The notes below the pieces were generated by a model. The model did no database searches. It was given only the letters and a program-made list of their open reading frames with translations, and was not told where the DNA came from. From Minisyncoccia bacterium (lineage in GTDB: Bacteria; Patescibacteriota; Minisyncoccia; UBA6257; 2-01-FULL-56-20), in the NCBI GenBank assembly GCA_049997875.1, contig JBEKRC010000003.1, positions 115,687 through 179,686 on the forward strand: DNA of 64,000 nt. Direction: 5' to 3'. Both the position numbers and the translations under genes were made by a program. This document shows positions 1-64,000 of this stretch, in pieces. Each line of letters starts with the position of its first letter. Position 1 is the stretch's first letter.

Positions 1-764
1 CGGATCTTCAGATCATCCAGAAGCGCTTTCCCCTCGGCAGTCCCAAGATAATCAGCGAGGACCACCGCAAGAACGATCGCGGCGATCACAACGACGACCC
101 ACCATTGCGCCATGAAATTCCCAACCGCGAGGAGCGCCTGCGTATACCATGGCAGTTGCACATTATTCTGGGAAAACACCGTCCCAATAGACGGAAACAC
201 AAAGGTGACGAGGATGAAAGCGACCACGATAAAAAGTGCGACCACGATAGCGGGATAAATGAGGGCCGAAACCACTTTGCTCACGAGGGCCCCTTCCTTC
301 TCGGTATAATCGGCGAGGAATCCTGTGACTTCGTTCATATTTCCGGTCACCTCCGCAGCCCGCACCATCTCTACGTAAAAATCAGGGAATGTTTCCCCTT
401 GCCGCTCCATCGCCTGGGAAAATGAAAGGCCAGCGTCAATATCTTCAGAGATCCGCGCAACCACATCTTTGAGAATTCTGTTCGCCGTCTGGTCGCGGAG
501 GGTCTTCAGGGCATTATTCAAAGGAACCCTTGCCTCAAGGAGCGTCGCGAGTTGGCGCGTGAAGACGATCATATCCTTGCGGCGAACGCGGTTCAATAAT
601 GCGGAGGCTCGGTCAATGAGACCTATCTTTCCTTCGGGTTCCACGCTCAAAATAAAGAGATCGTGGCCCGTGAGGATACTCACGGCGCCATCGCGGTTCC
701 CTGCTTCTACGAACCCGACCTGCGTCTCCCCCTCCTTGGTTTTGGCCTGGTACTTAAATCTCAT
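1..764 (-). CDS. pilC: Type IV pilus assembly platform protein PilC (GspF family), N-terminal part; the gene continues past the window start
   Basis: Minus-strand translation from the ATG at 764 reads MRFKYQAKTKEGE...LATLLEARVPLNNALKTLRDQ, a T2SS-F domain. It sits 2 nt downstream of the pilT stop. Confidence 0.8.
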   Translation of the reverse strand, partial: MRFKYQAKTKEGETQVGFVEAGNRDGAVSILTGHDLFILSVEPEGKIGLIDRASALLNRVRRKDMIVFTRQLATLLEARVPLNNALKTLRDQTANRILKDVVARISEDIDAGLSFSQAMERQGETFPDFYVEMVRAAEVTGNMNEVTGFLADYTEKEGALVSKVVSALIYPAIVVALFIVVAFILVTFVFPSIGTVFSQNNVQLPWYTQALLAVGNFMAQWWVVVVIAAIVLAVVLADYLGTAEGKALLDDLKI

Positions 765-766
765 TA

Positions 767-1843
767 TTACGTCCGTTCAAGAAGAATCCGAAGCTCCGCC
801 GGATTCAATGAATAGAGCTCGGCATTCTCGAGCGTTACTTCCTTGTTTTTTACGAGATTCGCGAGCGAGCGGTTCAGCGTCACCATGCCCTCCTGCAACG
901 AAGTCTCGATCACAAGATCAACTTGATACGTTTTCCGCTCGCGGATAAGGTTCCGGATGGCCGGATTCACGATCATAATTTCCATGGACGGGATGCGGCC
1001 GCCGGAGATCCTCGGCAAGAGACGCTCGGAGACGATCGCGACCAAGGTTGCCGCGAGCTGGGAGGTCACCTGCCCCTGCTGCTCGGCCGGAAAAGAGTCA
1101 ATAATGCGATCAATCGTCTGCGATGCGGAGTTCGTGTGCAGCGTGGAAAACACCAAGTGTCCTGTCTCCGCCGCTGTCATCGCGGTAGCAATGGAAACGG
1201 CGTCGCGCATTTCGCCGATCATGATGACGTCCGGGTCCTGCCGCAGCACGGTGCGCAGGGCGCTATGAAAGCTCACCGCATCGCTTCCTATTTCACGCTG
1301 TGAAACGATGCACTTGTCCTGCGTAAAAAGATATTCAACCGGATCCTCAATGGTAATGATGTGGTCGGCCCGGGTGTGGTTCACTTCGTCAAGGACTGCC
1401 GCGAGCGTTGATGACTTTCCGTGTCCCGCGGGACCTACGGCGAGGATGAACCCCTGCGACAGTTTGCTGAAATCGTGGAGGAGGGGCGGGAGGTTCAGCT
1501 CCTCAATCGTCCTGATGCGTGCGGGCACGAGGCGTAGCGCTGCCGCGAGGTAGCCGCGCTGGTAATAGACATTCACGCGGAACCGCGCCTTGTCCTCAAA
1601 ACTATAGGCGAAGTCAAGCTGCCGCTGGACAACAAGTTTCTCCTTCTGCTCGGCGCTCGTGAGCTCCGAAATGATGCCTTCCGCCGCCTCGGGCGTCATA
1701 ACAGACTCTTTCTGAAGCGGCACAAGGGCCCCGTCCATGCGCAACGTTGGCCGCCGTCCGACCGCGAGGTGCAAATCGGAAGCGCTCTGCTTCGCGCACG
1801 TCGTCAAAAGATCGTTCAATTTCGCCTTATAATCTTCCGCCAT
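767..1843 (-). CDS. pilT: Twitching motility ATPase PilT
   Basis: Walker A GPAGHGKSSTLAA, DPVEY, and LVFSTLHTNSA. The N-terminus ASDLHL fits the ATG at 1843; the ORF-track start at 1960 is an upstream extension. Confidence 0.9.
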   Translation of the reverse strand: MAEDYKAKLNDLLTTCAKQSASDLHLAVGRRPTLRMDGALVPLQKESVMTPEAAEGIISELTSAEQKEKLVVQRQLDFAYSFEDKARFRVNVYYQRGYLAAALRLVPARIRTIEELNLPPLLHDFSKLSQGFILAVGPAGHGKSSTLAAVLDEVNHTRADHIITIEDPVEYLFTQDKCIVSQREIGSDAVSFHSALRTVLRQDPDVIMIGEMRDAVSIATAMTAAETGHLVFSTLHTNSASQTIDRIIDSFPAEQQGQVTSQLAATLVAIVSERLLPRISGGRIPSMEIMIVNPAIRNLIRERKTYQVDLVIETSLQEGMVTLNRSLANLVKNKEVTLENAELYSLNPAELRILLERT

Positions 1844-1895
1844 GGATAGCTCTTTTTCTAAAGTATACCACAAAGGAAAGTGCTGCACACGGACC

Positions 1896-1911
1896 TGGAC
1901 GATCTTCGAAC
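1896..1911 (+). repeat. 16-nt motif TGGACGATCTTCGAAC (copy 1 of 3)
   Basis: Identical 16-mer also at 3153-3168; one-mismatch copy at 2309-2324. Confidence 0.6.
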
Positions 1912-1953
1912 GATCCTGGCTATTAGCCAGAAACAAGCCTATTTTGCCAAGAT

Positions 1954-1982
1954 TTGACAAATATAGATATTTCGGTTATACT
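1954..1982 (+). promoter_or_regulatory. Sigma70-like promoter, TTGACA-17-TATACT
   Basis: Perfect -35 and a near-consensus -10 with 17-nt spacing, about 45 nt upstream of the small ORF at 2030. Confidence 0.45.
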
Positions 1983-2029
1983 ATGTATGGTCAGTATCCG
2001 AACGAATTCGACAGCCCATAAGGAGTGCT

Positions 2030-2227
2030 ATGAGTTATCATCATTGGATCGCGTTGGCCTGCATGGTGGTTTGCTTCTTCCTGTTGAGCATACGCGCCAT
2101 TATGTCCTTCAGGAAGAAGAACTGGCGGGGAGCGATTTTCTCGTTGTTCTGCGCTTCGCTTTTTCTCTACGCAGTGATTGAAGGGTGTAGGGCAATGATC
2201 TTACACTATCAGAACCTAGCGCACTAA
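2030..2227 (+). CDS. Small membrane protein (65 aa)
   Basis: AAGGAG RBS 7 nt upstream of the ATG; hydrophobic protein; promoter and terminator flank it. Confidence 0.5.
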   Translation: MSYHHWIALACMVVCFFLLSIRAIMSFRKKNWRGAIFSLFCASLFLYAVIEGCRAMILHYQNLAH

Positions 2228-2247
2228 ACGGAGTGGGTAAATCACGT

Positions 2248-2296
2248 CGGCTCCCACAGAAAGGATATCCTGCTGTTCGGGAGCCTTTCTGTTTTT
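2248..2296 (+). terminator. Rho-independent terminator
   Basis: GGCTCCC...GGGAGCC stem followed by TTTCTGTTTTTTG. Confidence 0.6.
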
Positions 2297-2308
2297 TGCG
2301 CAGGGGCC

Positions 2309-2324
2309 TGGACGATGTTCGAAC
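2309..2324 (+). repeat. 16-nt motif TGGACGATGTTCGAAC (copy 2 of 3)
   Basis: One mismatch to copies 1 and 3. Confidence 0.5.
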
Positions 2325-2346
2325 GATTTTGTGGTCTGATATGACG

Positions 2347-3111
2347 CTATAAAGGCTTTGAGGTGGTGAATGTATTGAGTATGACTATTAAGTCCCTCAG
2401 CTCTGAAGGGGTGAATGTTCCCCTGTCGATGTTCGAGGGATCAAATAATGTTGGATTATTCGGCGTTGCGATATAGGCGAAGGGGCCGGTGTTGCTCGCA
2501 AAGATACCTTGAGCGCCTTCGTGATCTGACCAGAAAAGATAATAGTCCAGACCATTTTCATTGATTCCATGAATCATTTGATAATTTTGAGGAGGAATAC
2601 ATGCATCGGTTGCTCCGGCCAAGCACCATGACAACACATTTTGAAGAGGGGTACCGCTTCTATTAACACCTTGAGGCGAACTTAAATTTATGCCTACTCC
2701 CGATGGCCAAGTGATTCTTAATCGAGGCCATGCCTCATGACTTGGATAACTAATGGTTAAATATGAAGGATAACAAAAGGAAATCCCGGCTTCTTGGGAT
2801 GAAAAAGTATTTGTTGCTATAAAAAGACTATAGCTACTAGTTACCACCGGGTCGCCATAAACGGATGTGCTTGTCGCTAAATTTGAGCAATCAGCAACTC
2901 CATATTGAAAAGAAGTTGTTGTCACGGTCGGCATAGCAGTAGATGTTGAGACCTTCTGTGTCGTAGTTAAGCTGCCAGTTTCTGCAGAAACTGGATTTGG
3001 AATTGAGGCGGTTTTACTTTCATTATAAAAATAAAAACCCATTAGAACGATTATCATCCCAAAAACAATTCCTACCACTAACTCAACAACACCAAAACCT
3101 TTCCGGTTCAT
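2347..3111 (-). CDS. Type IV pilin-like protein (prepilin-type N-terminus)
   Basis: N-terminus MNRKGFGVVELVVG has the G-F-x-x-x-E class III signal; Ser/Thr-rich body. Confidence 0.8.
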   Translation of the reverse strand: MNRKGFGVVELVVGIVFGMIIVLMGFYFYNESKTASIPNPVSAETGSLTTTQKVSTSTAMPTVTTTSFQYGVADCSNLATSTSVYGDPVVTSSYSLFIATNTFSSQEAGISFCYPSYLTISYPSHEAWPRLRITWPSGVGINLSSPQGVNRSGTPLQNVLSWCLAGATDACIPPQNYQMIHGINENGLDYYLFWSDHEGAQGIFASNTGPFAYIATPNNPTLFDPSNIDRGTFTPSELRDLIVILNTFTTSKPL

Positions 3112-3152
3112 GGTTTAATTATAACAAAATAAAAAATCTTTGCGCACAGGAG

Positions 3153-3168
3153 TGGACGATCTTCGAAC
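3153..3168 (+). repeat. 16-nt motif TGGACGATCTTCGAAC (copy 3 of 3), flanked by the 7-bp inverted repeat AGGAGTG/CACTCCT
   Basis: Lies between the divergent pilin gene and a small ORF. Confidence 0.6.
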
Positions 3169-3229
3169 ACTCCTTATGGCAATTGACGTTGCGGTATGAA
3201 TATGCCATCATCCCTTGCGGAGGTAGCCG

Positions 3230-3511
3230 ATGACCCCTATTGAAATCAAAGGAATCTGGCAGCTCTGTGAGCTGAGACGGGCCTGCAAGAAAGTTATCAT
3301 CGCTCTGTGGATTCTTGCTCCGCCCATCGCACCTTGTTCTTTCTATTTTTCCACCAAAGCACATCTCCTTTCGCTTCCTAGCTATATCGCTTCTAGCATC
3401 ATCTTGCTCATAACAGCCCTCGCAACCGCAGCAATTTATTTCAAGATGCGTGGCATTGACAAGGTCCTGCGGAAGGCTTTGAGTGAGAACACACCAGCCA
3501 GAATCGTGTAG
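3230..3511 (+). CDS. Small membrane protein (93 aa)
   Basis: GGAGGT RBS; two predicted TM helices. Confidence 0.45.
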   Translation: MTPIEIKGIWQLCELRRACKKVIIALWILAPPIAPCSFYFSTKAHLLSLPSYIASSIILLITALATAAIYFKMRGIDKVLRKALSENTPARIV

Positions 3512-3567
3512 CGAGACGCTTCTGCCCCACCTCAGCGGAAAGGGAGTTTCTGCCGAAACAACAACAA

Positions 3568-3590
3568 GGGCTACCCCATAAAGGTAGCCC
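3568..3590. terminator. Palindromic hairpin GGGCTACC-ccataaa-GGTAGCCC, possibly a bidirectional terminator
   Basis: Perfect 8-bp stem between convergent transcription units. Confidence 0.4.
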
Positions 3591-3636
3591 GCGTCATTTT
3601 CGTGCACGGGGCAGGATTCGAACAAAAAAGGCAGCG

Positions 3637-3758
3637 GCGCATGAGCGTTGGTTTTTGGAGCATCCCGGAGCCACAACGGCTTGAGGCGACCTTCAGGTCG
3701 CCTGTTGCAGCGAGGGCGAGCGGCGTTTCCCCGCTGGAGGAAACGACCGCTCATGCGC
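3637..3758 (-). terminator. Complex intrinsic terminator after fusA. An 11-bp closing stem (GCGCATGAGCG) encloses a conserved multi-hairpin insert of about 90 nt.
   Basis: Starts at the fusA stop codon. On the minus strand the stem is followed by CGCTGCCTTTTTTG. The interior is homologous to 7153-7244. Confidence 0.5.
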
Positions 3759-5863
3759 TAGCGCTTCTTCCCCTCTATAATAAGCTGCGCCACATTGTTG
3801 GGCGTCGGCTCATAGTGATCAAATTCCATCGTGAACGAACCGCGTCCCTGCGACATTGAGCGGAGCTCGGTCGCGTAGCCGAACATTTCGGAAAGCGGGA
3901 CTTTCGCGTCAATCACCTTCAGCCCCGGCCGGTCGCCAAGCGATTCAATGCGGCCGCGCTTTGAGTTTAATTGGCCCGTCACTTCGCCCAAGAAATCCGG
4001 CGGGACGAGCACCTGCAATTTCATAATTGGCTCCAGTATCACCGGCTTCGCACGCCTTGCGGCCTCCTGAAACGCGATGGATCCCGCGATCTTGAACGCC
4101 GCCTCCGACGAGTCCACTTCATGGAACGAACCGTCATACAAAGTCACCTCAACGTCGGTCACCGGATAGTGCGCGAGAATGCCTTTATCCAAGGCCTCCT
4201 TCACTCCTTTCTCCGTCGCCGGAATGAATTCATGGGGAATGATACCTCCTTTGATCTCATCCAAAAATACGAACCCCGTGCCGCGTTCAAGCGGTTTCAC
4301 GCGCAGCCACACATGGCCATATTGTCCGCGCCCGCCGGATTGGCGGATGTATTTTCCTTCCGCTTCCGCTTCACCCAAGATTGTTTCCTTGTATGCAACT
4401 TGAGGCCGACCCACATTTGCTTCCACGCCAAACTCCCGCTTCATGCGGTCCACAATGATCTCCAAATGCAGCTCGCCCATGCCGGAAATGATCGTTTCGC
4501 CGGTATCCGGATCCCCTGCCACACGGAAGGTTGGGTCCTCCTCGGCGAGCCGGTGCAGGGCCGTACCCATCTTTTCCTGATCAACCTTCGTCTTCGGTTC
4601 AATGCGAATGCCAATCACGGGCTCGGGAAAAGTGATGCGCTCCAAGACGATTGGCGAATCAGGATCACAGAGTGTGTCCCCCGTCGTCGTATTTTTGAGG
4701 CCGACAATTGCCGCAATCTCGCCCGCATAGACCTCCTCCACCTCCTCGCGATCATTCGCATGCATGCGGACCACGCGCCCGATGCGTTCCTGATTATCTT
4801 TGGTCGCATTCAAAATATACGAGCCGCGCCTCAAAACGCCGGAATAATTCCTGAAATACGTGAGTGTGCCGACGTAGGGGTCCGTTGCGATCTTAAACGC
4901 AAGTGCCGAGAACGGTTCTTCGTCGCTTGCGTGGCGCGTGATTTCCGCGCCCGTTTTTAGATCATGGCCTGTGACCGGCGGCAAATCCGTCGGTGCCGGC
5001 AGATACTCCACAACAGCATCCAATATGAACTGTACCCCTTTGTTCTTCAAGGCCGAGCCGCAGAACACCGGAACGATTTTGTTCGCGATCACCGCCTTGC
5101 GCAGCACGCGGCGAAGCTCCTCAATGCCAATCTCCTTTCCGTCCAGATACGCCGCCATCGCCCCGTCGTCGTTTTCGGCAATTTTTTCAATCAGCTTGTG
5201 GCGGTGCTTCGCAATGTCCGCCTTCATCTCGTCCGGGATCGGGATTTCAACTATCTTCTCGCCATGCTCGCCTTCAGACCCAAACGCCTTGTTCAAAAGG
5301 AGGTCCACGATCCCCCTGAAATTCCCTTCCAAACCGATCGGCAGCTGCACCGGGATAGCATGCGGCGTGAGCCGGTCAAGAATTGATTGAAAACTCCCCA
5401 TAAAGTTCGCGCCCATCCGATCAAGTTTGTTGATAAAGCAGATGCGCGGCACATTGTATTCGTCCGCATAGCGCCAATTCGTTTCCGACTGCGGTTCAAC
5501 GCCCGCGACGCCGTCAAACACGACGACCGCGCCGTCCAAAACGCGGAGCGACCGCTTCACCTCAACCGTGAAGTCAATGTGTCCCGGCGTATCTATCAAA
5601 TTGATGCGATGTTCAAAATTTTTGTCGTGATTGCGGTACGTCGGCGTCCAGAACGCGGTCGTCGCGGCCGAGGTGATCGTGATGCCGCGCTCGCGCTCCT
5701 GCTCCATCCAATCCATTATGGTGTCCCCCGTGTGCACCTCGCCGATCTTGTGCGAAACGCCCGTATAAAAAAGCACCCGCTCCGAGACGGTCGTCTTTCC
5801 GGCATCAATATGGGCAATGATGCCGATGTTTCTTACCTTTTCAATAGGATATTGTCGAGGCAT
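3758..5863 (-). CDS. fusA: Elongation factor G
   Basis: AHIDAGKTT and DTPGHIDF GTPase motifs; full-length EF-G architecture. Confidence 0.97.
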
Positions 5864-5878
5864 GCGGTTCGGTGCGGA

Positions 5879-6346
5879 TTATCGTGCGAAGTGCGCGAAG
5901 GCACGGTTGGCCTCGGCCATGCGGTGCGTGTCCAGTTTCTTTTTGATCGCGGCGCCTTCGTTCTTTGCGGCAGCGATCAATTCTTCCGCAAGTTTGTCCG
6001 CCATCGGCTTCCCTTTTTTCGCGCGGGCCGCACCGATGATCCAGCGAACCGCAAGGACGAAGCGCCGTTCGGGACGCACCTCCCGCGGCACCTGGTAATT
6101 CGCGCCGCCCACGCGCCGCGACGCCACCTCCAACATCGGCGATGCATTCTCTATCGCTTTCTCAAATACCTTGACGGGGTCTTCTTTGGTCGCCGCTTTG
6201 ACTTTTTCCAGAGCACCATACACTACCCTCTCGGCCACCGACTTCTTCCCGTCCCTCATCACATAGTTGATAAACCGGCCGAGCTCCACGCGCCCATGCA
6301 CGGCATCCGGCTTATGATATTTTTTATAAACGCGCTTTTTTCTCAT
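5879..6346 (-). CDS. rpsG: 30S ribosomal protein S7
   Basis: Typical S7 sequence in str-operon position. Confidence 0.97.
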   Translation of the reverse strand: MRKKRVYKKYHKPDAVHGRVELGRFINYVMRDGKKSVAERVVYGALEKVKAATKEDPVKVFEKAIENASPMLEVASRRVGGANYQVPREVRPERRFVLAVRWIIGAARAKKGKPMADKLAEELIAAAKNEGAAIKKKLDTHRMAEANRAFAHFAR

Positions 6347-6376
6347 TGGTTTCCTAGTTACTAGTTACCAGGCCAG

Positions 6377-6790
6377 CTATGCCTTCGGCTTTTTCATACC
6401 ATACTTAGACCGCTGCTGTTTGCGATTTGTGACGCCGGTCGTGTCCAGGACCCCGCGCACCACGTGGTACCGCACGCCCGGAAGGTCCTTCACGCGGCCG
6501 CCGCGCACCATTACTATAGAGTGCTCCTGGAGCGCGTGGCCCTCGCCCGGAATATACGCCGTGATCTCCATGCCGTTTGTGAGCCGCACGCGCGCCACCT
6601 TCCGCAGCGCCGAGTTCGGCTTCTTCGGCGTCGTTGTGAACACTTTGACACACACCCCTCTCTTGAAGGGTGAACCGGAATCCACCGGCCGGTTCTTCAA
6701 TGAATTAAAATAGAACGACAAAGCCGGCGCCTTGGTCTTGGACTTCAAGGGCTGCCTTCCCTTCTTGATCAGTTGCCTGATGGTCGGCAT
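6377..6790 (-). CDS. rpsL: 30S ribosomal protein S12
   Basis: [10 protein letters not shown]...[10 protein letters not shown]12 signature. Confidence 0.97.
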
Positions 6791-7053
6791 ACGTTAAGCA
6801 ATTGTAGCGGAGACGGCCCGAGGTGTCAACAAAAAATGAATTCCCCGCCCCCAGGAATGAAGAATGAAGCTGGTGGTGGGGCGGGGTGATATGATTCCGC
6901 CGCGCGGAGTGGGAATCCAGAAGTGTGCTGTACGAGTGTGCGCACACAAAGGAGAGGAAAACCCACTCCGCGAGCGTTTGTCCTTGGTTTAATAACAAAT
7001 TACCCCATCTTTCATTTTCTGTCAAGCGCTATTACAATGAGATTGACAAAGGA

Positions 7054-7127
7054 GGGCCTGTAGCTTAGTGGCAGAGCAGCCGGTTTGCATCCGGCAGATA
7101 GGGGTTCGATTCCCCTCAGGTCCACCA
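7054..7127 (+). tRNA. tRNA-Ala (TGC) with encoded CCA
   Basis: Cloverleaf built by hand: acceptor GGGCCTG/CAGGTCC, anticodon loop TTTGCAT, T-arm GGGGTTCGATTCCCC, 3' CCA. Confidence 0.9.
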
Positions 7128-7269
7128 GGAATAACGAATACTCTTAAAAGGGACGGTGTCGTTTCCTCCGGCGGGGAAACGCACCTCGCTCTCGCCACGG
7201 CAGACGACCTAAAGGTCGTCTCAAACCGCCGTGGCTCCGAGATGCCCTTTTAAGAGTATTCGTTATTCC
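7128..7269 (+). terminator. Complex terminator-like structure. A perfect 25-bp stem (GGAATAACGAATACTCTTAAAAGGG) encloses a conserved multi-hairpin insert of about 90 nt.
   Basis: Begins immediately after tRNA-Ala and is followed by a T-rich run. The interior has GTTTCC-N8-GGAAAC and GACGACC-N4-GGTCGTC hairpins homologous to the fusA 3' element. Confidence 0.5.
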
Positions 7270-7283
7270 TTATTGTTCTCTTG

Positions 7284-7413
7284 GGGAATCAAACGAGGAA
7301 AGGGGTCGGGGAAACCTTAGGTTTCCCCGTGTCGGAAAGAAGTTGAGAACCGTGGGTTCTCAAAGCGCAGGCCGGTCTTACCGGCCGAGCAGTGAGATTC
7401 CCCTCATGTCCAC
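7284..7413 (+). ncRNA. Conserved structured element E1, a candidate ncRNA or mini integrated element. It ends with a duplicate of the tRNA-Ala 3' end.
   Basis: About 85 percent identical to 36367-36517 over the conserved blocks, with compensatory hairpin changes. The 3' end GATTCCCCTCATGTCCAC copies the tRNA-Ala T-stem plus acceptor. Confidence 0.4.
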
Positions 7414-7493
7414 GGAGAACAAGCAAGGCAGTGAGACTCCCCTTAAAAAGGGAGCCGCAGTGGCTCTCTCGTGGCAACACACTGCGGCCCAAC

Positions 7494-7790
7494 TCACGGC
7501 AACAAAAACGGCATAAAAATGCGTTCGCTACCCAGGAGTCTTTGCAGATAAAGATGGCGTAGGATCGGCGGATCGCCCACGAAGAACACTTCCACCGTCA
7601 TCTCCCCTTTTCGACTTAACTTGGTAGCACAAAGGGATTCAATCGCCCTTTCTCCTTCCTCCACCTGGAGAAGTTCGAGGGCAGTGAAGAGTTCGCGACG
7701 GAACTCAAGAGCGCTCGGCGGGATCATAATGACCACTATTTTCCCGCCGCGGGCAAGACGAAGCTCGTTTCCATTCAGTATCACGTTCAC
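7494..7790 (-). CDS. Hypothetical protein (98 aa)
   Basis: ORF only; weak resemblance to small beta-grasp proteins. Confidence 0.35.
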   Translation of the reverse strand: MNVILNGNELRLARGGKIVVIMIPPSALEFRRELFTALELLQVEEGERAIESLCATKLSRKGEMTVEVFFVGDPPILRHLYLQRLLGSERIFMPFLLP

Positions 7791-7847
7791 CTCCAGTAGA
7801 ACGATTCAAGAAAAAAACCGACTATATCATATCATAAAACAGAACCA

Positions 7848-8486
7848 TCACAACCCGAGCGGTTGGCCGGTGAAAATAAGAAAAAGAAAATTGACGAGCG
7901 GCATAAGGAGCTGGAATCCAAAGAACACGAAAATAAGGACGAGGAAAAGCCCCCAGCGTTCCAAGAAATACATCACGCGGTAAGTTGCCTGCGTTTGCGG
8001 GAGCGCGGCGAAAAGCACGCGCGAACCGTCCAGCGGCGGAATGGGAACGAGGTTGAAAATGCCGAGAAGGACGTTGATGAACACGACGACCCCAAGGAAG
8101 GAAAGAAATGCATCGGAGACAAAGGGCAAATAGCTCAATATGCGAACGAGAATCCCGAAGATCACGGCGATGAGCAAGTTTGTTCCCGGTCCCGCGAGCG
8201 CGATTTTGACCGAGCCGGTTCGCGGATTCTTAAGATTGCGTGGATCATAGGGCACCGGCTTCGCGGCGGCGAAAAAGAATGCTCCGTCGGAGGCAATGTA
8301 AAGGAAGATAGGCAGGAGAATCGAACCGAAGGGATCCAGATGCTTCAAGGGATTGAGCGTGAGGCGTCCCGCGTTCCGCGCCGTGGGATCCCCCAGCCGT
8401 TCCGCCTCATAACCGTGCGCGATCTCGTGCAGCACCGCCGAAAAAAGCAGGACGATGAATTCAAACACAACGATTGCGACGTTCAT
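7848..8486 (-). CDS. Peptidase M50 family (site-2-protease-like) membrane metalloprotease
   Basis: HEIAHG HExxH motif in a TM helix; LDG motif; polytopic membrane protein. Confidence 0.85.
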   Translation of the reverse strand: MNVAIVVFEFIVLLFSAVLHEIAHGYEAERLGDPTARNAGRLTLNPLKHLDPFGSILLPIFLYIASDGAFFFAAAKPVPYDPRNLKNPRTGSVKIALAGPGTNLLIAVIFGILVRILSYLPFVSDAFLSFLGVVVFINVLLGIFNLVPIPPLDGSRVLFAALPQTQATYRVMYFLERWGLFLVLIFVFFGFQLLMPLVNFLFLIFTGQPLGL

Positions 8487-8571
8487 TGGAATAAGTGTAC
8501 CATGCGGAAGCGAATTATTCTGGAAAATTATGAAGTGGCGTGATATGCTCTATAAAAATATTCGATAGCTT

Positions 8572-8644
8572 GCCCTCGTGGTGAAACGGATATCACAACT
8601 GCCTTCGAAGCAGTAAGTGGGGGTTCGACTCCCTCCGGGGGCGC
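8572..8644 (+). tRNA. tRNA-Arg (TCG)
   Basis: Acceptor GCCCTCG/CGGGGGC, anticodon loop CTTCGAA, T-arm GGGGGTTCGACTCCCTC. Confidence 0.8.
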
Positions 8645-8710
8645 ACTTTGGAGATTAAAAAAATATTAAAGAACCTTTGACTTTCCGGCGGGTTGCATCA
8701 CACTGTGAAC

Positions 8711-9106
8711 ATGGACAGCAACAACGAACCGGTTACGAAGGCTATGTTCATAGAAGGGATGGCGAATCTGAAAACGGAACTTAAGACGGAACTTACCGCA
8801 ACGCTGACCGCGGCGTTTACCGCGGCAATTACCGAGGCGATTGATGGCCTCGCCCGCTTGGTGAACAAGGGATTCGCGGATATTGAGGAAAGGATGGCGA
8901 CCAAAGAGGAACTGCGCGCCGTGGACGGCCGCCTCTCGCATGCCATCGGGCAGGTTGACAACCGTCTCTCGGTGGCGATTGATAAAGTTGACATGCACCT
9001 TTCGGCATACGCCACGCAGTGGAACAGGGAATTTGAAAACGTAACTGGGCGGCTTGATGAACACGATGGGCGGCTGCGGTTTTTAGAGAAACGACGGGTC
9101 GGGTAA
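8711..9106 (+). CDS. Small coiled-coil protein
   Basis: Preceded by the ATTAAAGAACCTTTGAC motif shared with the gene at 20157; heptad-rich sequence. Confidence 0.55.
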   Translation: MDSNNEPVTKAMFIEGMANLKTELKTELTATLTAAFTAAITEAIDGLARLVNKGFADIEERMATKEELRAVDGRLSHAIGQVDNRLSVAIDKVDMHLSAYATQWNREFENVTGRLDEHDGRLRFLEKRRVG

Positions 9107-9207
9107 TGGCGGCGGTGCGAAGCGCTGTGAGCGCGGCTTTGCCAACAGACCATTGTCCACAGGCGTCGCTTTGCGCCACAGCGGCTTGTTGTATAATAGA
9201 GGGAACG

Positions 9208-9690
9208 ATGAAGCTTGAGAAAAAGACGGCGGTTTTGATCATAGTGGGGGTCATAATCTTCGCGGCCATCATCCTGTATGCGTATCTCTACGGGCCATCA
9301 TGGCCGACTTCGCCGCAGGCGACCGGCCCCGCTCCCGTCCACGCCCTGCAGGGGCAGGTGGTTGCGGGTTTCCCCCAAGATCTCATCTTGGACAGCGGGG
9401 CGCAGGTGAATAACAGCTACTCCGTCAATTATTCCTCAAGTACGAACCAGTATACCGTGCAGTGGAATTCCTCAAGCGCGGTGGCACGCATCTATAACGA
9501 CTACCTCGCGTACTTCCCGACGCACGGCTGGACAGTCACGAACCGCTTTACCACGCGTCCCGACCTGCGCGGCCTGTACGCCGTAAATGCCTCGTCATCG
9601 GCCAGTGCGAATGTTACAATCGCAGTGCAGGGCGCGGGGTCCGAGGTGAGCGTGAGTTACGCGGTGACGGAGAATCCCATGGTGAAATAA
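9208..9690 (+). CDS. Membrane-anchored hypothetical protein
   Basis: TATAAT, then a GAGGGA RBS, then the ATG; N-terminal TM helix; Ser/Thr-rich ectodomain. Confidence 0.6.
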   Translation: MKLEKKTAVLIIVGVIIFAAIILYAYLYGPSWPTSPQATGPAPVHALQGQVVAGFPQDLILDSGAQVNNSYSVNYSSSTNQYTVQWNSSSAVARIYNDYLAYFPTHGWTVTNRFTTRPDLRGLYAVNASSSASANVTIAVQGAGSEVSVSYAVTENPMVK

Positions 9691-9694
9691 AAAA

Positions 9695-10819
9695 ATGAAG
9701 AAGAAAAAAAATCTCGATTGGTTTCCGGTTTTGGCGGCGCGTGTTTGCGCGCTCGCCGCGCTGGGGGTTGGCGGTGCGTTTGTGGCAATGTATCTGGCAA
9801 ACTCCCTGCCAACGCATACAGCCTTAGCTGGCACAAACAAATGTCCAGCGGGGCCCTTTTGGACACTTGACCCAGGAATCTCCGTAAGCGGTTCCTTCAG
9901 TTCAAATACGCTCACGTTTTCCGGTACCGCACAGGGAGGCGAACAGTCGTGTAACTGCGGCGATTTCAGTTACGGTACGCCGGTAACTATCGGATCGGAC
10001 CAATACACTATTACAAATTCGTCCGGCACAGTAGTGGCTCGATCAGCTTTGCCAAATTGGTCCCTTGCGCAGGGCCCTGCGAGCAGCCTATGCACCAGCG
10101 TCTCTCCCGCTAATGAAGATAGTTATAGTTTCGGGCCCGGTACGGTGAATACCTCCGGCTGGGCACCGGGCGTTTATACGCTCACCGTGACGATTGGTGA
10201 TTCCTGCGGAGGTCCATTTACAAACTCGGGCTATACATGCCCTCCACCGCCAACGGACACTTATGTTTTCACCGTGACGGGCGGCACTATCTCTGTGCTG
10301 TCGCAGAATGCCGCGGGCAATCCACTAAGCTCATCGTGGGGCTTCGTCGGCCCTCTCGGCGGCCCCTGCGAGGGCACTCCCCTTTGTTCGGGCACCTCCG
10401 GCATCTACAACAACCAGCCGCCCGGCACCTATTCCCTATCTCCCGGCAGCGCCCCTTCGGGTTACAGCGGCTATACCATTTACTTAAACAACAACTATAA
10501 CCAAGCGTGTTCTGTCACCTCCTGCGCGGGGACGCTCCAGAACGGCGGCACGTTAACTTTCACTATTAAGTGGAATCTGATAGAACCGGCCATCGCCGCG
10601 TCGTGGAACACCACATATCTTGTGCAATCCATCGCAACCACCGTGCCGGCCGGGAGCAATCTGAACATCTCCGATTACATAAGAAACATCGGGCCGACAA
10701 ATTCGTCGTTAGATTGGATTTGTAGTGTGCACGGGCCAGCGGGATGGACTGGAACGCTGAACTATGGTCTATGCCAACAAGGCCAGCCCTTGAGCGGCGG
10801 CGCGTCGCCGTTCCAGTAA
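9695..10819 (+). CDS. Secreted Cys- and Gly-rich hypothetical protein
   Basis: Signal/TM N-terminus; many Cys and Gly. Confidence 0.7.
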   Translation: MKKKKNLDWFPVLAARVCALAALGVGGAFVAMYLANSLPTHTALAGTNKCPAGPFWTLDPGISVSGSFSSNTLTFSGTAQGGEQSCNCGDFSYGTPVTIGSDQYTITNSSGTVVARSALPNWSLAQGPASSLCTSVSPANEDSYSFGPGTVNTSGWAPGVYTLTVTIGDSCGGPFTNSGYTCPPPPTDTYVFTVTGGTISVLSQNAAGNPLSSSWGFVGPLGGPCEGTPLCSGTSGIYNNQPPGTYSLSPGSAPSGYSGYTIYLNNNYNQACSVTSCAGTLQNGGTLTFTIKWNLIEPAIAASWNTTYLVQSIATTVPAGSNLNISDYIRNIGPTNSSLDWICSVHGPAGWTGTLNYGLCQQGQPLSGGASPFQ

Positions 10820-10911
10820 AAGCAAAAGGTTGCAAAAGCAAAGGGCCCCGACCAAAAGGAAGGGGCCCGAAGCTTCAATCTCAATTATCAAAGAACAGTG
10901 TGCTATCGCGG

Positions 10912-12834
10912 TTACTGCGGTGATGGCGTCCAATCTGCGAGCGCGGCCTGCGTGCAAGTTGTGGTGCCGCACATAGTCGTACCATCAGAGCCGGTTCCCG
11001 CAAAGACATAGTGCACAATGCCCTGCTGGTCCGCGTACGACGCGAGGTCGTTCCAGACGGTGACGGATCCGCCGGGCGTGTTGGTTTGGTCCGCGCGCAT
11101 CGTCCAGAGTTCCTGTGCGGGACGAGAGGTACCGGAAACGGAGATGGCGCAGGCGTCGGTCTTCGTGAGATCGGCGCTGCCAATGCGAGAGCATGACCCT
11201 GCCACCGTGAGTCCAACCTGGCTTCCCAAATTCAGGATTGAACTCATGGCAATGTTTACGCTTGAAGCGCCCGTGCCGGTGCCATTGTCTCCCCACCAGA
11301 CGTACAGAATGGTCTGCGACCAGTTGCTGGGGTTATCAGGATTGACGGCAATGGTGAAGTCCTGGTTCGTGGCGCTCCAATACGTTGAACATCCCCACAA
11401 CACCTGGCCGGTCCCGCTGTTGAACAACCGGCAATTGTAACTGTGATTCCCGGCAGCAACCTGCCCGGACATAAGCGGCGTGCCGGTGAGCGAATAAGGG
11501 CCTTCGGCCCAACCATGTATCAGGTTGCCGCCTTTTTCCCCCGTGCCGATCGTCCAGAGATGATCGGGGAACATAGCGACTCCGGTTACTGGATTTGTGA
11601 AGTTCGGGTCGTCATCATAGCCGTTCACCGCGAACGGGTCTTGTTGCATTACTCCGCTTGCGGAATTCAAAACCACTATCCAGCCGCCGCTGCTGTACCA
11701 GCCACTTTGCGGATCCTGCAAGCGGTAGTCGGAGTTCGTTCCGACATAGAGAGCGGAACCAAGGATGTTGATGGTTTTTGCTTCGGTGCGCACGCCGGGC
11801 CCGGAGGTAGGCAGTTGGAAATCGGCGAGCGCGAGAACATCGAGTGTGTTGCTCGCCAAGCCAACTTGCCAAACCATTGCGGAGCGGGTTGCGGTGCTGT
11901 TGGGATCCAATTGCTGCCAGCCCGCCGCGTAGGCAACCATGCCGTCGGCGCTAATCACTATTTGGTTGATTTGGCACGCCGTCGGCGAGTTGCTCCACTT
12001 ATCGAGCAAGTTGTGAGCGTTGTCGTAAAGTGCAAGCCCACAACTTGTTGCGGTAGCGTCTGCCATAATGCGCAACGCACCAAGAGCGGTAACCGCCACG
12101 GCCGTTGCCTGGTCGTTAACGTTCTTGCCATCCACTTGGGGAGTACGGTATGTGAGGTGGTTGAAGTTCACCACGAGCGTAGCCCCGTTCAGGCTGCAGC
12201 CGGTCACCCCGTTCGGGGCGTAGGTCCAACCCGAGCCACTGATGGTAGTGCTGCTTTGTGTTTCGCCAGTCACAGTGGTACCAGAAACGGTGGCCACCGC
12301 GGTGTTGCCGGAAACGAAGCTGCCGCCCGTGAAGCCCGTGGGCGCCGAGGCGGTGCTTGTTCCATTCACCGTAATGACGGCGGGCGTGAGCACCACCACA
12401 TTGCCTGTAGTAGGACAAGGACCAGCGCTTACCACGTACTTCACAGTCGCGGTCTGCGGGCTGTTGTCGGCGTTGGGATCAGCGACGCTGACCGTACAGG
12501 TCGACGTGCCGACGCTTGCCGGAGCAGCCACGGTAACCGTGAGCGCAATGCTGCCACCCACGGCGACACTACCAGAGGTCGGTGCCACATAGCACCAACT
12601 CTGGCCGGCGGCCACTGTCCAATTTAAGCTGGCCGTGCCGGTGTTCTCTACCATCAGGGTCTGCCCCGACGGTGCCGTTCCTCCCATAATTGCGTTGAAA
12701 GTGAGTGTCATGGGAGAAAGAACGATGTTAGGCTGGGGCAGCTGCCGAGTAGTCCCTCCCCCGCCGCAACTGGTCAAGGTCAGCCCTAGGAGGCTGACCA
12801 GAACCACCAATAAGCACTTCTTTTCTGTATTCAT
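10912..12834 (-). CDS. Surface lipoprotein with Ig-like (BACON/Big_2-like) domains
   Basis: LTLTSC lipobox; domains with the pattern NTGTASLNW...W...P.SG also found in the 20758 giant protein. Confidence 0.75.
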   Translation of the reverse strand: MNTEKKCLLVVLVSLLGLTLTSCGGGGTTRQLPQPNIVLSPMTLTFNAIMGGTAPSGQTLMVENTGTASLNWTVAAGQSWCYVAPTSGSVAVGGSIALTVTVAAPASVGTSTCTVSVADPNADNSPQTATVKYVVSAGPCPTTGNVVVLTPAVITVNGTSTASAPTGFTGGSFVSGNTAVATVSGTTVTGETQSSTTISGSGWTYAPNGVTGCSLNGATLVVNFNHLTYRTPQVDGKNVNDQATAVAVTALGALRIMADATATSCGLALYDNAHNLLDKWSNSPTACQINQIVISADGMVAYAAGWQQLDPNSTATRSAMVWQVGLASNTLDVLALADFQLPTSGPGVRTEAKTINILGSALYVGTNSDYRLQDPQSGWYSSGGWIVVLNSASGVMQQDPFAVNGYDDDPNFTNPVTGVAMFPDHLWTIGTGEKGGNLIHGWAEGPYSLTGTPLMSGQVAAGNHSYNCRLFNSGTGQVLWGCSTYWSATNQDFTIAVNPDNPSNWSQTILYVWWGDNGTGTGASSVNIAMSSILNLGSQVGLTVAGSCSRIGSADLTKTDACAISVSGTSRPAQELWTMRADQTNTPGGSVTVWNDLASYADQQGIVHYVFAGTGSDGTTMCGTTTCTQAALADWTPSPQ

Positions 12835-13040
12835 CTTACCCTCCTGTTGGTCAACCTCCTACGGCTGACCTCATATTCAGCTTACAGCCCGGGTTCCCTC
12901 AATCAGCGAAGGCTACCCGTTAGCTACCTATACTATACCAGTTTCCGCGTAAAAACGCAAGGTTTGGACTGGACCGAACTCAAGCGATCGTTCAAACGAT
13001 TGGAAAAGCCGAATTTATGGTACATTAACCATACAAACCC

Positions 13041-13490
13041 ATGGACTGCATCTTCTGCAAAATAGCAAAGGGAGAGGCGCCCGCCCACACGATATGGGAA
13101 GACGAAAAACATTTGGCATTCCTCTCCATTTTCCCCAATACCGAAGGCTTCTCGGTGGTGGCGACGAAGGAACACTTTCCGAGCTATCCCTTTGATCTCC
13201 CCGACGAGGTACTGGTCGGGCTGGTCTTGGCGGCAAAGAAAGTCGCGAAGCTCTTGGACGAGAAGCTCAACGACGTCGGGCGGACCGGCATGATTTTTGA
13301 AGGGTTCGGCGTTGACCATACGCACGCGAAACTTTTTCCCATGCATGGCACGAAAACGCCGGAATGGAAACCGCGTCAATCAAACGTTGATAAATATTTT
13401 GAGACGTACGAGGGCTATATTTCGTCGCACGATTACAAGCGTGCCGATGATGAAAAGTTGGCGCGGCTCGCAGAGAAAATAAGGGACTGA
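13041..13490 (+). CDS. HIT family hydrolase
   Basis: GVDHTHAKLFP histidine triad. Confidence 0.9.
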   Translation: MDCIFCKIAKGEAPAHTIWEDEKHLAFLSIFPNTEGFSVVATKEHFPSYPFDLPDEVLVGLVLAAKKVAKLLDEKLNDVGRTGMIFEGFGVDHTHAKLFPMHGTKTPEWKPRQSNVDKYFETYEGYISSHDYKRADDEKLARLAEKIRD

Positions 13491-13644
13491 TTTTGCTAAA
13501 TAGGCCCGGGTGCCGCAGGCGACCAGATCTATTCTTTTCGGCCCCTTTTAAAAGCCGCGGATTAGAAAATTGTGCTAAAATCATTTCAATAATCAAGCAC
13601 TCCCATCCGAGTACATTCTGCACAAGCAGCTTCAAAGAAGTCCC

Positions 13645-14586
13645 ATGAAAAAGAACTTAGAATATTTTAAGTCCCTTAGAAAGGCGAATTGCCATTTGCA
13701 CATAACCGGTTCTCTCAGACCACGAGACCTAAGACGTCTGGCAAAGATCGCTCATCGCGATATAGCCCAATACGAACCGCTTGAGGAACATATGAAATTT
13801 TATGATCCAGTAATTTGGTCAGCAGCAAAAGAGATAACCTCCACCGCGGAGGGCCTTTCCGAGGCAATTAAAATTATATTGACGCGCGAGGCAGAAGATA
13901 ATGTTGCGTACGTTGAGTTTACAATAAACCCAGCAGGCATGGTGCGTCGCGGCATGACAAGCCAAGATATCGTCGTATCAATTAAAAATGGTTTTGCACA
14001 TGGAGATACTCTCGGAATCACGAGCAAAGTAAAATTCGGCGTAAACCGAAAAGATGGCCCTGATTCAGTTGCCATTGTAAAAGACGTATTTAACGCGACG
14101 CCCGAGAGCTGGAGAGTGTGTATCGACCTTAATGGTGACGAAAGAATGTTCCAGACATCAGATTTTATTAGGCCTTTCCTGCAATTGGCTTCCGAAAACA
14201 TCCCCGTAAGCATCCATGCCGGTGAATACATGGGTCTGTGCAACTCATTAAAAGACGCGATTACAATGAATCCTCGGAGAATTGCTCACGCTATCGCAGT
14301 CAACGAAGACGAAAGCATAATAAATTCTTTTATTGAGAACAACATAATTTTAGAAGCGTCGCTGATGTCAAATTTAAAAACCGGCGCCATAAGTGACATA
14401 ACGAAACATCCGATTAAAAAGTTTATCAACTCCAACGTTCCGATCGTTTTGGGCAGCGATAATCCAGCTTTTTTCGGAACAACCGTTAGCTCAGAGCTAG
14501 TATGTCTCGCTAACGCAGGTGTAGGTATAGATGAAATAGAAGAATTAAACCAGCGCGTATTTAAGCTGGTCGATATGACGAAATGA
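13645..14586 (+). CDS. Adenosine/AMP deaminase-family metallohydrolase
   Basis: CHLHITGS (HxHLxGS), SIHAGE and GSDNP motifs typical of the adenosine deaminase family. Confidence 0.75.
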   Translation: MKKNLEYFKSLRKANCHLHITGSLRPRDLRRLAKIAHRDIAQYEPLEEHMKFYDPVIWSAAKEITSTAEGLSEAIKIILTREAEDNVAYVEFTINPAGMVRRGMTSQDIVVSIKNGFAHGDTLGITSKVKFGVNRKDGPDSVAIVKDVFNATPESWRVCIDLNGDERMFQTSDFIRPFLQLASENIPVSIHAGEYMGLCNSLKDAITMNPRRIAHAIAVNEDESIINSFIENNIILEASLMSNLKTGAISDITKHPIKKFINSNVPIVLGSDNPAFFGTTVSSELVCLANAGVGIDEIEELNQRVFKLVDMTK

Positions 14587-15695
14587 TCGCTCCCGCACCA
14601 TTGGCTGAAATAGAGAAAGCCCTAAACGCCAAGGTGATTAATATTGAGAGGGTAACCAAAATCTACGGCTCCGATGCAGATAGTTTTCTGATCAAGGTGG
14701 TTTCTGCCAAAAACAAAATTACTATGTATTTTCTTAAATTTGAAGAAAAGAATCGCACTAACCAAGAAATAGCGGGGATTCGCTTCATTGAAAAATTTCT
14801 ACCTACCCCAAAGATTATTGTTACCTCGCGCGGAAAATCACTTTCTCCAGGATGGATTCTATTCGAACACGTTCAGGGCAAACTTATGGCCGAAAAATAT
14901 CTCAAGATTAAAGATGAAAATGAATTTGAATCGTTTTGCAAGCTTGAACAACGAAAGGAAAAACTCCTTGGGGTCCTTTACTCTCAACCAACAATCAAAA
15001 TGAGTTATAACGACTATATCAAATTGCCGGCAAACCAATTGTTTCGTGAAAGACTATGTGGGAAGAGATATGGGGAGTTCTTCGGAAATAAACAAGGCAA
15101 TGTATCGCAGTATTTTGATCGTCGCATCTCAATCAATAAATGTAACTTCCCCTCCACGGTAAATCAGATTTTTGAATCAATTAGAAAAAAATATTCTTCG
15201 CGAAAGCATGAGCTAGTTACCGCCCTCATGGGTCAGGGCGATGCTCACCACGGGAACATTATCGTGAACAAAGGGATAGAATTCATTGATAACGAGTACG
15301 CGGGGTTTATGCCACCCTTTATGGAATTGGCCAAGCCTTACTATAACGATTTTATTGGCACGTTATTTTTCCACCATCACCAAACCCTAGAGCAACATTT
15401 TCAGATTCGTAGCTTCAAGGATACGGGCACAAAACTTCTATTCGAAATCAAATCTCCTCAAAAAATCACCAGGCCTATCAAAATAACTCAGATCAAATTA
15501 TTTGAAAGGAAAAAGTGGGTGAATGAGGCGACGGATGATTTCTTGTCTCTAAACGACTACTTAGTTCTTTCCCATGCCCTGACGAAAAATCCAAATACTT
15601 ATCCGCCGAAAACCAAATTGTTGTTTTTGACTTTCGTCGCAATATTGGCTCAATTTGACCCACTGGATCCGGAATCCCTATACCGCCTCTTCTAA
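14583..15695 (+). CDS. Phosphotransferase of the APH/choline-kinase fold
   Basis: GDAHHGNIIV catalytic loop and a downstream IDNEYAG; 4-nt overlap with the upstream deaminase. Confidence 0.7.
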   Translation: MIAPAPLAEIEKALNAKVINIERVTKIYGSDADSFLIKVVSAKNKITMYFLKFEEKNRTNQEIAGIRFIEKFLPTPKIIVTSRGKSLSPGWILFEHVQGKLMAEKYLKIKDENEFESFCKLEQRKEKLLGVLYSQPTIKMSYNDYIKLPANQLFRERLCGKRYGEFFGNKQGNVSQYFDRRISINKCNFPSTVNQIFESIRKKYSSRKHELVTALMGQGDAHHGNIIVNKGIEFIDNEYAGFMPPFMELAKPYYNDFIGTLFFHHHQTLEQHFQIRSFKDTGTKLLFEIKSPQKITRPIKITQIKLFERKKWVNEATDDFLSLNDYLVLSHALTKNPNTYPPKTKLLFLTFVAILAQFDPLDPESLYRLF

Positions 15696-16975
15696 GTAGA
15701 GTGTCTTCGGTTGCGACTAAATCTCTCAACCTTCCTAAATACGTATGCGCCGAACTTCTCAATGAAACGATCAGCTTGCATCACTAGCTCAGAGATGTCT
15801 TTTTTATCGTTGAGATTGTGCCAGTTCTGGATCGTTTCCTGAGCAAGTTTTAGAAATGTAAAGTTGTATGAGGCGAAAGTTTTTCTCGCTTGATCCAGAA
15901 GGGGGGTTTCCTCGGAGTACTCGCCGAAATATTGGATAGCCAACTTAACGATCGTAAGAGACGCCCTAATTTCTCCTTTAAGTATTTCTTTCAGTCCTAT
16001 CGCCTCATCAGCAGTAAAACGCCCCGCAGCAGTGAGATCTCTCCTGTTCTTTCTAAAGAACATCCCGATGTTTGCCAAGCTGTACTCTCTAGCTTCCTCT
16101 GCGGTAGGAGTATAGAACTTGCTGAATCGTCCCTTTTTTACATATACAAGCCTGTCAGGATGGCGCTTCAGCTCCACCAATGCCTGAAGCGTCTTGCCAT
16201 CCAACGATACAATAGGAAGATTGGGATGTACGACTTCCTTTGTAGTGACCACATTGATGCCATAGTGAATCTTGGTTTTTCTCTCTAGCTTCCTTGTCAT
16301 TCCAGCAATATTGTTCTTTGTCTTGATATTCATTCTCTCTACCACTAACAACAGATCTACATCGCTCCATCCATCGCGATATACTTTTCTAGCAGCGCTT
16401 CCGGTCATGACGATAGCCGCCAAGTTTGATGCAAGAGTTCCTTTCAATGCTTTAACCGCACTTGTAATAACCCTGTCCAATCTTGGACCCCCGCAGGGGT
16501 GTCTGTCGAGCAGAAAGAGGCGCCGTGCCTCGACCAGATTATCCCTATCAAAGGTAATCTTTTTCAGAGCATCTTGAAACGCAAGCCACCTCGCCGCGAC
16601 GAACTCCTCGGCCCTAAGGGGAAAAATTTTCTTTTTATTAGTTGAACAAAACACGTACAGATGAACACTCTTTTTGTGAGAAAGGATATCTCCACTAAGA
16701 GTAAAGGTATAGTTACTAATCCCTACCTTGCCTACAAGCTGCGGATTCACATTTAATGAAAGTTCTTCTTTAACTTCCCTGACTGCGGCAGCTTCCGGAC
16801 TCTCTCTCCTTTTAAGGTGTCCCTTCGGAATCACGTATTCCCCTCTCAAATTTTTAAGCAACGCCACATATAATCGATGGCCTTGTGGTCTCTGAAAAAA
16901 CAAAAAACCTCCGGCTGATTCATGCATCATGCTGTTCCCCTTCTTTTTGATTTTGTCATCTCTACTGAAATTCAC
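15692..16975 (-). CDS. NUDIX hydrolase fused to a Pol-beta-type nucleotidyltransferase
   Basis: N-terminal Nudix box GHLKRRESPEAAAVREVKEELSL; central GSAARKVYRDGWSDVDLLLVV nucleotidyltransferase motif; helical C-terminus. Confidence 0.8.
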   Translation of the reverse strand: MNFSRDDKIKKKGNSMMHESAGGFLFFQRPQGHRLYVALLKNLRGEYVIPKGHLKRRESPEAAAVREVKEELSLNVNPQLVGKVGISNYTFTLSGDILSHKKSVHLYVFCSTNKKKIFPLRAEEFVAARWLAFQDALKKITFDRDNLVEARRLFLLDRHPCGGPRLDRVITSAVKALKGTLASNLAAIVMTGSAARKVYRDGWSDVDLLLVVERMNIKTKNNIAGMTRKLERKTKIHYGINVVTTKEVVHPNLPIVSLDGKTLQALVELKRHPDRLVYVKKGRFSKFYTPTAEEAREYSLANIGMFFRKNRRDLTAAGRFTADEAIGLKEILKGEIRASLTIVKLAIQYFGEYSEETPLLDQARKTFASYNFTFLKLAQETIQNWHNLNDKKDISELVMQADRFIEKFGAYVFRKVERFSRNRRHST

Positions 16976-17065
16976 AGTTCTATATTACTAAAACCCCTTT
17001 AATTATAAAAATCGGAGGCCCTGAGAAAGCAAATTTCGAACAGGGCCTCGTCTCACTCCCGGTGA

Positions 17066-18055
17066 TCAGCAACGGTAGCGTGCGATCATCGCATCAACGG
17101 CGGCATAAAGATCTTCCAGAGTGCCAGAGTTGTCGATGACTTCTCCGGCAATCTCCTTAAGGGCTGGAATGCCTGATTTTGCTTTGATCTCATCGCGCGG
17201 CAGGAGAATCAACTTCGCCTGTCCGAAGTCCGAAAGCCCTTCCCGAATCATCTGGCGCTGAAGGCGTATCTCAAGTGGAATTTCAACGTAGACGATGCAG
17301 AAGTGGTCAGCCAGCCGCTGCCTCAGATAGAGTCCCAGTCCTCCTCCATAGAGGCTCTCAATGGACGCCATAGACGTTTCGAGGGTCTCCATCTCTTGGA
17401 GAAGTTCATCGAGAAAGACATCCCATAGGGCATATGGATCACTTGCTTCGCCCTTGTTCACCCATCCCCTGAGGTCCTCATTGGAATCTGGCGCTAGTCT
17501 TTCCTTAACCTTTCCAAAGAGGCGTACGATCTTGAGACGCCTAACGCCCCTCGAATCAAGGTACTTGCCCACGGTGCTCTTGCCACACTCGCTCATACCC
17601 GTGAGTGCAAATACCATCTTGCCTTGAAAGTTCTTCTGGTTTTTCATCCTCTCCTCCCTAAAGAGATCATCCATCAAACAGAGTTCGCGTTCGGCTGAGC
17701 GCAAAGAATCCGGCACGTGAGCAACATTCTTGATCCAATTCTCGGAATACTTCCCCCGCATGCCGTTAGGATATCGCCCAATAATATCCCATTTCACTTT
17801 GCTGACGGCTCCGATTCCTTCCACCCTCAACAGCAGGACGGTTCCCGAAGAAACCCAATTGACTACCTCTGTGAAATAAATTTCCTCTCGCTCCTCTCCA
17901 TACAACTTCTCTACTAGGTGCTGGGGAAGCTGCATCCGAACGCTGTCGGTCACTCTCAGGCCGTTCAGGCTTAGGTTAAGGAGGATTTCCCCAACCAAGC
18001 CCTTAGCGATGCCGTCCGGTTTTACTATAACAAGCGTCTGCTCAAAAAGCATCAT
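17066..18055 (-). CDS. Nucleoside diphosphate kinase-like domain fused to a P-loop (NMP/dephospho-CoA kinase-like) domain
   Basis: N-terminus LVIVKPDG...GEIL is NDK-like. C-terminus has the Walker A GMSECGKSTVGKYL. AAGGAGGA RBS before the ATG at 18055. Confidence 0.7.
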   Translation of the reverse strand: MMLFEQTLVIVKPDGIAKGLVGEILLNLSLNGLRVTDSVRMQLPQHLVEKLYGEEREEIYFTEVVNWVSSGTVLLLRVEGIGAVSKVKWDIIGRYPNGMRGKYSENWIKNVAHVPDSLRSAERELCLMDDLFREERMKNQKNFQGKMVFALTGMSECGKSTVGKYLDSRGVRRLKIVRLFGKVKERLAPDSNEDLRGWVNKGEASDPYALWDVFLDELLQEMETLETSMASIESLYGGGLGLYLRQRLADHFCIVYVEIPLEIRLQRQMIREGLSDFGQAKLILLPRDEIKAKSGIPALKEIAGEVIDNSGTLEDLYAAVDAMIARYRC

Positions 18056-18139
18056 GGGGATCCTCCTTCTAGCCAATATTCAGATGTTTATGAACTATAA
18101 ATCTATAAAAGCACGAAGACGGTGTCCTGTCAAACCATT

Positions 18140-18943
18140 TTATTTCTTTGCTAATACCACCCAAATTGAATAACGGAAGAATTTGAATGGGTCACATCCC
18201 TTTATGTTGCCGACAACTTGAGGAATTGAGAAGAAATTGGCTGCCACCTTATTGTCGTCAGGGATCATGCTCTTTAGCTCGAAGATTGTCGGCAGATGAG
18301 CATAGCCGTCGGGAGCCCCTAAAACTTTATTGTTTTTATACACAATATCGCCCGGCAAGAGGTTTGAATATTCTTTTCCAAACAACTTACAACCCACCAT
18401 CATTAGCCGTCGCCAGATGTCCCGCAGGATATTCTTTAGTGGCACAAGGAGACCGCGGCCAACGTATAGTTTATTGAAACTTTCCACAAAAACAATACCG
18501 TTCGGTTTTATGACTCTTAACATTTCAGCTATTGCCTTTTTCCTCTTTGCAAACGTTGCTACGGCGTTAATGGAAAATCTCGGGCAAAACACATAATCAA
18601 AAAATTCGTCCGGAAATGGGATGGCAGTCATGTCCCCCTCAATAAACTTCGCATCCCGGGCACCCTCATTAAATGCTTTTTTCTTTGCCTCCTGTACGGC
18701 CTGAGGCGTTATATCTATCCCTGTCACATTAAATCCGTGCAGCGCGGCGTTCACTGAAAACCTTCCCGATCCGCAACCGAGATCAAGGATCTTTGCGCCG
18801 CGAGGGAGATCGTCTAATATTTTCCTCTCAACCTTACGAAGAGGTGCTGCCGCATAGTACGAGGTTTCACCCGCATAATGGGCAATATTTAAATTTTTTA
18901 TTCTTTTGTAATATTTTTCTTCGTCAATCGCTTGGCGGGTCAT
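18140..18943 (-). CDS. Class I SAM-dependent methyltransferase
   Basis: ILDLGCGSGRFS motif I. Confidence 0.85.
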   Translation of the reverse strand: MTRQAIDEEKYYKRIKNLNIAHYAGETSYYAAAPLRKVERKILDDLPRGAKILDLGCGSGRFSVNAALHGFNVTGIDITPQAVQEAKKKAFNEGARDAKFIEGDMTAIPFPDEFFDYVFCPRFSINAVATFAKRKKAIAEMLRVIKPNGIVFVESFNKLYVGRGLLVPLKNILRDIWRRLMMVGCKLFGKEYSNLLPGDIVYKNNKVLGAPDGYAHLPTIFELKSMIPDDNKVAANFFSIPQVVGNIKGCDPFKFFRYSIWVVLAKK

Positions 18944-19087
18944 TAAGCGTAACTCTAAACAAATCTTTCTAAAACATCAACGTTAGCAGCCACACCAAAA
19001 TCTCATACAATAAGTTAAATATATCGCCGTCGCGCTCAATGTTAGCTACGTCCGCCGTTTACGCGCTTATTCTGCTAAACTGAAACC

Positions 19088-19633
19088 ATGAAGCTTTTAA
19101 TCCTTTATGGGCCTCCGGCAACGGGAAAATTGACGGTGGCGAAAGAATTGTCGGCGCTGACCGGCTATCCCCTTTTCCACAATCATCTCGTTGCCGATCT
19201 TGCATCATCCATCTTCCCTCTTGGCACCAAAGAATATGCCGCATTGTCGGAAGCAGTCCGCCTTTCAACCATCAGGGCGGCGGCGAGAAGTAGCGTACCG
19301 GGAATGATTGTCACGTTCGCCTACGGCGTTGAGACCCTCGGCGGCAAAGACGATGATGCCCTTCTTAAAAGAATGAGCCGTATCGTTAAGAGCGCGGGCG
19401 GAAAAACTTATTTCGTAAAATTTTCCGCTTCTGATGCGGCGCTCCGAAAACGCATCACGGCCACCGCAAGGAAAACATTCAAAAAGTTGAGAAGTTACAG
19501 GGCCCTACAAAAGCTGCGAGTCAGATACCGCATGGACGCGTCCGTACCGTTCGCGAAAAGCATTGTGATCAACACCACAAGCATTACCCCGAAGTCAGCG
19601 GCCCGGATGATTATGAGGGCAGTTCGGTTGTAA
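19088..19633 (+). CDS. P-loop ATPase/kinase-like protein
   Basis: GPPATGKLTVAKEL Walker A. Confidence 0.7.
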   Translation: MKLLILYGPPATGKLTVAKELSALTGYPLFHNHLVADLASSIFPLGTKEYAALSEAVRLSTIRAAARSSVPGMIVTFAYGVETLGGKDDDALLKRMSRIVKSAGGKTYFVKFSASDAALRKRITATARKTFKKLRSYRALQKLRVRYRMDASVPFAKSIVINTTSITPKSAARMIMRAVRL

Positions 19634-19652
19634 GGCCTCGCTATACAGACAT

Positions 19653-20153
19653 ATGTCGAGTGCCGGAGAAAAACCCAAGAGCAAAGCGGTCGGTTGCTTC
19701 CTTGAACACGAGGGCCAGTTTTTGATATTGCAGCGGCGCCCCGAAGAACATCAAGGCGGAAAGTGGGGCTTGCCGGCCGGCGGGGTTGAGCAAGGAGAAA
19801 CCGAAAAAGAGGCCGTCATCCGGGAGGTGCGCGAGGAAACGGGATTTTTAATTCCGCCGGCGAAACTGGAATTCCTGCGGGAAATCGTATTTGAGTTTCC
19901 CGAAAAAATAACCGACTTTTTCGCCTATCGCGTAAATCTTGATTCAAAAATTGCTGTCGCGCTTGATTCACACCATCAGGCCTACGCGTGGGTTACCGGA
20001 AAGGAGTGTTATGCGCGGGATGATCTCATCAAAGGCGTTCACGGCACGCTGGAGAAAACGAGGTACGCGCCAAACGTCGCTCATCACCGAGATCGCAAAA
20101 AACATTCCAATTTCCCGCGGGATGAGATTAAAAAATCATTAAAGAACCTTTGA
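19653..20153 (+). CDS. NUDIX hydrolase
   Basis: GGVEQGETEKEAVIREVREETG Nudix box. Confidence 0.85.
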   Translation: MSSAGEKPKSKAVGCFLEHEGQFLILQRRPEEHQGGKWGLPAGGVEQGETEKEAVIREVREETGFLIPPAKLEFLREIVFEFPEKITDFFAYRVNLDSKIAVALDSHHQAYAWVTGKECYARDDLIKGVHGTLEKTRYAPNVAHHRDRKKHSNFPRDEIKKSLKNL

Positions 20154-20156
20154 CAA

Positions 20157-20450
20157 TTGGGGGCGCTCCCTTACGATGACATTATGACGATTGACCAAAT
20201 GGCGGCCGCGTGCCAACTTGAGTTCGCCGCGATACACGAGAAGATTGACAAGCTTGCCGCGGAATCTTCGTCCATCCGCGAGGAGATGAAGAAATATGCC
20301 ACCAAAGAGGACCTTGCGAAGGGGCTCCTCTCCGTGGAAACCACCCTCCTCCGCCGCTTTGACGATTTTGAAACGCGGATGTTTGACTGGATGCGCGGCA
20401 TTGATCGCCGCGTGACCGCATTGGAACTTCAATGCGGAAAACACGTGTAG
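20157..20450 (+). CDS. Small coiled-coil protein, possible paralog of the 8711 gene
   Basis: Shared upstream motif ATTAAAGAACCTTTGAC; YATKEDL in one versus MATKEEL in the other. Confidence 0.5.
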   Translation: MGALPYDDIMTIDQMAAACQLEFAAIHEKIDKLAAESSSIREEMKKYATKEDLAKGLLSVETTLLRRFDDFETRMFDWMRGIDRRVTALELQCGKHV

Positions 20451-20757
20451 GCTTATCGCGATCATCGGCGAAAACAATGAGCATGTAATTGAGTACGCTC
20501 TTGAGGGTTTTGGAGTACTTGCAGCAATCGGGAATACCCCACCGGAGACCGAACGGGGGCACAAGGACGGTTGAACGCGGCCGGATTTATTGACCGGCCA
20601 TTTCATGCCTGCGGAAAAGGAAGAGATACGAACCGGACACAGGCGGTGGCGCGTATCGCAAGGTGGCCGCCCCGTTACTGTCGGGCGATGACGCAATCGG
20701 CATTGTCCCATCCGCCTTGTTTTATGCACACCTCTGCGGGCCGTTTACAATGCTATA

Positions 20758-23700
20758 ATGTACTCAATGGATAAAAGGCATTTTGTTCTCATTGCCGCCG
20801 CTCTCGTAGTGCTAGGCTTCGTTTTGATTTCTCCTCGTTCTGCCTTGACTCAAAGTTCTCAAGGGGATGGCAGCATTTCTCTTTCCAACGTCGTGAGCGG
20901 CACTTATACGATCGTGGTCACGGGGCAGGACCCCTCCGGCAGCTCCGTCGGCACGACAACGCTAACGGTGACCGTGACCACGCCGCCCTCCTGCCCCACC
21001 TCAAGCAATACCGTCACCCTCACGCCTTCCACGATCACGGTCGGCGGGACGAGCATCGCCTCGGCTCCCGCGGGCTTCACGGGCGGCAGCTTCTCTTCTA
21101 ATAACTCCTCGATAGCCAGCTCCCTCCAGGTGAACCCCGCCCCCACGGCCCACATCGTCCTTGCCCCCGCAAGCTTTTCCTTCTCTGGCGTCTCGGGCGG
21201 GGCGACGCCCGCGGGCAAGACCATGGCTATAGAGAACACCGGCACGGCGACCCTGACCTCCTGGACGGCGACCATCGCATCCTCCACAAGCTGGTGCCAC
21301 GTGAGCCCGGCATCGGGGAACAACGTTGCGGCGGGCGGTTCCCAGAACGTCACGGTGTCGGTGGATGCGCCCACGAACACCGGCGCCTTCTCCTGCACTA
21401 TCACCGTCGCCGGCAATGCCGACAACAGCCCGCAGAATGCGACCTACACGGTGACGGCGCCCAGCATCTCTCTTTCCCCCCAAAGCTTCTCCTTCTCGGG
21501 CGTCTCGGGCGGGGCGACGCCTGCCGGCCAGACCATGGCCATTACGAACACCGGCACGGCGACCCTGAACTGGACGGCGTCAGGGGTGCCCGGCAAGACG
21601 GGCACCTGGTGCCACATAAGCGATGCCTCGGGCACCGTTCCGGTGGGCAAAAACTGGCAGGAGAGCGAGCTCGTCACGGTGACGGTGGACGCGCCAACGA
21701 ACATAGGGACCTTCACCGACTGCGGCATCCGCATCACCGACTCCCATGCCGACAACAGCCCGCAGGATGCCACGATCACCTACACGGTGACGGCACCCCT
21801 CCCTCCCTCCTGTCCCACCTCAAGCAACGCCGTCACCCTCACGCCTGCGACCATCACGGTCGGCGGGACGAGCATCGCCTCCGCTCCCACGAGCTGGACG
21901 GGCGGCAGCTTCCTTTCTAGTAGCTCCTCGATAGCCAGCGTTTCCGGCACCACCGTGACCGGCGTCGCCGCGGGCAGCGCCACAATCAGCGGATCGGGAT
22001 GGAAGGCCCCCAACGGGGCGACGGGCTGCAGCTTGAGCGGGGCCGCCCTCACGGTGACGGGGCAGCCCACGCTTGTCATCTCCCCGCCATCGACGTCCAC
22101 CACGGTGGGAGGCACGGCCTCGTTCACGGCCTACTATGATCCTGACGGTTCCGGGCCACAGCCACAGCAGAACGTGACGGCGAGCGCAAGTTGGTCCTCC
22201 TCTTCTTCCACGATCGCGAGCTCGCAGGGAAGCGGCCAGTTCAAGGGGGTGAAATCGGGCACGGCAACCGTGAAGGCTATCTACGGAGGCCTTACGGCGA
22301 CAGCCATCCTGAATGTCAATGCCGTGGGCACGCCGGACTTCTCCCTCACGGTTTCCCCCCCGAGCCAGTCCATCATGCAGGGCACAAACGGCACCTACAT
22401 CGTGACGGCGTCCAGCTCGGGTGGGTTCAGCGGTTCCATCAATCTTTCCGCCACCAATCTTCCGTCAGGCGTGACCGCGACATTCTCCCCCGCCAGCATC
22501 ACGCCGGGCAATTCCTCCAATCTCACCCTGACCGTGGGCAGCGGCGTGCTCCCGGGCGCGTATACCTTCTACGTCAAGGGCACGTCGGGGTCGCTGATCC
22601 ACAGCTACCCGGTGGGGCTCACGGTCACCGCCGCCCCCACAGCCCATATCGTCCTTGTCCCCACAAGCTTCTCCTTCTCGGGCGTCTCGGGCGGGGCGAC
22701 GCCTGCCGGCCAGACCATGGCCATCAAGAACACCGGCACGGCGACCCTGAACTGGACGGCGTCAACCATATATGGCTGGGACCAGTTGAACCCAACCTCG
22801 GGGAACGTTACGGCGGGCGGTTCAAAGAACGTCGCGGTGACGGTGAGCCCGCCTTCGAACGTCGGGATCTTCCCCGATACTATCACCGTCAGCGGCAATG
22901 CCGACAACAGCCCGCAGCAAGCCTCCGTGACGTACACAGTGACAAGTTCCTCGCCGCCCACCTCGCCCTCGCCCACTCTTTCCCTATCCATCGCTCCGGA
23001 GGAGATCGCGCTCGGCCAATCAGCGTCCCTCGTCTGGTCAACGGCGAATGCGACTGCCTGCACCGCCTCCGGCAACGACCCGACTGAATGGTCGGGGTCG
23101 CAAGCGATAGGACAGAACCAGCAGGCTGTCATGTCGCCTTCCCCAGTGGGGACCTATACCTACACCCTCACCTGCACCGGCCCTGGCGGGAGTACGGCGC
23201 AGTCGGCGACCCTCGTGGTAGACCCCGGTTACGTCGGCGGCCCCACGCCATTTGGTTGCACATGTACGGAAGTTTCAGACCTTAGCGAAGTCACCTGTCC
23301 TCCCAATTGTCCCTATCCGTCGCTCGCCGCCTGCCAAGCGGCATGTTCAGCCTCCAATCCTCCCGGTCCCTCCAATCGGCTTACTATCTCCCCCGCAAGT
23401 CTATATCTTTCTGTTGGCGGCCAGAGCGGCAAATTCACGTTGACGTACAATGGCATCGACGTAACTACCGCCGCCACCTGGACCGCCGGCCAACACACTA
23501 CGGTATCAAATGGTGTGGTAACGGCAGTCTCATACGCCGTGTGGGACCCTATCATGGCGAACTACCAAGGAAACTGGACGGAGGGTATTGTTTACATATA
23601 TCAGTCGCCATCCGGTCCGTCTGGGCCGTCCGGCCCGTCCGGGCCCACATGCCCGGGTGGAAATGGCTGCCCGCCTCCGCCCTCCTGCACCTTCACCGCC

Positions 23701-23988
23701 AGTCCTTCGGAGATCATCGCGCCGCAATCAGCAAACCTCATCTATAATTGCAGCCATGTGACCACCTGCAGCATCACGGGATCCGACGGTTCAACCTACC
23801 CTGTTTCGGTGAGTCCCTCCGACCGTGCGAACGGCACCCGGGCGATCGCGCCAAGCGCGGACACCTCCTACACCTTGAGTTGCTACGGCGAGGAGGGATC
23901 TCCGTACAGCAACGCGGCCTACGATTCGGTCACGACCATTCAAATCAAAGTCAACAACAATCCCCATCTGCACGAGGTCAATCCGTAA
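20758..23988 (+). CDS. Giant secreted surface protein (1076 aa) with repeated Ig-like (Big_2/BACON-like) domains and a PSGPSGPSGPSGP linker
   Basis: Signal peptide; repeated modules of about 100 aa; Cys-rich C-terminal domains. Confidence 0.8.
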   Translation: MYSMDKRHFVLIAAALVVLGFVLISPRSALTQSSQGDGSISLSNVVSGTYTIVVTGQDPSGSSVGTTTLTVTVTTPPSCPTSSNTVTLTPSTITVGGTSIASAPAGFTGGSFSSNNSSIASSLQVNPAPTAHIVLAPASFSFSGVSGGATPAGKTMAIENTGTATLTSWTATIASSTSWCHVSPASGNNVAAGGSQNVTVSVDAPTNTGAFSCTITVAGNADNSPQNATYTVTAPSISLSPQSFSFSGVSGGATPAGQTMAITNTGTATLNWTASGVPGKTGTWCHISDASGTVPVGKNWQESELVTVTVDAPTNIGTFTDCGIRITDSHADNSPQDATITYTVTAPLPPSCPTSSNAVTLTPATITVGGTSIASAPTSWTGGSFLSSSSSIASVSGTTVTGVAAGSATISGSGWKAPNGATGCSLSGAALTVTGQPTLVISPPSTSTTVGGTASFTAYYDPDGSGPQPQQNVTASASWSSSSSTIASSQGSGQFKGVKSGTATVKAIYGGLTATAILNVNAVGTPDFSLTVSPPSQSIMQGTNGTYIVTASSSGGFSGSINLSATNLPSGVTATFSPASITPGNSSNLTLTVGSGVLPGAYTFYVKGTSGSLIHSYPVGLTVTAAPTAHIVLVPTSFSFSGVSGGATPAGQTMAIKNTGTATLNWTASTIYGWDQLNPTSGNVTAGGSKNVAVTVSPPSNVGIFPDTITVSGNADNSPQQASVTYTVTSSSPPTSPSPTLSLSIAPEEIALGQSASLVWSTANATACTASGNDPTEWSGSQAIGQNQQAVMSPSPVGTYTYTLTCTGPGGSTAQSATLVVDPGYVGGPTPFGCTCTEVSDLSEVTCPPNCPYPSLAACQAACSASNPPGPSNRLTISPASLYLSVGGQSGKFTLTYNGIDVTTAATWTAGQHTTVSNGVVTAVSYAVWDPIMANYQGNWTEGIVYIYQSPSGPSGPSGPSGPTCPGGNGCPPPPSCTFTASPSEIIAPQSANLIYNCSHVTTCSITGSDGSTYPVSVSPSDRANGTRAIAPSADTSYTLSCYGEEGSPYSNAAYDSVTTIQIKVNNNPHLHEVNP

Positions 23989-23999
23989 ACGGTGCGTTA

Positions 24000-26879
24000 A
24001 TGGATTTTTGGAGGAAAAATCGGGGCCAGTCGCTTATTGAGGCCATCATCGCGGTTGCCGTCGGCGCGGCATTTTTCATCGCCGGCGCGGGGATCATCGC
24101 GCCCGCCCTCAAGACGAGCAAGCAAACGCGCGTCATCCAAACGCAGACGGAGCTCGCAAAGGAACTCTTGGACGACGCAAAAGTATGGGCCACGGCGAAC
24201 TGGAATAATCTCCTCGCGCTCGCCACTACCTCGGCAAATCAATATCATCTTCTGACCGTGCAATCGCCATACTCCCCGGCAACGGGCACCGAGACGGTGG
24301 CCATCGGAGCCCCCACGAACGGCCTCGTCGGCTGGTGGACATTTGACGAGGGAACGGGATCAACGACGTATGATTCCTCGGGGAACAATAATAATGGGAC
24401 GTGGTACGGGGCGGCATCGGGTACCTCCGGCTACTACTCCGCAGGCAAGGTGGGACCATGGGCGGGGTACTTCAATGGGAGCAATGACTATCTCCAAACA
24501 CCGAATCTTTCAGCTATTAATTCTAGTACCCAACCATTTTCCGTAGCAGCCTGGTTCAATGCCAGTGCTGCGGGTGTAATTGTCGATGAAACTGGTCAGA
24601 CGAGCATAAATACTGGCTGGCATGATAGTTGGATAGAACTTCTATCAAGCGGAAGTGTTGGAGTAAGAATATGGAACTGTACATCCACAACAGCTGGGAC
24701 CGCAAACCTTAATGTATGGAATCACGTAGTACTTACATATGATGGTAGCAATCTCCATGGCTACTTGAATGGAGTAGCAAATGGCTCTGTGGCGTGTGCC
24801 AGATCTAGCCCGGGAGCTAGCGGTCATGGGGAATATCTTAATTTAGGTGGAAACGATTCGACTAATCTTGGCAGCGGTGCTTGGTTCAGTGGAATAATAG
24901 ACGATGTCCACGTCTACAACCGTGCCCTCTCGGCGGCGGAGGTTCAGGCACTCTATAGCAGCTCCGCGACGGCTTACCAACGCTATTTCTATTTGAGCGA
25001 CGCGTATCGCACCGCGGCGGGGAACCTCACCACGACCGCGAGCGGAAATTATTATGATCCCTCCGCAAAGCTCGTGACCGCGGTCACGACCAACACAAGC
25101 ACCAATTCTCTCGCATACGCCACGACGACCATGAGCGAATATCTCACCCGCTATGCCAATAATATTTATGATCAAAGCGATTGGTCGGGCGGCTCCGGGC
25201 AAGACACTCCCGTCACGGTCGCGGGCAACACCTTCGCGACATCCACCAATATAGTCACCAATACCGCGGGGCAGCTCACGCTATCAACGGCACCTAGCGG
25301 CCTCGTCGGCTGGTGGACCTTTGACGAGGGGACCGGCACGACGGCGTACGATTTAAGCGGAAACGGGAACAACGGAACGTTTAGTTCACCCGCGCCCACT
25401 TGGACGACCGGGAAGGTAGGGAGCGGCGCTTTGAGTTTCAATGGTACGAGTAGTTATGTAAGCGTACCTTCGGGTCCCACGCTTACCTATAATCCGATTA
25501 CGTTCGCGGTATGGGTTAATGAACCAGCAAGCACACTCGGAACTTTTATGATCGGGAAATCGACGTACGGAGGATTTTTGCGGGATTACGGGAACGGTCA
25601 ATACGAATGGGATATATACTCAGGGAGCGAGCATAATATCTTTGCGACGATCCCGTCTTATAATCAATGGCATTTTGTTGTCGGCACCTACGACGGGAGC
25701 GTCCAAAAATTGTATGTTGACGGCACCCTCGCGACATCGACAAATTTATCCGTCACTCCCCAATCGACTACCGACTTCGGCATAGGCGCATGCATATTTT
25801 GCGGTCCTGGTCAATTTACACATGGGTTGCTCGACGACGCCCGCATTTATAACCGCGCCCTTTCGGCTACCGAGGTTCAGATGCTCTACAACGCGAGCGG
25901 TACGCTGGATTCGGCAACCTTTGGAGCGACCGCGGGAGACCAATTGAACTCGGTTACGTGGCTGGGAAGTACGAGCACAAGCAACGGGACGGTAAAATTC
26001 CAATTCGCGGTGAGCAATACGAGCGCCTCAAGCACGCTGCAGAGTTTTCTGGGGCCCGACGGGACCTCGCTCTCCTATTTCGGCGGGACGAACGGAGCCA
26101 CCGAGGGCACTCCCGTGAACCTCTGTTCCACTTCCACTTCCAACGGCTACTCCCTTTTCAGCGGCTACCCATACTTCCGGTATCGCATTACCCTCTTCTC
26201 AAACGCGTCAACCCCCCCCATGAGCGGCCTGGTCGGCTGGTGGACATTTGACGAGGGGACGAGCACGACAGCCTATGATTCCAGCGGGAATGGGAACAAT
26301 GGGAGCTGGTATGGGACGGCTGGGGGAACGAGTGGATACTACTCCGCGGGCAAGGTGGGACAGTGGGCGGGGCATTTCGACGGAACCGACAATTATATAC
26401 TCATGGCTAGTAGCAGCATACTTTCGAGTTTTTCTGTTGCGGCATGGATAAACCCCGCCTCTCTTACTAGTCGGTCTGAGATTCTTGGTTACGCCGACAT
26501 CTTTTTTAATATACAAAATGGAAAAATCTGTCAGTATGTCGCGGGAGTAAACTCAAGCTATTTGTGTGGAAATACATCAGTTCCTACTAGTAGTTGGTCG
26601 TTTGCTGTTGCGACATGGGACGGTAGCACCGAGAAAATATTTTATAATGGTTCACCGGATGGCTCAGTAGTTCTATCTGGGACTCCGGCCAGCTGGAATA
26701 CCCCCAATATTGGTGTTTGTGGCTCTGGATGTGGATTCTTAGGTTATTTCCCAGGCCTCATCGACGATGTCCGCATCTACAACCGCGCCCTCTCCCCTAC
26801 CGAGGTTCAGGCACTCTATAGCAGCTATGGCAGTGGCAGTCCGACGGTAAATCAGGTTATCATAAACTGGAGTCCGTGA
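24000..26879 (+). CDS. Giant type IV pilin-like protein with three LamG (concanavalin-like) domains
   Basis: N-terminus MDFWRKNRGQSLIEAIIAV is a prepilin signal. GLVGWWTFDEGTG...YDSSGNGNNG is repeated three times. Confidence 0.8.
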   Translation: MDFWRKNRGQSLIEAIIAVAVGAAFFIAGAGIIAPALKTSKQTRVIQTQTELAKELLDDAKVWATANWNNLLALATTSANQYHLLTVQSPYSPATGTETVAIGAPTNGLVGWWTFDEGTGSTTYDSSGNNNNGTWYGAASGTSGYYSAGKVGPWAGYFNGSNDYLQTPNLSAINSSTQPFSVAAWFNASAAGVIVDETGQTSINTGWHDSWIELLSSGSVGVRIWNCTSTTAGTANLNVWNHVVLTYDGSNLHGYLNGVANGSVACARSSPGASGHGEYLNLGGNDSTNLGSGAWFSGIIDDVHVYNRALSAAEVQALYSSSATAYQRYFYLSDAYRTAAGNLTTTASGNYYDPSAKLVTAVTTNTSTNSLAYATTTMSEYLTRYANNIYDQSDWSGGSGQDTPVTVAGNTFATSTNIVTNTAGQLTLSTAPSGLVGWWTFDEGTGTTAYDLSGNGNNGTFSSPAPTWTTGKVGSGALSFNGTSSYVSVPSGPTLTYNPITFAVWVNEPASTLGTFMIGKSTYGGFLRDYGNGQYEWDIYSGSEHNIFATIPSYNQWHFVVGTYDGSVQKLYVDGTLATSTNLSVTPQSTTDFGIGACIFCGPGQFTHGLLDDARIYNRALSATEVQMLYNASGTLDSATFGATAGDQLNSVTWLGSTSTSNGTVKFQFAVSNTSASSTLQSFLGPDGTSLSYFGGTNGATEGTPVNLCSTSTSNGYSLFSGYPYFRYRITLFSNASTPPMSGLVGWWTFDEGTSTTAYDSSGNGNNGSWYGTAGGTSGYYSAGKVGQWAGHFDGTDNYILMASSSILSSFSVAAWINPASLTSRSEILGYADIFFNIQNGKICQYVAGVNSSYLCGNTSVPTSSWSFAVATWDGSTEKIFYNGSPDGSVVLSGTPASWNTPNIGVCGSGCGFLGYFPGLIDDVRIYNRALSPTEVQALYSSYGSGSPTVNQVIINWSP

Positions 26880-26881
26880 CC

Positions 26882-26953
26882 GCCCCCATAACTTAAAGGC
26901 TAAAGTAGCTGCCTCTTAAGCAGTAAATCCAGGTTCGAGTCCTGGTGGGGGCA
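26882..26953 (+). tRNA. tRNA-Lys (CTT)
   Basis: Acceptor GCCCCCA/TGGGGGC, anticodon loop CTCTTAA, T-arm CCAGGTTCGAGTCCTGG. Confidence 0.85.
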
Positions 26954-27077
26954 CAAAACACCTATCCACAGTCCTACCGCTCTGTCCAGGCGGCTCTGCG
27001 TGGTATAATTTCTGAAAAGGAAGGGATTAATCAAAGGCCGGAAAATAGCAGAAAATAAAAACTTAGCAATAAAAATT

Positions 27078-28892
27078 ATGAAAAAAACAATAGTTTTCGT
27101 GTCGGTGCTTGCCTTGTTCGGAAGCGGTCTTGGTCTTGCTGCCGCCCAGGCGGCGAGTTCTTCTACTCAGACACTCCTCACTGATGGCGTCAAGATTACC
27201 TTCCCCAGCGGAGGATATGAAATCTGGCTACGCAATTTAGGAGGAAATGCATCGCTACAGATGGTAGATGCCGTAACGGGGCAACCTGTGCCGTCTGGGG
27301 AGTGGGACATCAATCTTGTCAGGCCCGCTAACTACGTCCCTGTTCCGGCCCTGAATCAGTACCAGACCGCAGTGGACCTTATAGTAAGCTCTAATGATAA
27401 TAGCGGAAATTTCTCGCCTTTGGGATGGAATGCATCTCTTAGTGACAATGGCGTGGTCCCCGGACCATGGGTGGCGACCGGGATAGAGCCAATGGGGGTG
27501 AGCACTGGATCCGGCACTGCGTCCTGGCCTGCCGGCTACACGAGCGGAGAGCGGATCTCGGCAACTTCCAACGTCCTCTCGAACCCCATTCCCCCTGCCC
27601 CGTATCACGTGACCATCTCTCCCACGACCCTCAATTACTCTTTCATCCCCTCCAGCGGGCTGTCTGTCTCCATAACAGATCCGTCCGGCAACCGGCCGCC
27701 CGATGGTGTCTATGGGGTGTGGTTTGGACAGCCAGGCGGTACGGATGAATGGCAGATAGCGGTATCGAACGGTGAGGTACCGGTTTGGAACTGCTGGCGT
27801 TCTGATGGTACGGGGTTCATAACTTATCCGGCTGGGGAGTGGGCAACGGGCGACAACATGGCTTGTCAGGGCGGCGCCCCCAATTATGGCTGGGGAGCGC
27901 TTAGTCCGGGCACCTACCAAGTTGGTTTCGTAACGCTCCCGAGTAATTCGTCAACTACGGGAAACTGGCCGGGCGGAGCAACGGTGCCGGCAACCTCCAA
28001 TAGTTTTCAGGTAGCCGCGACCGCGGCCAGCTCCGGCGGCAGCGGCTCCGGCACTGGCGGCACCTCCTCGCCGACCTCGGGAGCGACGAAGCTTCAGCAG
28101 ACCATGGACACGCTCTCGCAAAAGCTCACCCAGCTCTCGCAAACCAACGCGGCGCTCTACACGCAAGCCCTGGCGATCCTAAACCAGCTCATAAGTCTCT
28201 TAGGGGGCACCGTCGTGTGCTCCGGCGGGAGCTGTGGCGGCCCCGTGTCAATCACCACGCCCCCCCCAAGCGCTTCGTTCAGCTACACCTGGAACACGGA
28301 CTTGCAGTACGGCATGTACGGCAATCCTGACGTAAGTGCGCTCCAGCAAGCGCTCACCCTACAGGGAGTATATAGCGGCCCCGTGAGCGGCAACTTCTTG
28401 AGCGCGACGGAGGACGCCGTGGTGCTCTTCCAGCAAAAGTATGGCATCTCGGGGACGGGATACGTTGGGGTGCTCACGCGCGCCAAGTTGAACGCGCTGT
28501 ACGGCGGCGGTCCATCAGCCACCACTCCCACTCCGCTTCCCATTTCCGAGCCCACCGGCAGCGCTAGCGTTGCGTCTCCGCTTTCCGTCTCTTGCTATGG
28601 CACCGCTTCTGTGAGTGGGACGAGTGCGGTGACGAATGTGGTATGGACGGCAACGGTAGCGGGCGGCACTCCGCCGTATACCTACTACTGGTTCAGGGGA
28701 ACGAGTGCGGACGGAACCATTCCACCGGGGACGTCTAACTACGCTACCAGCAACTTAGGCAATGGAGGGGGCGGCCACTCGGTCACGGCGAATTACGGCC
28801 CCTGGGCCACGTCCCAGACCGCGTATGTCCAGGTAAAAGACGCCTCTTCAAATCAAGCGACGTCAAGCTGCACGGTGGCCATGCCTCAATAG
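27078..28892 (+). CDS. Secreted protein with a peptidoglycan-binding (PG_binding_1) domain
   Basis: Signal peptide; VSALQQALTLQGVYSGPVSGNFLSATEDAVVLFQQKYG matches the PGB fold. Confidence 0.75.
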   Translation: MKKTIVFVSVLALFGSGLGLAAAQAASSSTQTLLTDGVKITFPSGGYEIWLRNLGGNASLQMVDAVTGQPVPSGEWDINLVRPANYVPVPALNQYQTAVDLIVSSNDNSGNFSPLGWNASLSDNGVVPGPWVATGIEPMGVSTGSGTASWPAGYTSGERISATSNVLSNPIPPAPYHVTISPTTLNYSFIPSSGLSVSITDPSGNRPPDGVYGVWFGQPGGTDEWQIAVSNGEVPVWNCWRSDGTGFITYPAGEWATGDNMACQGGAPNYGWGALSPGTYQVGFVTLPSNSSTTGNWPGGATVPATSNSFQVAATAASSGGSGSGTGGTSSPTSGATKLQQTMDTLSQKLTQLSQTNAALYTQALAILNQLISLLGGTVVCSGGSCGGPVSITTPPPSASFSYTWNTDLQYGMYGNPDVSALQQALTLQGVYSGPVSGNFLSATEDAVVLFQQKYGISGTGYVGVLTRAKLNALYGGGPSATTPTPLPISEPTGSASVASPLSVSCYGTASVSGTSAVTNVVWTATVAGGTPPYTYYWFRGTSADGTIPPGTSNYATSNLGNGGGGHSVTANYGPWATSQTAYVQVKDASSNQATSSCTVAMPQ

Positions 28893-28922
28893 AGGAAAGA
28901 GTGTGCTATACTATGGGCACGC

Positions 28923-31130
28923 ATGGCACCGCTTGCCCTTGATTCTCCTTTGTTTGAGGTTGTGGGCGCTCGGGTCCCGCTCCTTCGGCAACTGGAAAAG
29001 CTCGGCGTCACGACCGTCGGCGATCTTCTCTATTATTTCCCGTTCCGCTACGAAGATTTTTCAAAAATCTACGCCATTGCGGACCTTGAGCCCGGCCAGC
29101 AGGCGACCATACAAGCAACCATTGAGGAAATCTCTTTCCGGCATACCTGGAAGAAGCGGATGAGTATCGTAGAAGCAATACTTGCGGACACCTCCGGCTC
29201 CATCCGCGCCGTATGGTTCAACCAACCCTACGTGGCAAACGTCCTCAAAGTCGGCCGCCTCGCGAACTTCGCGGGGAAAGTTTCGCTTTCCGAAGAGGGC
29301 GAAGTGTATTTGAGCCATCCGGCGTACGAGGTGATCCGCCGCCCCCTTGGCACGGCATCCGCTGCGGATGCCGAAGTGGTGCTGGACAGGCAAACCAAGC
29401 ACACTGCGCGGCTCGTGCCTATTTATCCGGAAACGCGCGGCCTTACCTCCCGCGGCATCCGCTTCGTCATGCAGTCGGTCCTCCGGCGGACGCCGCTGCT
29501 CACGGAGTGGATCCCACCCGCCATCCTCACCGAATTCCGCCTTCCCGAGCTCGGCGAGGCAATCGCATCGGTCCATTTTCCAAAACATCTTGACGACGCC
29601 CTCGCCGCAAAAAAGCGATTTGCGTTTGAAGACCTTTTTCTTCTCCAGCTTTTCAATCTCCAGCAGAAACTCACGCTTTCCCGGGAACGAGCGCCGGCCA
29701 TCGCCGCCGATATTCCGAAAGTAAAGAGGGTGCTTTCCGCGCTGCCGTTCATGCTCACCGCGTCGCAGAAGAAATCACTCTGGGAAATCATGCAGGACAT
29801 GGCACGGCCGCGGCCGATGAATCGCCTGCTCCAGGGAGACGTGGGTTCCGGAAAAACCGTCGTTGCGGCCATCGCCGCAATGAGCGCGGCCACGAACGGT
29901 TTCCAGACCGCCTTCATGGCGCCCACGGAGATCCTCGCGCACCAGCATTTTGAAACCATGAAGAAGCTTTTTGATGATACCGCAGAGCATGGCACCGCGA
30001 TCGGCCTTCTCACGGCGAGCGGCGGCACCGTCTTTTATGAAAACGGCGTTGAGGCGAAAATGCCGAAACCCGCGTTGCACGCGAAGACCGCGCTGGGGGA
30101 AATTGCGATCGTTTTCGGCACGCATGCGCTCATCCAAAAGTCGGTGTATTTCAAAAATCTTGGTTTTGTCATTGTTGACGAGCAGCACCGCTTCGGCGTG
30201 CGCCAGCGCGCCGAACTCTCCGCAAAGAAAGGCGGTCTCACGCCCCATTTCCTAAGCATGTCGGCGACGCCGATCCCGCGGACGCTCATGCTTACGGTGT
30301 TCGGCGATCTTGATCTCTCGCTCATTACGGAACTCCCGGCGGGCAGGAAACCGATCGCGACGAAGCTTGTCCCTCCACTTGAACGGGCCGCCGCCTACAC
30401 CTTCGTGCGCGGCGAGATCAAGCAGGGCCGGCAGGCATTCGTTATCTGCCCGCGCATTGAACCGGCCGAAGTGCAAGCAGGGCAAGCGGGACAAGCGGGG
30501 CAAGCGGCAAAAACCGGCGAGCGCAAACAAATAAAAACGCTGGAGCTGAAATCGGTGAAAGAAGAATATGAAAAATTATCAAAAAACGTTTTCCCCGACC
30601 TCGCAATCGCAACGCTCCACGGCCAGATGAAAGCAAGTGAAAAAGACGGCGTCATGCGGCAATTCAGGGACAAACAATTTGATATTCTCGTCACGACCTC
30701 CGTCGTGGAAGTCGGCGTGGACATCCCGAACGCGACGATCATGATGATAGAGGGCGCCGAACGGTTCGGCCTCGCCCAGCTCTATCAGTTCCGCGGCCGC
30801 GTGGGGCGGGGCGAGCACCAATCCTATTGCTTCCTCATGGCGGACTCAAACGCAAAAACCGCGCATGCGCGGCTCAAAGCGATCCTTGAAGCGAAAAACG
30901 GGTTTGAACTCGCAGAAAAGGATCTCGCCCTGCGTGGCCCCGGCCAATTTTTCGGAGAAATCCAGACGGGGCTTCCCGATGTCGCCATGGAAGCGCTCCG
31001 CGACCCGGAGCTTGTAAAGGCGAGCCGCGACGCGGCGATCAAGACCATCCAAGCCGACCCTTCCTTAAAAACCCACCCCTTGCTCAAGACGAAGCTCACG
31101 AAGTTCCGAAACAGGATTCATCAGGAATAA
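28923..31130 (+). CDS. recG: ATP-dependent DNA helicase RecG
   Basis: GDVGSGKT, DEQHRFG, and helicase C motifs; contains a QAGQAGQAGQAA low-complexity insert. Confidence 0.9.
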   Translation: MAPLALDSPLFEVVGARVPLLRQLEKLGVTTVGDLLYYFPFRYEDFSKIYAIADLEPGQQATIQATIEEISFRHTWKKRMSIVEAILADTSGSIRAVWFNQPYVANVLKVGRLANFAGKVSLSEEGEVYLSHPAYEVIRRPLGTASAADAEVVLDRQTKHTARLVPIYPETRGLTSRGIRFVMQSVLRRTPLLTEWIPPAILTEFRLPELGEAIASVHFPKHLDDALAAKKRFAFEDLFLLQLFNLQQKLTLSRERAPAIAADIPKVKRVLSALPFMLTASQKKSLWEIMQDMARPRPMNRLLQGDVGSGKTVVAAIAAMSAATNGFQTAFMAPTEILAHQHFETMKKLFDDTAEHGTAIGLLTASGGTVFYENGVEAKMPKPALHAKTALGEIAIVFGTHALIQKSVYFKNLGFVIVDEQHRFGVRQRAELSAKKGGLTPHFLSMSATPIPRTLMLTVFGDLDLSLITELPAGRKPIATKLVPPLERAAAYTFVRGEIKQGRQAFVICPRIEPAEVQAGQAGQAGQAAKTGERKQIKTLELKSVKEEYEKLSKNVFPDLAIATLHGQMKASEKDGVMRQFRDKQFDILVTTSVVEVGVDIPNATIMMIEGAERFGLAQLYQFRGRVGRGEHQSYCFLMADSNAKTAHARLKAILEAKNGFELAEKDLALRGPGQFFGEIQTGLPDVAMEALRDPELVKASRDAAIKTIQADPSLKTHPLLKTKLTKFRNRIHQE

Positions 31131-31134
31131 TACC

Positions 31135-32205
31135 TTACTGCCACCACTCAACGATCACAATGCCGGTGCCGCCGGTGCCGCCGCTCGCGCCAGCGGTGGT
31201 GGTGGCGGTACCGGCGCCGCCGCCGCCGCCACCAGCGGCGGTGCCGCCGGTGCCGCCGGCGGTGCTGGCAGGACCGCCGACCTTGGCACCGGTGCCGCCA
31301 GCACCGCCAGTGCCGCTACCATAGCCGCCATAGCCACCACCGCCACCGCCACCACCGCTGGCACCGCCGGCACCACCACCGTTAGGGGCACCACCAGCAC
31401 CGCCATTGCCGAAAACACCGCCACCGCCACCGCCAGCGCCAGCGACGTTGGTGGCGGCTGTGGCGGCGGCGCCGGCGTTGTAGCCGCCGCCACCACCGCC
31501 ACCGTAGCCATAGATGCCGTTGCCGTTACCCCCGCCAGCGCCACCACTACCGGCGACACCGCCAGCACCGCCACCGCTGATGACGCCGGCGCCGCCGCCG
31601 GCACCGCCGCCATAGCCGCCACCGGTGCCGCCGCTTAGGTTGGCGGAACCAGCGCTGCCAGCACCGCCACCACCGCCACCGCTAGCCACAACAAGCGTCC
31701 CAAAAGAAGAAGCAGCACCTGAACCGCCGGCGCCACCGGCACCGCCACCGCCACCGCCGGCGCCGACCGTAACCGAAACACTACTACTGGTTGCCGCAAC
31801 AGGATAACGCACATAACACACGCCGCCACCACCACCGCCGCCGGGACTACCTGAATATGCAGCTGCGCCGTTGCCACCGCCGCCGCCACCGCCGCCACCA
31901 CCGCATACCGTTACCCACACCGTAGACGTCGCTAAAGAAGTCGTCCACGTGCCACTCGCAGTGAAGATCTGTATCTGCGGCGTTTTCCCGCCGCTTCCCG
32001 CGAGAATGGCGGTATCAACATACGCCTTCGTTGCCGCATCACTGGATGCCGTCGTCGTCGTAAGCCCCGTGATGCGGGCGGGAATCGTGATCACGCCGCT
32101 CACGGAGGCGTTCACCTCGTTCAGGCGGCTATAAAGGTAAAGCGCCGCCGCGAATGCGACAATCGCAAACATTGCAACGATGAGAATCTTGTACTTCGTT
32201 TCCAT
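31135..32205 (-). CDS. Gly-rich membrane-anchored protein (poly-GGxGG low complexity)
   Basis: N-terminal TM METKYKILIVAMF; more than 50 percent Gly/Ala with GGAGG repeats. Confidence 0.65.
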   Translation of the reverse strand: METKYKILIVAMFAIVAFAAALYLYSRLNEVNASVSGVITIPARITGLTTTTASSDAATKAYVDTAILAGSGGKTPQIQIFTASGTWTTSLATSTVWVTVCGGGGGGGGGGNGAAAYSGSPGGGGGGGVCYVRYPVAATSSSVSVTVGAGGGGGGAGGAGGSGAASSFGTLVVASGGGGGGAGSAGSANLSGGTGGGYGGGAGGGAGVISGGGAGGVAGSGGAGGGNGNGIYGYGGGGGGGYNAGAAATAATNVAGAGGGGGGVFGNGGAGGAPNGGGAGGASGGGGGGGGYGGYGSGTGGAGGTGAKVGGPASTAGGTGGTAAGGGGGGAGTATTTAGASGGTGGTGIVIVEWWQ

Positions 32206-32228
32206 TGCTGTGCAGTATTCGTTCTTCT

Positions 32229-32951
32229 TTAGTGTAGCATCCCCAGAAATGAGTCCCCTGTGGATAATCGAGGCACCGCGGGCCCCACCGCGACGTCCAC
32301 CTTCCCCTTGAAATCGCCGGCGCTTGCGAGGCCGAACCACGTGCTGTCAATGCTCCCCGCCGGATTGTTTCCCAGGACAAGATAGGCGTCGGCCAGAATG
32401 ATGCCGCCCTGATCGCCCACATAGAGCGCGAGCATCCGATCCGCGGCATCCGACACGAGGTAGGTTTCCCCTTGCGCGTTCACAAGCGGCGCGCCGTTTA
32501 TGAGGATGTGCCACCGGGAGCCGCTTTTTTGGAACGCGAGCGTATCTCCCGGCACTCCCATCACGCTTTTCACAAGATCCTCCGGCCCGCCGTAATCGTA
32601 ATCAACGATATCCCCGCGCGCCACCGCGTGGCAGGCGTAATAATTTTGGAGCACCGTGACGCGCTCGCCGTCGGAGAGAATTCCCTCCATGGAAGTCCCG
32701 CGCACGGTCACAGTCTCTTCCCGCACCGTGCAATTCGCAGTTTGCGGCGACGCGCTTGGCAGGGCCGTCGCGGCGGCCGACGCCGCACTCGCCGCCGCGG
32801 CCGAAAACAGCTCGTCTCTGCCGTTTTGAAGCGCGAATGAATTTCTGAAAACGACCAAGGTAACGAGCGCGAGCGCCGCGCCTACCGCGGCGCCGAGCAT
32901 GCTACATTTCGCTGCTGATGTAAGAAATCCGCGCATGAAAAATCTGCGCAT
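32229..32951 (-). CDS. lepB: Signal peptidase I (S26)
   Basis: GTSMEGIL (Ser box), RGDIVDY, KSVMGVPGDTL and GNNPAGSIDS boxes. Confidence 0.8.
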   Translation of the reverse strand: MRRFFMRGFLTSAAKCSMLGAAVGAALALVTLVVFRNSFALQNGRDELFSAAAASAASAAATALPSASPQTANCTVREETVTVRGTSMEGILSDGERVTVLQNYYACHAVARGDIVDYDYGGPEDLVKSVMGVPGDTLAFQKSGSRWHILINGAPLVNAQGETYLVSDAADRMLALYVGDQGGIILADAYLVLGNNPAGSIDSTWFGLASAGDFKGKVDVAVGPAVPRLSTGDSFLGMLH

Positions 32952-32961
32952 GGGCCGAGCG

Positions 32962-34164
32962 CTATGGCTTCGCGGGAACCAGGAGCCCCGGCGTAGTCGC
33001 ATCATCGGAAGCGTTGGGCCATTGCTGTGAATCAAACCGCGGCGCGGTCAGGCGGTAGCTCGCTTCAAGCGAACCCGGAGCCGAAGCTAGCGACGAAGCC
33101 GATGAACCGGGAACGCCGTACACGGTCAGGCGGTCGTTCGCGGCGTCCTTCTCGTACCACACGGCACCGTCAAACGACGGCGTGAGGAGCACCGACAAAT
33201 TGCTCCATCCTTCGCCGAAATCAGTCACCTGCGAAAAGAGCCAGAGGTCGGAGCCTTTTTCCAAATCGCCGAAATCAATCACCGCCTTCCACGTACCGGC
33301 AGCCGTCGTACCGCCCGCCGCCGGTTGCATCCGGAGCACTCCCGTCGTTTCTTCTTTCTGCCCCGTCATCCCCGCGCCGTAGGTGGCATACTTCTCCCCG
33401 CCGATGTTGTAGATCGGATCGTAGGTGCCCGCGGTGATCTTACCCGCGCCGCCGCCGACGACCACTGTGTCACCCGCGGCGGTGCCGAAGCGTGCCGTCG
33501 TGGAGCCGCCGCTTGCAACGTCAAACTCATACGCCGGAGTCAGGTTATTAATACCGATATTCGTGCTGCTGCTCACGAAATCAATGATGTTGTTCAGGGA
33601 GGCCCATAGGTTGGTTTGGGTTCCCAGGCCATACACCCCCGTGGAAGAAGGCACGACGGGTGAATCAAAGGTCGCCGCGGAAACCCGCGCGATGGACGTC
33701 TGAAACGCTTCCGAAAACGCCTGGAGAAGATTTGACGGGTTATAGGTCATCGTGAACGCGACGCTCAATGTGTCGTGCGACGGAGGGTTTGCACGCTTCG
33801 TGAATGAAAGATTGGTGACTGCCACCTTGGGGGAAGTGAGCGGCTGCAGCGCGCCGCTCCCCTGTTGGAGGTACACCGTGCCGCTCGAGAGCGTAAAGTA
33901 CGTGGGATCCGACGAACTGGCCGCCACCCGCAATTTCAATGTCGTGGAGGACGTGTCCGGCGGCATCTCAATCAAACTGGACTGCTGGACATAAAACTGG
34001 ATTTTCTGCAAGAGAAATTGGCTCTGCGCTTCCACTTCCGCGGCTGCGGTCTGGTTCGTCTGCACCCGCATCACGGAAACGAAGGCGCCAACCGAAACCA
34101 CCACGACCGCGGCAAAAATCGCCGCGTAAAGCAAGATTTCTACTATCCCAAATGCCTTGTTCAT
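32962..34164 (-). CDS. Pseudopilin-like secreted protein (atypical prepilin N-terminus KA/FGIVEIL)
   Basis: Hydrophobic N-terminus with Glu at +5 relative to Ala-Phe. Confidence 0.65.
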   Translation of the reverse strand: MNKAFGIVEILLYAAIFAAVVVVSVGAFVSVMRVQTNQTAAAEVEAQSQFLLQKIQFYVQQSSLIEMPPDTSSTTLKLRVAASSSDPTYFTLSSGTVYLQQGSGALQPLTSPKVAVTNLSFTKRANPPSHDTLSVAFTMTYNPSNLLQAFSEAFQTSIARVSAATFDSPVVPSSTGVYGLGTQTNLWASLNNIIDFVSSSTNIGINNLTPAYEFDVASGGSTTARFGTAAGDTVVVGGGAGKITAGTYDPIYNIGGEKYATYGAGMTGQKEETTGVLRMQPAAGGTTAAGTWKAVIDFGDLEKGSDLWLFSQVTDFGEGWSNLSVLLTPSFDGAVWYEKDAANDRLTVYGVPGSSASSLASAPGSLEASYRLTAPRFDSQQWPNASDDATTPGLLVPAKP

Positions 34165-34181
34165 CTCTTATCTTTATTATA

Positions 34182-35714
34182 TCATCTGGCGCCCTTTTCA
34201 CTTGTGGACAAACTTCCACCCCGTCCTTTGGGCGTTACCCAAAAACCCAAACGCCACCGCCCGCCGAGCATGAGCCGCGTTTGCGCTTCAAGCCCGGGGA
34301 AGGCGCCGAAAATAATCAGCGTGAGCGGCATGAAAATCCACTGCAAAAGATAAACAAGGTAATCGTGCCAGCGGAGGCCGCCGGACGGCTTCGGCGGCAG
34401 AAGAAGAATGGCGAGGATCGCGGAGCTCGCGATACCGATCATGGAAAGCGAGATGATGAACCGCGTGATCCGTGGCAGGCTGTAGGAAAGCAACGTGTAA
34501 CCAAAATGCTGTCCGCCGAGGACAAGCGGCAGCCATCCCAGCGCGAAGATCATAAGCGAGTTCGTGGCCCACGAATGGAATCCTTCAATTACATTGAATG
34601 TCCAGTAACGTTTTTTCGCCGGTGGAATCACGGGGTCGCGGCGGAATCCCTGGAGCATATAGGGGATATTCTCCGCGCCCCATCCCCACCGCCGCTGCTG
34701 GCGGTAAAGATTTTTCATTGTGGCCCAAAAGGTCGGCGCAACGTTCGCATCCATGGAGACCGGGTACAAGAGCGGCTCCACGCGGAAGTCGCCGTGATAG
34801 CGGAGGTATCCCTGCCAGAAGATCCGTGAATCCTCGGATACGATGTCTTTCTGCCAGAAGCCGACGTCCAAAAGCATCCGGAACGGAATAGATTGCGAAG
34901 AAAAGGACGTCAGGCGCTCCGGACGCGACTGCTGCATCATCTGCCAGAAGGTCGTGGAGAACGCGACGACGCGGGCAAGCGCCGGTGCCTCGTGGATATT
35001 GTTCGTGAAAAGCGGAATGGGCTGGTAAATGGCGCGCAGGCGATTTTCGGCGTTCAAAAACACATAGGTGAGCCGCCCGAAATATTCCGGGAAGACCTGC
35101 GTGTCCACGTCAAATACCGACACGAGGATATTTTCATACCGCAATTGCAACGGGTCAATGAGCGTTTCTTTTGCGCGGAGCGCCGCCCACGTTTCATTGG
35201 AACCCTTGCCGGGAATCTCGCCCGGCAAGTCCGTGGGATGCACCGTGAGAAGGAAACGGAAAAACCGCGCGCCAAATTCTTTTTTGATCCGCTCCCCCAC
35301 CGCGCGCGCCGCCTCCCCGCCGCGCGCCTCAACCGCGAGCACGACAAGTAATTTTTCTTTCGGATAATGCGCCGTGGCGAGCCGTGCGAAGCTTTCGCGC
35401 ACCACCTCGTATGGCTCGCGATACATCGGAAAGACGACCACATGATACACGTCTTCCCATGCAACAACATTCTTGTTCGCCTCGGGATTCGTCTCGGAAA
35501 GCTTCTCGCGCCAATTGACGCCCATGTTGCGCTTCATCGCGGAAAACGCCGCGCGGAGATGGAGCGACAGATACACGGTCTTCAAAAGCCAATAGATGTC
35601 AAAAAGGATGATGAAAACGGAAACCCACACGGGCAGGAACCGCGAAAGCAAAACCATAAGGACGATCGTCGCCCACGCAAGACCGCCGGGAAGGATCTCA
35701 AAAAACCGGTTCAC
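34182..35714 (-). CDS. Family 2 glycosyltransferase, processive type (cellulose-synthase-like)
   Basis: QQRRWGWG (QxxRW) motif; multiple TM helices. Confidence 0.85.
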   Translation of the reverse strand: MNRFFEILPGGLAWATIVLMVLLSRFLPVWVSVFIILFDIYWLLKTVYLSLHLRAAFSAMKRNMGVNWREKLSETNPEANKNVVAWEDVYHVVVFPMYREPYEVVRESFARLATAHYPKEKLLVVLAVEARGGEAARAVGERIKKEFGARFFRFLLTVHPTDLPGEIPGKGSNETWAALRAKETLIDPLQLRYENILVSVFDVDTQVFPEYFGRLTYVFLNAENRLRAIYQPIPLFTNNIHEAPALARVVAFSTTFWQMMQQSRPERLTSFSSQSIPFRMLLDVGFWQKDIVSEDSRIFWQGYLRYHGDFRVEPLLYPVSMDANVAPTFWATMKNLYRQQRRWGWGAENIPYMLQGFRRDPVIPPAKKRYWTFNVIEGFHSWATNSLMIFALGWLPLVLGGQHFGYTLLSYSLPRITRFIISLSMIGIASSAILAILLLPPKPSGGLRWHDYLVYLLQWIFMPLTLIIFGAFPGLEAQTRLMLGGRWRLGFWVTPKGRGGSLSTSEKGAR

Positions 35715-36169
35715 AATCCAAAGAGGAACAACCGGTCCAGCGAATAGGCCCCCGCGCCGTTCAGCGCAAGCACAAGAAGGGCCGCGAGGATGAGAAGATC
35801 AAATTCCCATCCGCCCACAAAGGGCTGCCTCTTTACGAGCTTCCAAACGACGATCGTCACGAACTGAAGCGCAAGCAGGGCCGCGATAGTAGGGGTGAAA
35901 ATCCCGAGGAGCAATCCGATGCCGCCGCCCGCAAATTCAAGGAGTGCGACGATCGTCCCCCAGAAAAATCCAGGCTTAAACCCCATCCCATCAAATGCCG
36001 CAGCCGTCTGTTTCAGACTTTTTATTTTTTGCCAGCCGTGGACAAGGAAAATGAGCGCGAGCGCGATGCGCAGCGCAAGGATCCCCATGCCACCGTAAAA
36101 GAAAAAAATGGAAAGCATAATAACGGTACAAAAGCAGACAAAAGCGAACCGACCTTTCAAAATGCGCAA
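35711..36169 (-). CDS. DoxX family membrane protein
   Basis: Four TM helices; DoxX-like pattern. Confidence 0.75.
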   Translation of the reverse strand: MRILKGRFAFVCFCTVIMLSIFFFYGGMGILALRIALALIFLVHGWQKIKSLKQTAAAFDGMGFKPGFFWGTIVALLEFAGGGIGLLLGIFTPTIAALLALQFVTIVVWKLVKRQPFVGGWEFDLLILAALLVLALNGAGAYSLDRLFLFGL

Positions 36170-36214
36170 CGCTATTATATTATAGCAAGCGTAGTCCCCG
36201 CGCGCAGCTGCGGC

Positions 36215-36286
36215 GGCCTCATCGTCTAATGGCTAGGACGGCGCCCTTTCACGGCGTAAATCCGGGTTCGATTCCCGGTGGGGCTA
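36215..36286 (+). tRNA. tRNA-Glu (TTC)
   Basis: Acceptor GGCCTCA/TGGGGCT with two GU pairs; anticodon loop CTTTCAC; T-arm CCGGGTTCGATTCCCGG. Confidence 0.75.
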
Positions 36287-36299
36287 CGGGCAAAGCAAA

Positions 36300-36364
36300 A
36301 GGGATTTGAAAGGAGTACTCAGAAGGGCTCCTTTCAAATCCCTTTTGCTTTGCTTTGTCTTCTA
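36300..36364 (+). terminator. Long perfect hairpin (26-bp stem) terminator after tRNA-Glu
   Basis: GCAAAGCAAAAGGGATTTGAAAGGAG, loop, then the reverse complement, followed by TTTGTCTTCT. Confidence 0.55.
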
Positions 36365-36366
36365 TC

Positions 36367-36493
36367 GGGAATCGAACGAGGAAAGGGGTCGGGGAAACCC
36401 TAGGTTTCCCCGTGTAGGAAGGTCGCGCGTTGCGCGCGACAGTTCGGCACCGAGGGTGCCGAAAGCGCAGGGCGCGAAGCGCCCGAGCAGTGA
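36367..36493 (+). ncRNA. Conserved structured element E2, homologous to E1
   Basis: Shares GGGAATCGAACGAGGAAAGGGGTCGGGGAAACCYTAGGTTTCCCCGTGT, AAAGCGCAGG and GAGCAGTGA blocks with E1; variable hairpins co-vary. Confidence 0.4.
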
Positions 36494-36517
36494 GATTCCC
36501 GGTGGGGCTACGAAAAT
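36494..36517 (+). repeat. Duplicate of the tRNA-Glu 3' end (GATTCCCGGTGGGGCTACGAAAAT); att-like direct repeat, copy 2
   Basis: Its first 20 nt are identical to tRNA-Glu 36268-36287; its last 20 nt (36498-36517) are identical to 37795-37814. Confidence 0.7.
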
Positions 36518-36577
36518 CCCGTAGATGCCAGAAATAAGAAAGCTGCGGGATCTCTTCAGACCCCGCAGATGTAATCC

Positions 36578-37498
36578 CTAACTCTTGGCAGCCAGTTTTT
36601 CAATCTCGCGATCGAGTGCTGCTTTCTTCTGTTCCGCCTCACGAATCGCTTCGAGCCGTTTGTGTTCCTTCGCTCTCAAATCGTACTCTTTGAGGAACCA
36701 AGCGGCCTTTGAGCCGACATAGCACGCCTCGTCGATCGTGGCAGCCAGGCGGTTCTTCGTTACGGGATGGTACGACGTCTTGAGTTCATTGCGCAAGGCG
36801 ATCTCTTTGAGTTTAGCGAGACATGCCTCGTCAAGCTCAAGTATCCACTCCCTCAACACATCGATCCTTTCCAACTGGGCAAAGACTTCAACCATCCAGG
36901 GCTTCGCCGCATCCACCCGAACGCGCGTTGCGGCGATACGTTTTTCTGCTTCATCTTTCTTGCTCGCGTCGTACCATTGCGTACCCGGCTCTTTCCATTT
37001 CCAGATGAAATTCGCCAGATTCAGTAGGAAGTCGAGGGCCTGCTGCTCGTTGTGAGACTGTTCCTCGCGATACGGAAGATTGCGGATTTCCACGCCATTG
37101 TCGAACCGTCGTTTCTCGACCCTGAAGAAGTTCTGGATGATTGGGAAAAGCCGTTCGGAGACAACCGTTCCCTCCCAGAACTCGTTAAACCTATCACCAT
37201 AACGGCCTCCTTCCAGAAGCTCCGCCTTGAAAAAATTCAAACAGAGCATGTCGAAGGCTTTGCGCGCCAACTGATGGCGGAGGTCGCTCTGCGTCTTTTG
37301 GATGCGTCTTCCGTTCGAGTCATACCCGAGATCGTACTCCTTACTCCCATCGGTTGGGAGCTGGAGCAAATAACGGTCCGCCCAGCCGTCGGCAATGATG
37401 AGATAGAACATGATCCGATCAATGCGGTCATATTTTTTCTCCCCGTCATGCCGTTGCTCAAGCGAAATACTGAATCCGACATGGAGCAAGCTCTCCAT
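36578..37498 (-). CDS. Hypothetical protein (306 aa), cargo of the tRNA-Glu-linked cassette
   Basis: Long ORF, mostly helical with a coiled-coil C-terminus; no recognisable motif. Confidence 0.65.
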   Translation of the reverse strand: MESLLHVGFSISLEQRHDGEKKYDRIDRIMFYLIIADGWADRYLLQLPTDGSKEYDLGYDSNGRRIQKTQSDLRHQLARKAFDMLCLNFFKAELLEGGRYGDRFNEFWEGTVVSERLFPIIQNFFRVEKRRFDNGVEIRNLPYREEQSHNEQQALDFLLNLANFIWKWKEPGTQWYDASKKDEAEKRIAATRVRVDAAKPWMVEVFAQLERIDVLREWILELDEACLAKLKEIALRNELKTSYHPVTKNRLAATIDEACYVGSKAAWFLKEYDLRAKEHKRLEAIREAEQKKAALDREIEKLAAKS

Positions 37499-37794
37499 CC
37501 ACTGGAAATCCTCTGCCCCCTGCCAGCGTGCAAGAAACTCGTGCCAATTGCGAATCGGTCGAATTTCCCGCGTAAGAAGCGTGTGAATCGCAACTTCGTC
37601 TTTCTATGTTTGTGTAGGCACGGTGTGCCTCCTTTTTGGGTTATGCCCCGCACTGTGACGGGACGATACAACTACCCAAAACTTACTCTTGCTGCCCGTG
37701 TTGTCAAGCACCACAAAATCCTTCAATACATTAGAATTGCTTGTTGTACTGCCCTCCACCCCCCATTTCCCTCATAATCCGGTTCCAACTATAT

Positions 37795-37814
37795 CCCGGT
37801 GGGGCTACGAAAAT
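37795..37814 (+). repeat. att-like direct repeat copy 3 (CCCGGTGGGGCTACGAAAAT)
   Basis: Exact 20-nt repeat of 36498-36517. Confidence 0.7.
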
Positions 37815-37926
37815 ATTTTGAAACAATCAGATCTGAAATCGCAATGAGTTTGTAAGCTCAGATCTGTGGTGGACGGCTCCTCGGGAACCGTCCACCAAAC
37901 CATTCTAGGATTCCTCCCTGCAAAGG

Positions 37927-38193
37927 TCAGGCAAGGATTTCATGCTGGGACGCAGGTGCTAGGTAAAGGCAATGGCCAGGGTTTAGCCGGTGCCTGGGAG
38001 TCATGGCACAGTACCAATCCCCGTGAACCTGAACGACCCAAAGCTTTCCTTCCTCGTCAGGCCCGCACCCACAAGGGAGCGGCATTTTTACCCTCGGCGA
38101 AACTTCACACACCCGCTGACCTTCAAAATACGAGCTACAAGCGCTCCGCCATTGATCAAACGTCATGGCGGGCTTCAGAGTGCTCGTCAGCAT
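37927..38193 (-). CDS. Hypothetical Cys-containing small protein (88 aa)
   Basis: Strong GAGGAGGT RBS 8 nt upstream of the ATG at 38193. Confidence 0.45.
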   Translation of the reverse strand: MLTSTLKPAMTFDQWRSACSSYFEGQRVCEVSPRVKMPLPCGCGPDEEGKLWVVQVHGDWYCAMTPRHRLNPGHCLYLAPASQHEILA

Positions 38194-38327
38194 TGACGTT
38201 TACCTCCTCATCTTTTTTATGGCCAATGGAATCAAGCCTAACGCCAATGTACAATATGAGAAATCTTTCCGCAAGAATAATCCCGCTCGTTGTTCTACTG
38301 CTAGGAAGGGATACTTCGTGCTTCTCC

Positions 38328-38714
38328 TCATTGGATGGTCTGCCACGAAACGACGCTTGGCTGGCCTGTAGTGGTATTTATCGTAACGACGACGTTTATT
38401 TTCCTCGTGTGGCCCGAAACCGTAGCTGTGGAAAGAATGGTCGCAGACCCGGCCGCCTGGGTGACGCTCACCGTTGCCGTTGAACCCCCCACCGCCACTT
38501 GATAACTGCTTGTGGCGAAAGCGGAATTACGGTCAAGCTGGAGCAGCGCGTCTTCCGCCCCCGATGTAGCTACCGCCTCTGCCTGCGCCGATGCCTGATA
38601 GCCATAACCGGTGTCAACGGAGGAATTCGCAAGAAACGCAAGGGTAAGACTGACGATAATAACTATCGCGCCGATCAAAAGCATGAATGTCAAAAGCACC
38701 TGGCCACGATTCAT
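38328..38714 (-). CDS. Pilin-like membrane-anchored protein (minor pilin candidate)
   Basis: N-terminus MNRGQVLLTFMLLIG is a hydrophobic anchor with a G-Q prepilin-like site but no Glu at +5. Confidence 0.55.
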   Translation of the reverse strand: MNRGQVLLTFMLLIGAIVIIVSLTLAFLANSSVDTGYGYQASAQAEAVATSGAEDALLQLDRNSAFATSSYQVAVGGSTATVSVTQAAGSATILSTATVSGHTRKINVVVTINTTTGQPSVVSWQTIQ

Positions 38715-38732
38715 CTCGTTGATTATACCATC

Positions 38733-39212
38733 TCAATAGCTCACGGCCCCGGACGAAGCAACGGAAATAGTGGAGGAAAGCGACGCGGTGCCCCGCGAGT
38801 AGAGCCCAACGCTCGTTGCAACCGAAGCGGCGCCGGTGACCTGCGAAAACGTGATGTTGATCGCCGCGCCGGAAGCGAGCGTCGCGGTAACATAGGCGAC
38901 GGACGACGGCAAAGGGTAATACCCCACGATCGCGGACTTAGCGTAGGTGGAGGAGGCGAAAAGGGCGTAGAACGGCGTGGTCGCTGTCGCATTCTCAAGA
39001 TGCACGCCCCACGAAACGCCTTGTTCCTGCGCCATTGAATCGCTTTGCGCTTCGCGGAGCAGCGCCGCGATATCTTCCGTGGCGCCATTCAGATCCGCCT
39101 TGTTGCGGCTTCCAAATAAATTGGCGGTGCTGAGCAGGGCAATGAGAGCGACGAAGAGCGCAACCGTGACGAGAAGCTCTATGAGCGTAAACCCCGCACG
39201 AAGGGTTTTCAT
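38733..39212 (-). CDS. Type IV pilin / pseudopilin
   Basis: MKTLRAGFTLIELLVTVAL is a canonical prepilin cleavage/methylation motif. Confidence 0.85.
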   Translation of the reverse strand: MKTLRAGFTLIELLVTVALFVALIALLSTANLFGSRNKADLNGATEDIAALLREAQSDSMAQEQGVSWGVHLENATATTPFYALFASSTYAKSAIVGYYPLPSSVAYVTATLASGAAINITFSQVTGAASVATSVGLYSRGTASLSSTISVASSGAVSY

Positions 39213-39221
39213 TTCCTTTCG

Positions 39222-40244
39222 CTAAATGGATTTTGCCCGATACGCTTTCGGCGCTTTACGCAAAAATTGCATGAGCTTCGCTTTCGTGAGTAATCCCGTC
39301 TGCGCCCCGAAGAACTGGACCACGTGCATGGATTCAATCGGCGCCCAGCGCAACGCCTCGTGCACCGGCAGGCCGTAGATGAGAGCACAGAGGAAGCCCG
39401 TAGAGAACGCGTCGCCCGCCCCCGTGCGCGAAATCGGCGGCTTGGGATCCGGATACGGCGGCATAAAATACCGCGAGGTCCCGTTGGAGGCGTAGGCCCC
39501 ATTGGGCCCATCCGTGATCGCGACGATCTTTGGGCCGAGTTTGTGGAGCGCTTCAAAGAGCGCGCGGATGTCGGCGCCTTCCTTTTTCTTTGCCACGAGC
39601 TCCGCTTCTTCGCGATTCACGAAAAGCACGTAGGTATGCTTGTAAACATCCTTCAGCTTGTCCGCCCCGAAGCGCAGCTGGAACGTACCCGGGTTGAACC
39701 CCATCCGCACCCCGGGATGCCGCTTCATATACGCCGCAATCTTGTGATGCAGCGGCAGCGTATGTTCGCCGATGGAAGAGAAATAAAGCCAATCGGTCCG
39801 CCGGTCCAACGCGCGCGGATCCACGTATTCGTAGTCCTCATGCTTTATCAAAATCGTCCGCTCGGCTTTGAATGTCAGCACAAAATGATAGTTCGTCGGC
39901 TTCTGCGGATTTACCTTCACAAACTCCGGCGATACGCCCTCTTTCCGATATACGTCAAGGATCTCCTCGCCGTAATGATCCTTCCCGATGGCGGCGAGCA
40001 TCGCCGTATTAAGCCCGAGGCGGCTCGCGCCCACGGCGACGTTGGAAGCATTGCCCACCGCCGGCGCGACAACGAGCGACTCGTACGGGATCTTGTCCGC
40101 GAACGACATGCAAAGTTGGCAGCGCTCGTGGTTCAGATCGCAATGCACCGACGCTTCGTGCAGCTGGATGAAGGCGTCAATCACCACGTCGCCGACGCAC
40201 ACCAGGTCATATTTTTGCTTCATAATACTTTCATTATACCCCAT
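39222..40244 (-). CDS. PfkB-family (ribokinase-like) sugar kinase
   Basis: RTGAGDAFSTGF anion-hole motif; N-terminal GG-type motif. Confidence 0.85.
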   Translation of the reverse strand: MGYNESIMKQKYDLVCVGDVVIDAFIQLHEASVHCDLNHERCQLCMSFADKIPYESLVVAPAVGNASNVAVGASRLGLNTAMLAAIGKDHYGEEILDVYRKEGVSPEFVKVNPQKPTNYHFVLTFKAERTILIKHEDYEYVDPRALDRRTDWLYFSSIGEHTLPLHHKIAAYMKRHPGVRMGFNPGTFQLRFGADKLKDVYKHTYVLFVNREEAELVAKKKEGADIRALFEALHKLGPKIVAITDGPNGAYASNGTSRYFMPPYPDPKPPISRTGAGDAFSTGFLCALIYGLPVHEALRWAPIESMHVVQFFGAQTGLLTKAKLMQFLRKAPKAYRAKSI

Positions 40245-40288
40245 GCTGGACAGTGACGCGCTGTGTACATTTGGAGTAAAATGGAGCT

Positions 40289-41038
40289 ATGCCGAAGGAA
40301 TCACTTTCGCCACCCTCGCCCCATGAAGAGGATCGAAGCCGGGAAGAACGGGAAGAAGGTGAGCGCCTTTATGCTGAAAAGAACAGGGAGCTTGAAAACC
40401 GTGGATTTGAAAATACAGAGCAAGGCTTGTTATGGTTACACTCCCGGGAAGCGGCGCATCATGAAGCAGCGATAGAACGCGCCGCCAAAGCGGAAGAGCT
40501 TGCCATCACAGACGGACTTACCGGACTTCTCAACCGCCACGGCTTTGAAACAGCCACGGAAAAAATGCTTTCTCCGAAACCCGTCCCAAGGATCGAACAA
40601 AGAAAAAATCCCGCCAGGCGACCGCGTTCCTTCTCCGTGCTTGCGATCGATATAGACAGTTTCAAAAAAAAGATTAATGACCAGTATGGCCACCCGGCAG
40701 GAGACGCTGCCCTTAAGGGAATCGCGGGCTTTTTAAAGGAAAATCTTCGGGAAGGAGACATCGCTTCCCGGCCAGGAGGAGACGAATTCATCCTGCTCTT
40801 CCCTGACGCCGCACCGAGGGATATCAAAAAACGTTTTGAAGGCAAAGCGATTGAGGTAGAAATTCCGCAAAATGAAGGGCTGAAGAAAAAAATAACCGTA
40901 ACCTTAAGCGGCGGGCTGCGAGAGTTCAAGCTGGGAGAAAATTTTGCGGCGGCATGTGCAGCGGCCGACGATGCCCTCTATGACGCAAAGGAAAAAGGGG
41001 GAAATAAAATAGTGATCGCGGGCGAAGCCGGCGAGTAA
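40289..41038 (+). CDS. GGDEF-domain diguanylate cyclase
   Basis: DGLTGLLNR, DIDSFKKIND and RPGGDEF motifs. Confidence 0.85.
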   Translation: MPKESLSPPSPHEEDRSREEREEGERLYAEKNRELENRGFENTEQGLLWLHSREAAHHEAAIERAAKAEELAITDGLTGLLNRHGFETATEKMLSPKPVPRIEQRKNPARRPRSFSVLAIDIDSFKKKINDQYGHPAGDAALKGIAGFLKENLREGDIASRPGGDEFILLFPDAAPRDIKKRFEGKAIEVEIPQNEGLKKKITVTLSGGLREFKLGENFAAACAAADDALYDAKEKGGNKIVIAGEAGE

Positions 41039-41042
41039 CTCG

Positions 41043-42035
41043 TTATTTTTTCCTTCGCAAAACTTTCTTTGCGGCAGATACGATATCCTTCACGCCCATG
41101 CCGTATTTTGTGATGAGCGCGTCCGGCGGGCCGGATTCCCCGAATACATCGTGCAAGCCGACGAACTCCATGGGCACGGGCGCGTGTTTCGCGAGTGCTT
41201 CCGCAACCGCGCCGCCCAGTCCCCCGCTCACCTGATGTTCTTCCACGGTCACGACCGCGCCGATCTTTTTTGCAAGCTCGGCGATCCTCTTTTCGTCCAG
41301 CGGCTTTATCGTGTGGCAGTCGAGAACGACCGTGCCGATTTTTTCCTTCTCCAATTCCCGCGCGGCGACGAGCGCATTATAGAGAAGCCCGCCGCAGCCG
41401 ACAATAAGCACCTGCGGTTTTTTTGATTCCCAGAAAACCTCTGCCTTTCCGGGCAGGTAGGGCGTCTCCTCGGTCGTCACGATGGGCGTCCTCTCACGCT
41501 CAAAGCGAAGATACACCGGGCCCCAGATCCGCGCCGCTGCGAGCGTCGCTTTTTTCGCCTCCACCGCGTCGCACGGCACGAACACTTTCATGTTCGGCAT
41601 CGCCCGCATCATGGCGATGTCCTCCGTCGCCTGGTGCGTCGCCCCGTCAGCTCCCGTGGAAACTCCCGCATGGTGCCCCGCGATCTTCACATTTGCATCA
41701 TTGTAGGCAATCGTCGTCCTGATTTGTTCCCAGTTCCTGCCCGGCGAAAAAGTAGCGAAAGACGCGATAAACGGAATCTTTCCCGAAACGCCGAGCCCCG
41801 CCGCGATCGCCGCCATGTTCTGCTCGGCAACGCCCATTTCTATGAATCGCTCCGGGAACTTCTTCGCGAACGCCTCGGTGCGCGTGGATTCCGTAAGGTC
41901 GGCGCACAGCGCGACGACATTCCGGTTATCCTCCCCTGCCGCGAGCAAGCCGTCGCCATACCCGTCGCGCGTCGGTTTCCGTTCCACGTCGGCATCAAAC
42001 AACTTCGGATTCAGTTTTGCATCGGGATTCAACAT
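41043..42035 (-). CDS. Transketolase, C-terminal (pyrimidine-binding) subunit
   Basis: GVAEQNMAAIAAGL...GHHAGVSTGADGATHQ. Confidence 0.9.
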   Translation of the reverse strand: MLNPDAKLNPKLFDADVERKPTRDGYGDGLLAAGEDNRNVVALCADLTESTRTEAFAKKFPERFIEMGVAEQNMAAIAAGLGVSGKIPFIASFATFSPGRNWEQIRTTIAYNDANVKIAGHHAGVSTGADGATHQATEDIAMMRAMPNMKVFVPCDAVEAKKATLAAARIWGPVYLRFERERTPIVTTEETPYLPGKAEVFWESKKPQVLIVGCGGLLYNALVAARELEKEKIGTVVLDCHTIKPLDEKRIAELAKKIGAVVTVEEHQVSGGLGGAVAEALAKHAPVPMEFVGLHDVFGESGPPDALITKYGMGVKDIVSAAKKVLRRKK

Positions 42036-42097
42036 TGCTTTATCTTTCCGCGCAGCGTCCGCCCAGCACTATTTTTCGAGAAAAATAGTGCTGGACT

Positions 42098-43657
42098 TTA
42101 CTCATGCTCGGATTTAATCTTTCCTCTCATGGTCCGGAGTTCGGCGAGCGCTTTTTGCGCTTCTCCGGACTTGAAGGGCTTCGCGTGCCAACGGTAATCA
42201 TTTTCCATAAAATCCACGCCCTTGCCGGGAATCGTGTGCGCGATGATACAGGTCGGCATCTCATAAACAGCCTTCGCTTCGTTCACCGCCGCGATGATTT
42301 CTTCAAAACTGTGCCCATCAATTTCCAAAACATGCCAGTTGAACGCTTCGTACTTCGCGCGCAATGGCTCTAACGGCATCACGTCCTCGGTAAACCCGTC
42401 TATCTGTATATTGTTGCGGTCCATGATGACGGTAAGGTTGTTTAAACAATGCTTCCCCGCGAACATGACCGCCTCCCATGTGTTGCCTTCCTCGTGCTCT
42501 CCGTCGGAGGTCACACAATATGTCCGCCATTTTTTGCCGTCCATTCGCGCCGCGAGCGCAATGCCCACGCTCTGTGAAACGCCGGAACCAAGCGGACCGG
42601 AAGTCGTTTCAATGCCGGGGAGCGCAGTGCGGTGCGGATGGCCCTGCAATCGTGAACCAAGCTGCCGCAGCGTTTTCAATTCCTCCACTGGATAATATCC
42701 CGCGCGGGCGAGCGCGGCATACTGCACCGGGCAAATGTGGCCATTGGAAAGCACCAGGCGGTCGCGCTCCGGCCAACCGGGCCGCTTGGGATCATATCGC
42801 AAAATATGGAAATACAACGCGGTGAAAATTTCGGCCATGCCCAAGGGCCCCGCAATGTGGCCGGAACCCGCATGCGAGACCATTTCAATCACATCCTCGC
42901 GCAGGCGGTTCGCCATACGCTCCATCTCAAGTAATTTTTCTTCGGTGAGCGGCTCCATATGTGCATTGCGCGCATGCGCCTCAACCGTCGCGCGATACCA
43001 TTCCGAACGCGGAAGGCGGACATGCACGAGGTCATCATACGCCGCAGACGGATCATCGCTCCCAAAAATGTAGCTTCCCGCGACCACAATGTCCGCGCCG
43101 GCGGTCTTCACGCGCCGCGCAGTCAAGGGCACGACCCCCCCATCCACCTCAATGATAGCGTGAGGCATCTTTCGCCTCAAAAACCTGATCCTTGCGAGCA
43201 TGAGCGGGAGAAATTTCTGTCCTGCGGGACCGGGATAGACCGCAAGCACCTGAAACCGCGTTACTTTCCTGAAATAGGGTTCCAGTTTTTTTACGGAGGT
43301 CTCGGGATTCAGCGCGAGCATCACCTCCGCGCCGCGCGCCGCGCATTTCTCGCGGATCGCATTGAATGTTTTTTCATTTACGGTTTCTACATGCACGATG
43401 AAACGCTTAGCGCCCGCCGCGAGCCACCGTTCAATGTACGACTCCGGCCGTTCCACCATCAGGTGCACTTCCAGATTGAACGGCGCGCGGAGATTCGCCC
43501 ATTCCGTGGGGTTGGCCCACGTCTTGTGAAGCGTGAACGCCCCGTCGGCAACGTCAAGATGAAAAAACGTGCCGCTCTCCAAAAATGCCTTTGCGGCTTC
43601 TACCCTCTCCCGCGCGCACCGAAAATTTGGGCAATTGATGATGGGGAGAACCTCCAT
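42098..43657 (-). CDS. Ribulose-phosphate 3-epimerase fused to the transketolase N-terminal (TPP-binding) subunit
   Basis: N-terminal half is RPE-like (HLDVADGAF...VDGGV). C-terminal half has GSGHIAGPLGMAEI and SNGH transketolase motifs. Confidence 0.8.
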   Translation of the reverse strand: MEVLPIINCPNFRCARERVEAAKAFLESGTFFHLDVADGAFTLHKTWANPTEWANLRAPFNLEVHLMVERPESYIERWLAAGAKRFIVHVETVNEKTFNAIREKCAARGAEVMLALNPETSVKKLEPYFRKVTRFQVLAVYPGPAGQKFLPLMLARIRFLRRKMPHAIIEVDGGVVPLTARRVKTAGADIVVAGSYIFGSDDPSAAYDDLVHVRLPRSEWYRATVEAHARNAHMEPLTEEKLLEMERMANRLREDVIEMVSHAGSGHIAGPLGMAEIFTALYFHILRYDPKRPGWPERDRLVLSNGHICPVQYAALARAGYYPVEELKTLRQLGSRLQGHPHRTALPGIETTSGPLGSGVSQSVGIALAARMDGKKWRTYCVTSDGEHEEGNTWEAVMFAGKHCLNNLTVIMDRNNIQIDGFTEDVMPLEPLRAKYEAFNWHVLEIDGHSFEEIIAAVNEAKAVYEMPTCIIAHTIPGKGVDFMENDYRWHAKPFKSGEAQKALAELRTMRGKIKSEHE

Positions 43658-43658
43658 A

Positions 43659-44111
43659 TCAGTGATGTGCTTCTATAGCCCTAACCTTTTCCAGCCGGCG
43701 CGCGTACTTTTCTTCCTTCGCGAACGGCGTTGTGAGAAATACCTTGACAATCTTCATGGCGGTTTCTTCGTCCACAAAGTCCGCCGCGAGCGCGAGCACG
43801 TTTATATCGTCATCATGGCGGCCTTGATACGCGTGATCCGGCGAGATCGCAAGCCCCGCGCGGATGCCATCCACCTTGTTCGCCGCGATATCCACCCCAA
43901 ATCCCGATCTGCAGATCACAATGCCGCGGCGCTGCGTCGGATCCTCACTCACTTTTTTTGCCACCGCAAGCGCGTAATCGGGATAATCGTCGTCCGGTAC
44001 TATGGTCACCGCGCCGCAATCCGTAACCACATACGCCTCGTCCACAAGCACCGCCTTCAGACGCTCTTTTAAATTGAACCCACCATGGTCTGTGCCGATA
44101 TAAATCGTCAT
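43659..44111 (-). CDS. rpiB: Ribose-5-phosphate isomerase B
   Basis: IGTDHGGF...CRSGFGVDIAANK. Confidence 0.9.
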   Translation of the reverse strand: MTIYIGTDHGGFNLKERLKAVLVDEAYVVTDCGAVTIVPDDDYPDYALAVAKKVSEDPTQRRGIVICRSGFGVDIAANKVDGIRAGLAISPDHAYQGRHDDDINVLALAADFVDEETAMKIVKVFLTTPFAKEEKYARRLEKVRAIEAHH

Positions 44112-44120
44112 GAAAGTTCC

Positions 44121-45152
44121 TTACAACAATGCCGCGATTTTCTCCACGTGTCTCACAAGCGTGGAAACGTATCCGGCTTCGTTGTCATACCAGCTCAACA
44201 CCTTTACGAGATCGCCGTCAACCACTTTGGTGAAATTGAGGTCCACGATCGCACCGTAGGGATCACCCACGATGTCCGAAGATACAATCTGGTCGCGCGT
44301 CACTTTCAATATCCCCTGCCAGCGGGGTGACGCGGCCGCGTCGGTGAGGATTCTATTGATCTCTTCCACGGAGGTTTTCCGCTTCGCCACAAACGTAATG
44401 TCCGAGATGGAACCCGTGACGGAGGGCACGCGGAACGCCATGCCGTCAAACATCCCTTTGAGCGACGGGATCGCGCGCGTGACCGCGATCGCGGCGCCCG
44501 TCGTGGATGGGGAAATATTCTGCGCCGCCGCGCGCCCGCGCCGGTAATCTTTGCCCCCGCGGATCGGCCCGTCCACAATGCTCTGTGTCGCCGTGTAGGA
44601 ATGCACTGTGGAAAGCATTGCTTTCGCAATGCCCGGGTCCTCCCCAAGCACTTCAATCACGGGCGACGCCGAGTTCGTGGTGCACGAACCGTTGGAAGTA
44701 ATGGCGCAGGTCTTTATATCCTCCTCATTCACGCCCATCAATATCGTTTTCCCGTCCGGCCCGTCCTCGTCCTTCGCCGGCGCCGTGATCACCACGCGCT
44801 TCGCGCCCGCCGCAAGATGCACCTTATTCGCGGCGTACGATTCAAAAATTCCCGTAGACTCAACGACAATATCAACATTCATCGCCTTCCACGGGAGCTG
44901 CGTTGCGTCTTTGATTTGCAGAAAATCAATTGCCGTCCCGCCGACGATCAATTTTCCATTTGGAAGGTCGGCGCGCACCTCCTTATCGTACCGGCCGTAC
45001 ACCGTGTCGTACTTCAAAAGGTATGCCAAGTTCTCCACGTCGCCCAGATCGTTCACCGCCACGATCTCCAAATCCGGCGACTCAAACGCCGCCTTAAAAA
45101 ACAACCGACCGATCCGCCCGAACCCGTTGATCGCAACGCGTGCTTTTGCCAT
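44121..45152 (-). CDS. gap: Glyceraldehyde-3-phosphate dehydrogenase
   Basis: INGFGRIGR and the SCTTN active site. Confidence 0.92.
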   Translation of the reverse strand: MAKARVAINGFGRIGRLFFKAAFESPDLEIVAVNDLGDVENLAYLLKYDTVYGRYDKEVRADLPNGKLIVGGTAIDFLQIKDATQLPWKAMNVDIVVESTGIFESYAANKVHLAAGAKRVVITAPAKDEDGPDGKTILMGVNEEDIKTCAITSNGSCTTNSASPVIEVLGEDPGIAKAMLSTVHSYTATQSIVDGPIRGGKDYRRGRAAAQNISPSTTGAAIAVTRAIPSLKGMFDGMAFRVPSVTGSISDITFVAKRKTSVEEINRILTDAAASPRWQGILKVTRDQIVSSDIVGDPYGAIVDLNFTKVVDGDLVKVLSWYDNEAGYVSTLVRHVEKIAALL

Positions 45153-45191
45153 ACCTTTATTATATACCATTAACGCGGCGGGGCCGACGCC

Positions 45192-45710
45192 TCAACCGCC
45201 GAGCGGCCCAATTTGTACTCCGTCTCCTACCTTTATGTTGTCCTTCGCAACCGTTCCGGCGATCACTTCAAGCGCTTTGTCCGTGCCGCCGGGCGAGTTA
45301 TAGATAGTAAGTCCCCACAGCGGAACGCCCGGCTGCGGCATGGCGTTTTGGGCAAAGCCAAGCACCTCGCAGCTGCTCTTGCCGTCTCCGTTTTTTCCCG
45401 CGCCGATCCAGATTATATCAATTGGAAAATTCATGTCCTTCATCCAAAAGCTTTGGATGGACGGCGTAGTAAAGAAGAAAAGCATTCCCTGATTTGCTTC
45501 CAGACCCGCGCGGAAGGAGAGACCGCGTGCTTTTTCCGCCGTGGTTGAAGCGATTTCCACTTCAAAGGTCGCCCCGTTGATGCGCACCTCGTTTTTCGCA
45601 AGCAGCGGATTCGCTTTTCCAAAAATAAAAAAGCGCAAAACGACCGCCACCGCTCCTACTACTACGATGCCGAGCAAAACCCAGAGCATCATCGCCCACT
45701 TCAAACTCAT
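45192..45710 (-). CDS. DUF192-domain protein
   Basis: GMLFFF...FWMKDMNFPIDIIWI pattern of DUF192/COG1430. Confidence 0.7.
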   Translation of the reverse strand: MSLKWAMMLWVLLGIVVVGAVAVVLRFFIFGKANPLLAKNEVRINGATFEVEIASTTAEKARGLSFRAGLEANQGMLFFFTTPSIQSFWMKDMNFPIDIIWIGAGKNGDGKSSCEVLGFAQNAMPQPGVPLWGLTIYNSPGGTDKALEVIAGTVAKDNIKVGDGVQIGPLGG

Positions 45711-45715
45711 TTTCC

Positions 45716-47371
45716 TTATGGTACCACAAAGAAGTCGTTCGCGTTGTTGTCGGTATCTATCGGCGCGCCGTCCGCCGCGGATTTTCTTTCAAGCACATGG
45801 CTTACCTCGGGATTCGTCGGATACGCCGCGCCTTCCACGTATTGATTGGTCCCCTCGCCCCAGGCGACGGCATCAATTATCGTCCCCTTGGCGTCAAGGA
45901 GCGCCACGCTGTTATCCGCCGCGAGCGTCGCCGTACTTGTCACGTTCGCGGCGACGGAATCGCCAAAACCGTTTTCAGAATTCGCCCACATGAAATACCC
46001 GTGGGAAGACACGGAACTCCCATCGGGAAAAACGCGGAGCGAATAGTCGACACCGCTTTTTGATTTTTTACGGAGCTTCCACCCGCTCACGTCCACCGCG
46101 CCCGCCGTCGGATTGAATATTTTCACGAAATCATTCGTGGTGGACGCGCCCGCGATCTGAACTGCTGCGATCACGATATGGCTCATGGCAGTGGCAGTTG
46201 TATTCGCGTTCGCGCTTGTACCCGCGTTCACACCCGCATCCGTAGATGACGCCGCGGTTGTGGTCCCAGTCGTTGTCGTTGTGCCAGCGTCGGTGTCGGC
46301 GCTAGTACTAGTGTTGGTGTTGGAATTCGTACTGGCACTAGTGGTAGTCGTAGCATCTGCAATCGTGGCGGCACTTCCCGATGTCCCCGCCGTCGCAATT
46401 GTCGCAATCGTTGTAGTCGCAATCTGCGCCACCAGCGCGGAATTTTCCGCCTTTGGCGTGCCGCCAGGCGCCACGCTCGTATGCCACCCTAAGCCGTCCG
46501 CGTCGCGCTCAAGCGTCTGTTTTGTTTCATTGTTTCCCGCCGGCCAGCCAAGTGACGCATCCAGAATATCCGACGCGCCGCATACGACATCAACAACCGC
46601 GAGCACGGCACCTGCATTGGAAAGCGCGCCGGAATACGTCGCATCCGCCAACGCCCACGGAACCGCGTCTCCGCGTTCAAGGAGCGTGAATCCTCCCGCG
46701 GGCACAATCGTCCCTATACCAAAAATGATTTTTATGCTTCCCTTCGCATCAAGAACCTGCCAGCCGGAAATATCAAGCGCGGCACCCGAAACATTTTTGA
46801 GTTCCATCCATTCGCGACCGCTTGCCGCAAGGGCGCTTTCCCCTATCCGTTGCGGCGATCCCATCCATGCAATCTCATTGAAAATAAGTTTTCGCGAGAG
46901 CGGTGCGGACACGGCTACCGTGCACACCGCAGGCGCGGGCGCGTCGGCAACGGCTGGCGTCCCGGTAGCGGCGGAACTGGAGTCGGTCGCCGCGTCGCTT
47001 TGCGTCATACTGTTCTGCGCGCCGCTCTCTGCCGCAGAAGTTCCCATATCAAATATGACCGTCGGACTCGCGGGAGCTGCCGGCGCAGGAGATTCCGGCA
47101 CGGGAGCTTCCGACGCTGGAGCGGCAAAATCGGAATCGGAAGAAGACGTACCGTCCGATCCAAGGTTAATCTCCGCAACTTGCTGGTCCGGCGGACCGCC
47201 GAAGGTGTCATTCCATGATTGCGCGACGATCGCGGCGGCGTTCGTAAGCATTCGCGCGGGTGCGGACGGGAAAAATACCCATGCGGCAGCCATCGCCACA
47301 ATAGCCGTGCCCACCGCAACGCCGATGAAAATCCTTTTTATGCTGATAGGGCTTCTTGTGCACATGCGCAC
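45716..47371 (-). CDS. Secreted protein with two lamin-tail domains (LTD)
   Basis: LIFNEIAW...EWMELKNVSGAALDISGWQV and a second copy VIAAVQIAG...SGWKL; Ser/Thr/Ala-rich linkers. Confidence 0.7.
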   Translation of the reverse strand: MRMCTRSPISIKRIFIGVAVGTAIVAMAAAWVFFPSAPARMLTNAAAIVAQSWNDTFGGPPDQQVAEINLGSDGTSSSDSDFAAPASEAPVPESPAPAAPASPTVIFDMGTSAAESGAQNSMTQSDAATDSSSAATGTPAVADAPAPAVCTVAVSAPLSRKLIFNEIAWMGSPQRIGESALAASGREWMELKNVSGAALDISGWQVLDAKGSIKIIFGIGTIVPAGGFTLLERGDAVPWALADATYSGALSNAGAVLAVVDVVCGASDILDASLGWPAGNNETKQTLERDADGLGWHTSVAPGGTPKAENSALVAQIATTTIATIATAGTSGSAATIADATTTTSASTNSNTNTSTSADTDAGTTTTTGTTTAASSTDAGVNAGTSANANTTATAMSHIVIAAVQIAGASTTNDFVKIFNPTAGAVDVSGWKLRKKSKSGVDYSLRVFPDGSSVSSHGYFMWANSENGFGDSVAANVTSTATLAADNSVALLDAKGTIIDAVAWGEGTNQYVEGAAYPTNPEVSHVLERKSAADGAPIDTDNNANDFFVVP

Positions 47372-47445
47372 CGCATCCTACCACGCTGCCCATTAAAACC
47401 TTCTTAAAGGAAACTTGCGCGCGGGAATTTTGCTACAATGGACAT

Positions 47446-48087
47446 ATGAAAACCGACTGGTTGAAAATGACATTTGTTGTCCTCTCCGCTGCGGCGCTTG
47501 CCCTCGCCGTCCTCGCAGGTTTTATTGTTTTCTATCCCACCGGCTCTTACCAGCCCGTCGTACTACAAAATCACGGTGTCGCTTCTTCTTCCGCTTCTCC
47601 CGCGGTTCCGTTACCCTCCTCAACCGCCTCGTCAACAAGTCCGACTTCCCAAACGCCAGCACTACCCGCAACCGCCAGCGGCTTCTCAAGCGAATATTCG
47701 TCGCCCTACCCCGTCCAGTGGTCCGAGGGCGGCGAATCGTTCTCCATCACCGGCGCCGCACTCCAAAATAACCAGCTCACGCTCTCGCTCGCCATCAAAA
47801 TGGGTGCTATTTCGGAATGTGTGCTGGTTAACCTCCACCTCGTCGCGGACGAATTTGGAACACTCCGACCGCCGAGCACGCCGCCCGCGAGCACATTCAC
47901 GTTTCCCGATACCCAATCGTGCGACGGCACGCCCGGCGCAACGTATAGCGAATCTGTTGTCTTCAGCATTGACTCAATCCCCGCCCCGTTCCTCCTTGCG
48001 ACCGGCGGCGCATCAAATGTTTTCTTCAACGTTGCAACGGACACCACGGGCGGCGTGGACGTCACGCTACCGTCGCGTTCGGGATAA
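47446..48087 (+). CDS. Membrane-anchored hypothetical protein
   Basis: TACAAT -10 upstream; N-terminal TM; Ser/Thr-rich. Confidence 0.6.
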   Translation: MKTDWLKMTFVVLSAAALALAVLAGFIVFYPTGSYQPVVLQNHGVASSSASPAVPLPSSTASSTSPTSQTPALPATASGFSSEYSSPYPVQWSEGGESFSITGAALQNNQLTLSLAIKMGAISECVLVNLHLVADEFGTLRPPSTPPASTFTFPDTQSCDGTPGATYSESVVFSIDSIPAPFLLATGGASNVFFNVATDTTGGVDVTLPSRSG

Positions 48088-48190
48088 TCGCCCTAACGCA
48101 ACCGTGCCGCAGCGGCACTGGGACGCGGTGCACTGCATAAGGCCAGGTACCGCTTGAAACACGACGCGCTTCTGCTACACTACTATCGTA

Positions 48191-48262
48191 TTCCGGCGTA
48201 GCTCAATGGTAGAGCGGCTCCCTGTTAAGGAGATGGTTCCAGGTTCGAGTCCTGGCGCCGGA
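48191..48262 (+). tRNA. tRNA-Asn (GTT)
   Basis: Acceptor TCCGGCG/CGCCGGA, anticodon loop CTGTTAA, T-arm CCAGGTTCGAGTCCTGG; anchor of the downstream repeat array. Confidence 0.85.
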
Positions 48263-48264
48263 GC

Positions 48265-48294
48265 ACCTAGTAAAAGTATCCGGGAGACCGAGAG
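48265..48294 (+). repeat. B-motif prototype (CCTAGTAAAAGTATCCGGGAGACCGAGAGG) directly after tRNA-Asn
   Basis: Recurs after most A-motif copies in the array. Confidence 0.7.
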
Positions 48295-48323
48295 GTCGTA
48301 GTCAATTCGATATACTTAAGATC

Positions 48324-48725
48324 ATGGATCAAAAGAAGATTGCTCCTATTATTGTCATTGTCGGTGCTACCGCCATGCTGGTCGGGGCACTTGATCCATT
48401 GGAAGGATCGGTCGTCATCCTGGTGGGCAGTGGCTTGGTGGCACTCGGCACATTCCTGAGCAATGCTAGCCGACGCTTGCGTGTTTACTGGATATGGACT
48501 TTCCTCCTGATAGCGTTCGGAGTCGGCGTGATGTTCGGAGCGAGCGCGATGGGAGGTTTTGGCGGCACTACCGGACGTTCGATATGGTGGGCAGTTCTAG
48601 TTCTGCCCTATCCTGTTGGCTGGGTGATGGGTGTCGTCAATCTGTTTTTCAGACTTAGACGAAAACGCGGTTATCGAGACAAGGGCGTTTTCCCCTCTCC
48701 CCCAGATTCTCACTTCGTCCAGTGA
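48324..48725 (+). CDS. Polytopic membrane protein (cassette 1)
   Basis: GATATACT -10; four TM helices. Confidence 0.6.
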   Translation: MDQKKIAPIIVIVGATAMLVGALDPLEGSVVILVGSGLVALGTFLSNASRRLRVYWIWTFLLIAFGVGVMFGASAMGGFGGTTGRSIWWAVLVLPYPVGWVMGVVNLFFRLRRKRGYRDKGVFPSPPDSHFVQ

Positions 48726-48735
48726 GCGGAGCGGA

Positions 48736-48765
48736 GAAAAATATAGTGAGTAGCGGGGTGGGGTA
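48736..48765 (+). repeat. G-rich C-motif (ATAGTGAGTRGCGGGGTGGGGTAAC), copy 1
   Basis: Also at 49993-50024 and 51319-51349, with a partial copy at 51581-51596. Confidence 0.6.
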
Positions 48766-48841
48766 ACTTTTTAGGTTAAGCCACCGGTTGCAAATCCGGT
48801 ATATAGATATGCTGATTTTCCTCTAATGCCTTGCAAATTCT

Positions 48842-48901
48842 GGTTCTAACGTCGTCCACGATGCGGAGCGGACAACATTTTTTATCGGATAGACCGAGAG
48901 G
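48842..48901 (+). repeat. Array repeat R1: A-motif (GGTTCTAACGTCGTCCACGATGCGGAGCGG) plus the B' variant
   Basis: Copy of the tRNA-Asn 3' end region. Confidence 0.75.
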
Positions 48902-48938
48902 CCCCAATTTTTCAAGATTCTTTAGAACCGAGGCAGGA

Positions 48939-48997
48939 GGTTCTAACGTCGTCCACGATGCGGAGCACCTAGTTAAAGTATTGGGGAGACCGAGAGG
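48939..48997 (+). repeat. Array repeat R2: A-motif plus B-motif
   Basis: 40 of 47 nt identical to the tRNA-Asn 3' end plus flank. Confidence 0.75.
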
Positions 48998-49077
48998 CAT
49001 CGGTTTGGCAGAAGCAGAAATCCATGCTATGTTCATTGCTGGAAGTTGGGTTTCAAAATTCTTTATTGGGGGTGGTT

Positions 49078-49278
49078 ATGTTACCAGGGAATCGGGTGCG
49101 AGTACGCGAAGAAAAGCGAGATGAGCCCCTGCTGCGAGGGTTGCCTCCCGTCCCTCCAAAGGGCTATGGGGTAGAGAAGGTGGTGAGTGACCCAGAGTGC
49201 CCCTTGGGAACGCAGGCTCAAATCCTCATAAAGCTGGATGGCGTAACAGATTTGTTGCCAGAGGTTCTTTTCCGTTAG
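49078..49278 (+). CDS. Small hypothetical protein (66 aa)
   Basis: ORF in the cassette between R2 and R3; weak. Confidence 0.3.
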   Translation: MLPGNRVRVREEKRDEPLLRGLPPVPPKGYGVEKVVSDPECPLGTQAQILIKLDGVTDLLPEVLFR

Positions 49279-49382
49279 GCGATGTGCCGATCAAATTACC
49301 AAGATGGGGTCGCGTCTGGCCCCATCCCAACTTAAACCTACAAAAAGCTTGCGGTTTTAGGTTGGGATAAGGTATTGATGGT

Positions 49383-49412
49383 GGTTCTAACGTCCTCCAG
49401 CCGCCGGGACGC
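49383..49412 (+). repeat. Array repeat R3 (A-motif)
   Basis: GGTTCTAACGTCCTCCAGCCGCCGGGACGC. Confidence 0.75.
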
Positions 49413-49562
49413 AATCCCGAAATTGGAAATGGGCAAGTCGTTTTCGACCTGCCCATTGTATCCGCCGATAGCATCTCGGGTTTCATCGACCCGTAGCGCT
49501 TGAAGGCCTCGGCGGGGGCCTTTCTTCCAGCAAACTAGAGGTTATCGTCGATCGCGATTGCG

Positions 49563-49934
49563 CTAGCGGAACGGACGCATCTTTTCCGTACACTTCCCGC
49601 AAACGACGACCCGCTTTTCGCCCTCGTCGGTCGCCATAATCCGAGATGCGTTCGGATAGTGGTGACACTTGTGGCACTCGCCGTCCGAATATGCCGCCCT
49701 GGGAAGCTTGGAGTAAACAATGCTTCCCGTGCCGACCGCGGTGCCCGCCTTCACCTCCCGCGGAGCAGGAGTGCAACCTCCTTTGCCGCGCCCTTGGCGG
49801 CGCAACTTCTTACGCATCCATCCCTTGCTCTTCCACGGATGGCCGCCATTGGCAGCCGTGTAGTCGATGTAGTGCATATACGCCTCCCTGGGTCCGAGCT
49901 TACATCCGACGCGGTGCAAAATGCAAACATCCAT
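49563..49934 (-). CDS. Zinc-ribbon-containing hypothetical protein
   Basis: CHKCHH...CGKC Cys/His clusters; hairpin terminator downstream at 49414-49446. Confidence 0.5.
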   Translation of the reverse strand: MDVCILHRVGCKLGPREAYMHYIDYTAANGGHPWKSKGWMRKKLRRQGRGKGGCTPAPREVKAGTAVGTGSIVYSKLPRAAYSDGECHKCHHYPNASRIMATDEGEKRVVVCGKCTEKMRPFR

Positions 49935-49961
49935 CTCGGGAAATCTGCGAACCTGATGCGA

Positions 49962-50024
49962 TTCTTACGTCATCCATCCACCTGTGCACCTCAAAACAAT
50001 AGTGAGTGGCGGGGTGGGGTAACC
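49962..50024 (+). repeat. Degenerate A-motif plus C-motif copy 2
   Basis: TTCTTACGTCATCCATCCACCTGTGCACC followed by AAAACAATAGTGAGTGGCGGGGTGGGGTAAC. Confidence 0.55.
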
Positions 50025-50097
50025 CTAGACTAAGGCTAATAATCCCCTGATTTCCCTCATAGCAAGAGTGGGATCGGGCAAGGCTGCCTCCCACCCA

Positions 50098-50158
50098 AAG
50101 GTTCGAAAGGCGTCCTGCCAAGCGAGCACCTAGTAAAAGTATCGGATAGACCGAGAGG
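50098..50158 (+). repeat. Degenerate A-motif plus B-motif
   Basis: ...CCAAGCGAGCACCTAGTAAAAGTATCGGATAGACCGAGAGG. Confidence 0.6.
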
Positions 50159-50167
50159 GGCAAAATA

Positions 50168-50207
50168 GTTCGAGCCGACCGTTGGTGTCATCGCGGGTCG
50201 GCTCGAC
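50168..50207 (-). terminator. Hairpin terminator (12-bp stem) downstream of the minus-strand gene 50255-51103
   Basis: GTTCGAGCCGACC...GGTCGGCTCGAC. Confidence 0.5.
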
Positions 50208-50254
50208 ATAGGAACTGTTCCATGCTTGGCGAGAAGTCGGCCAGGCTCGTGGTG

Positions 50255-51103
50255 TCAGAAGGTGAAACAACCCTTGAGGATGGTGGCAAAAGTACCATCA
50301 GCGGTTTCGAGGGTGACATCTCCCCGAATCGTGTGCACCCCAGGTCCGGCAATCCCCCCAGTCACGATCGTTTGCCCGTCATAGGAGACAAGGCCAGGCA
50401 CGACGCTGAAGCCCCCTTCAAAGCCCATTATCCCAAAATAGAAATCCATGGGCTGGTTTTTGGGGAAAGTGCCATAAATCGTAAAGAATTGGTACCCTTG
50501 AGCCGTCGTCGCCGTAACTACGTGATCGATGACGATCGGTCCAACCTCACCCGACGGCTGGGTCCAGAGAATGTATGCCGTCAGACGTGCATTTTGGATC
50601 ACCTCGCGGGTCGTCATATCATGGAACGTTACCAGGAAATCATAGCGTCCGTACTGCCACCCCTGGAACGTATCAGTCGCGAACAGTTTGGCACTATAGA
50701 GCTGGATGCTCGGGAAATAGCCTGGGGCGCTCTCGTTGGCGCCTCTTGCTCCGATGGGTCGAGCCCAAATGGGGCTGGACGCTGACCCATAGTAGTACTC
50801 CTCCACACTCACCGACACCGGATCGGTGATAGCCTGCAAAGCTTGGTACCAGAGTTCTATCGTGGATAGAGGCTGACAGAACTTACAGCTCTGGTTAAGC
50901 AGGAAGGGCGGGGCCGAAGTGCTCGTGGCAGCCGAATTGGCCTCGCTGGCTGACGCTTCGTCCACTTTTCCTTCGTGGACTAAAACCATTTTTGGCTTTT
51001 GGAACCGCGGTTCTCGGACCATGCTTTCCTGCCCGTAAGTCACCATACAACCGAATACAAACACGACTCCAGCGAACCCTACAATCCCACACAGTTTTCT
51101 CAT
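50255..51103 (-). CDS. Secreted hypothetical protein (282 aa)
   Basis: Perfect AAGGAGG RBS before the ATG at 51103; signal peptide MRKLCGIVGFAGVVFVFGCMV. Confidence 0.7.
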   Translation of the reverse strand: MRKLCGIVGFAGVVFVFGCMVTYGQESMVREPRFQKPKMVLVHEGKVDEASASEANSAATSTSAPPFLLNQSCKFCQPLSTIELWYQALQAITDPVSVSVEEYYYGSASSPIWARPIGARGANESAPGYFPSIQLYSAKLFATDTFQGWQYGRYDFLVTFHDMTTREVIQNARLTAYILWTQPSGEVGPIVIDHVVTATTAQGYQFFTIYGTFPKNQPMDFYFGIMGFEGGFSVVPGLVSYDGQTIVTGGIAGPGVHTIRGDVTLETADGTFATILKGCFTF

Positions 51104-51318
51104 ACTCTGACTTCCTCCTTGTGATCTCTTTTGTGAAATGCGAACTCCGGCGACATCATATGACATTTAATCTTAGTTTGTCAATAGTTCGTAATGGTTC
51201 AATAGCTTGGAACCACCCCGGAAATATTTCAAGCTATGTATATGGCATATAACAATAATCCCGAACATCCGCCGGTAATCAATTAACCAAATCTGACCCT
51301 GTGTAGATGATTTTGCCC

Positions 51319-51349
51319 TAAAACAATAGTGAGTGGCGGGGCGGGGTAA
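51319..51349 (+). repeat. C-motif copy 3
   Basis: AAAACAATAGTGAGTGGCGGGGCGGGGTAAA. Confidence 0.6.
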
Positions 51350-51411
51350 ATCAATCCAGTCGTGGTAATATAAGGTAAAGGCCGTTCACTAACAAATCAC
51401 CACTTATTACT

Positions 51412-51576
51412 ATGAACTCCTTATACGTTGTAGCGTTCGTTGTGCTGTTGGTAGCCGTCGTAGTCACCGTGGATATCCTGTTCTTCAGAAACCTGTTCTG
51501 GGAACGGCTGATGGTGAATGTTGGAATTGTCCTGATATTCGCAGCGTTCGGCTTGAGATTCCTGAAGCATCTATGA
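51412..51576 (+). CDS. Very small membrane protein (54 aa)
   Basis: Two TM helices; below the 60-aa cut-off of the ORF track; found by hand. Confidence 0.35.
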   Translation: MNSLYVVAFVVLLVAVVVTVDILFFRNLFWERLMVNVGIVLIFAAFGLRFLKHL

Positions 51577-51662
51577 AACCCGCGTGGGTGGGGTAATCAA
51601 ACTTTCACTGCTTCCGGCCTCAAGTCAGGGATGTAAATATACCCCTTTTGCTCCTCAATTCT

Positions 51663-51721
51663 GGTTCTAACGTCCTCCACGCGCCGGAGCGGCCAGGAGA
51701 AGTATCGGGGAGACCGAGAGG
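51663..51721 (+). repeat. Array repeat R4: A-motif plus B-motif
   Basis: GGTTCTAACGTCCTCCACGCGCCGGAGCGG followed by CCAGGAGAAGTATCGGGGAGACCGAGAGG. Confidence 0.75.
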
Positions 51722-52550
51722 CATCATCCCTTTTGTTACGGTCACACTCGCACGATCCAGACTCTCTGATTTCAGAAAAAAACAAGGGCATACGCCTGTT
51801 GCGTCGCCCTTTCTTGGATCCCCCGGAGGAGTGGAGAAGCTGCCGCCTGTACGAACTCGCCTCGTACCCTTGCGAGCACAATGCGGGTCCGTGAAGCGGA
51901 GCCTCTCTCACTTCCTTCGCGGTTTGAGAGCAAATGGATGAGGAGTATTTCCTGCCGTGAGGCCGGATCGGATTGTTGCTACCGCTTGCGCGATAGCCCG
52001 CCTTCTTGGAGTTTCCCATAAAGGATACTCCGCAGAACAGTGCCGAAGAGCACGCTCTCCGTCACCGGGAGATCGCCTCCCGAGGGTTCCGCTTACGCGG
52101 AACATCCCGGATGGCCCCGAATCCTCCACATTGCTGCGAAGGAGATCTCCATATGTATCTTCTGGCTGTTGCGCCAGATTCTCCCCATTCTGTCTCCGTG
52201 GGTTCGCAGCGACGGTTCCTTGCGGAACCTTTTCTCTCCCTAATCGCTAGGCAGAGCCGTCGCGCAGCACATCGTCCGTCGTGTGATAACTCGACCTTAT
52301 CGGCCAAGTCGTCCCTCGCGGATCGCTTGCCGTCGCCAAGGCTTTTTGCATCCCTTGCGAAACACTGAAGCGTTTGGTAAAACCCGCTGCTCTCATCTGA
52401 CAAACTCTGACAATGTACGTGATTATCATTCTATAGGTGTCACGGGGATGGTCAATGCTCAAAAGGCTAAGAAACTGAATAGGCTGTGGAATGCTTGTGG
52501 GGAATATGGATTTATATAGCAATCTGCCTCAAGAAGGGCTTCCCCAGCCA

Positions 52551-52609
52551 GATTCTCCCATCCTCCAGCCGCCGGAGCGGCTAGTAAAAGTATCGGGGAG
52601 ACCGAGAGG
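52551..52609 (+). repeat. Array repeat R5: degenerate A-motif plus B-motif
   Basis: GATTCTCCCATCCTCCAGCCGCCGGAGCGG followed by CTAGTAAAAGTATCGGGGAGACCGAGAGG. Confidence 0.75.
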
Positions 52610-52640
52610 CGTCGCGCTTGCTATAATGAGCGTGAACATC

Positions 52641-53126
52641 ATGGAACAATCACCTTCGAATTTCTGGAAAAATATTCCCAAGAAAAGAATGGGGACGGGC
52701 GCGCTCATCTTTAACGAGAAGAGTGAGGTATTAATTGTGAAACCGACCTACAAAGGTCATTGGTCCGTTCCTGGTGGCGTTGTTGACGCCAATGAGTCTC
52801 CGCGTGAAGCATGCATGCGAGAGATTAAGGAGGAAATCGGACTGATCATGCCAGAACTTCACTTTATATGCGTCGCATACCAACGCAATTCAGGCACCGA
52901 GAAAGGAGAAAGTCTTCAGTTCATGTTTTACGGCGGCGTTCTTATCCAAGACACAATTGAGCAAATTGTCATCTCAAAAGAAGAAATTGCGGAGTTTAAG
53001 TTCGTGGATATGAAAATGGCATTGTCTCTCTTGAACAGTGCCCTCGCCAATCGCCTGTCGCTCTCAATGGAAGCGATCAAGAAAAATCAACCTTTCTATC
53101 TGGAACGAGAGAATGCGGATTCTTAA
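52641..53126 (+). CDS. NUDIX hydrolase (cassette)
   Basis: GGVVDANESPREACMREIKEEIGL Nudix box; TATAAT 14 nt upstream. Confidence 0.8.
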   Translation: MEQSPSNFWKNIPKKRMGTGALIFNEKSEVLIVKPTYKGHWSVPGGVVDANESPREACMREIKEEIGLIMPELHFICVAYQRNSGTEKGESLQFMFYGGVLIQDTIEQIVISKEEIAEFKFVDMKMALSLLNSALANRLSLSMEAIKKNQPFYLERENADS

Positions 53127-53131
53127 GCAGA

Positions 53132-53160
53132 GGTTCTAACGTCGTCCAGCCGCCGGAGCA
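53132..53160 (+). repeat. Array repeat R6 (A-motif)
   Basis: GGTTCTAACGTCGTCCAGCCGCCGGAGCA. Confidence 0.75.
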
Positions 53161-53185
53161 GACAGGTTTTTGCTATAATCGCTTT

Positions 53186-53842
53186 ATGATCAAGGCGGTC
53201 ATATTCGACATGGACGGTCTCATGATTGACAGCGAACCGATCCAATCGAAATCATTCGAGTATGTTCTCAGGACTCATGACAAAGCGCCGATTTTCAACC
53301 CCAACGGTTTGATCCAGACGATAGGCATCACCGCAAAGGATAATTGGATTCTGTTAAAAGAAAAACACAATCTTACCGCCAGCGTAGCGTCCCTCTTGGC
53401 AAAAAAAAGAAGTGTCTATGGGAAATTACTGAAAGAGAACGTCAAACCACAAAAAGGACTGTTCTCCCTTATCAAAAAGTTGAAAAAAGGGGGGTTCAAA
53501 CTGGGCATCGCCTCTTCGTCCAAGTTAAGCAATATCAAGCTGGTGTTGTCCTCTCTTCATTTGAGCCGCTCGTTTGACGTAATACTATCCGGAGAATCAC
53601 TCACCCGTGGGAAACCGCACCCTGACATCTTTTTGGAAACAGCGAGGAAACTAAGCGTGGATCCAAGCGACTGCGTTGTCCTCGAAGACGCAGAGAGCGG
53701 GGTGGAAGCGGCGCATCGCGCGAAGATGAAGGTCATTGCGGTGCCGAACAAATTTACCCGTGATCATGATTTCAAAAAAGCGGATCTCGTCGTTTCCAGC
53801 CTGGGGAAAATCACACCAAGAACACTCCGGAACAGGTTCTAA
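53186..53842 (+). CDS. HAD-superfamily hydrolase (beta-phosphoglucomutase-like subfamily)
   Basis: N-terminus AVIFDMDGLMIDSE (DxD); downstream GKPHPDIF and LEDAESGVEAA motifs. Confidence 0.85.
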   Translation: MIKAVIFDMDGLMIDSEPIQSKSFEYVLRTHDKAPIFNPNGLIQTIGITAKDNWILLKEKHNLTASVASLLAKKRSVYGKLLKENVKPQKGLFSLIKKLKKGGFKLGIASSSKLSNIKLVLSSLHLSRSFDVILSGESLTRGKPHPDIFLETARKLSVDPSDCVVLEDAESGVEAAHRAKMKVIAVPNKFTRDHDFKKADLVVSSLGKITPRTLRNRF

Positions 53843-53862
53843 CATAGTCTAAGCGCCGGAGC
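53835..53862 (+). repeat. Array repeat R7 (degenerate A-motif)
   Basis: GGTTCTAACATAGTCTAAGCGCCGGAGC. Confidence 0.6.
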
Positions 53863-53928
53863 AAATAAAGTGGCCAGCACATCGGTCTGGCCACTCGGTT
53901 GAACTTTCATTAAGGGAAGGAGCGAGCA

Positions 53929-54174
53929 TCATGCTGACATCGTGGCGACGTCGGTATCCAGTTGCGCCTGGAGCAGAGATCCCCCCTCCCTGTAGGCCGA
54001 CTCGTACGCTGTCTCGTCGGTGCCGAAAGATACCTTCCCTTCGGAGACCTTAGAGCCTAGAGCCGAAACTGACGGCACGAAGCCTTTCCCCAGGAAAGAA
54101 TCCACGTGCGCAATGCTAAACTCGTAGATACTCTCGGTTGCTACGATATCGGTGCGATTCTTCTTCCACCTCAT
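53929..54174 (-). CDS. Small hypothetical protein (81 aa), downstream member of an overlapping gene pair
   Basis: ATGA start/stop overlap with the 54171-54479 gene. Confidence 0.4.
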   Translation of the reverse strand: MRWKKNRTDIVATESIYEFSIAHVDSFLGKGFVPSVSALGSKVSEGKVSFGTDETAYESAYREGGSLLQAQLDTDVATMSA

Positions 54175-54479
54175 TGTCCTACCTCCCTACGGGAACGAAT
54201 GCCCGTTTTTGGTCGTTGCGACATAAGGAAGGATGCGAATCGCATCTCCCCTTGTCCTTCCCTTACGTATACCCGAATCTTGAGGTTGCTTTGGAATGCG
54301 CTCCGTCTCAAGTAGGAGAGTTTTCGGGACCCGACGCGGTAGATGTCGTGCTTGATTCCTTGACTATCGCGGATATCCCGCAAAACATCCTCCTCAGGTA
54401 ACTCCCTAGCTAGTGCCGCATTAGTATTGGCATCGAGCGGCTCTACAAACCAATCGTACGTTCGTTTCCTTTTTCCCAT
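54171..54479 (-). CDS. Small basic hypothetical protein (102 aa), upstream member of the overlapping pair
   Basis: GAGAGGTG RBS before the ATG at 54479. Confidence 0.45.
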   Translation of the reverse strand: MGKRKRTYDWFVEPLDANTNAALARELPEEDVLRDIRDSQGIKHDIYRVGSRKLSYLRRSAFQSNLKIRVYVREGQGEMRFASFLMSQRPKTGIRSRREVGQ

Positions 54480-54563
54480 AGAACACACCTCTCTTCCACG
54501 AAAAGATGGCTGGCTATCACGATATTCGCAGACAACGCACTAGGTGTCAATCCGCGCCAAACA

Positions 54564-54593
54564 GGTTCTAACGTCCCCCAGCCGCCGGAGCGG
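54564..54593 (+). repeat. Array repeat R8 (A-motif)
   Basis: GGTTCTAACGTCCCCCAGCCGCCGGAGCGG. Confidence 0.75.
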
Positions 54594-54726
54594 ATAGGAT
54601 TTGCAAATCGTTTCAAACTTGAAACCATTACAACTGTAGTGAGCTCAAGTTTACGCCCGATCCATTAGCCTCCTTTCTGGTTGACTAATCGGGCGTTTGA
54701 TTTAGAAGGAACTCCGCCCCGATACC

Positions 54727-55011
54727 TCATTGCGCAGTCGTTGGAGAGTGTCCCTCACCTAGCACTGTGGTGAACCTAGGACGAAATCTGGCCTGCCACC
54801 ATCGGTCCCTTTTCCGGAACCACTCCTCCACTTCTTTCGGAGATCTCCCCTCCAGGGTTTCGGCGAGTTGCATGATAGCATACTGCACAACGAAAGACCT
54901 CGAAGCCTTGTGATACCCTTGTCGCTGAAGCGTTGCCTTAATAGCGTCCAAACTTTCTGCCTGATCCTGGTAAAGACTGATTGCCCGTATCACGTATCTT
55001 CGTTTGGACAT
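54727..55011 (-). CDS. Ribbon-helix-helix (CopG/Arc-like) small DNA-binding protein
   Basis: KRRYVIRAISLY strand followed by an SRSFVVQYAIMQL helix. Confidence 0.5.
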   Translation of the reverse strand: MSKRRYVIRAISLYQDQAESLDAIKATLQRQGYHKASRSFVVQYAIMQLAETLEGRSPKEVEEWFRKRDRWWQARFRPRFTTVLGEGHSPTTAQ

Positions 55012-55122
55012 ATTCTTACCACCTTCCTTTCGATATGAATGTGCAATTGCAAGTTATAAGCCTAAAAAGTGTGATTGTCAACAAACGCCATCAATCGGAG
55101 GTGGCATAATCCTCACCAGAGA

Positions 55123-55152
55123 GGTTCTCACCTCCTCCAGTCGCCGGAGCGG
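55123..55152 (+). repeat. Array repeat R9 (A-motif)
   Basis: GGTTCTCACCTCCTCCAGTCGCCGGAGCGG. Confidence 0.75.
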
Positions 55153-55260
55153 ATAGGTTTTCACACCGCAAAGAGCCGAAGTTTGCACATCCCTTGATTG
55201 TGTGTCTATACTGGAACCAGGACTGGGAATTATCCCAGCATTTAAAAGGAGGGTTAGGCC

Positions 55261-55716
55261 ATGAAAAGACTGTTATGGGTTGCTACCGCGCTAGTGGCAA
55301 TTTGTGTATTCATCCAGGCACCAGTTGTGGGACAAACGGACAATGTGACGATCGCACCCCAAGCTCCGGTGGCAGAGCATCAACTGCTGGAAGCGAAGAT
55401 CGACGAGAAACTCCTTCTGCCGGGCGAGAAGCAATGTTCATTCTTTCTCCTCACGACGTTTGGTGGCAGACTGAAGCCGGGGATTCGTTTCCAATTCCTC
55501 GACAACGGTCCTCCAAAGAAAATCAAGGTGGAGATTGTTCCCGTCACAAAAATCCGCGTCATCATAGATGAACAGAAAAGTCTGCCCACAGCCGAGAAGG
55601 TCGAGAATGACAATGGAGAGTTCATCTGGTTACTCCGGTTGAGTACTAAGACTTACGAACCTTGTAAGGATTGCCTACCAGAGCCGACCAAACCACCGGC
55701 ATCCCCACAAAAGTAG
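55261..55716 (+). CDS. Secreted hypothetical protein (151 aa)
   Basis: TATACT -10; AAAAGGAGGG RBS; signal peptide. Confidence 0.7.
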   Translation: MKRLLWVATALVAICVFIQAPVVGQTDNVTIAPQAPVAEHQLLEAKIDEKLLLPGEKQCSFFLLTTFGGRLKPGIRFQFLDNGPPKKIKVEIVPVTKIRVIIDEQKSLPTAEKVENDNGEFIWLLRLSTKTYEPCKDCLPEPTKPPASPQK

Positions 55717-55824
55717 CGCCGATTGCTTTCAGTTCCGGGCGCGCAGCACCGGCATCGCCGATGCTACCTCCGCCCACTCCCCCAAGATCGGCAACAAAGG
55801 TTGATGATTTTAGGTGAGACAACA

Positions 55825-55854
55825 GGTTCTCACATCGTCCAGCCGCCGGAGCGG
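55825..55854 (+). repeat. Array repeat R10 (A-motif)
   Basis: GGTTCTCACATCGTCCAGCCGCCGGAGCGG. Confidence 0.75.
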
Positions 55855-55902
55855 AAAGTTGATGCGGACAAGAACTTTTTCTGGTATGCTAGAGCTTGAT
55901 AT

Positions 55903-56469
55903 ATGATCAAGTTTGTTTTTCATGGCGGCGCTACGAGAAAACCTCTTGAAGGAAATAAGCGGTTTTTTGCCGAAATGGTTCGGGGCCTCCGCGAGCCTAT
56001 TAAGATATTGAATGTCTATTTCGCGAGGGAGGAAAGTCGATGGAACGAAGCGATGGAAGATGACAAGCAAAACTTTCGGAATGCCGCACCGAATATCAAA
56101 ATGGAGTTTTCCTTAGCGAACCCCGAATCTTTCGTGACACAGGTCAAAGATGTGGGCGTGGTCTATGTGCGCGGCGGGAGTACTCCCCTCCTCAAGAAGG
56201 CCTTTGAACCATTTTCTCAATTTCTCACACTCCTCGATGGAAAAGTCTATGGCGGCTCCTCTGCTGGAGCCGACGTTCTTGCAAAATACTATTGCTCTAG
56301 AGAATCTGACGAAATCCTAGAAGGACTTGGCCTCCTGCCCATCAAAGTATTCCCTCATTATGACGAAAGCGAGCGAGAGAAACTGGAAAAACTTAAGGCA
56401 TGGAAGGAGGATCTGCCGACATACACCATAGCAGAGGGAGAGTATTTTATTTACAAAAACAGGTTCTAA
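55903..56469 (+). CDS. Peptidase S51 (dipeptidase E)-like protein
   Basis: VYVRGGSTPLL and GGSSAGADVL resemble the GGNTF and GxSAG motifs of PepE. Confidence 0.65.
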   Translation: MIKFVFHGGATRKPLEGNKRFFAEMVRGLREPIKILNVYFAREESRWNEAMEDDKQNFRNAAPNIKMEFSLANPESFVTQVKDVGVVYVRGGSTPLLKKAFEPFSQFLTLLDGKVYGGSSAGADVLAKYYCSRESDEILEGLGLLPIKVFPHYDESEREKLEKLKAWKEDLPTYTIAEGEYFIYKNRF

Positions 56470-56520
56470 CGTCGTCCAGCTCGCGGAGCGGGCAACATTT
56501 TTTATCGGACAGACCGAGGG
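56462..56520 (+). repeat. Array repeat R11: A-motif plus the B' variant
   Basis: GGTTCTAACGTCGTCCAGCTCGCGGAGCGG followed by GCAACATTTTTTATCGGACAGACCGAGGG (B' as in R1). Confidence 0.75.
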
Positions 56521-56563
56521 GCGTAGCAAAATATCTTGAAGCTTCGTTTGCTACAATTGAGGT

Positions 56564-57196
56564 ATGAATAAGAAAGGATTTGCGACGCTCGCGATCGCGT
56601 TGATTGTCGTGGCCATTCTGATCGCTGGCGGTGTTTGGTATTACATGAAAAACATTTCTTCACCGACCCAATTGGTCGCTTGTACCCAGGAAGCGAAGGA
56701 ATGCCCCGACGGTTCCTACGTTGGGCGCACCGGTCCCAATTGCGAATTTGCCGCTTGCCCGGGCATGACAACAACTACATCCTCAATACCGTTGCCAACA
56801 GCCTATGTGAATGTTCTCTATAACGGTTTATTGCACATAGCGACTTCCAATATCTCAACACTGGGCCAGTTACCCCCGGGGCTATCACTTGTCCCGATGG
56901 AACATGGTTGCGTACCGTCTGAGCCACAATGCCCTCAAAATGATTTTTATCTCCACGGGCAAGCTACGCAAGCGGGAACATATGCATTCAGTGTTGTATT
57001 TTCTATTGACGGCGATCAAATTACCCAATCCTATCACATACAGGTCTTACCACAAAATCAGGAATCGGCACACAATACCTGCGAGAGCAATTTTGATTGC
57101 CCCGCAGGACAAACGTGTATGGTGACCGGTCCGATCATAGCGGGTAGAACAATCCAAAAAAATTGTTATCCAGCAGGACAAGCGGCACCCCAATAG
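56564..57196 (+). CDS. Membrane-anchored Cys-rich secreted protein (210 aa)
   Basis: TACAAT -10; GAGGT RBS; N-terminal TM; about 14 Cys. Confidence 0.7.
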   Translation: MNKKGFATLAIALIVVAILIAGGVWYYMKNISSPTQLVACTQEAKECPDGSYVGRTGPNCEFAACPGMTTTTSSIPLPTAYVNVLYNGLLHIATSNISTLGQLPPGLSLVPMEHGCVPSEPQCPQNDFYLHGQATQAGTYAFSVVFSIDGDQITQSYHIQVLPQNQESAHNTCESNFDCPAGQTCMVTGPIIAGRTIQKNCYPAGQAAPQ

Positions 57197-57223
57197 GTTC
57201 TTACGTTGTCCACACTCCGGAGC
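57196..57223 (+). repeat. Array repeat R12 (degenerate A-motif)
   Basis: GGTTCTTACGTTGTCCACACTCCGGAGC. Confidence 0.65.
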
Positions 57224-57249
57224 ATCGTTTAGTGTGCTATAATAAAAAC

Positions 57250-57381
57250 ATGCTTTGGACAATCATCATCGTTCTATTCGTTCTTTGGTTATTGGGATTC
57301 GGCTTCAAAATTGGAGGGAAATTGATTCACGTACTGCTCGTGATCGCTCTCATTGTGATCATCTATCGGCTTTTGTTCTAA
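57250..57381 (+). CDS. Small membrane protein (43 aa), lmo0937-like family
   Basis: MLWTIIIVLFVLWLLGF...LIHVLLVIALIVIIY; TATAAT 9 nt upstream. Confidence 0.5.
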   Translation: MLWTIIIVLFVLWLLGFGFKIGGKLIHVLLVIALIVIIYRLLF

Positions 57382-57394
57382 CTGATGAGAAAGG

Positions 57395-58063
57395 CTATTG
57401 CGCAGCGTCAGTGAAAACGACCAACCTTTGGGTGTAGCTTAATTGGGCCTGATTCCAAGAACCTTCACAGGTGATAAGGTTAAGATGGGCGCCGCCATCA
57501 GTAGAGGTAAAAACATCAATGGCGTCCGCTGATGGATCGTAACTACGGCTCTCGCGAACCGTGAAAGTGGCGGACTCTCCTTTGTCGTTTAAAACATACA
57601 GTTTGTCTCCCGCGCTCAATTCGTTCAAATCATTAAAAACGCCAAGCTTCGTGACTACCCCCTTGCGTATCTGGGCGATATGTCCGGTGATAATGGCAAC
57701 GCCCCTCTCCCCTGGACGCGCACTGCCCGTAAACCACCCAACGTCATAAATATTGCTTGGCACCTCCATTGTGCCATCGGACTTGAGACCAGTATATTGA
57801 AAGCCTGCGTCGATATTGAGCTTTGGGATTATGAGACGCACCGGGGACCCATCTTCGTTTTTTGCAATCATCGCACCCGTCGTTCCGACTGTAGTGGTCG
57901 TTAATGATATCGTCTGAGTTACAACCTGTATTGCCTGCGTTGCAACCATGATCGCTTGTTGTTGCTGCGCAACCGACAGGGAAGTATTATTCTGAACCGA
58001 TACGATAAGCGATAGTGCCAACTGTAATATTGTTGATAAAATTGAAGGCATTGTAATAATCAT
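57395..58063 (-). CDS. Sortase (class E/F-like transpeptidase)
   Basis: ITGHI (His), LNLITCEGS (Cys) and RLVVF (Arg) catalytic triad; N-terminal TM. Confidence 0.8.
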   Translation of the reverse strand: MIITMPSILSTILQLALSLIVSVQNNTSLSVAQQQQAIMVATQAIQVVTQTISLTTTTVGTTGAMIAKNEDGSPVRLIIPKLNIDAGFQYTGLKSDGTMEVPSNIYDVGWFTGSARPGERGVAIITGHIAQIRKGVVTKLGVFNDLNELSAGDKLYVLNDKGESATFTVRESRSYDPSADAIDVFTSTDGGAHLNLITCEGSWNQAQLSYTQRLVVFTDAAQ

Positions 58064-58084
58064 AACAAAAATAGGTCTAGCATC

Positions 58085-58109
58085 CTCTTTAGTATCGGAT
58101 GGACCGAGG
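58085..58109 (+). repeat. Isolated B-motif copy
   Basis: CTCTTTAGTATCGGATGGACCGAGG. Confidence 0.5.
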
Positions 58110-58180
58110 CATAGCCCTGGGTATGGGCAAAAGAAAAAAGCGCCCCGAGAAAGGCACTCTTTTCTTCTGGAACGAGGTAC

Positions 58181-58411
58181 TTACATCTTCCCTTCGTGCG
58201 TTGCCCAACAACCGCAGGATCTCTTACCCAGCTTCAGACATCCCGCGATGATAACAAGAATCGGCCAGATGACGTTGACGAATCCCCACGTGAGGACGCC
58301 GAGCGATCCGAGCAAGAAGTCCAGCCCGAAAAGGATGACGAGGATCGGCATGGTCTTATGGCATCCGCACCCGCACGTCTTCCCGCCCATTTTTATGCCG
58401 TCATTTTCCAT
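58181..58411 (-). CDS. Small Cys-rich membrane protein (76 aa)
   Basis: GAGGT RBS; CGCGCH and CGCW motifs flanking a TM segment. Confidence 0.45.
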   Translation of the reverse strand: MENDGIKMGGKTCGCGCHKTMPILVILFGLDFLLGSLGVLTWGFVNVIWPILVIIAGCLKLGKRSCGCWATHEGKM

Positions 58412-58470
58412 GGTACGTAGTTTTGTGCATACTCGACCTTTCGCTGATTATGTTTTCCATTTCATTATAC

Positions 58471-58490
58471 CTCGTCCAGCCGCCGGGGGC
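58471..58490 (+). repeat. Partial A-motif (CTCGTCCAGCCGCCGGGGGC); last detectable array repeat
   Basis: Only the 3' half of the motif is present. Confidence 0.55.
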
Positions 58491-58525
58491 AAAACAAAAA
58501 CCCGCAACAATATGCGGGTTTTTGC
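58491..58525. terminator. Rho-independent terminator (bidirectional)
   Basis: AAAAACCCGCA-acaatat-GCGGGTTTTTG. Confidence 0.7.
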
Positions 58526-58544
58526 GGTCGCGCGAATAAGATCG

Positions 58545-59246
58545 CTATTGCTGCGCCGAGGTCGCCGGAATCGAGACATCCCTCACGATCTGCGCAGTGA
58601 TCGTTCCGCTTGCGTTCACGCCCCAGACACGAACGTTGTCACCGCTATTGATGCTTGCGAGGGGAAGCGTGATCCAATTCCGATTAACCACTTCGGCGCC
58701 GGAAGCGACATTCACCGTATCAGCCACGCCATTCACGGTTAAGGTGAACGAGCTGCCGCTCAGACTGCTTGCCACGCCGACGTAGTTCCTCGGCGTGCCG
58801 CTCTTTATCGTGGTCTGCGCCGATTGAATATTCTGCTTCTGCTCCTGGACTGTCGCCTGACGATAGGTCCAGTCACGCACGAGCGTGGCATCGATTGTCC
58901 AATTTGCCGATTGGGAAACCGTTCCCTGGACACCCACGAAATCGCCGGTCCTGAACTGGGCGAGGTCGTTGCCTGCCGCTACAGGAAGCACCTGGGCAGA
59001 AGCCCCGACATTCACCGTCCAGACGCCACCCCAACTGTTCACGGTGAGCGCGCCGCTTGTTGCGGAAGCAAGGGTGCCCCGCATGAGAACCTTACCCGCA
59101 GGACCGATCTGCAAAATCGGCTGCTCAGACGCGGTTGTCAGAGCCGATGCGGCGGCTGGTGCCGTCGTTTGGGCGGCTGCGATGAATGCCGTCGCCACCA
59201 CCGCAACTCCCGTTGCGACGCTTGCGATACATAATATCTTTTTCAT
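58545..59246 (-). CDS. Secreted hypothetical protein (233 aa)
   Basis: Signal peptide; internal repeats of about 70 aa (GTLASATSGALTVNSWGGVWTVNV / SSLSGSSFTLTVNGVADTVNV). Confidence 0.7.
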   Translation of the reverse strand: MKKILCIASVATGVAVVATAFIAAAQTTAPAAASALTTASEQPILQIGPAGKVLMRGTLASATSGALTVNSWGGVWTVNVGASAQVLPVAAGNDLAQFRTGDFVGVQGTVSQSANWTIDATLVRDWTYRQATVQEQKQNIQSAQTTIKSGTPRNYVGVASSLSGSSFTLTVNGVADTVNVASGAEVVNRNWITLPLASINSGDNVRVWGVNASGTITAQIVRDVSIPATSAQQ

Positions 59247-59476
59247 TTGAATATCCTTTATGTTCTCGACCTTTACGCTCTTTGCTTACGCCCATTATAC
59301 GAAATTTGAAGCAATTTGGTTGCTATAAGGATCGCTTGCGTCGGTTGACGGCTTGCGGATATCGGATGGGTTTTTCGACTCTTTTTACCATACCAAAACT
59401 GTTCAGGAAGTGGGTGGATTCCACACCCTGTCTTTGCGGCCGTTCCCGTTCGGATCGTCAAACTTCATGCCCGAGA

Positions 59477-61132
59477 TCAACCCGAGCCGAGCTTGAAATT
59501 GCCGAAATTGTCATTCTTCGAAACTTTGCCCGCGGTCAAGACAATGGTATAACTTCCGCTTGCAGGATAGGTTTCCACCCAGCCCGGCTGCTCAACTTCG
59601 CGGACGACGTAGGTTCCGGCGGGCAGGTTCAAGAAACGGTATTCGCCGCACTTGTTCGTTACCGTGGACGGGTCACCGGGATCCAACTTTCCGTCATTGT
59701 TCATGTCGAGATAGATGGTCACTCCGGCGAGCCGATGATGATGACCGTTACCTTTCAATGTACCGCTGCCATCCCTGTCCACGTACTTGGTACCGCGAAT
59801 CTCGCCGAGAAGCTTGTTGCTCGTGTCCGTTATGGTGCAGGTGTCGACTCCTCCGGCGGTCACGACGACCGCGGAGCAATCGCTGTCGGTCTGCGTCCAG
59901 CCCTTCGGAATATTCTTTTCGGTGATGGTGTAGGTTCCGGGAGCCACGTTGTTGAAGATCTTGCTGCCCGTACCCGACACCGTCGTAACGCTGAATGCAC
60001 CCAAGCCGTTATTGCCGGTAAAGGTGAACGTGCCGTTACCTCCGATCGTGTCTTTGTTCACAACGAGCGTTCCGGTGTAGGTGACCGGAGGAGATACAGG
60101 AATCGGCCCGAAGCTCACGGCGATGGTGTGGTTGGCAGTTACATCGGAGAAGGTATAACTGGTGGTCGTCGCTACGGGAGCACCGTCCACCACGAGCGTA
60201 TTAATTTGATCGCCGGAACCAGGAGTGATCGCGAAGGTCTGACTGGAACCGCCGGCCACAGAAACCGTGCCAGAGGGGCTGATCGAACCGTATTGTGGGC
60301 CGACGACAGAGGTGGTAATGGCATAAGTCGGTGCGGGAACCGAAGTGGTGGTGGGAACGGTAACGGTATTGGCAATGAGCGTAACTGCGGTCTGGGCGAG
60401 TGCCCTGCCGTTCAGTACTGCGCCAGACTGCATCGCAATATTTGTGTAATCCAGAATAGTTCCATTGACAACGGACGATGGGTGAATTGTTGTCGCGCCA
60501 GCGACCGCCCAAAAGACGTTCTGTGCCCGTGCACCACCACTGAGAACAACCGCCGCAGGCTTGGCCGTCGCACCAACGTCGAAAGTCCCTGGTATTTGGA
60601 ATATCCATACATCGTTTGCGCCGCCCGAGAGGATGAGATTTGTTGATATGGTCACATTCTTCCCAGCGCCAGTAAACGTATAGACGCCGGGGGCGAGCGT
60701 CAGCCCACCAATCTCTCCGGCAGTTCCAGGGTTAGAAACACCGGTTGCTCGTGAAAGAGCGTCAGTGTACGCGGTTTGCATGTTGCTTACCGCCGTGGTG
60801 AGCATGCTAGGAGTCGGAGCCGCATAGTTCGCCGCATAGACTTTTCCAGTCACAAGAGTTGATCTCGAAAATGTACCCGACCAATCCCGCACCAACCCGA
60901 ATCCCGTTATGGCAGTACTACCGATTGGACTCACGCCAATATTCCCAACAATTTTGGTGACTCCCGTCGTTGAGATCCCTGCTTTCGAGAGAATCGCAAA
61001 ATTACCTGCCGTTCCAAGATTTACTGTTGCCGGACCGGCTGCGAACGCAGCAATCGGCCCACTGAGGCCGAGCATCAAGGAAACGGCCACTACGGTTATA
61101 GTTGTTATTGAATTCCTATTAAACTTTTTCAT
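59477..61132 (-). CDS. Surface protein: ice-binding-like DUF3494 domain, Ig-like region, SdrD-B/Cna-B-like C-terminal domain
   Basis: VNLGTAGNFAILSKAGISTTG...TGF is the DUF3494 signature; C-terminus has a DGKLDPGDP...YRF...GTYVV pattern. Confidence 0.75.
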   Translation of the reverse strand: MKKFNRNSITTITVVAVSLMLGLSGPIAAFAAGPATVNLGTAGNFAILSKAGISTTGVTKIVGNIGVSPIGSTAITGFGLVRDWSGTFSRSTLVTGKVYAANYAAPTPSMLTTAVSNMQTAYTDALSRATGVSNPGTAGEIGGLTLAPGVYTFTGAGKNVTISTNLILSGGANDVWIFQIPGTFDVGATAKPAAVVLSGGARAQNVFWAVAGATTIHPSSVVNGTILDYTNIAMQSGAVLNGRALAQTAVTLIANTVTVPTTTSVPAPTYAITTSVVGPQYGSISPSGTVSVAGGSSQTFAITPGSGDQINTLVVDGAPVATTTSYTFSDVTANHTIAVSFGPIPVSPPVTYTGTLVVNKDTIGGNGTFTFTGNNGLGAFSVTTVSGTGSKIFNNVAPGTYTITEKNIPKGWTQTDSDCSAVVVTAGGVDTCTITDTSNKLLGEIRGTKYVDRDGSGTLKGNGHHHRLAGVTIYLDMNNDGKLDPGDPSTVTNKCGEYRFLNLPAGTYVVREVEQPGWVETYPASGSYTIVLTAGKVSKNDNFGNFKLGSG

Positions 61133-61292
61133 GTATTATTGTTATTAGTTAATTTTAAGAACGTTATTTATCTATTGGATCTAACGTCATCGACCGACCT
61201 CAACGTTGAGACACCACAATAGGGTGCCGTTCCTATGGCCGGTTCATTACAGCGCAGGGTATGGCGAGCGGCGGGATGGGGTTAATCAATGC

Positions 61293-61805
61293 TTATGCGC
61301 AGTGGTAGAGCAACTTCAGTTTCTCAAGTCCCCGATGCGCCTGCACGGCAAGAGCATTTTTTGATCGTCCGGTGATAAGGGACATCTCTTTGAGCGACAG
61401 ATCTTGCACGTACCGCATCCGCATCACTTTTTGGTAGGCGAGCGGGAGCCGTTGAATCAAGAGAAGCGCCATTTTGCCGTCCAAAAAATTAGAAAGGTGT
61501 CCGGGATGGCCGCTGCTTGGTTCAAACCCTTTTTCCATAAGGACATCGAGCGAGGTCGTTTTGCGTTTTCGATATTCGTCCACGATAAGGTTATTGAGGA
61601 CGTGATAAAGAAATGCCTTCATCACGTCAATCTTCCCGCCTTTGACAAGATAACTCCATGTTTTCATAAAGGCGTCCTGCACCAAGTCCTCGCCGGCCGC
61701 ATGGTCATTTATCTTGGAAAAGGCATATACATTAAGCTCCCTTTCGTAGTCGTGGTTGGCTACCGTGAGCGCTGCTTGCCGTTGTTTCTTTTGTTTTAGG
61801 GTCAT
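61293..61805 (-). CDS. RNA polymerase sigma-70 family factor (ECF-type)
   Basis: Region 2 DLVQDAFMKTW; region 4 LSLKEMSLITGRSKNALAVQAHRGLEKLK. Confidence 0.85.
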   Translation of the reverse strand: MTLKQKKQRQAALTVANHDYERELNVYAFSKINDHAAGEDLVQDAFMKTWSYLVKGGKIDVMKAFLYHVLNNLIVDEYRKRKTTSLDVLMEKGFEPSSGHPGHLSNFLDGKMALLLIQRLPLAYQKVMRMRYVQDLSLKEMSLITGRSKNALAVQAHRGLEKLKLLYHCA

Positions 61806-61900
61806 TACTTTATACCATGCCCGAGCTTTAAGTATGGCACATTATGCATCTTATAGCAAGTTGTTTGTAATAACTCAGGCGCTCGGACGGCTTCTTAATT

Positions 61901-62452
61901 ATGGAAAAAACCAAAAGGTCCGTCGGGACTGATCTCGCTGAACGTTTATGGAAAGAAAGCTGGGCCTATATCAAAACCGTGGTCGATACTGCGCGAGAAC
62001 CCTTTCTCATTCTCGATAAAGATCTTCGCGTGATGGCGACCAATGAGTCTTTCTATCGGACGTTCCAAATTGAACCGAAAGATGTCGAGAACAAGATGGT
62101 GTATGAACTCGGGAACGGCCAATGGGATATTCCAGCCCTGCGGAAACTTCTTGAAGATATTCTGCCTAAAAACACCTTTTTCAAAGGTTTTGAGGTCATT
62201 CATGAATTTCCTGCCATCGGACGCAAGGTGATGATCTTAAATGCTCGCCAGATCCATTTCAAAGAGGATGCCGACTTTCCACCCATCATATTTCTTGCCA
62301 TGGAAGATGTCACGGAAATGATGGCGGTCGCTGAAACGCTTGCCGGTCACGCAAATCACCTAGAAGCCAAGCTCGCGGAACGAACACGGGAACTGGAGAC
62401 GTATATCGGAAGATTAGAAAGAGAAATAAACGAACTCAAAAAGAAGTTATAA
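61901..62452 (+). CDS. PAS-domain protein with a C-terminal coiled coil
   Basis: PFLILDKDLRVMATNESFYRTF PAS S-box. Confidence 0.7.
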   Translation: MEKTKRSVGTDLAERLWKESWAYIKTVVDTAREPFLILDKDLRVMATNESFYRTFQIEPKDVENKMVYELGNGQWDIPALRKLLEDILPKNTFFKGFEVIHEFPAIGRKVMILNARQIHFKEDADFPPIIFLAMEDVTEMMAVAETLAGHANHLEAKLAERTRELETYIGRLEREINELKKKL

Positions 62453-62468
62453 CACCCAGGGGGTATAA

Positions 62469-62768
62469 TTGAACTCTATGGCACAAAGCGACGGTTATAA
62501 CAATGATTTTACGGATAAAGCCAGCGCATCGAGCGACGGAGCGATCGAAGAAAAGGAAGACTGGCTCAATGAGCACGGCCAGCCTGATTTTGAGTATCTT
62601 CAATCCCTCGCGACGAACGGCAGCCCGGGCGCATTGGAGAAGTTAAGGTCCATCGCTGAGGATCTTAATGTGGAATACGATCCTAGCACCTCAACCGAAG
62701 AGTTGATCGGAAGGATCAGATCGGCCACCGAACGGAACGAGGACGGAGGGCCTGATGCTACTACTTAA
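62469..62768 (+). CDS. Acidic hypothetical protein (99 aa)
   Basis: ORF only. Confidence 0.45.
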   Translation: MNSMAQSDGYNNDFTDKASASSDGAIEEKEDWLNEHGQPDFEYLQSLATNGSPGALEKLRSIAEDLNVEYDPSTSTEELIGRIRSATERNEDGGPDATT

Positions 62769-62771
62769 CCA

Positions 62772-62969
62772 TTATGCGCGCGTAACGTTCGTGGCGTTCG
62801 GGCCCTTGTCGCTCTGGGCGACATCGAAAGTGACGGCATCGCCAACTTTAAGCTCGTCAAAGGTAACTCCCCTTAACTCGTTTGAATGAAAGAAGAGGTC
62901 TTTTGTTTCGCCTTCGCGAGCAATGAATCCGAACCCCTTCTCCGTGAGCCGTTTAATAGTTCCTTTCAT
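62772..62969 (-). CDS. Cold-shock protein (CspA family)
   Basis: KGFGFI RNP1 and DLFFH RNP2-like motifs. Confidence 0.9.
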   Translation of the reverse strand: MKGTIKRLTEKGFGFIAREGETKDLFFHSNELRGVTFDELKVGDAVTFDVAQSDKGPNATNVTRA

Positions 62970-63225
62970 GTTTTTGTTTTTTTGCTTTCCAGAAATTCGA
63001 CTAGATTTCTTAGTTCCCGTATCATCTCCTTTTTTCTAATGGGGAAATAACCCGGCTATTAAACTTTTGCCGCGCTTTCCGGTTGCGCTTGATCCTTGTT
63101 TTTTTGCCGCCGCGTCTCATTTCTTTATCATTTTCATTATACTCCTCGCCGCCCGTTCACTCAAGTCGGTGACCTTAAGTTATTCTGCTCAAAGCTCTGA
63201 GGATAATGATATGAAAAACAACCTA

Positions 63226-63723
63226 TCAGCCCTGCTGTCCTGCCATTGACATAAGCTGCTTCACCAGGTCCTCTTTGGAAAACCGCTCGTAGTTTATGGC
63301 AATGCTGCCGTCACTCACGTAGGTGATCCTATTTCCGAAGACAATCAAGGTAATCTGTAACTTCTTGAAATTGCTGCGCCCAATCCGCTTGGCCGTTTCC
63401 TCAAATGCATCAATGAGTTTCCACAACTGATACTGCTCCTTGTCTTTGCCTCGGGAGATGAATCCCGCAAAATCCACATTGGGATAGCGGATTACCAATT
63501 GCTCAAGGCTTGAGATGGTGGAAACTGCGCTGCGAGGACCTTTCCCCGTGGCCGACGCGTCACGAGCCAACATCTTCTTAAGATACTCCATGACAAGCTC
63601 TTTCTGGGCACGGGGAAGAGAAGAAATCCTCGTTATAACTTCCTCAAAATCAATTCCCCTATCTTCATAGTTTGGAGAGTTCACTTTTGTAGTATACTCC
63701 CGATTCTCATATCGTCCAGCCAC
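63226..63723 (-). CDS. Hypothetical protein (165 aa)
   Basis: ORF only. Confidence 0.55.
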   Translation of the reverse strand: MAGRYENREYTTKVNSPNYEDRGIDFEEVITRISSLPRAQKELVMEYLKKMLARDASATGKGPRSAVSTISSLEQLVIRYPNVDFAGFISRGKDKEQYQLWKLIDAFEETAKRIGRSNFKKLQITLIVFGNRITYVSDGSIAINYERFSKEDLVKQLMSMAGQQG

Positions 63724-63810
63724 GGGAGCAGGCGAATGTATACACGTCGTTTCGCAAAAGCTATATACTTTAAGGAATGATCAACGGCGTGTTGTATTCG
63801 CATAGACACC

Positions 63811-64000
63811 ATGACCCTCCGCGTCAATAATCTAGGGTACAACCTGACCGATCTCGCCCGTACGCTTGGCTATCGGCCTCTTGGCTACACCGGGAAGGGC
63901 GAACTGAACTGCGTCCGTCCGCTGGGCGCTGCCTATCCCCGCTTCCATGTTTATATGAAGGCCACTCCCGATGTCCTCACGCTGAACATTCATCTTGATC
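63811..64000 (+). CDS. Hypothetical protein; N-terminal fragment truncated by the window end
   Basis: ATG at 63811; open to the end of the window. Confidence 0.3.
   Translation, partial: MTLRVNNLGYNLTDLARTLGYRPLGYTGKGELNCVRPLGAAYPRFHVYMKATPDVLTLNIHLD

What the first reader, a model, noticed from the sequence alone, without database searches (positions are those of the whole stretch)
48191..58525. About 10 kb integron-like cassette array anchored at tRNA-Asn, punctuated by direct repeats that copy the tRNA 3' end
Downstream of tRNA-Asn there are at least 14 same-orientation copies of a composite repeat of about 60 nt. The A-motif is GGTTCTAACGTCGTCCAGCCGCCGGAGCGG and the B-motif is CTAGTAAAAGTATCGGGGAGACCGAGAGG. 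Together they copy the tRNA-Asn T-stem/acceptor 3' half plus 30 nt of downstream flank, with 40 of 47 nt identical in the best copy.

The repeats sit at 48842, 48939, 49383, 49962, 50098, 51663, 52551, 53132, 53835, 54564, 55123, 55825, 56462, 57196 and 58471.

They separate single small genes or gene pairs of about 0.4-0.9 kb: a membrane protein, a Zn-ribbon protein, two secreted proteins, a NUDIX hydrolase, a HAD hydrolase, an overlapping small-gene pair, an RHH protein, a peptidase S51-like protein, a Cys-rich protein, an lmo0937-like peptide and a sortase. Most genes carry their own TATAAT-like -10 box.

Repeat orientation is constant while gene orientation varies. That argues the repeats are recombination-site or boundary elements rather than gene promoters. 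Cassette size and cargo type resemble chromosomal integron arrays, but the boundaries are direct tRNA-derived repeats rather than canonical attC palindromes. No integrase is present in the window.

This may be an undescribed tRNA-att-based cassette capture system, or serial tandem integration of mini-elements.
Basis: partly seen in the sequence, partly recalled or inferred. Interest (0 to 1): 0.92.

Follow-up and report, generated by a model that had tools for sequence, protein, structure and literature searches.

The report
Serine-recombinase attachment scars at tRNA-Asn
The repeats downstream of tRNA-Asn are leftover attachment sites of mobile elements that insert with a large serine recombinase, each made of the last codons of that recombinase gene plus a tRNA 3' end, and they mark a gene-accretion hotspot found across the tiny-genome CPR bacteria.

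Summary
At least 13 strong and 5 degenerate same-strand copies of a ~32-nt motif follow tRNA-Asn, and the array runs on to about 63.7 kb.

The motif is not simply a tRNA copy. Read on the minus strand it encodes (W/P/L)-L-R-x-L-D-D-V-R-T, the conserved C-terminus of a very large CPR family of large serine recombinases (LSRs). In related contigs, full-length LSR genes converge on tRNA-Asn. When integrated, their tail is replaced by codons read from the complement of the tRNA T-arm (…LR·x·DSNL…). The displaced DDVRT tail plus a tRNA 3' end sits at the far end of the element. That is the repeat.

So attP lies inside the 3' end of the recombinase gene. The window holds an attL scar at the tRNA and a row of att relics separating one-gene cargo units. 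No recombinase body remains.

The same motif array, anchored at tRNA-Asn, recurs in hundreds of CPR contigs. Close relatives carry different cassettes, with homology breaking at the predicted crossover.

It is not an integron: there are no attC palindromes and no IntI. It is tandem accretion by a serine recombinase. The units may be cassettes still mobilised in trans.

The parts
48192..48264 (+). tRNA-Asn(gtt), the anchor (B-left half of the attachment site: T-arm plus acceptor 3' strand)
   Evidence: ARAGORN; Rfam tRNA. In 26 genome loci and 22 of 23 metagenome loci that hold a tRNA-Asn 5' half, it lies upstream of the motif copies on the same strand.
48265..48295 (+). B stub directly after the tRNA. 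With the tRNA it forms an attL-type scar; the minus strand reads ...SRSPGYFY*VLRR|QDSN.
   Evidence: Sequence read; compared with the attL of L247, L134 and L156, where a recombinase gene abuts the tRNA. Inference.
48324..48725 (+). Cargo 1: small membrane protein (133 aa, no Pfam hit). The ORF runs into site S1.
   Evidence: A homologue in L099 sits at a non-first position in that array.
48705..48735 (+). Site S1 (minus strand reads PLRSLDEVRI)
48737..48902 (+). Site S2 with a long recombinase tail: B' (48737-48766), tail ...DDVRTRICKALEENQHIYIPDLQPVA* (48776-48841), core 48842-48873, right stub Bvar 48874-48902 (GPLGLSDKKCC-PLR)
   Evidence: BLASTP of 48776-48904(-) against the LSR P0020 C-terminus gives E 2e-7.
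48939..48999 (+). Site S3 core (48939-48970) plus B stub
49383..49414 (+). Site S4
49563..49934 (-). Cargo: Zn-ribbon protein (123 aa)
   Evidence: Pfam Zn_ribbon_TFIIS, weak, below cutoff.
49960..50022 (+). Degenerate site S5 (VHRWMDDVRI), followed by B' (49993-50022), the distal tail stub of the next site
   Evidence: B' matches the tail ...DVRTCL.YPTP... of L141 and its in-frame continuation ...LTHYCFE read from the DNA left of the L165 copy.
50098..50158 (+). Site S6 of a different tail type (VLAWQDAFRT, like L137 MLAWQGSFRT) plus B stub
50255..51166 (-). Cargo: secreted protein (303 aa, no Pfam hit)
51320..51349 (+). B' tail stub
   Evidence: (family D10).
51412..51576 (+). Cargo: 54-aa hydrophobic ORF
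   Evidence: sequence read.
51597..51721 (+). Site S8: complete recombinase tail PLRRVEDVRTRIEEQKGYIYIPDLRPEAVKV* (51597-51694 on the minus strand) plus B stub (51695-51721)
   Evidence: BLASTP of 51600-51725(-) against the L220 LSR: 17/27 identical, E 1e-10, aligned to residues 536-562 of 562.
52551..52609 (+). Site S9 plus B stub (best copy of the tRNA 3' end and flank)
   Evidence: (family D5, 89%).
52641..53126 (+). Cargo: NUDIX hydrolase
   Evidence: Pfam 5.6e-18.
53132..53163 (+). Site S10 (LLRRLDDVRT)
53186..53842 (+). Cargo: HAD hydrolase. Its stop codon is the TAA inside site S11.
   Evidence: Pfam 4e-35.
53835..53866 (+). Site S11
53929..54488 (-). Cargo: overlapping pair of small genes (81 and 105 aa), toxin-antitoxin-like in layout, no Pfam hit
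54564..54595 (+). Site S12
54727..55011 (-). Cargo: 94-aa protein (no Pfam hit)
55123..55154 (+). Site S13
55261..55716 (+). Cargo: secreted 151-aa protein
55825..55856 (+). Site S14 (PLRRLDDVRT)
55903..56469 (+). Cargo: peptidase S51-like protein. Its stop codon lies inside site S15.
   Evidence: Pfam 3.4e-10.
56462..56522 (+). Site S15 plus Bvar stub (PLGLSDKKCC-PLRELDDVRT)
   Evidence: (family D9).
56564..57196 (+). Cargo: Cys-rich secreted protein (210 aa)
57196..57227 (+). Site S16 (MLRSVDNVRT)
57250..58411 (.). Cargo: DUF5670 peptide (57250-57381 +), sortase (57395-58063 -), eroded B-type stub (58091-58108), LiaF-TM-like protein (58181-58411 -)
   Evidence: Pfam; (family D8). L099 has an intact A+B site at the place where the window has only the stub.
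58463..58490 (+). Partial site S17. Homology with L067 and L099 stops at ...GTCCAGC inside it.
58545..63731 (.). Distal, older part of the array: secreted 233-aa protein, ice-binding/SpaA protein, weak site at 61176, ECF-sigma-like plus PAS-like pair (shared with L035 next to a motif copy), CSD protein, 165-aa protein, degenerate site 63702-63731

Best explanation
The array is an accretion island built at tRNA-Asn by mobile elements that integrate with a large serine recombinase (LSR).

In this LSR family the element's attachment site (attP) lies inside the 3' end of the recombinase gene itself. The crossover falls in the 5-nt 'variable' centre of the repeat. That centre sits between the codons for ...(W/M/L)LR, which are the complement of the tRNA acceptor 3' end CGGAGC(CA), and the codons for LDDVRT..., which are the complement of GGTTCTAAC(R)TC(S)TCC.

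Integration into the acceptor 3' strand of tRNA-Asn rebuilds the tRNA from element DNA. It fuses the recombinase ORF to codons read from the complement of the T-arm (...LRxxDSNL...). It also strands the last 8-30 codons of the recombinase at the far end of the element, next to a tRNA 3' end.

New elements insert next to the tRNA and push older ones outward. Recombinase bodies and element backbones are then lost in these deletion-prone genomes, while cargo genes and the att stubs remain.

What is shown:
- the coding identity of the repeat;
- the attL, attR and attP-like states in relatives;
- the tRNA-Asn anchoring across phyla;
- cassette differences between relatives that break at the predicted crossover.

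What is inferred:
- the order of events;
- that occupied sites remain targets for new insertions;
- whether the one-gene units can still move.
For: 1. The repeat is coding on the minus strand.
- The reverse complement of the motif reads W/P/L-L-R-x-L-D-D-V-R-T.
- Two copies keep the whole tail down to its stop codon. They align to the extreme C-terminus of LSR proteins, with E 1e-10 and 2e-7.
- Among the 13 window copies, which were found without any pattern bias, the three most variable positions of GGTTCTAACGTCGTCC are 6, 9 and 12. Each shows 5 changes. These are the third codon positions of Val, Asp and Asp on the minus strand.

2. The recombinases exist in relatives.
- An LSR profile finds 7 full-length genes and about 19 fragments in loci that were fetched only because they hold the motif.
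- Pfam confirms Resolvase + Recombinase + Zn_ribbon_recom.
- ORFs that end ...LDDVRTCF span an intact motif (L243, L220, L106).
- ORFs that abut tRNA-Asn end ...LLRREDSNLQPSP, ...MLRGWDSNPRP or ...SMLRRLDSNQRPTA (L134, L165, L156, L247).
- In L134 and L165 the next motif copy lies 7.3 and 11 kb away, in the place expected for attR.

3. The crossover can be placed.
- L220 (attP-like) and L247 (attL) are identical to the right of TCCA(G/A)|CCGCCGGAGCATTGATTGAGATCG.
- To the left of that point L220 has the recombinase tail and L247 has the tRNA T-arm.

4. The family is very large.
- More than 6669 proteins score at E<=1e-20, and sources name them as Patescibacteria recombinases.
- At least 34 of the best 120 have tRNA-fused tails.
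- Carriers are real mobile elements, with replication, relaxase and defence genes.

5. The array pattern recurs.
- 185 copies in 118 genome blocks and 179 copies in 120 metagenome contigs.
- Orientation is never mixed within a locus.
- tRNA-Asn lies upstream on the same strand.

6. Relatives at about 87-90% nucleotide identity share a few cassettes in different contexts.
- L099 has an extra 2.2-kb unit next to the tRNA.
- The LiaF-TM cassette has three different right-hand neighbours, and homology ends at ...GTCCAGC.

7. Site quality falls only at the distal end of the window array. nhmmer bits are 29-39 up to 57.2 kb, then 9.6, 4.0 and 15.4. This fits the oldest units lying furthest from the tRNA.
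Against: - No LSR gene or body fragment is present in the 64-kb window or in the 10 kb beyond it. The acting enzyme for this genome is therefore unseen.
- The same strain in four other samples has an identical array. There is no direct sign of present-day movement.
- By the canonical rules for LSRs, attP recombines with attB, not with attL. Repeated insertion at an occupied tRNA is therefore an assumption.
- Five B stubs and four short stubs end at the same nucleotide. Independent random deletions of recombinase bodies would not predict this. It fits cassettes with a defined site better.
- The sequence to the right of CGGAGC is only loosely recombinase-like in several window copies.
- The loci from other genomes were fetched with a pattern that fixes 20 bases, so cross-genome conservation figures are inflated.
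Confidence: 0.8

Rival explanations
1. The units are living cassettes. Each is a recombinase-less circle made of a right stub, a cargo gene and the left tail stub, and so carries a minimal attP. It would be captured at tRNA-Asn and excised by an LSR supplied in trans. This would be a serine-recombinase counterpart of an integron. It refines the best explanation rather than contradicting it.
For: - Ten consecutive units of 0.56-0.89 kb hold a single gene or gene pair.
- Stub boundaries recur. B ends at ...GACCGAGAGGC in 5 units, and GGA(T/C)AGGTTTT occurs in 4 units.
- L026 has at least 6 units with the same ~125-nt module: motif, hairpin, FEP-codon block, then promoter.
- L161 has 8 copies in 5.9 kb.
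- Solitary gene-plus-motif units lie outside any array (L084, L063, L045).
- Cargo ORFs often end inside the motif (...NRF*).
- The left halves differ at synonymous sites, so they come from different recombinase alleles rather than from local duplication.
Against: - No circular junctions or gain/loss events have been observed.
- Arrays are identical across samples of one strain.
- Larger recombinase pseudogene fragments in other loci show that plain decay does occur.
- An attP x attL reaction is not canonical for LSRs.
Confidence: 0.35
2. It is a true integron or CALIN: attC sites recombined by an IntI tyrosine recombinase, with the tRNA serving as attI.
For: - A same-orientation array of small cassettes in which some ORFs are reversed.
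- GTTCTAAC resembles an R'' box (RYYYAAC).
- About 10% of copies have an inverted GTT(C/A)GAAC partner ~80 nt downstream.
Against: - Inverted partners are no more frequent downstream than upstream, apart from that one subfamily.
- The subfamily's 'partner' is the F-E-P codon block of the recombinase gene.
- There is no covariation for any hairpin.
- No IntI, XerD, Cre or lambda Int-like protein was detected in 1.57 Mb around the copies.
- The motif is conserved in sequence rather than in structure, which is the opposite of attC.
Confidence: 0.02
3. It is a tRNA island made by tyrosine-integrase elements (tycheposon-like or P4-like), and the repeats are decayed partial tRNAs.
For: - The repeats share their last ~16 nt with the tRNA-Asn 3' end.
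- The tRNA anchoring and the push-outward logic match tycheposon islands.
- L099 has a tRNA-like remnant lacking the tail block at one boundary.
Against: - The copies agree with each other, and with recombinase codons, rather than with the tRNA T-arm.
- No tyrosine recombinase was found.
- Serine recombinases are found at exactly the expected junctions.
Confidence: 0.05
4. It is a host regulatory or 3'-UTR/terminator repeat, or a structured RNA, spread by duplication and unrelated to mobile DNA.
For: - The motif lies between the stop codon and an intrinsic terminator in AT-rich genomes.
- In L026 the stub hairpin plausibly terminates cargo transcripts.
Against: - No Rfam match.
- No base-pair covariation.
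- The orientation is fixed whatever the gene strand.
- The variation has coding periodicity, and full recombinase genes contain the motif.
Confidence: 0.03

Closest known systems
SCC elements (SCCmec and ccr-less pseudo-SCC/composite islands) at the 3' end of rlmH/orfX in staphylococci (own knowledge); Enterococcus cassette chromosome (title listed, PMC6222049, not read)
   Same: - Large serine recombinases act at the 3' end of one conserved gene.
- Direct repeats contain that gene's end.
- Tandem arrays include units without a recombinase, which can be moved in trans.
   Different: - The target here is a tRNA, not a protein gene.
- Units are 0.4-1 kb single genes rather than 10-60 kb.
- attP lies inside the recombinase ORF, so the repeat carries recombinase codons.
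- The hosts are CPR bacteria.
- Relatedness to CcrA/B was not tested.
Tycheposons and tRNA-seeded genomic islands of Prochlorococcus (bioRxiv 10.1101/2020.12.28.424599, read)
   Same: - Islands grow at tRNA genes by successive integrations that push older elements outward.
- Partial-tRNA repeats separate cargo.
- Recombinase-free remnants occur.
- The host genomes are streamlined.
   Different: - Tycheposons use tyrosine recombinases, and their repeats are plain partial tRNAs.
- Here the enzyme is a serine recombinase, and the repeat is mostly recombinase coding sequence.
Integrons (IntI, attI, attC cassette arrays, CALINs)
   Same: - One-gene cassettes in a same-orientation array.
- Insertion at one primary site, newest nearest that site.
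- Cargo ORFs overlap the site.
- Arrays occur without an adjacent recombinase.
- Single cassettes occur elsewhere in the genome.
   Different: - No tyrosine IntI.
- No folded attC dyad.
- The site is conserved in sequence and derives from a gene end.
- The primary site is a tRNA.
SSV-type integrases of archaeal viruses and plasmids (attP inside int; integration partitions the gene; own knowledge)
   Same: - The attachment site lies within the recombinase ORF.
- Integration into a tRNA splits the gene and leaves its C-terminal piece at the far junction.
   Different: - Those are tyrosine recombinases, and they are split near the middle or the N-terminal part.
- Here only the last 8-30 codons of a serine recombinase are exchanged, for tRNA-encoded residues.
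Accretion of cis-mobilisable elements (CIMEs) next to ICEs such as ICESt1/ICESt3 (own knowledge)
   Same: Recombinase-less units flanked by att sites accumulate in tandem and can be co-excised by a neighbour's recombinase.
   Different: Those use a tyrosine integrase, insert at the 3' end of a protein-coding gene, form few units, and the units are large.

Membership tests
Integron / CALIN | An IntI-type tyrosine recombinase next to the primary site (or at least in the genome) | tested here: not met
Nothing scored below E 0.3. The genes flanking the array are housekeeping or secreted proteins. Sensitivity is limited.
Integron / CALIN | attC: an imperfect dyad with R''/L'' and L'/R' boxes, conserved in structure but not in sequence | tested here: not met
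   An inverted partner of GTTCTAAC occurs downstream in 18 of 176 copies and upstream in 10 of 176. Only 8 of 176 copies reach Smith-Waterman score >=18. There is no pairing covariation.
Integron / CALIN | A same-orientation array of short cassettes, mostly one ORF each | tested here: met
Large-serine-recombinase integrative element | A protein with Resolvase catalytic domain, Recombinase domain and zinc ribbon | tested here: met
   Met in related loci: L243 scores 8e-22, 2e-18 and 3e-6, and L172 also qualifies. There are 7 full-length genes and more than 6669 homologues. Not met inside the window, where only C-terminal stubs remain.
Large-serine-recombinase integrative element | Recombinase gene adjacent to one junction; attL and attR are hybrids of attP and attB halves | tested here: met
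   L134, L165 and L247 show tRNA-Asn | LSR, with the ORF fused to T-arm complement codons. The tail-bearing motif lies at the distal end. The L220 attP-like site and the L247 attL share their right half and differ in their left half.
Large-serine-recombinase integrative element | Short (~40-50 bp) sites with imperfect dyad symmetry around a central dinucleotide | tested here: inconclusive
   There is a near-palindrome TCC-N7-GGA centred on the variable region. For L243, the two arms match at 11 of 22 positions by a hand count on the sequence. The exact dinucleotide is not determinable.
Large-serine-recombinase integrative element | A recombination directionality factor for excision | not tested
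   No candidate was sought.
SCC-like cassette chromosome | Tandem units, including recombinase-less ones, bounded by direct repeats of the target gene's 3' end | tested here: met
   The window array and an internal intact LSR in L243. Homology of the recombinase to Ccr proteins was not tested.
Tycheposon | A tyrosine recombinase hallmark gene | tested here: not met

The most novel reading that the evidence does not exclude
CPR bacteria may carry a serine-recombinase analogue of the integron. One-gene cassettes would have as their only mobile feature a ~60-130-nt stub of a recombinase gene's 3' end, which is a minimal attP. They would be captured at tRNA-Asn and shuffled by LSRs supplied in trans by plasmid-like elements. 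The recombinase itself would swap its C-terminal tail (DDVRT... against tRNA-encoded DSNL...) on integration. That swap could act as a built-in switch between the integration-competent and the resident state.
Probability: 0.3. Interest if true: 0.85.

Novelty: new variant of a known kind. Interest (0 to 1): 0.62.

Why it matters
CPR/Patescibacteria have tiny genomes and few recognised mobile elements, yet up to 13% of genome length has been attributed to horizontal transfer (PMC12455944). That paper gives no mechanism involving recombinases or tRNAs.

This locus points to one concrete and widespread route. A very large LSR family targets tRNA genes and leaves readable scars. Those scars define a conserved accretion hotspot for small secreted, envelope, hydrolase and toxin-antitoxin-like genes.

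Practical consequences:
- The scars give a simple sequence handle for finding these islands in metagenomes.
- The family offers many natural LSR / attP / attB(tRNA) triplets, which are of interest as genome-engineering tools.
- It is an unusual case in which the attachment site is embedded in the recombinase's own coding end.

Tried and rejected
1. RNA element. Rfam finds only the tRNA. Mutual information and explicit pair counts for a T-stem-like helix and a TCC/GGA helix show no covariation.

2. attC architecture. Three separate searches for inverted partners found only a ~10% subfamily. That subfamily was later explained by the recombinase F-E-P codons.

3. Linked recombinase by neighbour clustering. 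The most recurrent neighbours were rpoD, ABC transporters, methyltransferases, Fic and NYN, not recombinases.

- It correctly found no tyrosine recombinase.
- It wrongly suggested there was no serine recombinase. Gamma-delta resolvase scores the LSRs only at E 0.1-0.9. Following up those weak hits with Pfam broke the case.

5. I first read the conserved stretch upstream of one subfamily as the C-terminus '...KSGI*' of + strand genes. It is the complement of the recombinase tail ...IYIPDL.

6. I first read B' as lying to the right of its site. It is the distal tail of the next site.

7. Phage origin. Only 1 of 2.9 million IMG/VR contigs holds the motif.

8. Dif/Xer, boxA and Ter resemblances of the motif were considered by eye and dropped as weak.

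9. A weak LSR-profile hit at window 20154-20447 is a chance match in a coiled-coil protein.

10. Literature. No paper holds the motif sequence or describes LSR/tRNA-Asn arrays in CPR.

Full report
**1. Checking the observation**

ARAGORN and Rfam place tRNA-Asn(gtt) at 48192-48264 on the + strand. All copies are on the + strand.

- Thirteen copies are strong: 48705, 48842, 48939, 49383, 51663, 52551, 53132, 53835, 54564, 55123, 55825, 56462, 57196.
- Three copies are degenerate: 49960, 50098, 58463.
- Two more lie beyond the stated end: 61176 (weak) and 63702.

Chance does not explain the copies: the consensus matches 5 times against 0 in shuffles. The second motif, B, a copy of the 30 nt after the tRNA, follows several copies at a fixed offset. 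The cargo annotations largely hold. The array is bounded by ordinary genes. GAPDH, DUF192, a lamin-tail-domain protein and a small membrane-anchored protein lie upstream. The genes prs and pur lie downstream, just beyond the window.

**2. The motif is widespread and anchored at tRNA-Asn**

I scanned species-representative genomes with a degenerate form of the motif. Nearly all come from CPR/Patescibacteria lineages, with a few from Omnitrophota, Ignavibacteria, Bdellovibrionota-like and WOR-1 bins.

- A profile finds 185 and 179 copies in the two sets, often in arrays of 3-9.
- Orientation is never mixed within a locus.
- Where a tRNA is present it is overwhelmingly tRNA-Asn, upstream of the copies and on the same strand. 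This holds for 16 of 23 tRNA-bearing blocks by ARAGORN, and for 26 blocks when 5' halves are searched, which also recovers intron-containing genes. It holds for 22 of 23 metagenome contigs.

So this is a conserved kind of locus, not a local oddity.

**3. What the motif is not**

It is not a known RNA. It shows no base-pair covariation. It lacks the inverted-repeat architecture of integron attC sites, except in about a tenth of copies. No tyrosine recombinase turned up anywhere in about 1.57 Mb of flanking sequence. Only one IMG/VR viral contig holds the motif.

**4. What the motif is**

Two weak resolvase hits (E 0.1 and 0.9) proved by Pfam to be large serine recombinases, with Resolvase, Recombinase and Zn_ribbon_recom domains. 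A profile built from them found 7 full-length genes and about 19 fragments in loci that had been fetched solely for the motif.

The C-termini explain the repeat.

- Intact genes end ...(W/M/L)LRxLDDVRT(C/Y/I)(F/L)... The DNA for that peptide is the exact reverse complement of the motif: TGG CTC CGn nnn nTG GAC GAT GTT AGA ACC.
- The window copies translate on the minus strand to PLRRLDDVRT, LLRRLDDVRT and similar.
- Two window copies keep the whole tail down to its stop codon. They align with the last 27 residues of LSR proteins: 63% identity at E 1e-10, and 56% at E 2e-7.
- Among the 13 window copies, which carry no ascertainment bias, the variable positions of the left block are 6, 9 and 12. 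These are the third codon positions of Val, Asp and Asp. The copies therefore descend from different recombinase alleles that diverged under protein-level selection. They did not arise by local duplication of one scar.

**5. States of the site in relatives**

In L134, L165, L156 and L247 the recombinase gene converges on tRNA-Asn. Its ORF runs into the tRNA on the opposite strand and ends ...LLRREDSNLQPSP...MLRGWDSNPRP...WLRRQDSNLEPYP or ...SMLRRLDSNQRPTA. The residues D-S-N are the complement of the T-loop GGTTCGAATCC. This is the attL state.

In L134 and L165 a motif copy carrying the displaced DDVRT tail lies 7.3 and 11 kb further on. This is the attR position.

L220 (intact tail) and L247 (tRNA-fused) belong to one subfamily at 94% protein identity. 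Their DNAs are identical to the right of TCCA(G/A)|CCGCCGGAGCATTGATTGAGATCG. To the left, one has the recombinase tail and the other has the T-arm.

The crossover therefore sits in the 5-nt 'variable' centre of the motif, inside a near-palindrome TCC-N7-GGA. That position corresponds to the acceptor 3' strand of the tRNA. The invariant CGGAGC(CA) serves at once as the end of the tRNA and as the codons for (W)LR. This explains two things:

- why the right part of the repeat looks like the tRNA;
- why it tends to track the 3' trailer of the host's own tRNA gene (CCA gives Trp, CAC gives Val).

L243 carries an intact recombinase whose ORF spans a motif inside an array. This is the junction expected between tandem elements.

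**6. Other repeats in the window**

- B' (GTGAGTGGCGGGGTGGGGTAAC) is the complement of a more distal piece of the recombinase tail. The tail reads ...DVRTCL.YPTP... in the L141 fragment, and the DNA to the left of the L165 copy continues it in frame as ...LTHYCFE. B' belongs to the site on its right.
- Bvar reads ...GPLGLSDKKCC-PLR. This resembles ...VVLSENKN-WLR of the tRNA-fused fragment in L156.
- B is the same DNA motif out of frame and with stop codons.

Both Bvar and B are therefore best read as stubs of recombinase codons just upstream of the crossover. This is an inference with moderate support. On that reading, the tRNA plus B at the head of the window array is an attL scar, not an empty site.

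The copy at 50098 belongs to another tail type: LAWQDAFRT, compare L137.

A profile search of all window reading frames of at least 15 codons finds only positions 524-544 of the 549-position recombinase profile. No recombinase body is left.

**7. The recombinase family and its carriers**

More than 6669 database proteins match at E<=1e-20, and the sources call them recombinases of Patescibacteria. Of the best 120, at least 34 have tRNA-fused tails and 9 have intact DDVRT tails.

Carriers are genuine mobile elements:

- L247 has HTH_36 and IstB/DnaA-like replication genes, plus Fic, RadC, a methyltransferase and a helicase.
- L245 and L246 have Replic_Relax, a TrwB-like protein and defence genes.

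Among solved structures, only the catalytic domains of the TP901-1 integrase and a putative conjugative-transposon recombinase match by sequence.

**8. Evidence for turnover**

- L099 (OY970175.1) is 87-91% identical in the shared segments. It has an extra 2.2-kb unit between tRNA+B and the window's first cassette.
- The LiaF-TM cassette occurs in the window, in L099 and in L067 with three different right-hand neighbours. Homology stops at ...GTCCAGC, the predicted crossover.
- The sigma/PAS pair recurs next to a motif copy in a distant lineage, L035.
- Solitary gene-plus-motif units lie between housekeeping genes or after other tRNAs (L084, L063, L045).
- By contrast, the same strain in four other samples has the same array, so movement is not fast.
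- Site quality drops only at the distal end of the window array, as expected if the newest units lie nearest the tRNA.

**9. Mechanism and its uncertainties**

The best-supported account is serial integration at tRNA-Asn by LSR elements, followed by loss of recombinase bodies and backbones. Confidence is about 0.8 for the identity of the repeats and the kind of process.

Two points remain open.

- LSRs canonically recombine attP with attB, not with attL. Since the right half of this attB lies almost wholly outside the tRNA and is not conserved between hosts, I infer that occupied sites stay usable. This is untested.
- The stubs end at recurrent, sharp boundaries, and units are one gene long. 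That fits recombinase-less cassettes with a minimal attP, mobilised in trans, better than it fits random decay. I give that refinement about 0.3-0.35.

**10. Comparison with known systems and novelty**

The logic matches three known cases:

- tRNA-seeded islands and tycheposons, but those use tyrosine recombinases;
- SCC arrays at rlmH, which use serine recombinases but have large units and a protein-gene target (own knowledge);
- SSV-type integrases, where attP lies within the int gene, but those are tyrosine recombinases (own knowledge).

Function resembles an integron, but the defining features of an integron were tested and not met.

I found no description of this family or these arrays in the searchable literature. 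A 2025 study of Patescibacteria islands mentions neither recombinases nor tRNAs.

I rate it a new variant of a known kind, with interest 0.62. A specialist would be moderately surprised by three things: serine recombinases that target tRNAs on this scale, an attachment site embedded in the recombinase's own coding end, and the cassette-like arrays in CPR genomes.

Noticed in passing
L099 943-1160 (OY970175.1, about 520.9 kb): The tRNA-Asn of this close relative carries a ~210-nt insertion in the anticodon loop. It matches the Rfam group I intron model weakly (22.6 bits, E 0.0011, below the gathering score). ARAGORN misses such genes, and about 10 further loci needed a 5'-half search to find their tRNA-Asn.
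   Followed up: partly
window 51722-52550: About 830 nt between two sites has no convincing ORF and no Rfam hit. It contains a terminator-like hairpin at 52214-52229. It could be a decayed gene or an unknown RNA.
   Followed up: no
window 13000-19000: A low-GC block (41-44% against ~55%) holds nucleotide-metabolism genes: adenosine deaminase, a NUDIX/nucleotidyltransferase fusion, an NDK-like protein and a methyltransferase. No recombinase and no motif copy are present.
   Followed up: partly
L084 3170-3688; L063 4247-4935; L045 1022-1845: Single gene-plus-motif units lie outside any array. A GNAT-like gene (by its sequence; no Pfam run) sits between an enolase-like and an amidohydrolase-like gene. 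An NYN-like gene sits just after tRNA-Glu. A racemase-like gene sits near tRNA-Leu, next to a LAGLIDADG-like ORF.
   Followed up: partly
L246 10001-11848: An LSR with an intact tail (...LRALDDIRT...) ends ~90 nt before a convergent tRNA-Ser(gct) without being fused to it. Many database homologues have tails fused to T-arms of differing sequence (DSNQ, DSNP, ESNP). Subfamilies probably use different tRNAs.
   Followed up: no
L226 8149-8686: This is the one exception to the orientation rule: a motif copy on the minus strand next to a plus-strand tRNA-Asn 5' half.
   Followed up: no
L124 14300-14723 (IMG/VR UViG_3300009529_003397): The only viral-collection hit. The motif sits at a contig end and is followed by a GC-rich stretch that looks structured, within AT-rich DNA. 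It was not analysed.
   Followed up: no
L026 1-5200 (minus strand): In this AT-rich Parcubacteria array, each recombinase stub supplies a hairpin plus T-run that looks like the terminator of the upstream cargo gene. A TGnTATAAT promoter follows directly. The scars appear to have been put to use for expression.
   Followed up: partly
loci L002, L008, L009, L111 and others: Contigs with typical CPR-style arrays come from bins labelled Gammaproteobacteria, Methanosarcinales, Acholeplasmataceae and so on. These are probably mislabelled or contaminated bins, so the apparent spread outside CPR should be treated with care.
   Followed up: no
window 53929-54488: Two overlapping small minus-strand genes (81 and 105 aa) have the layout of a toxin-antitoxin pair but no Pfam match. 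They form a reversed cassette, as is typical for TA cassettes in integron arrays.
   Followed up: no
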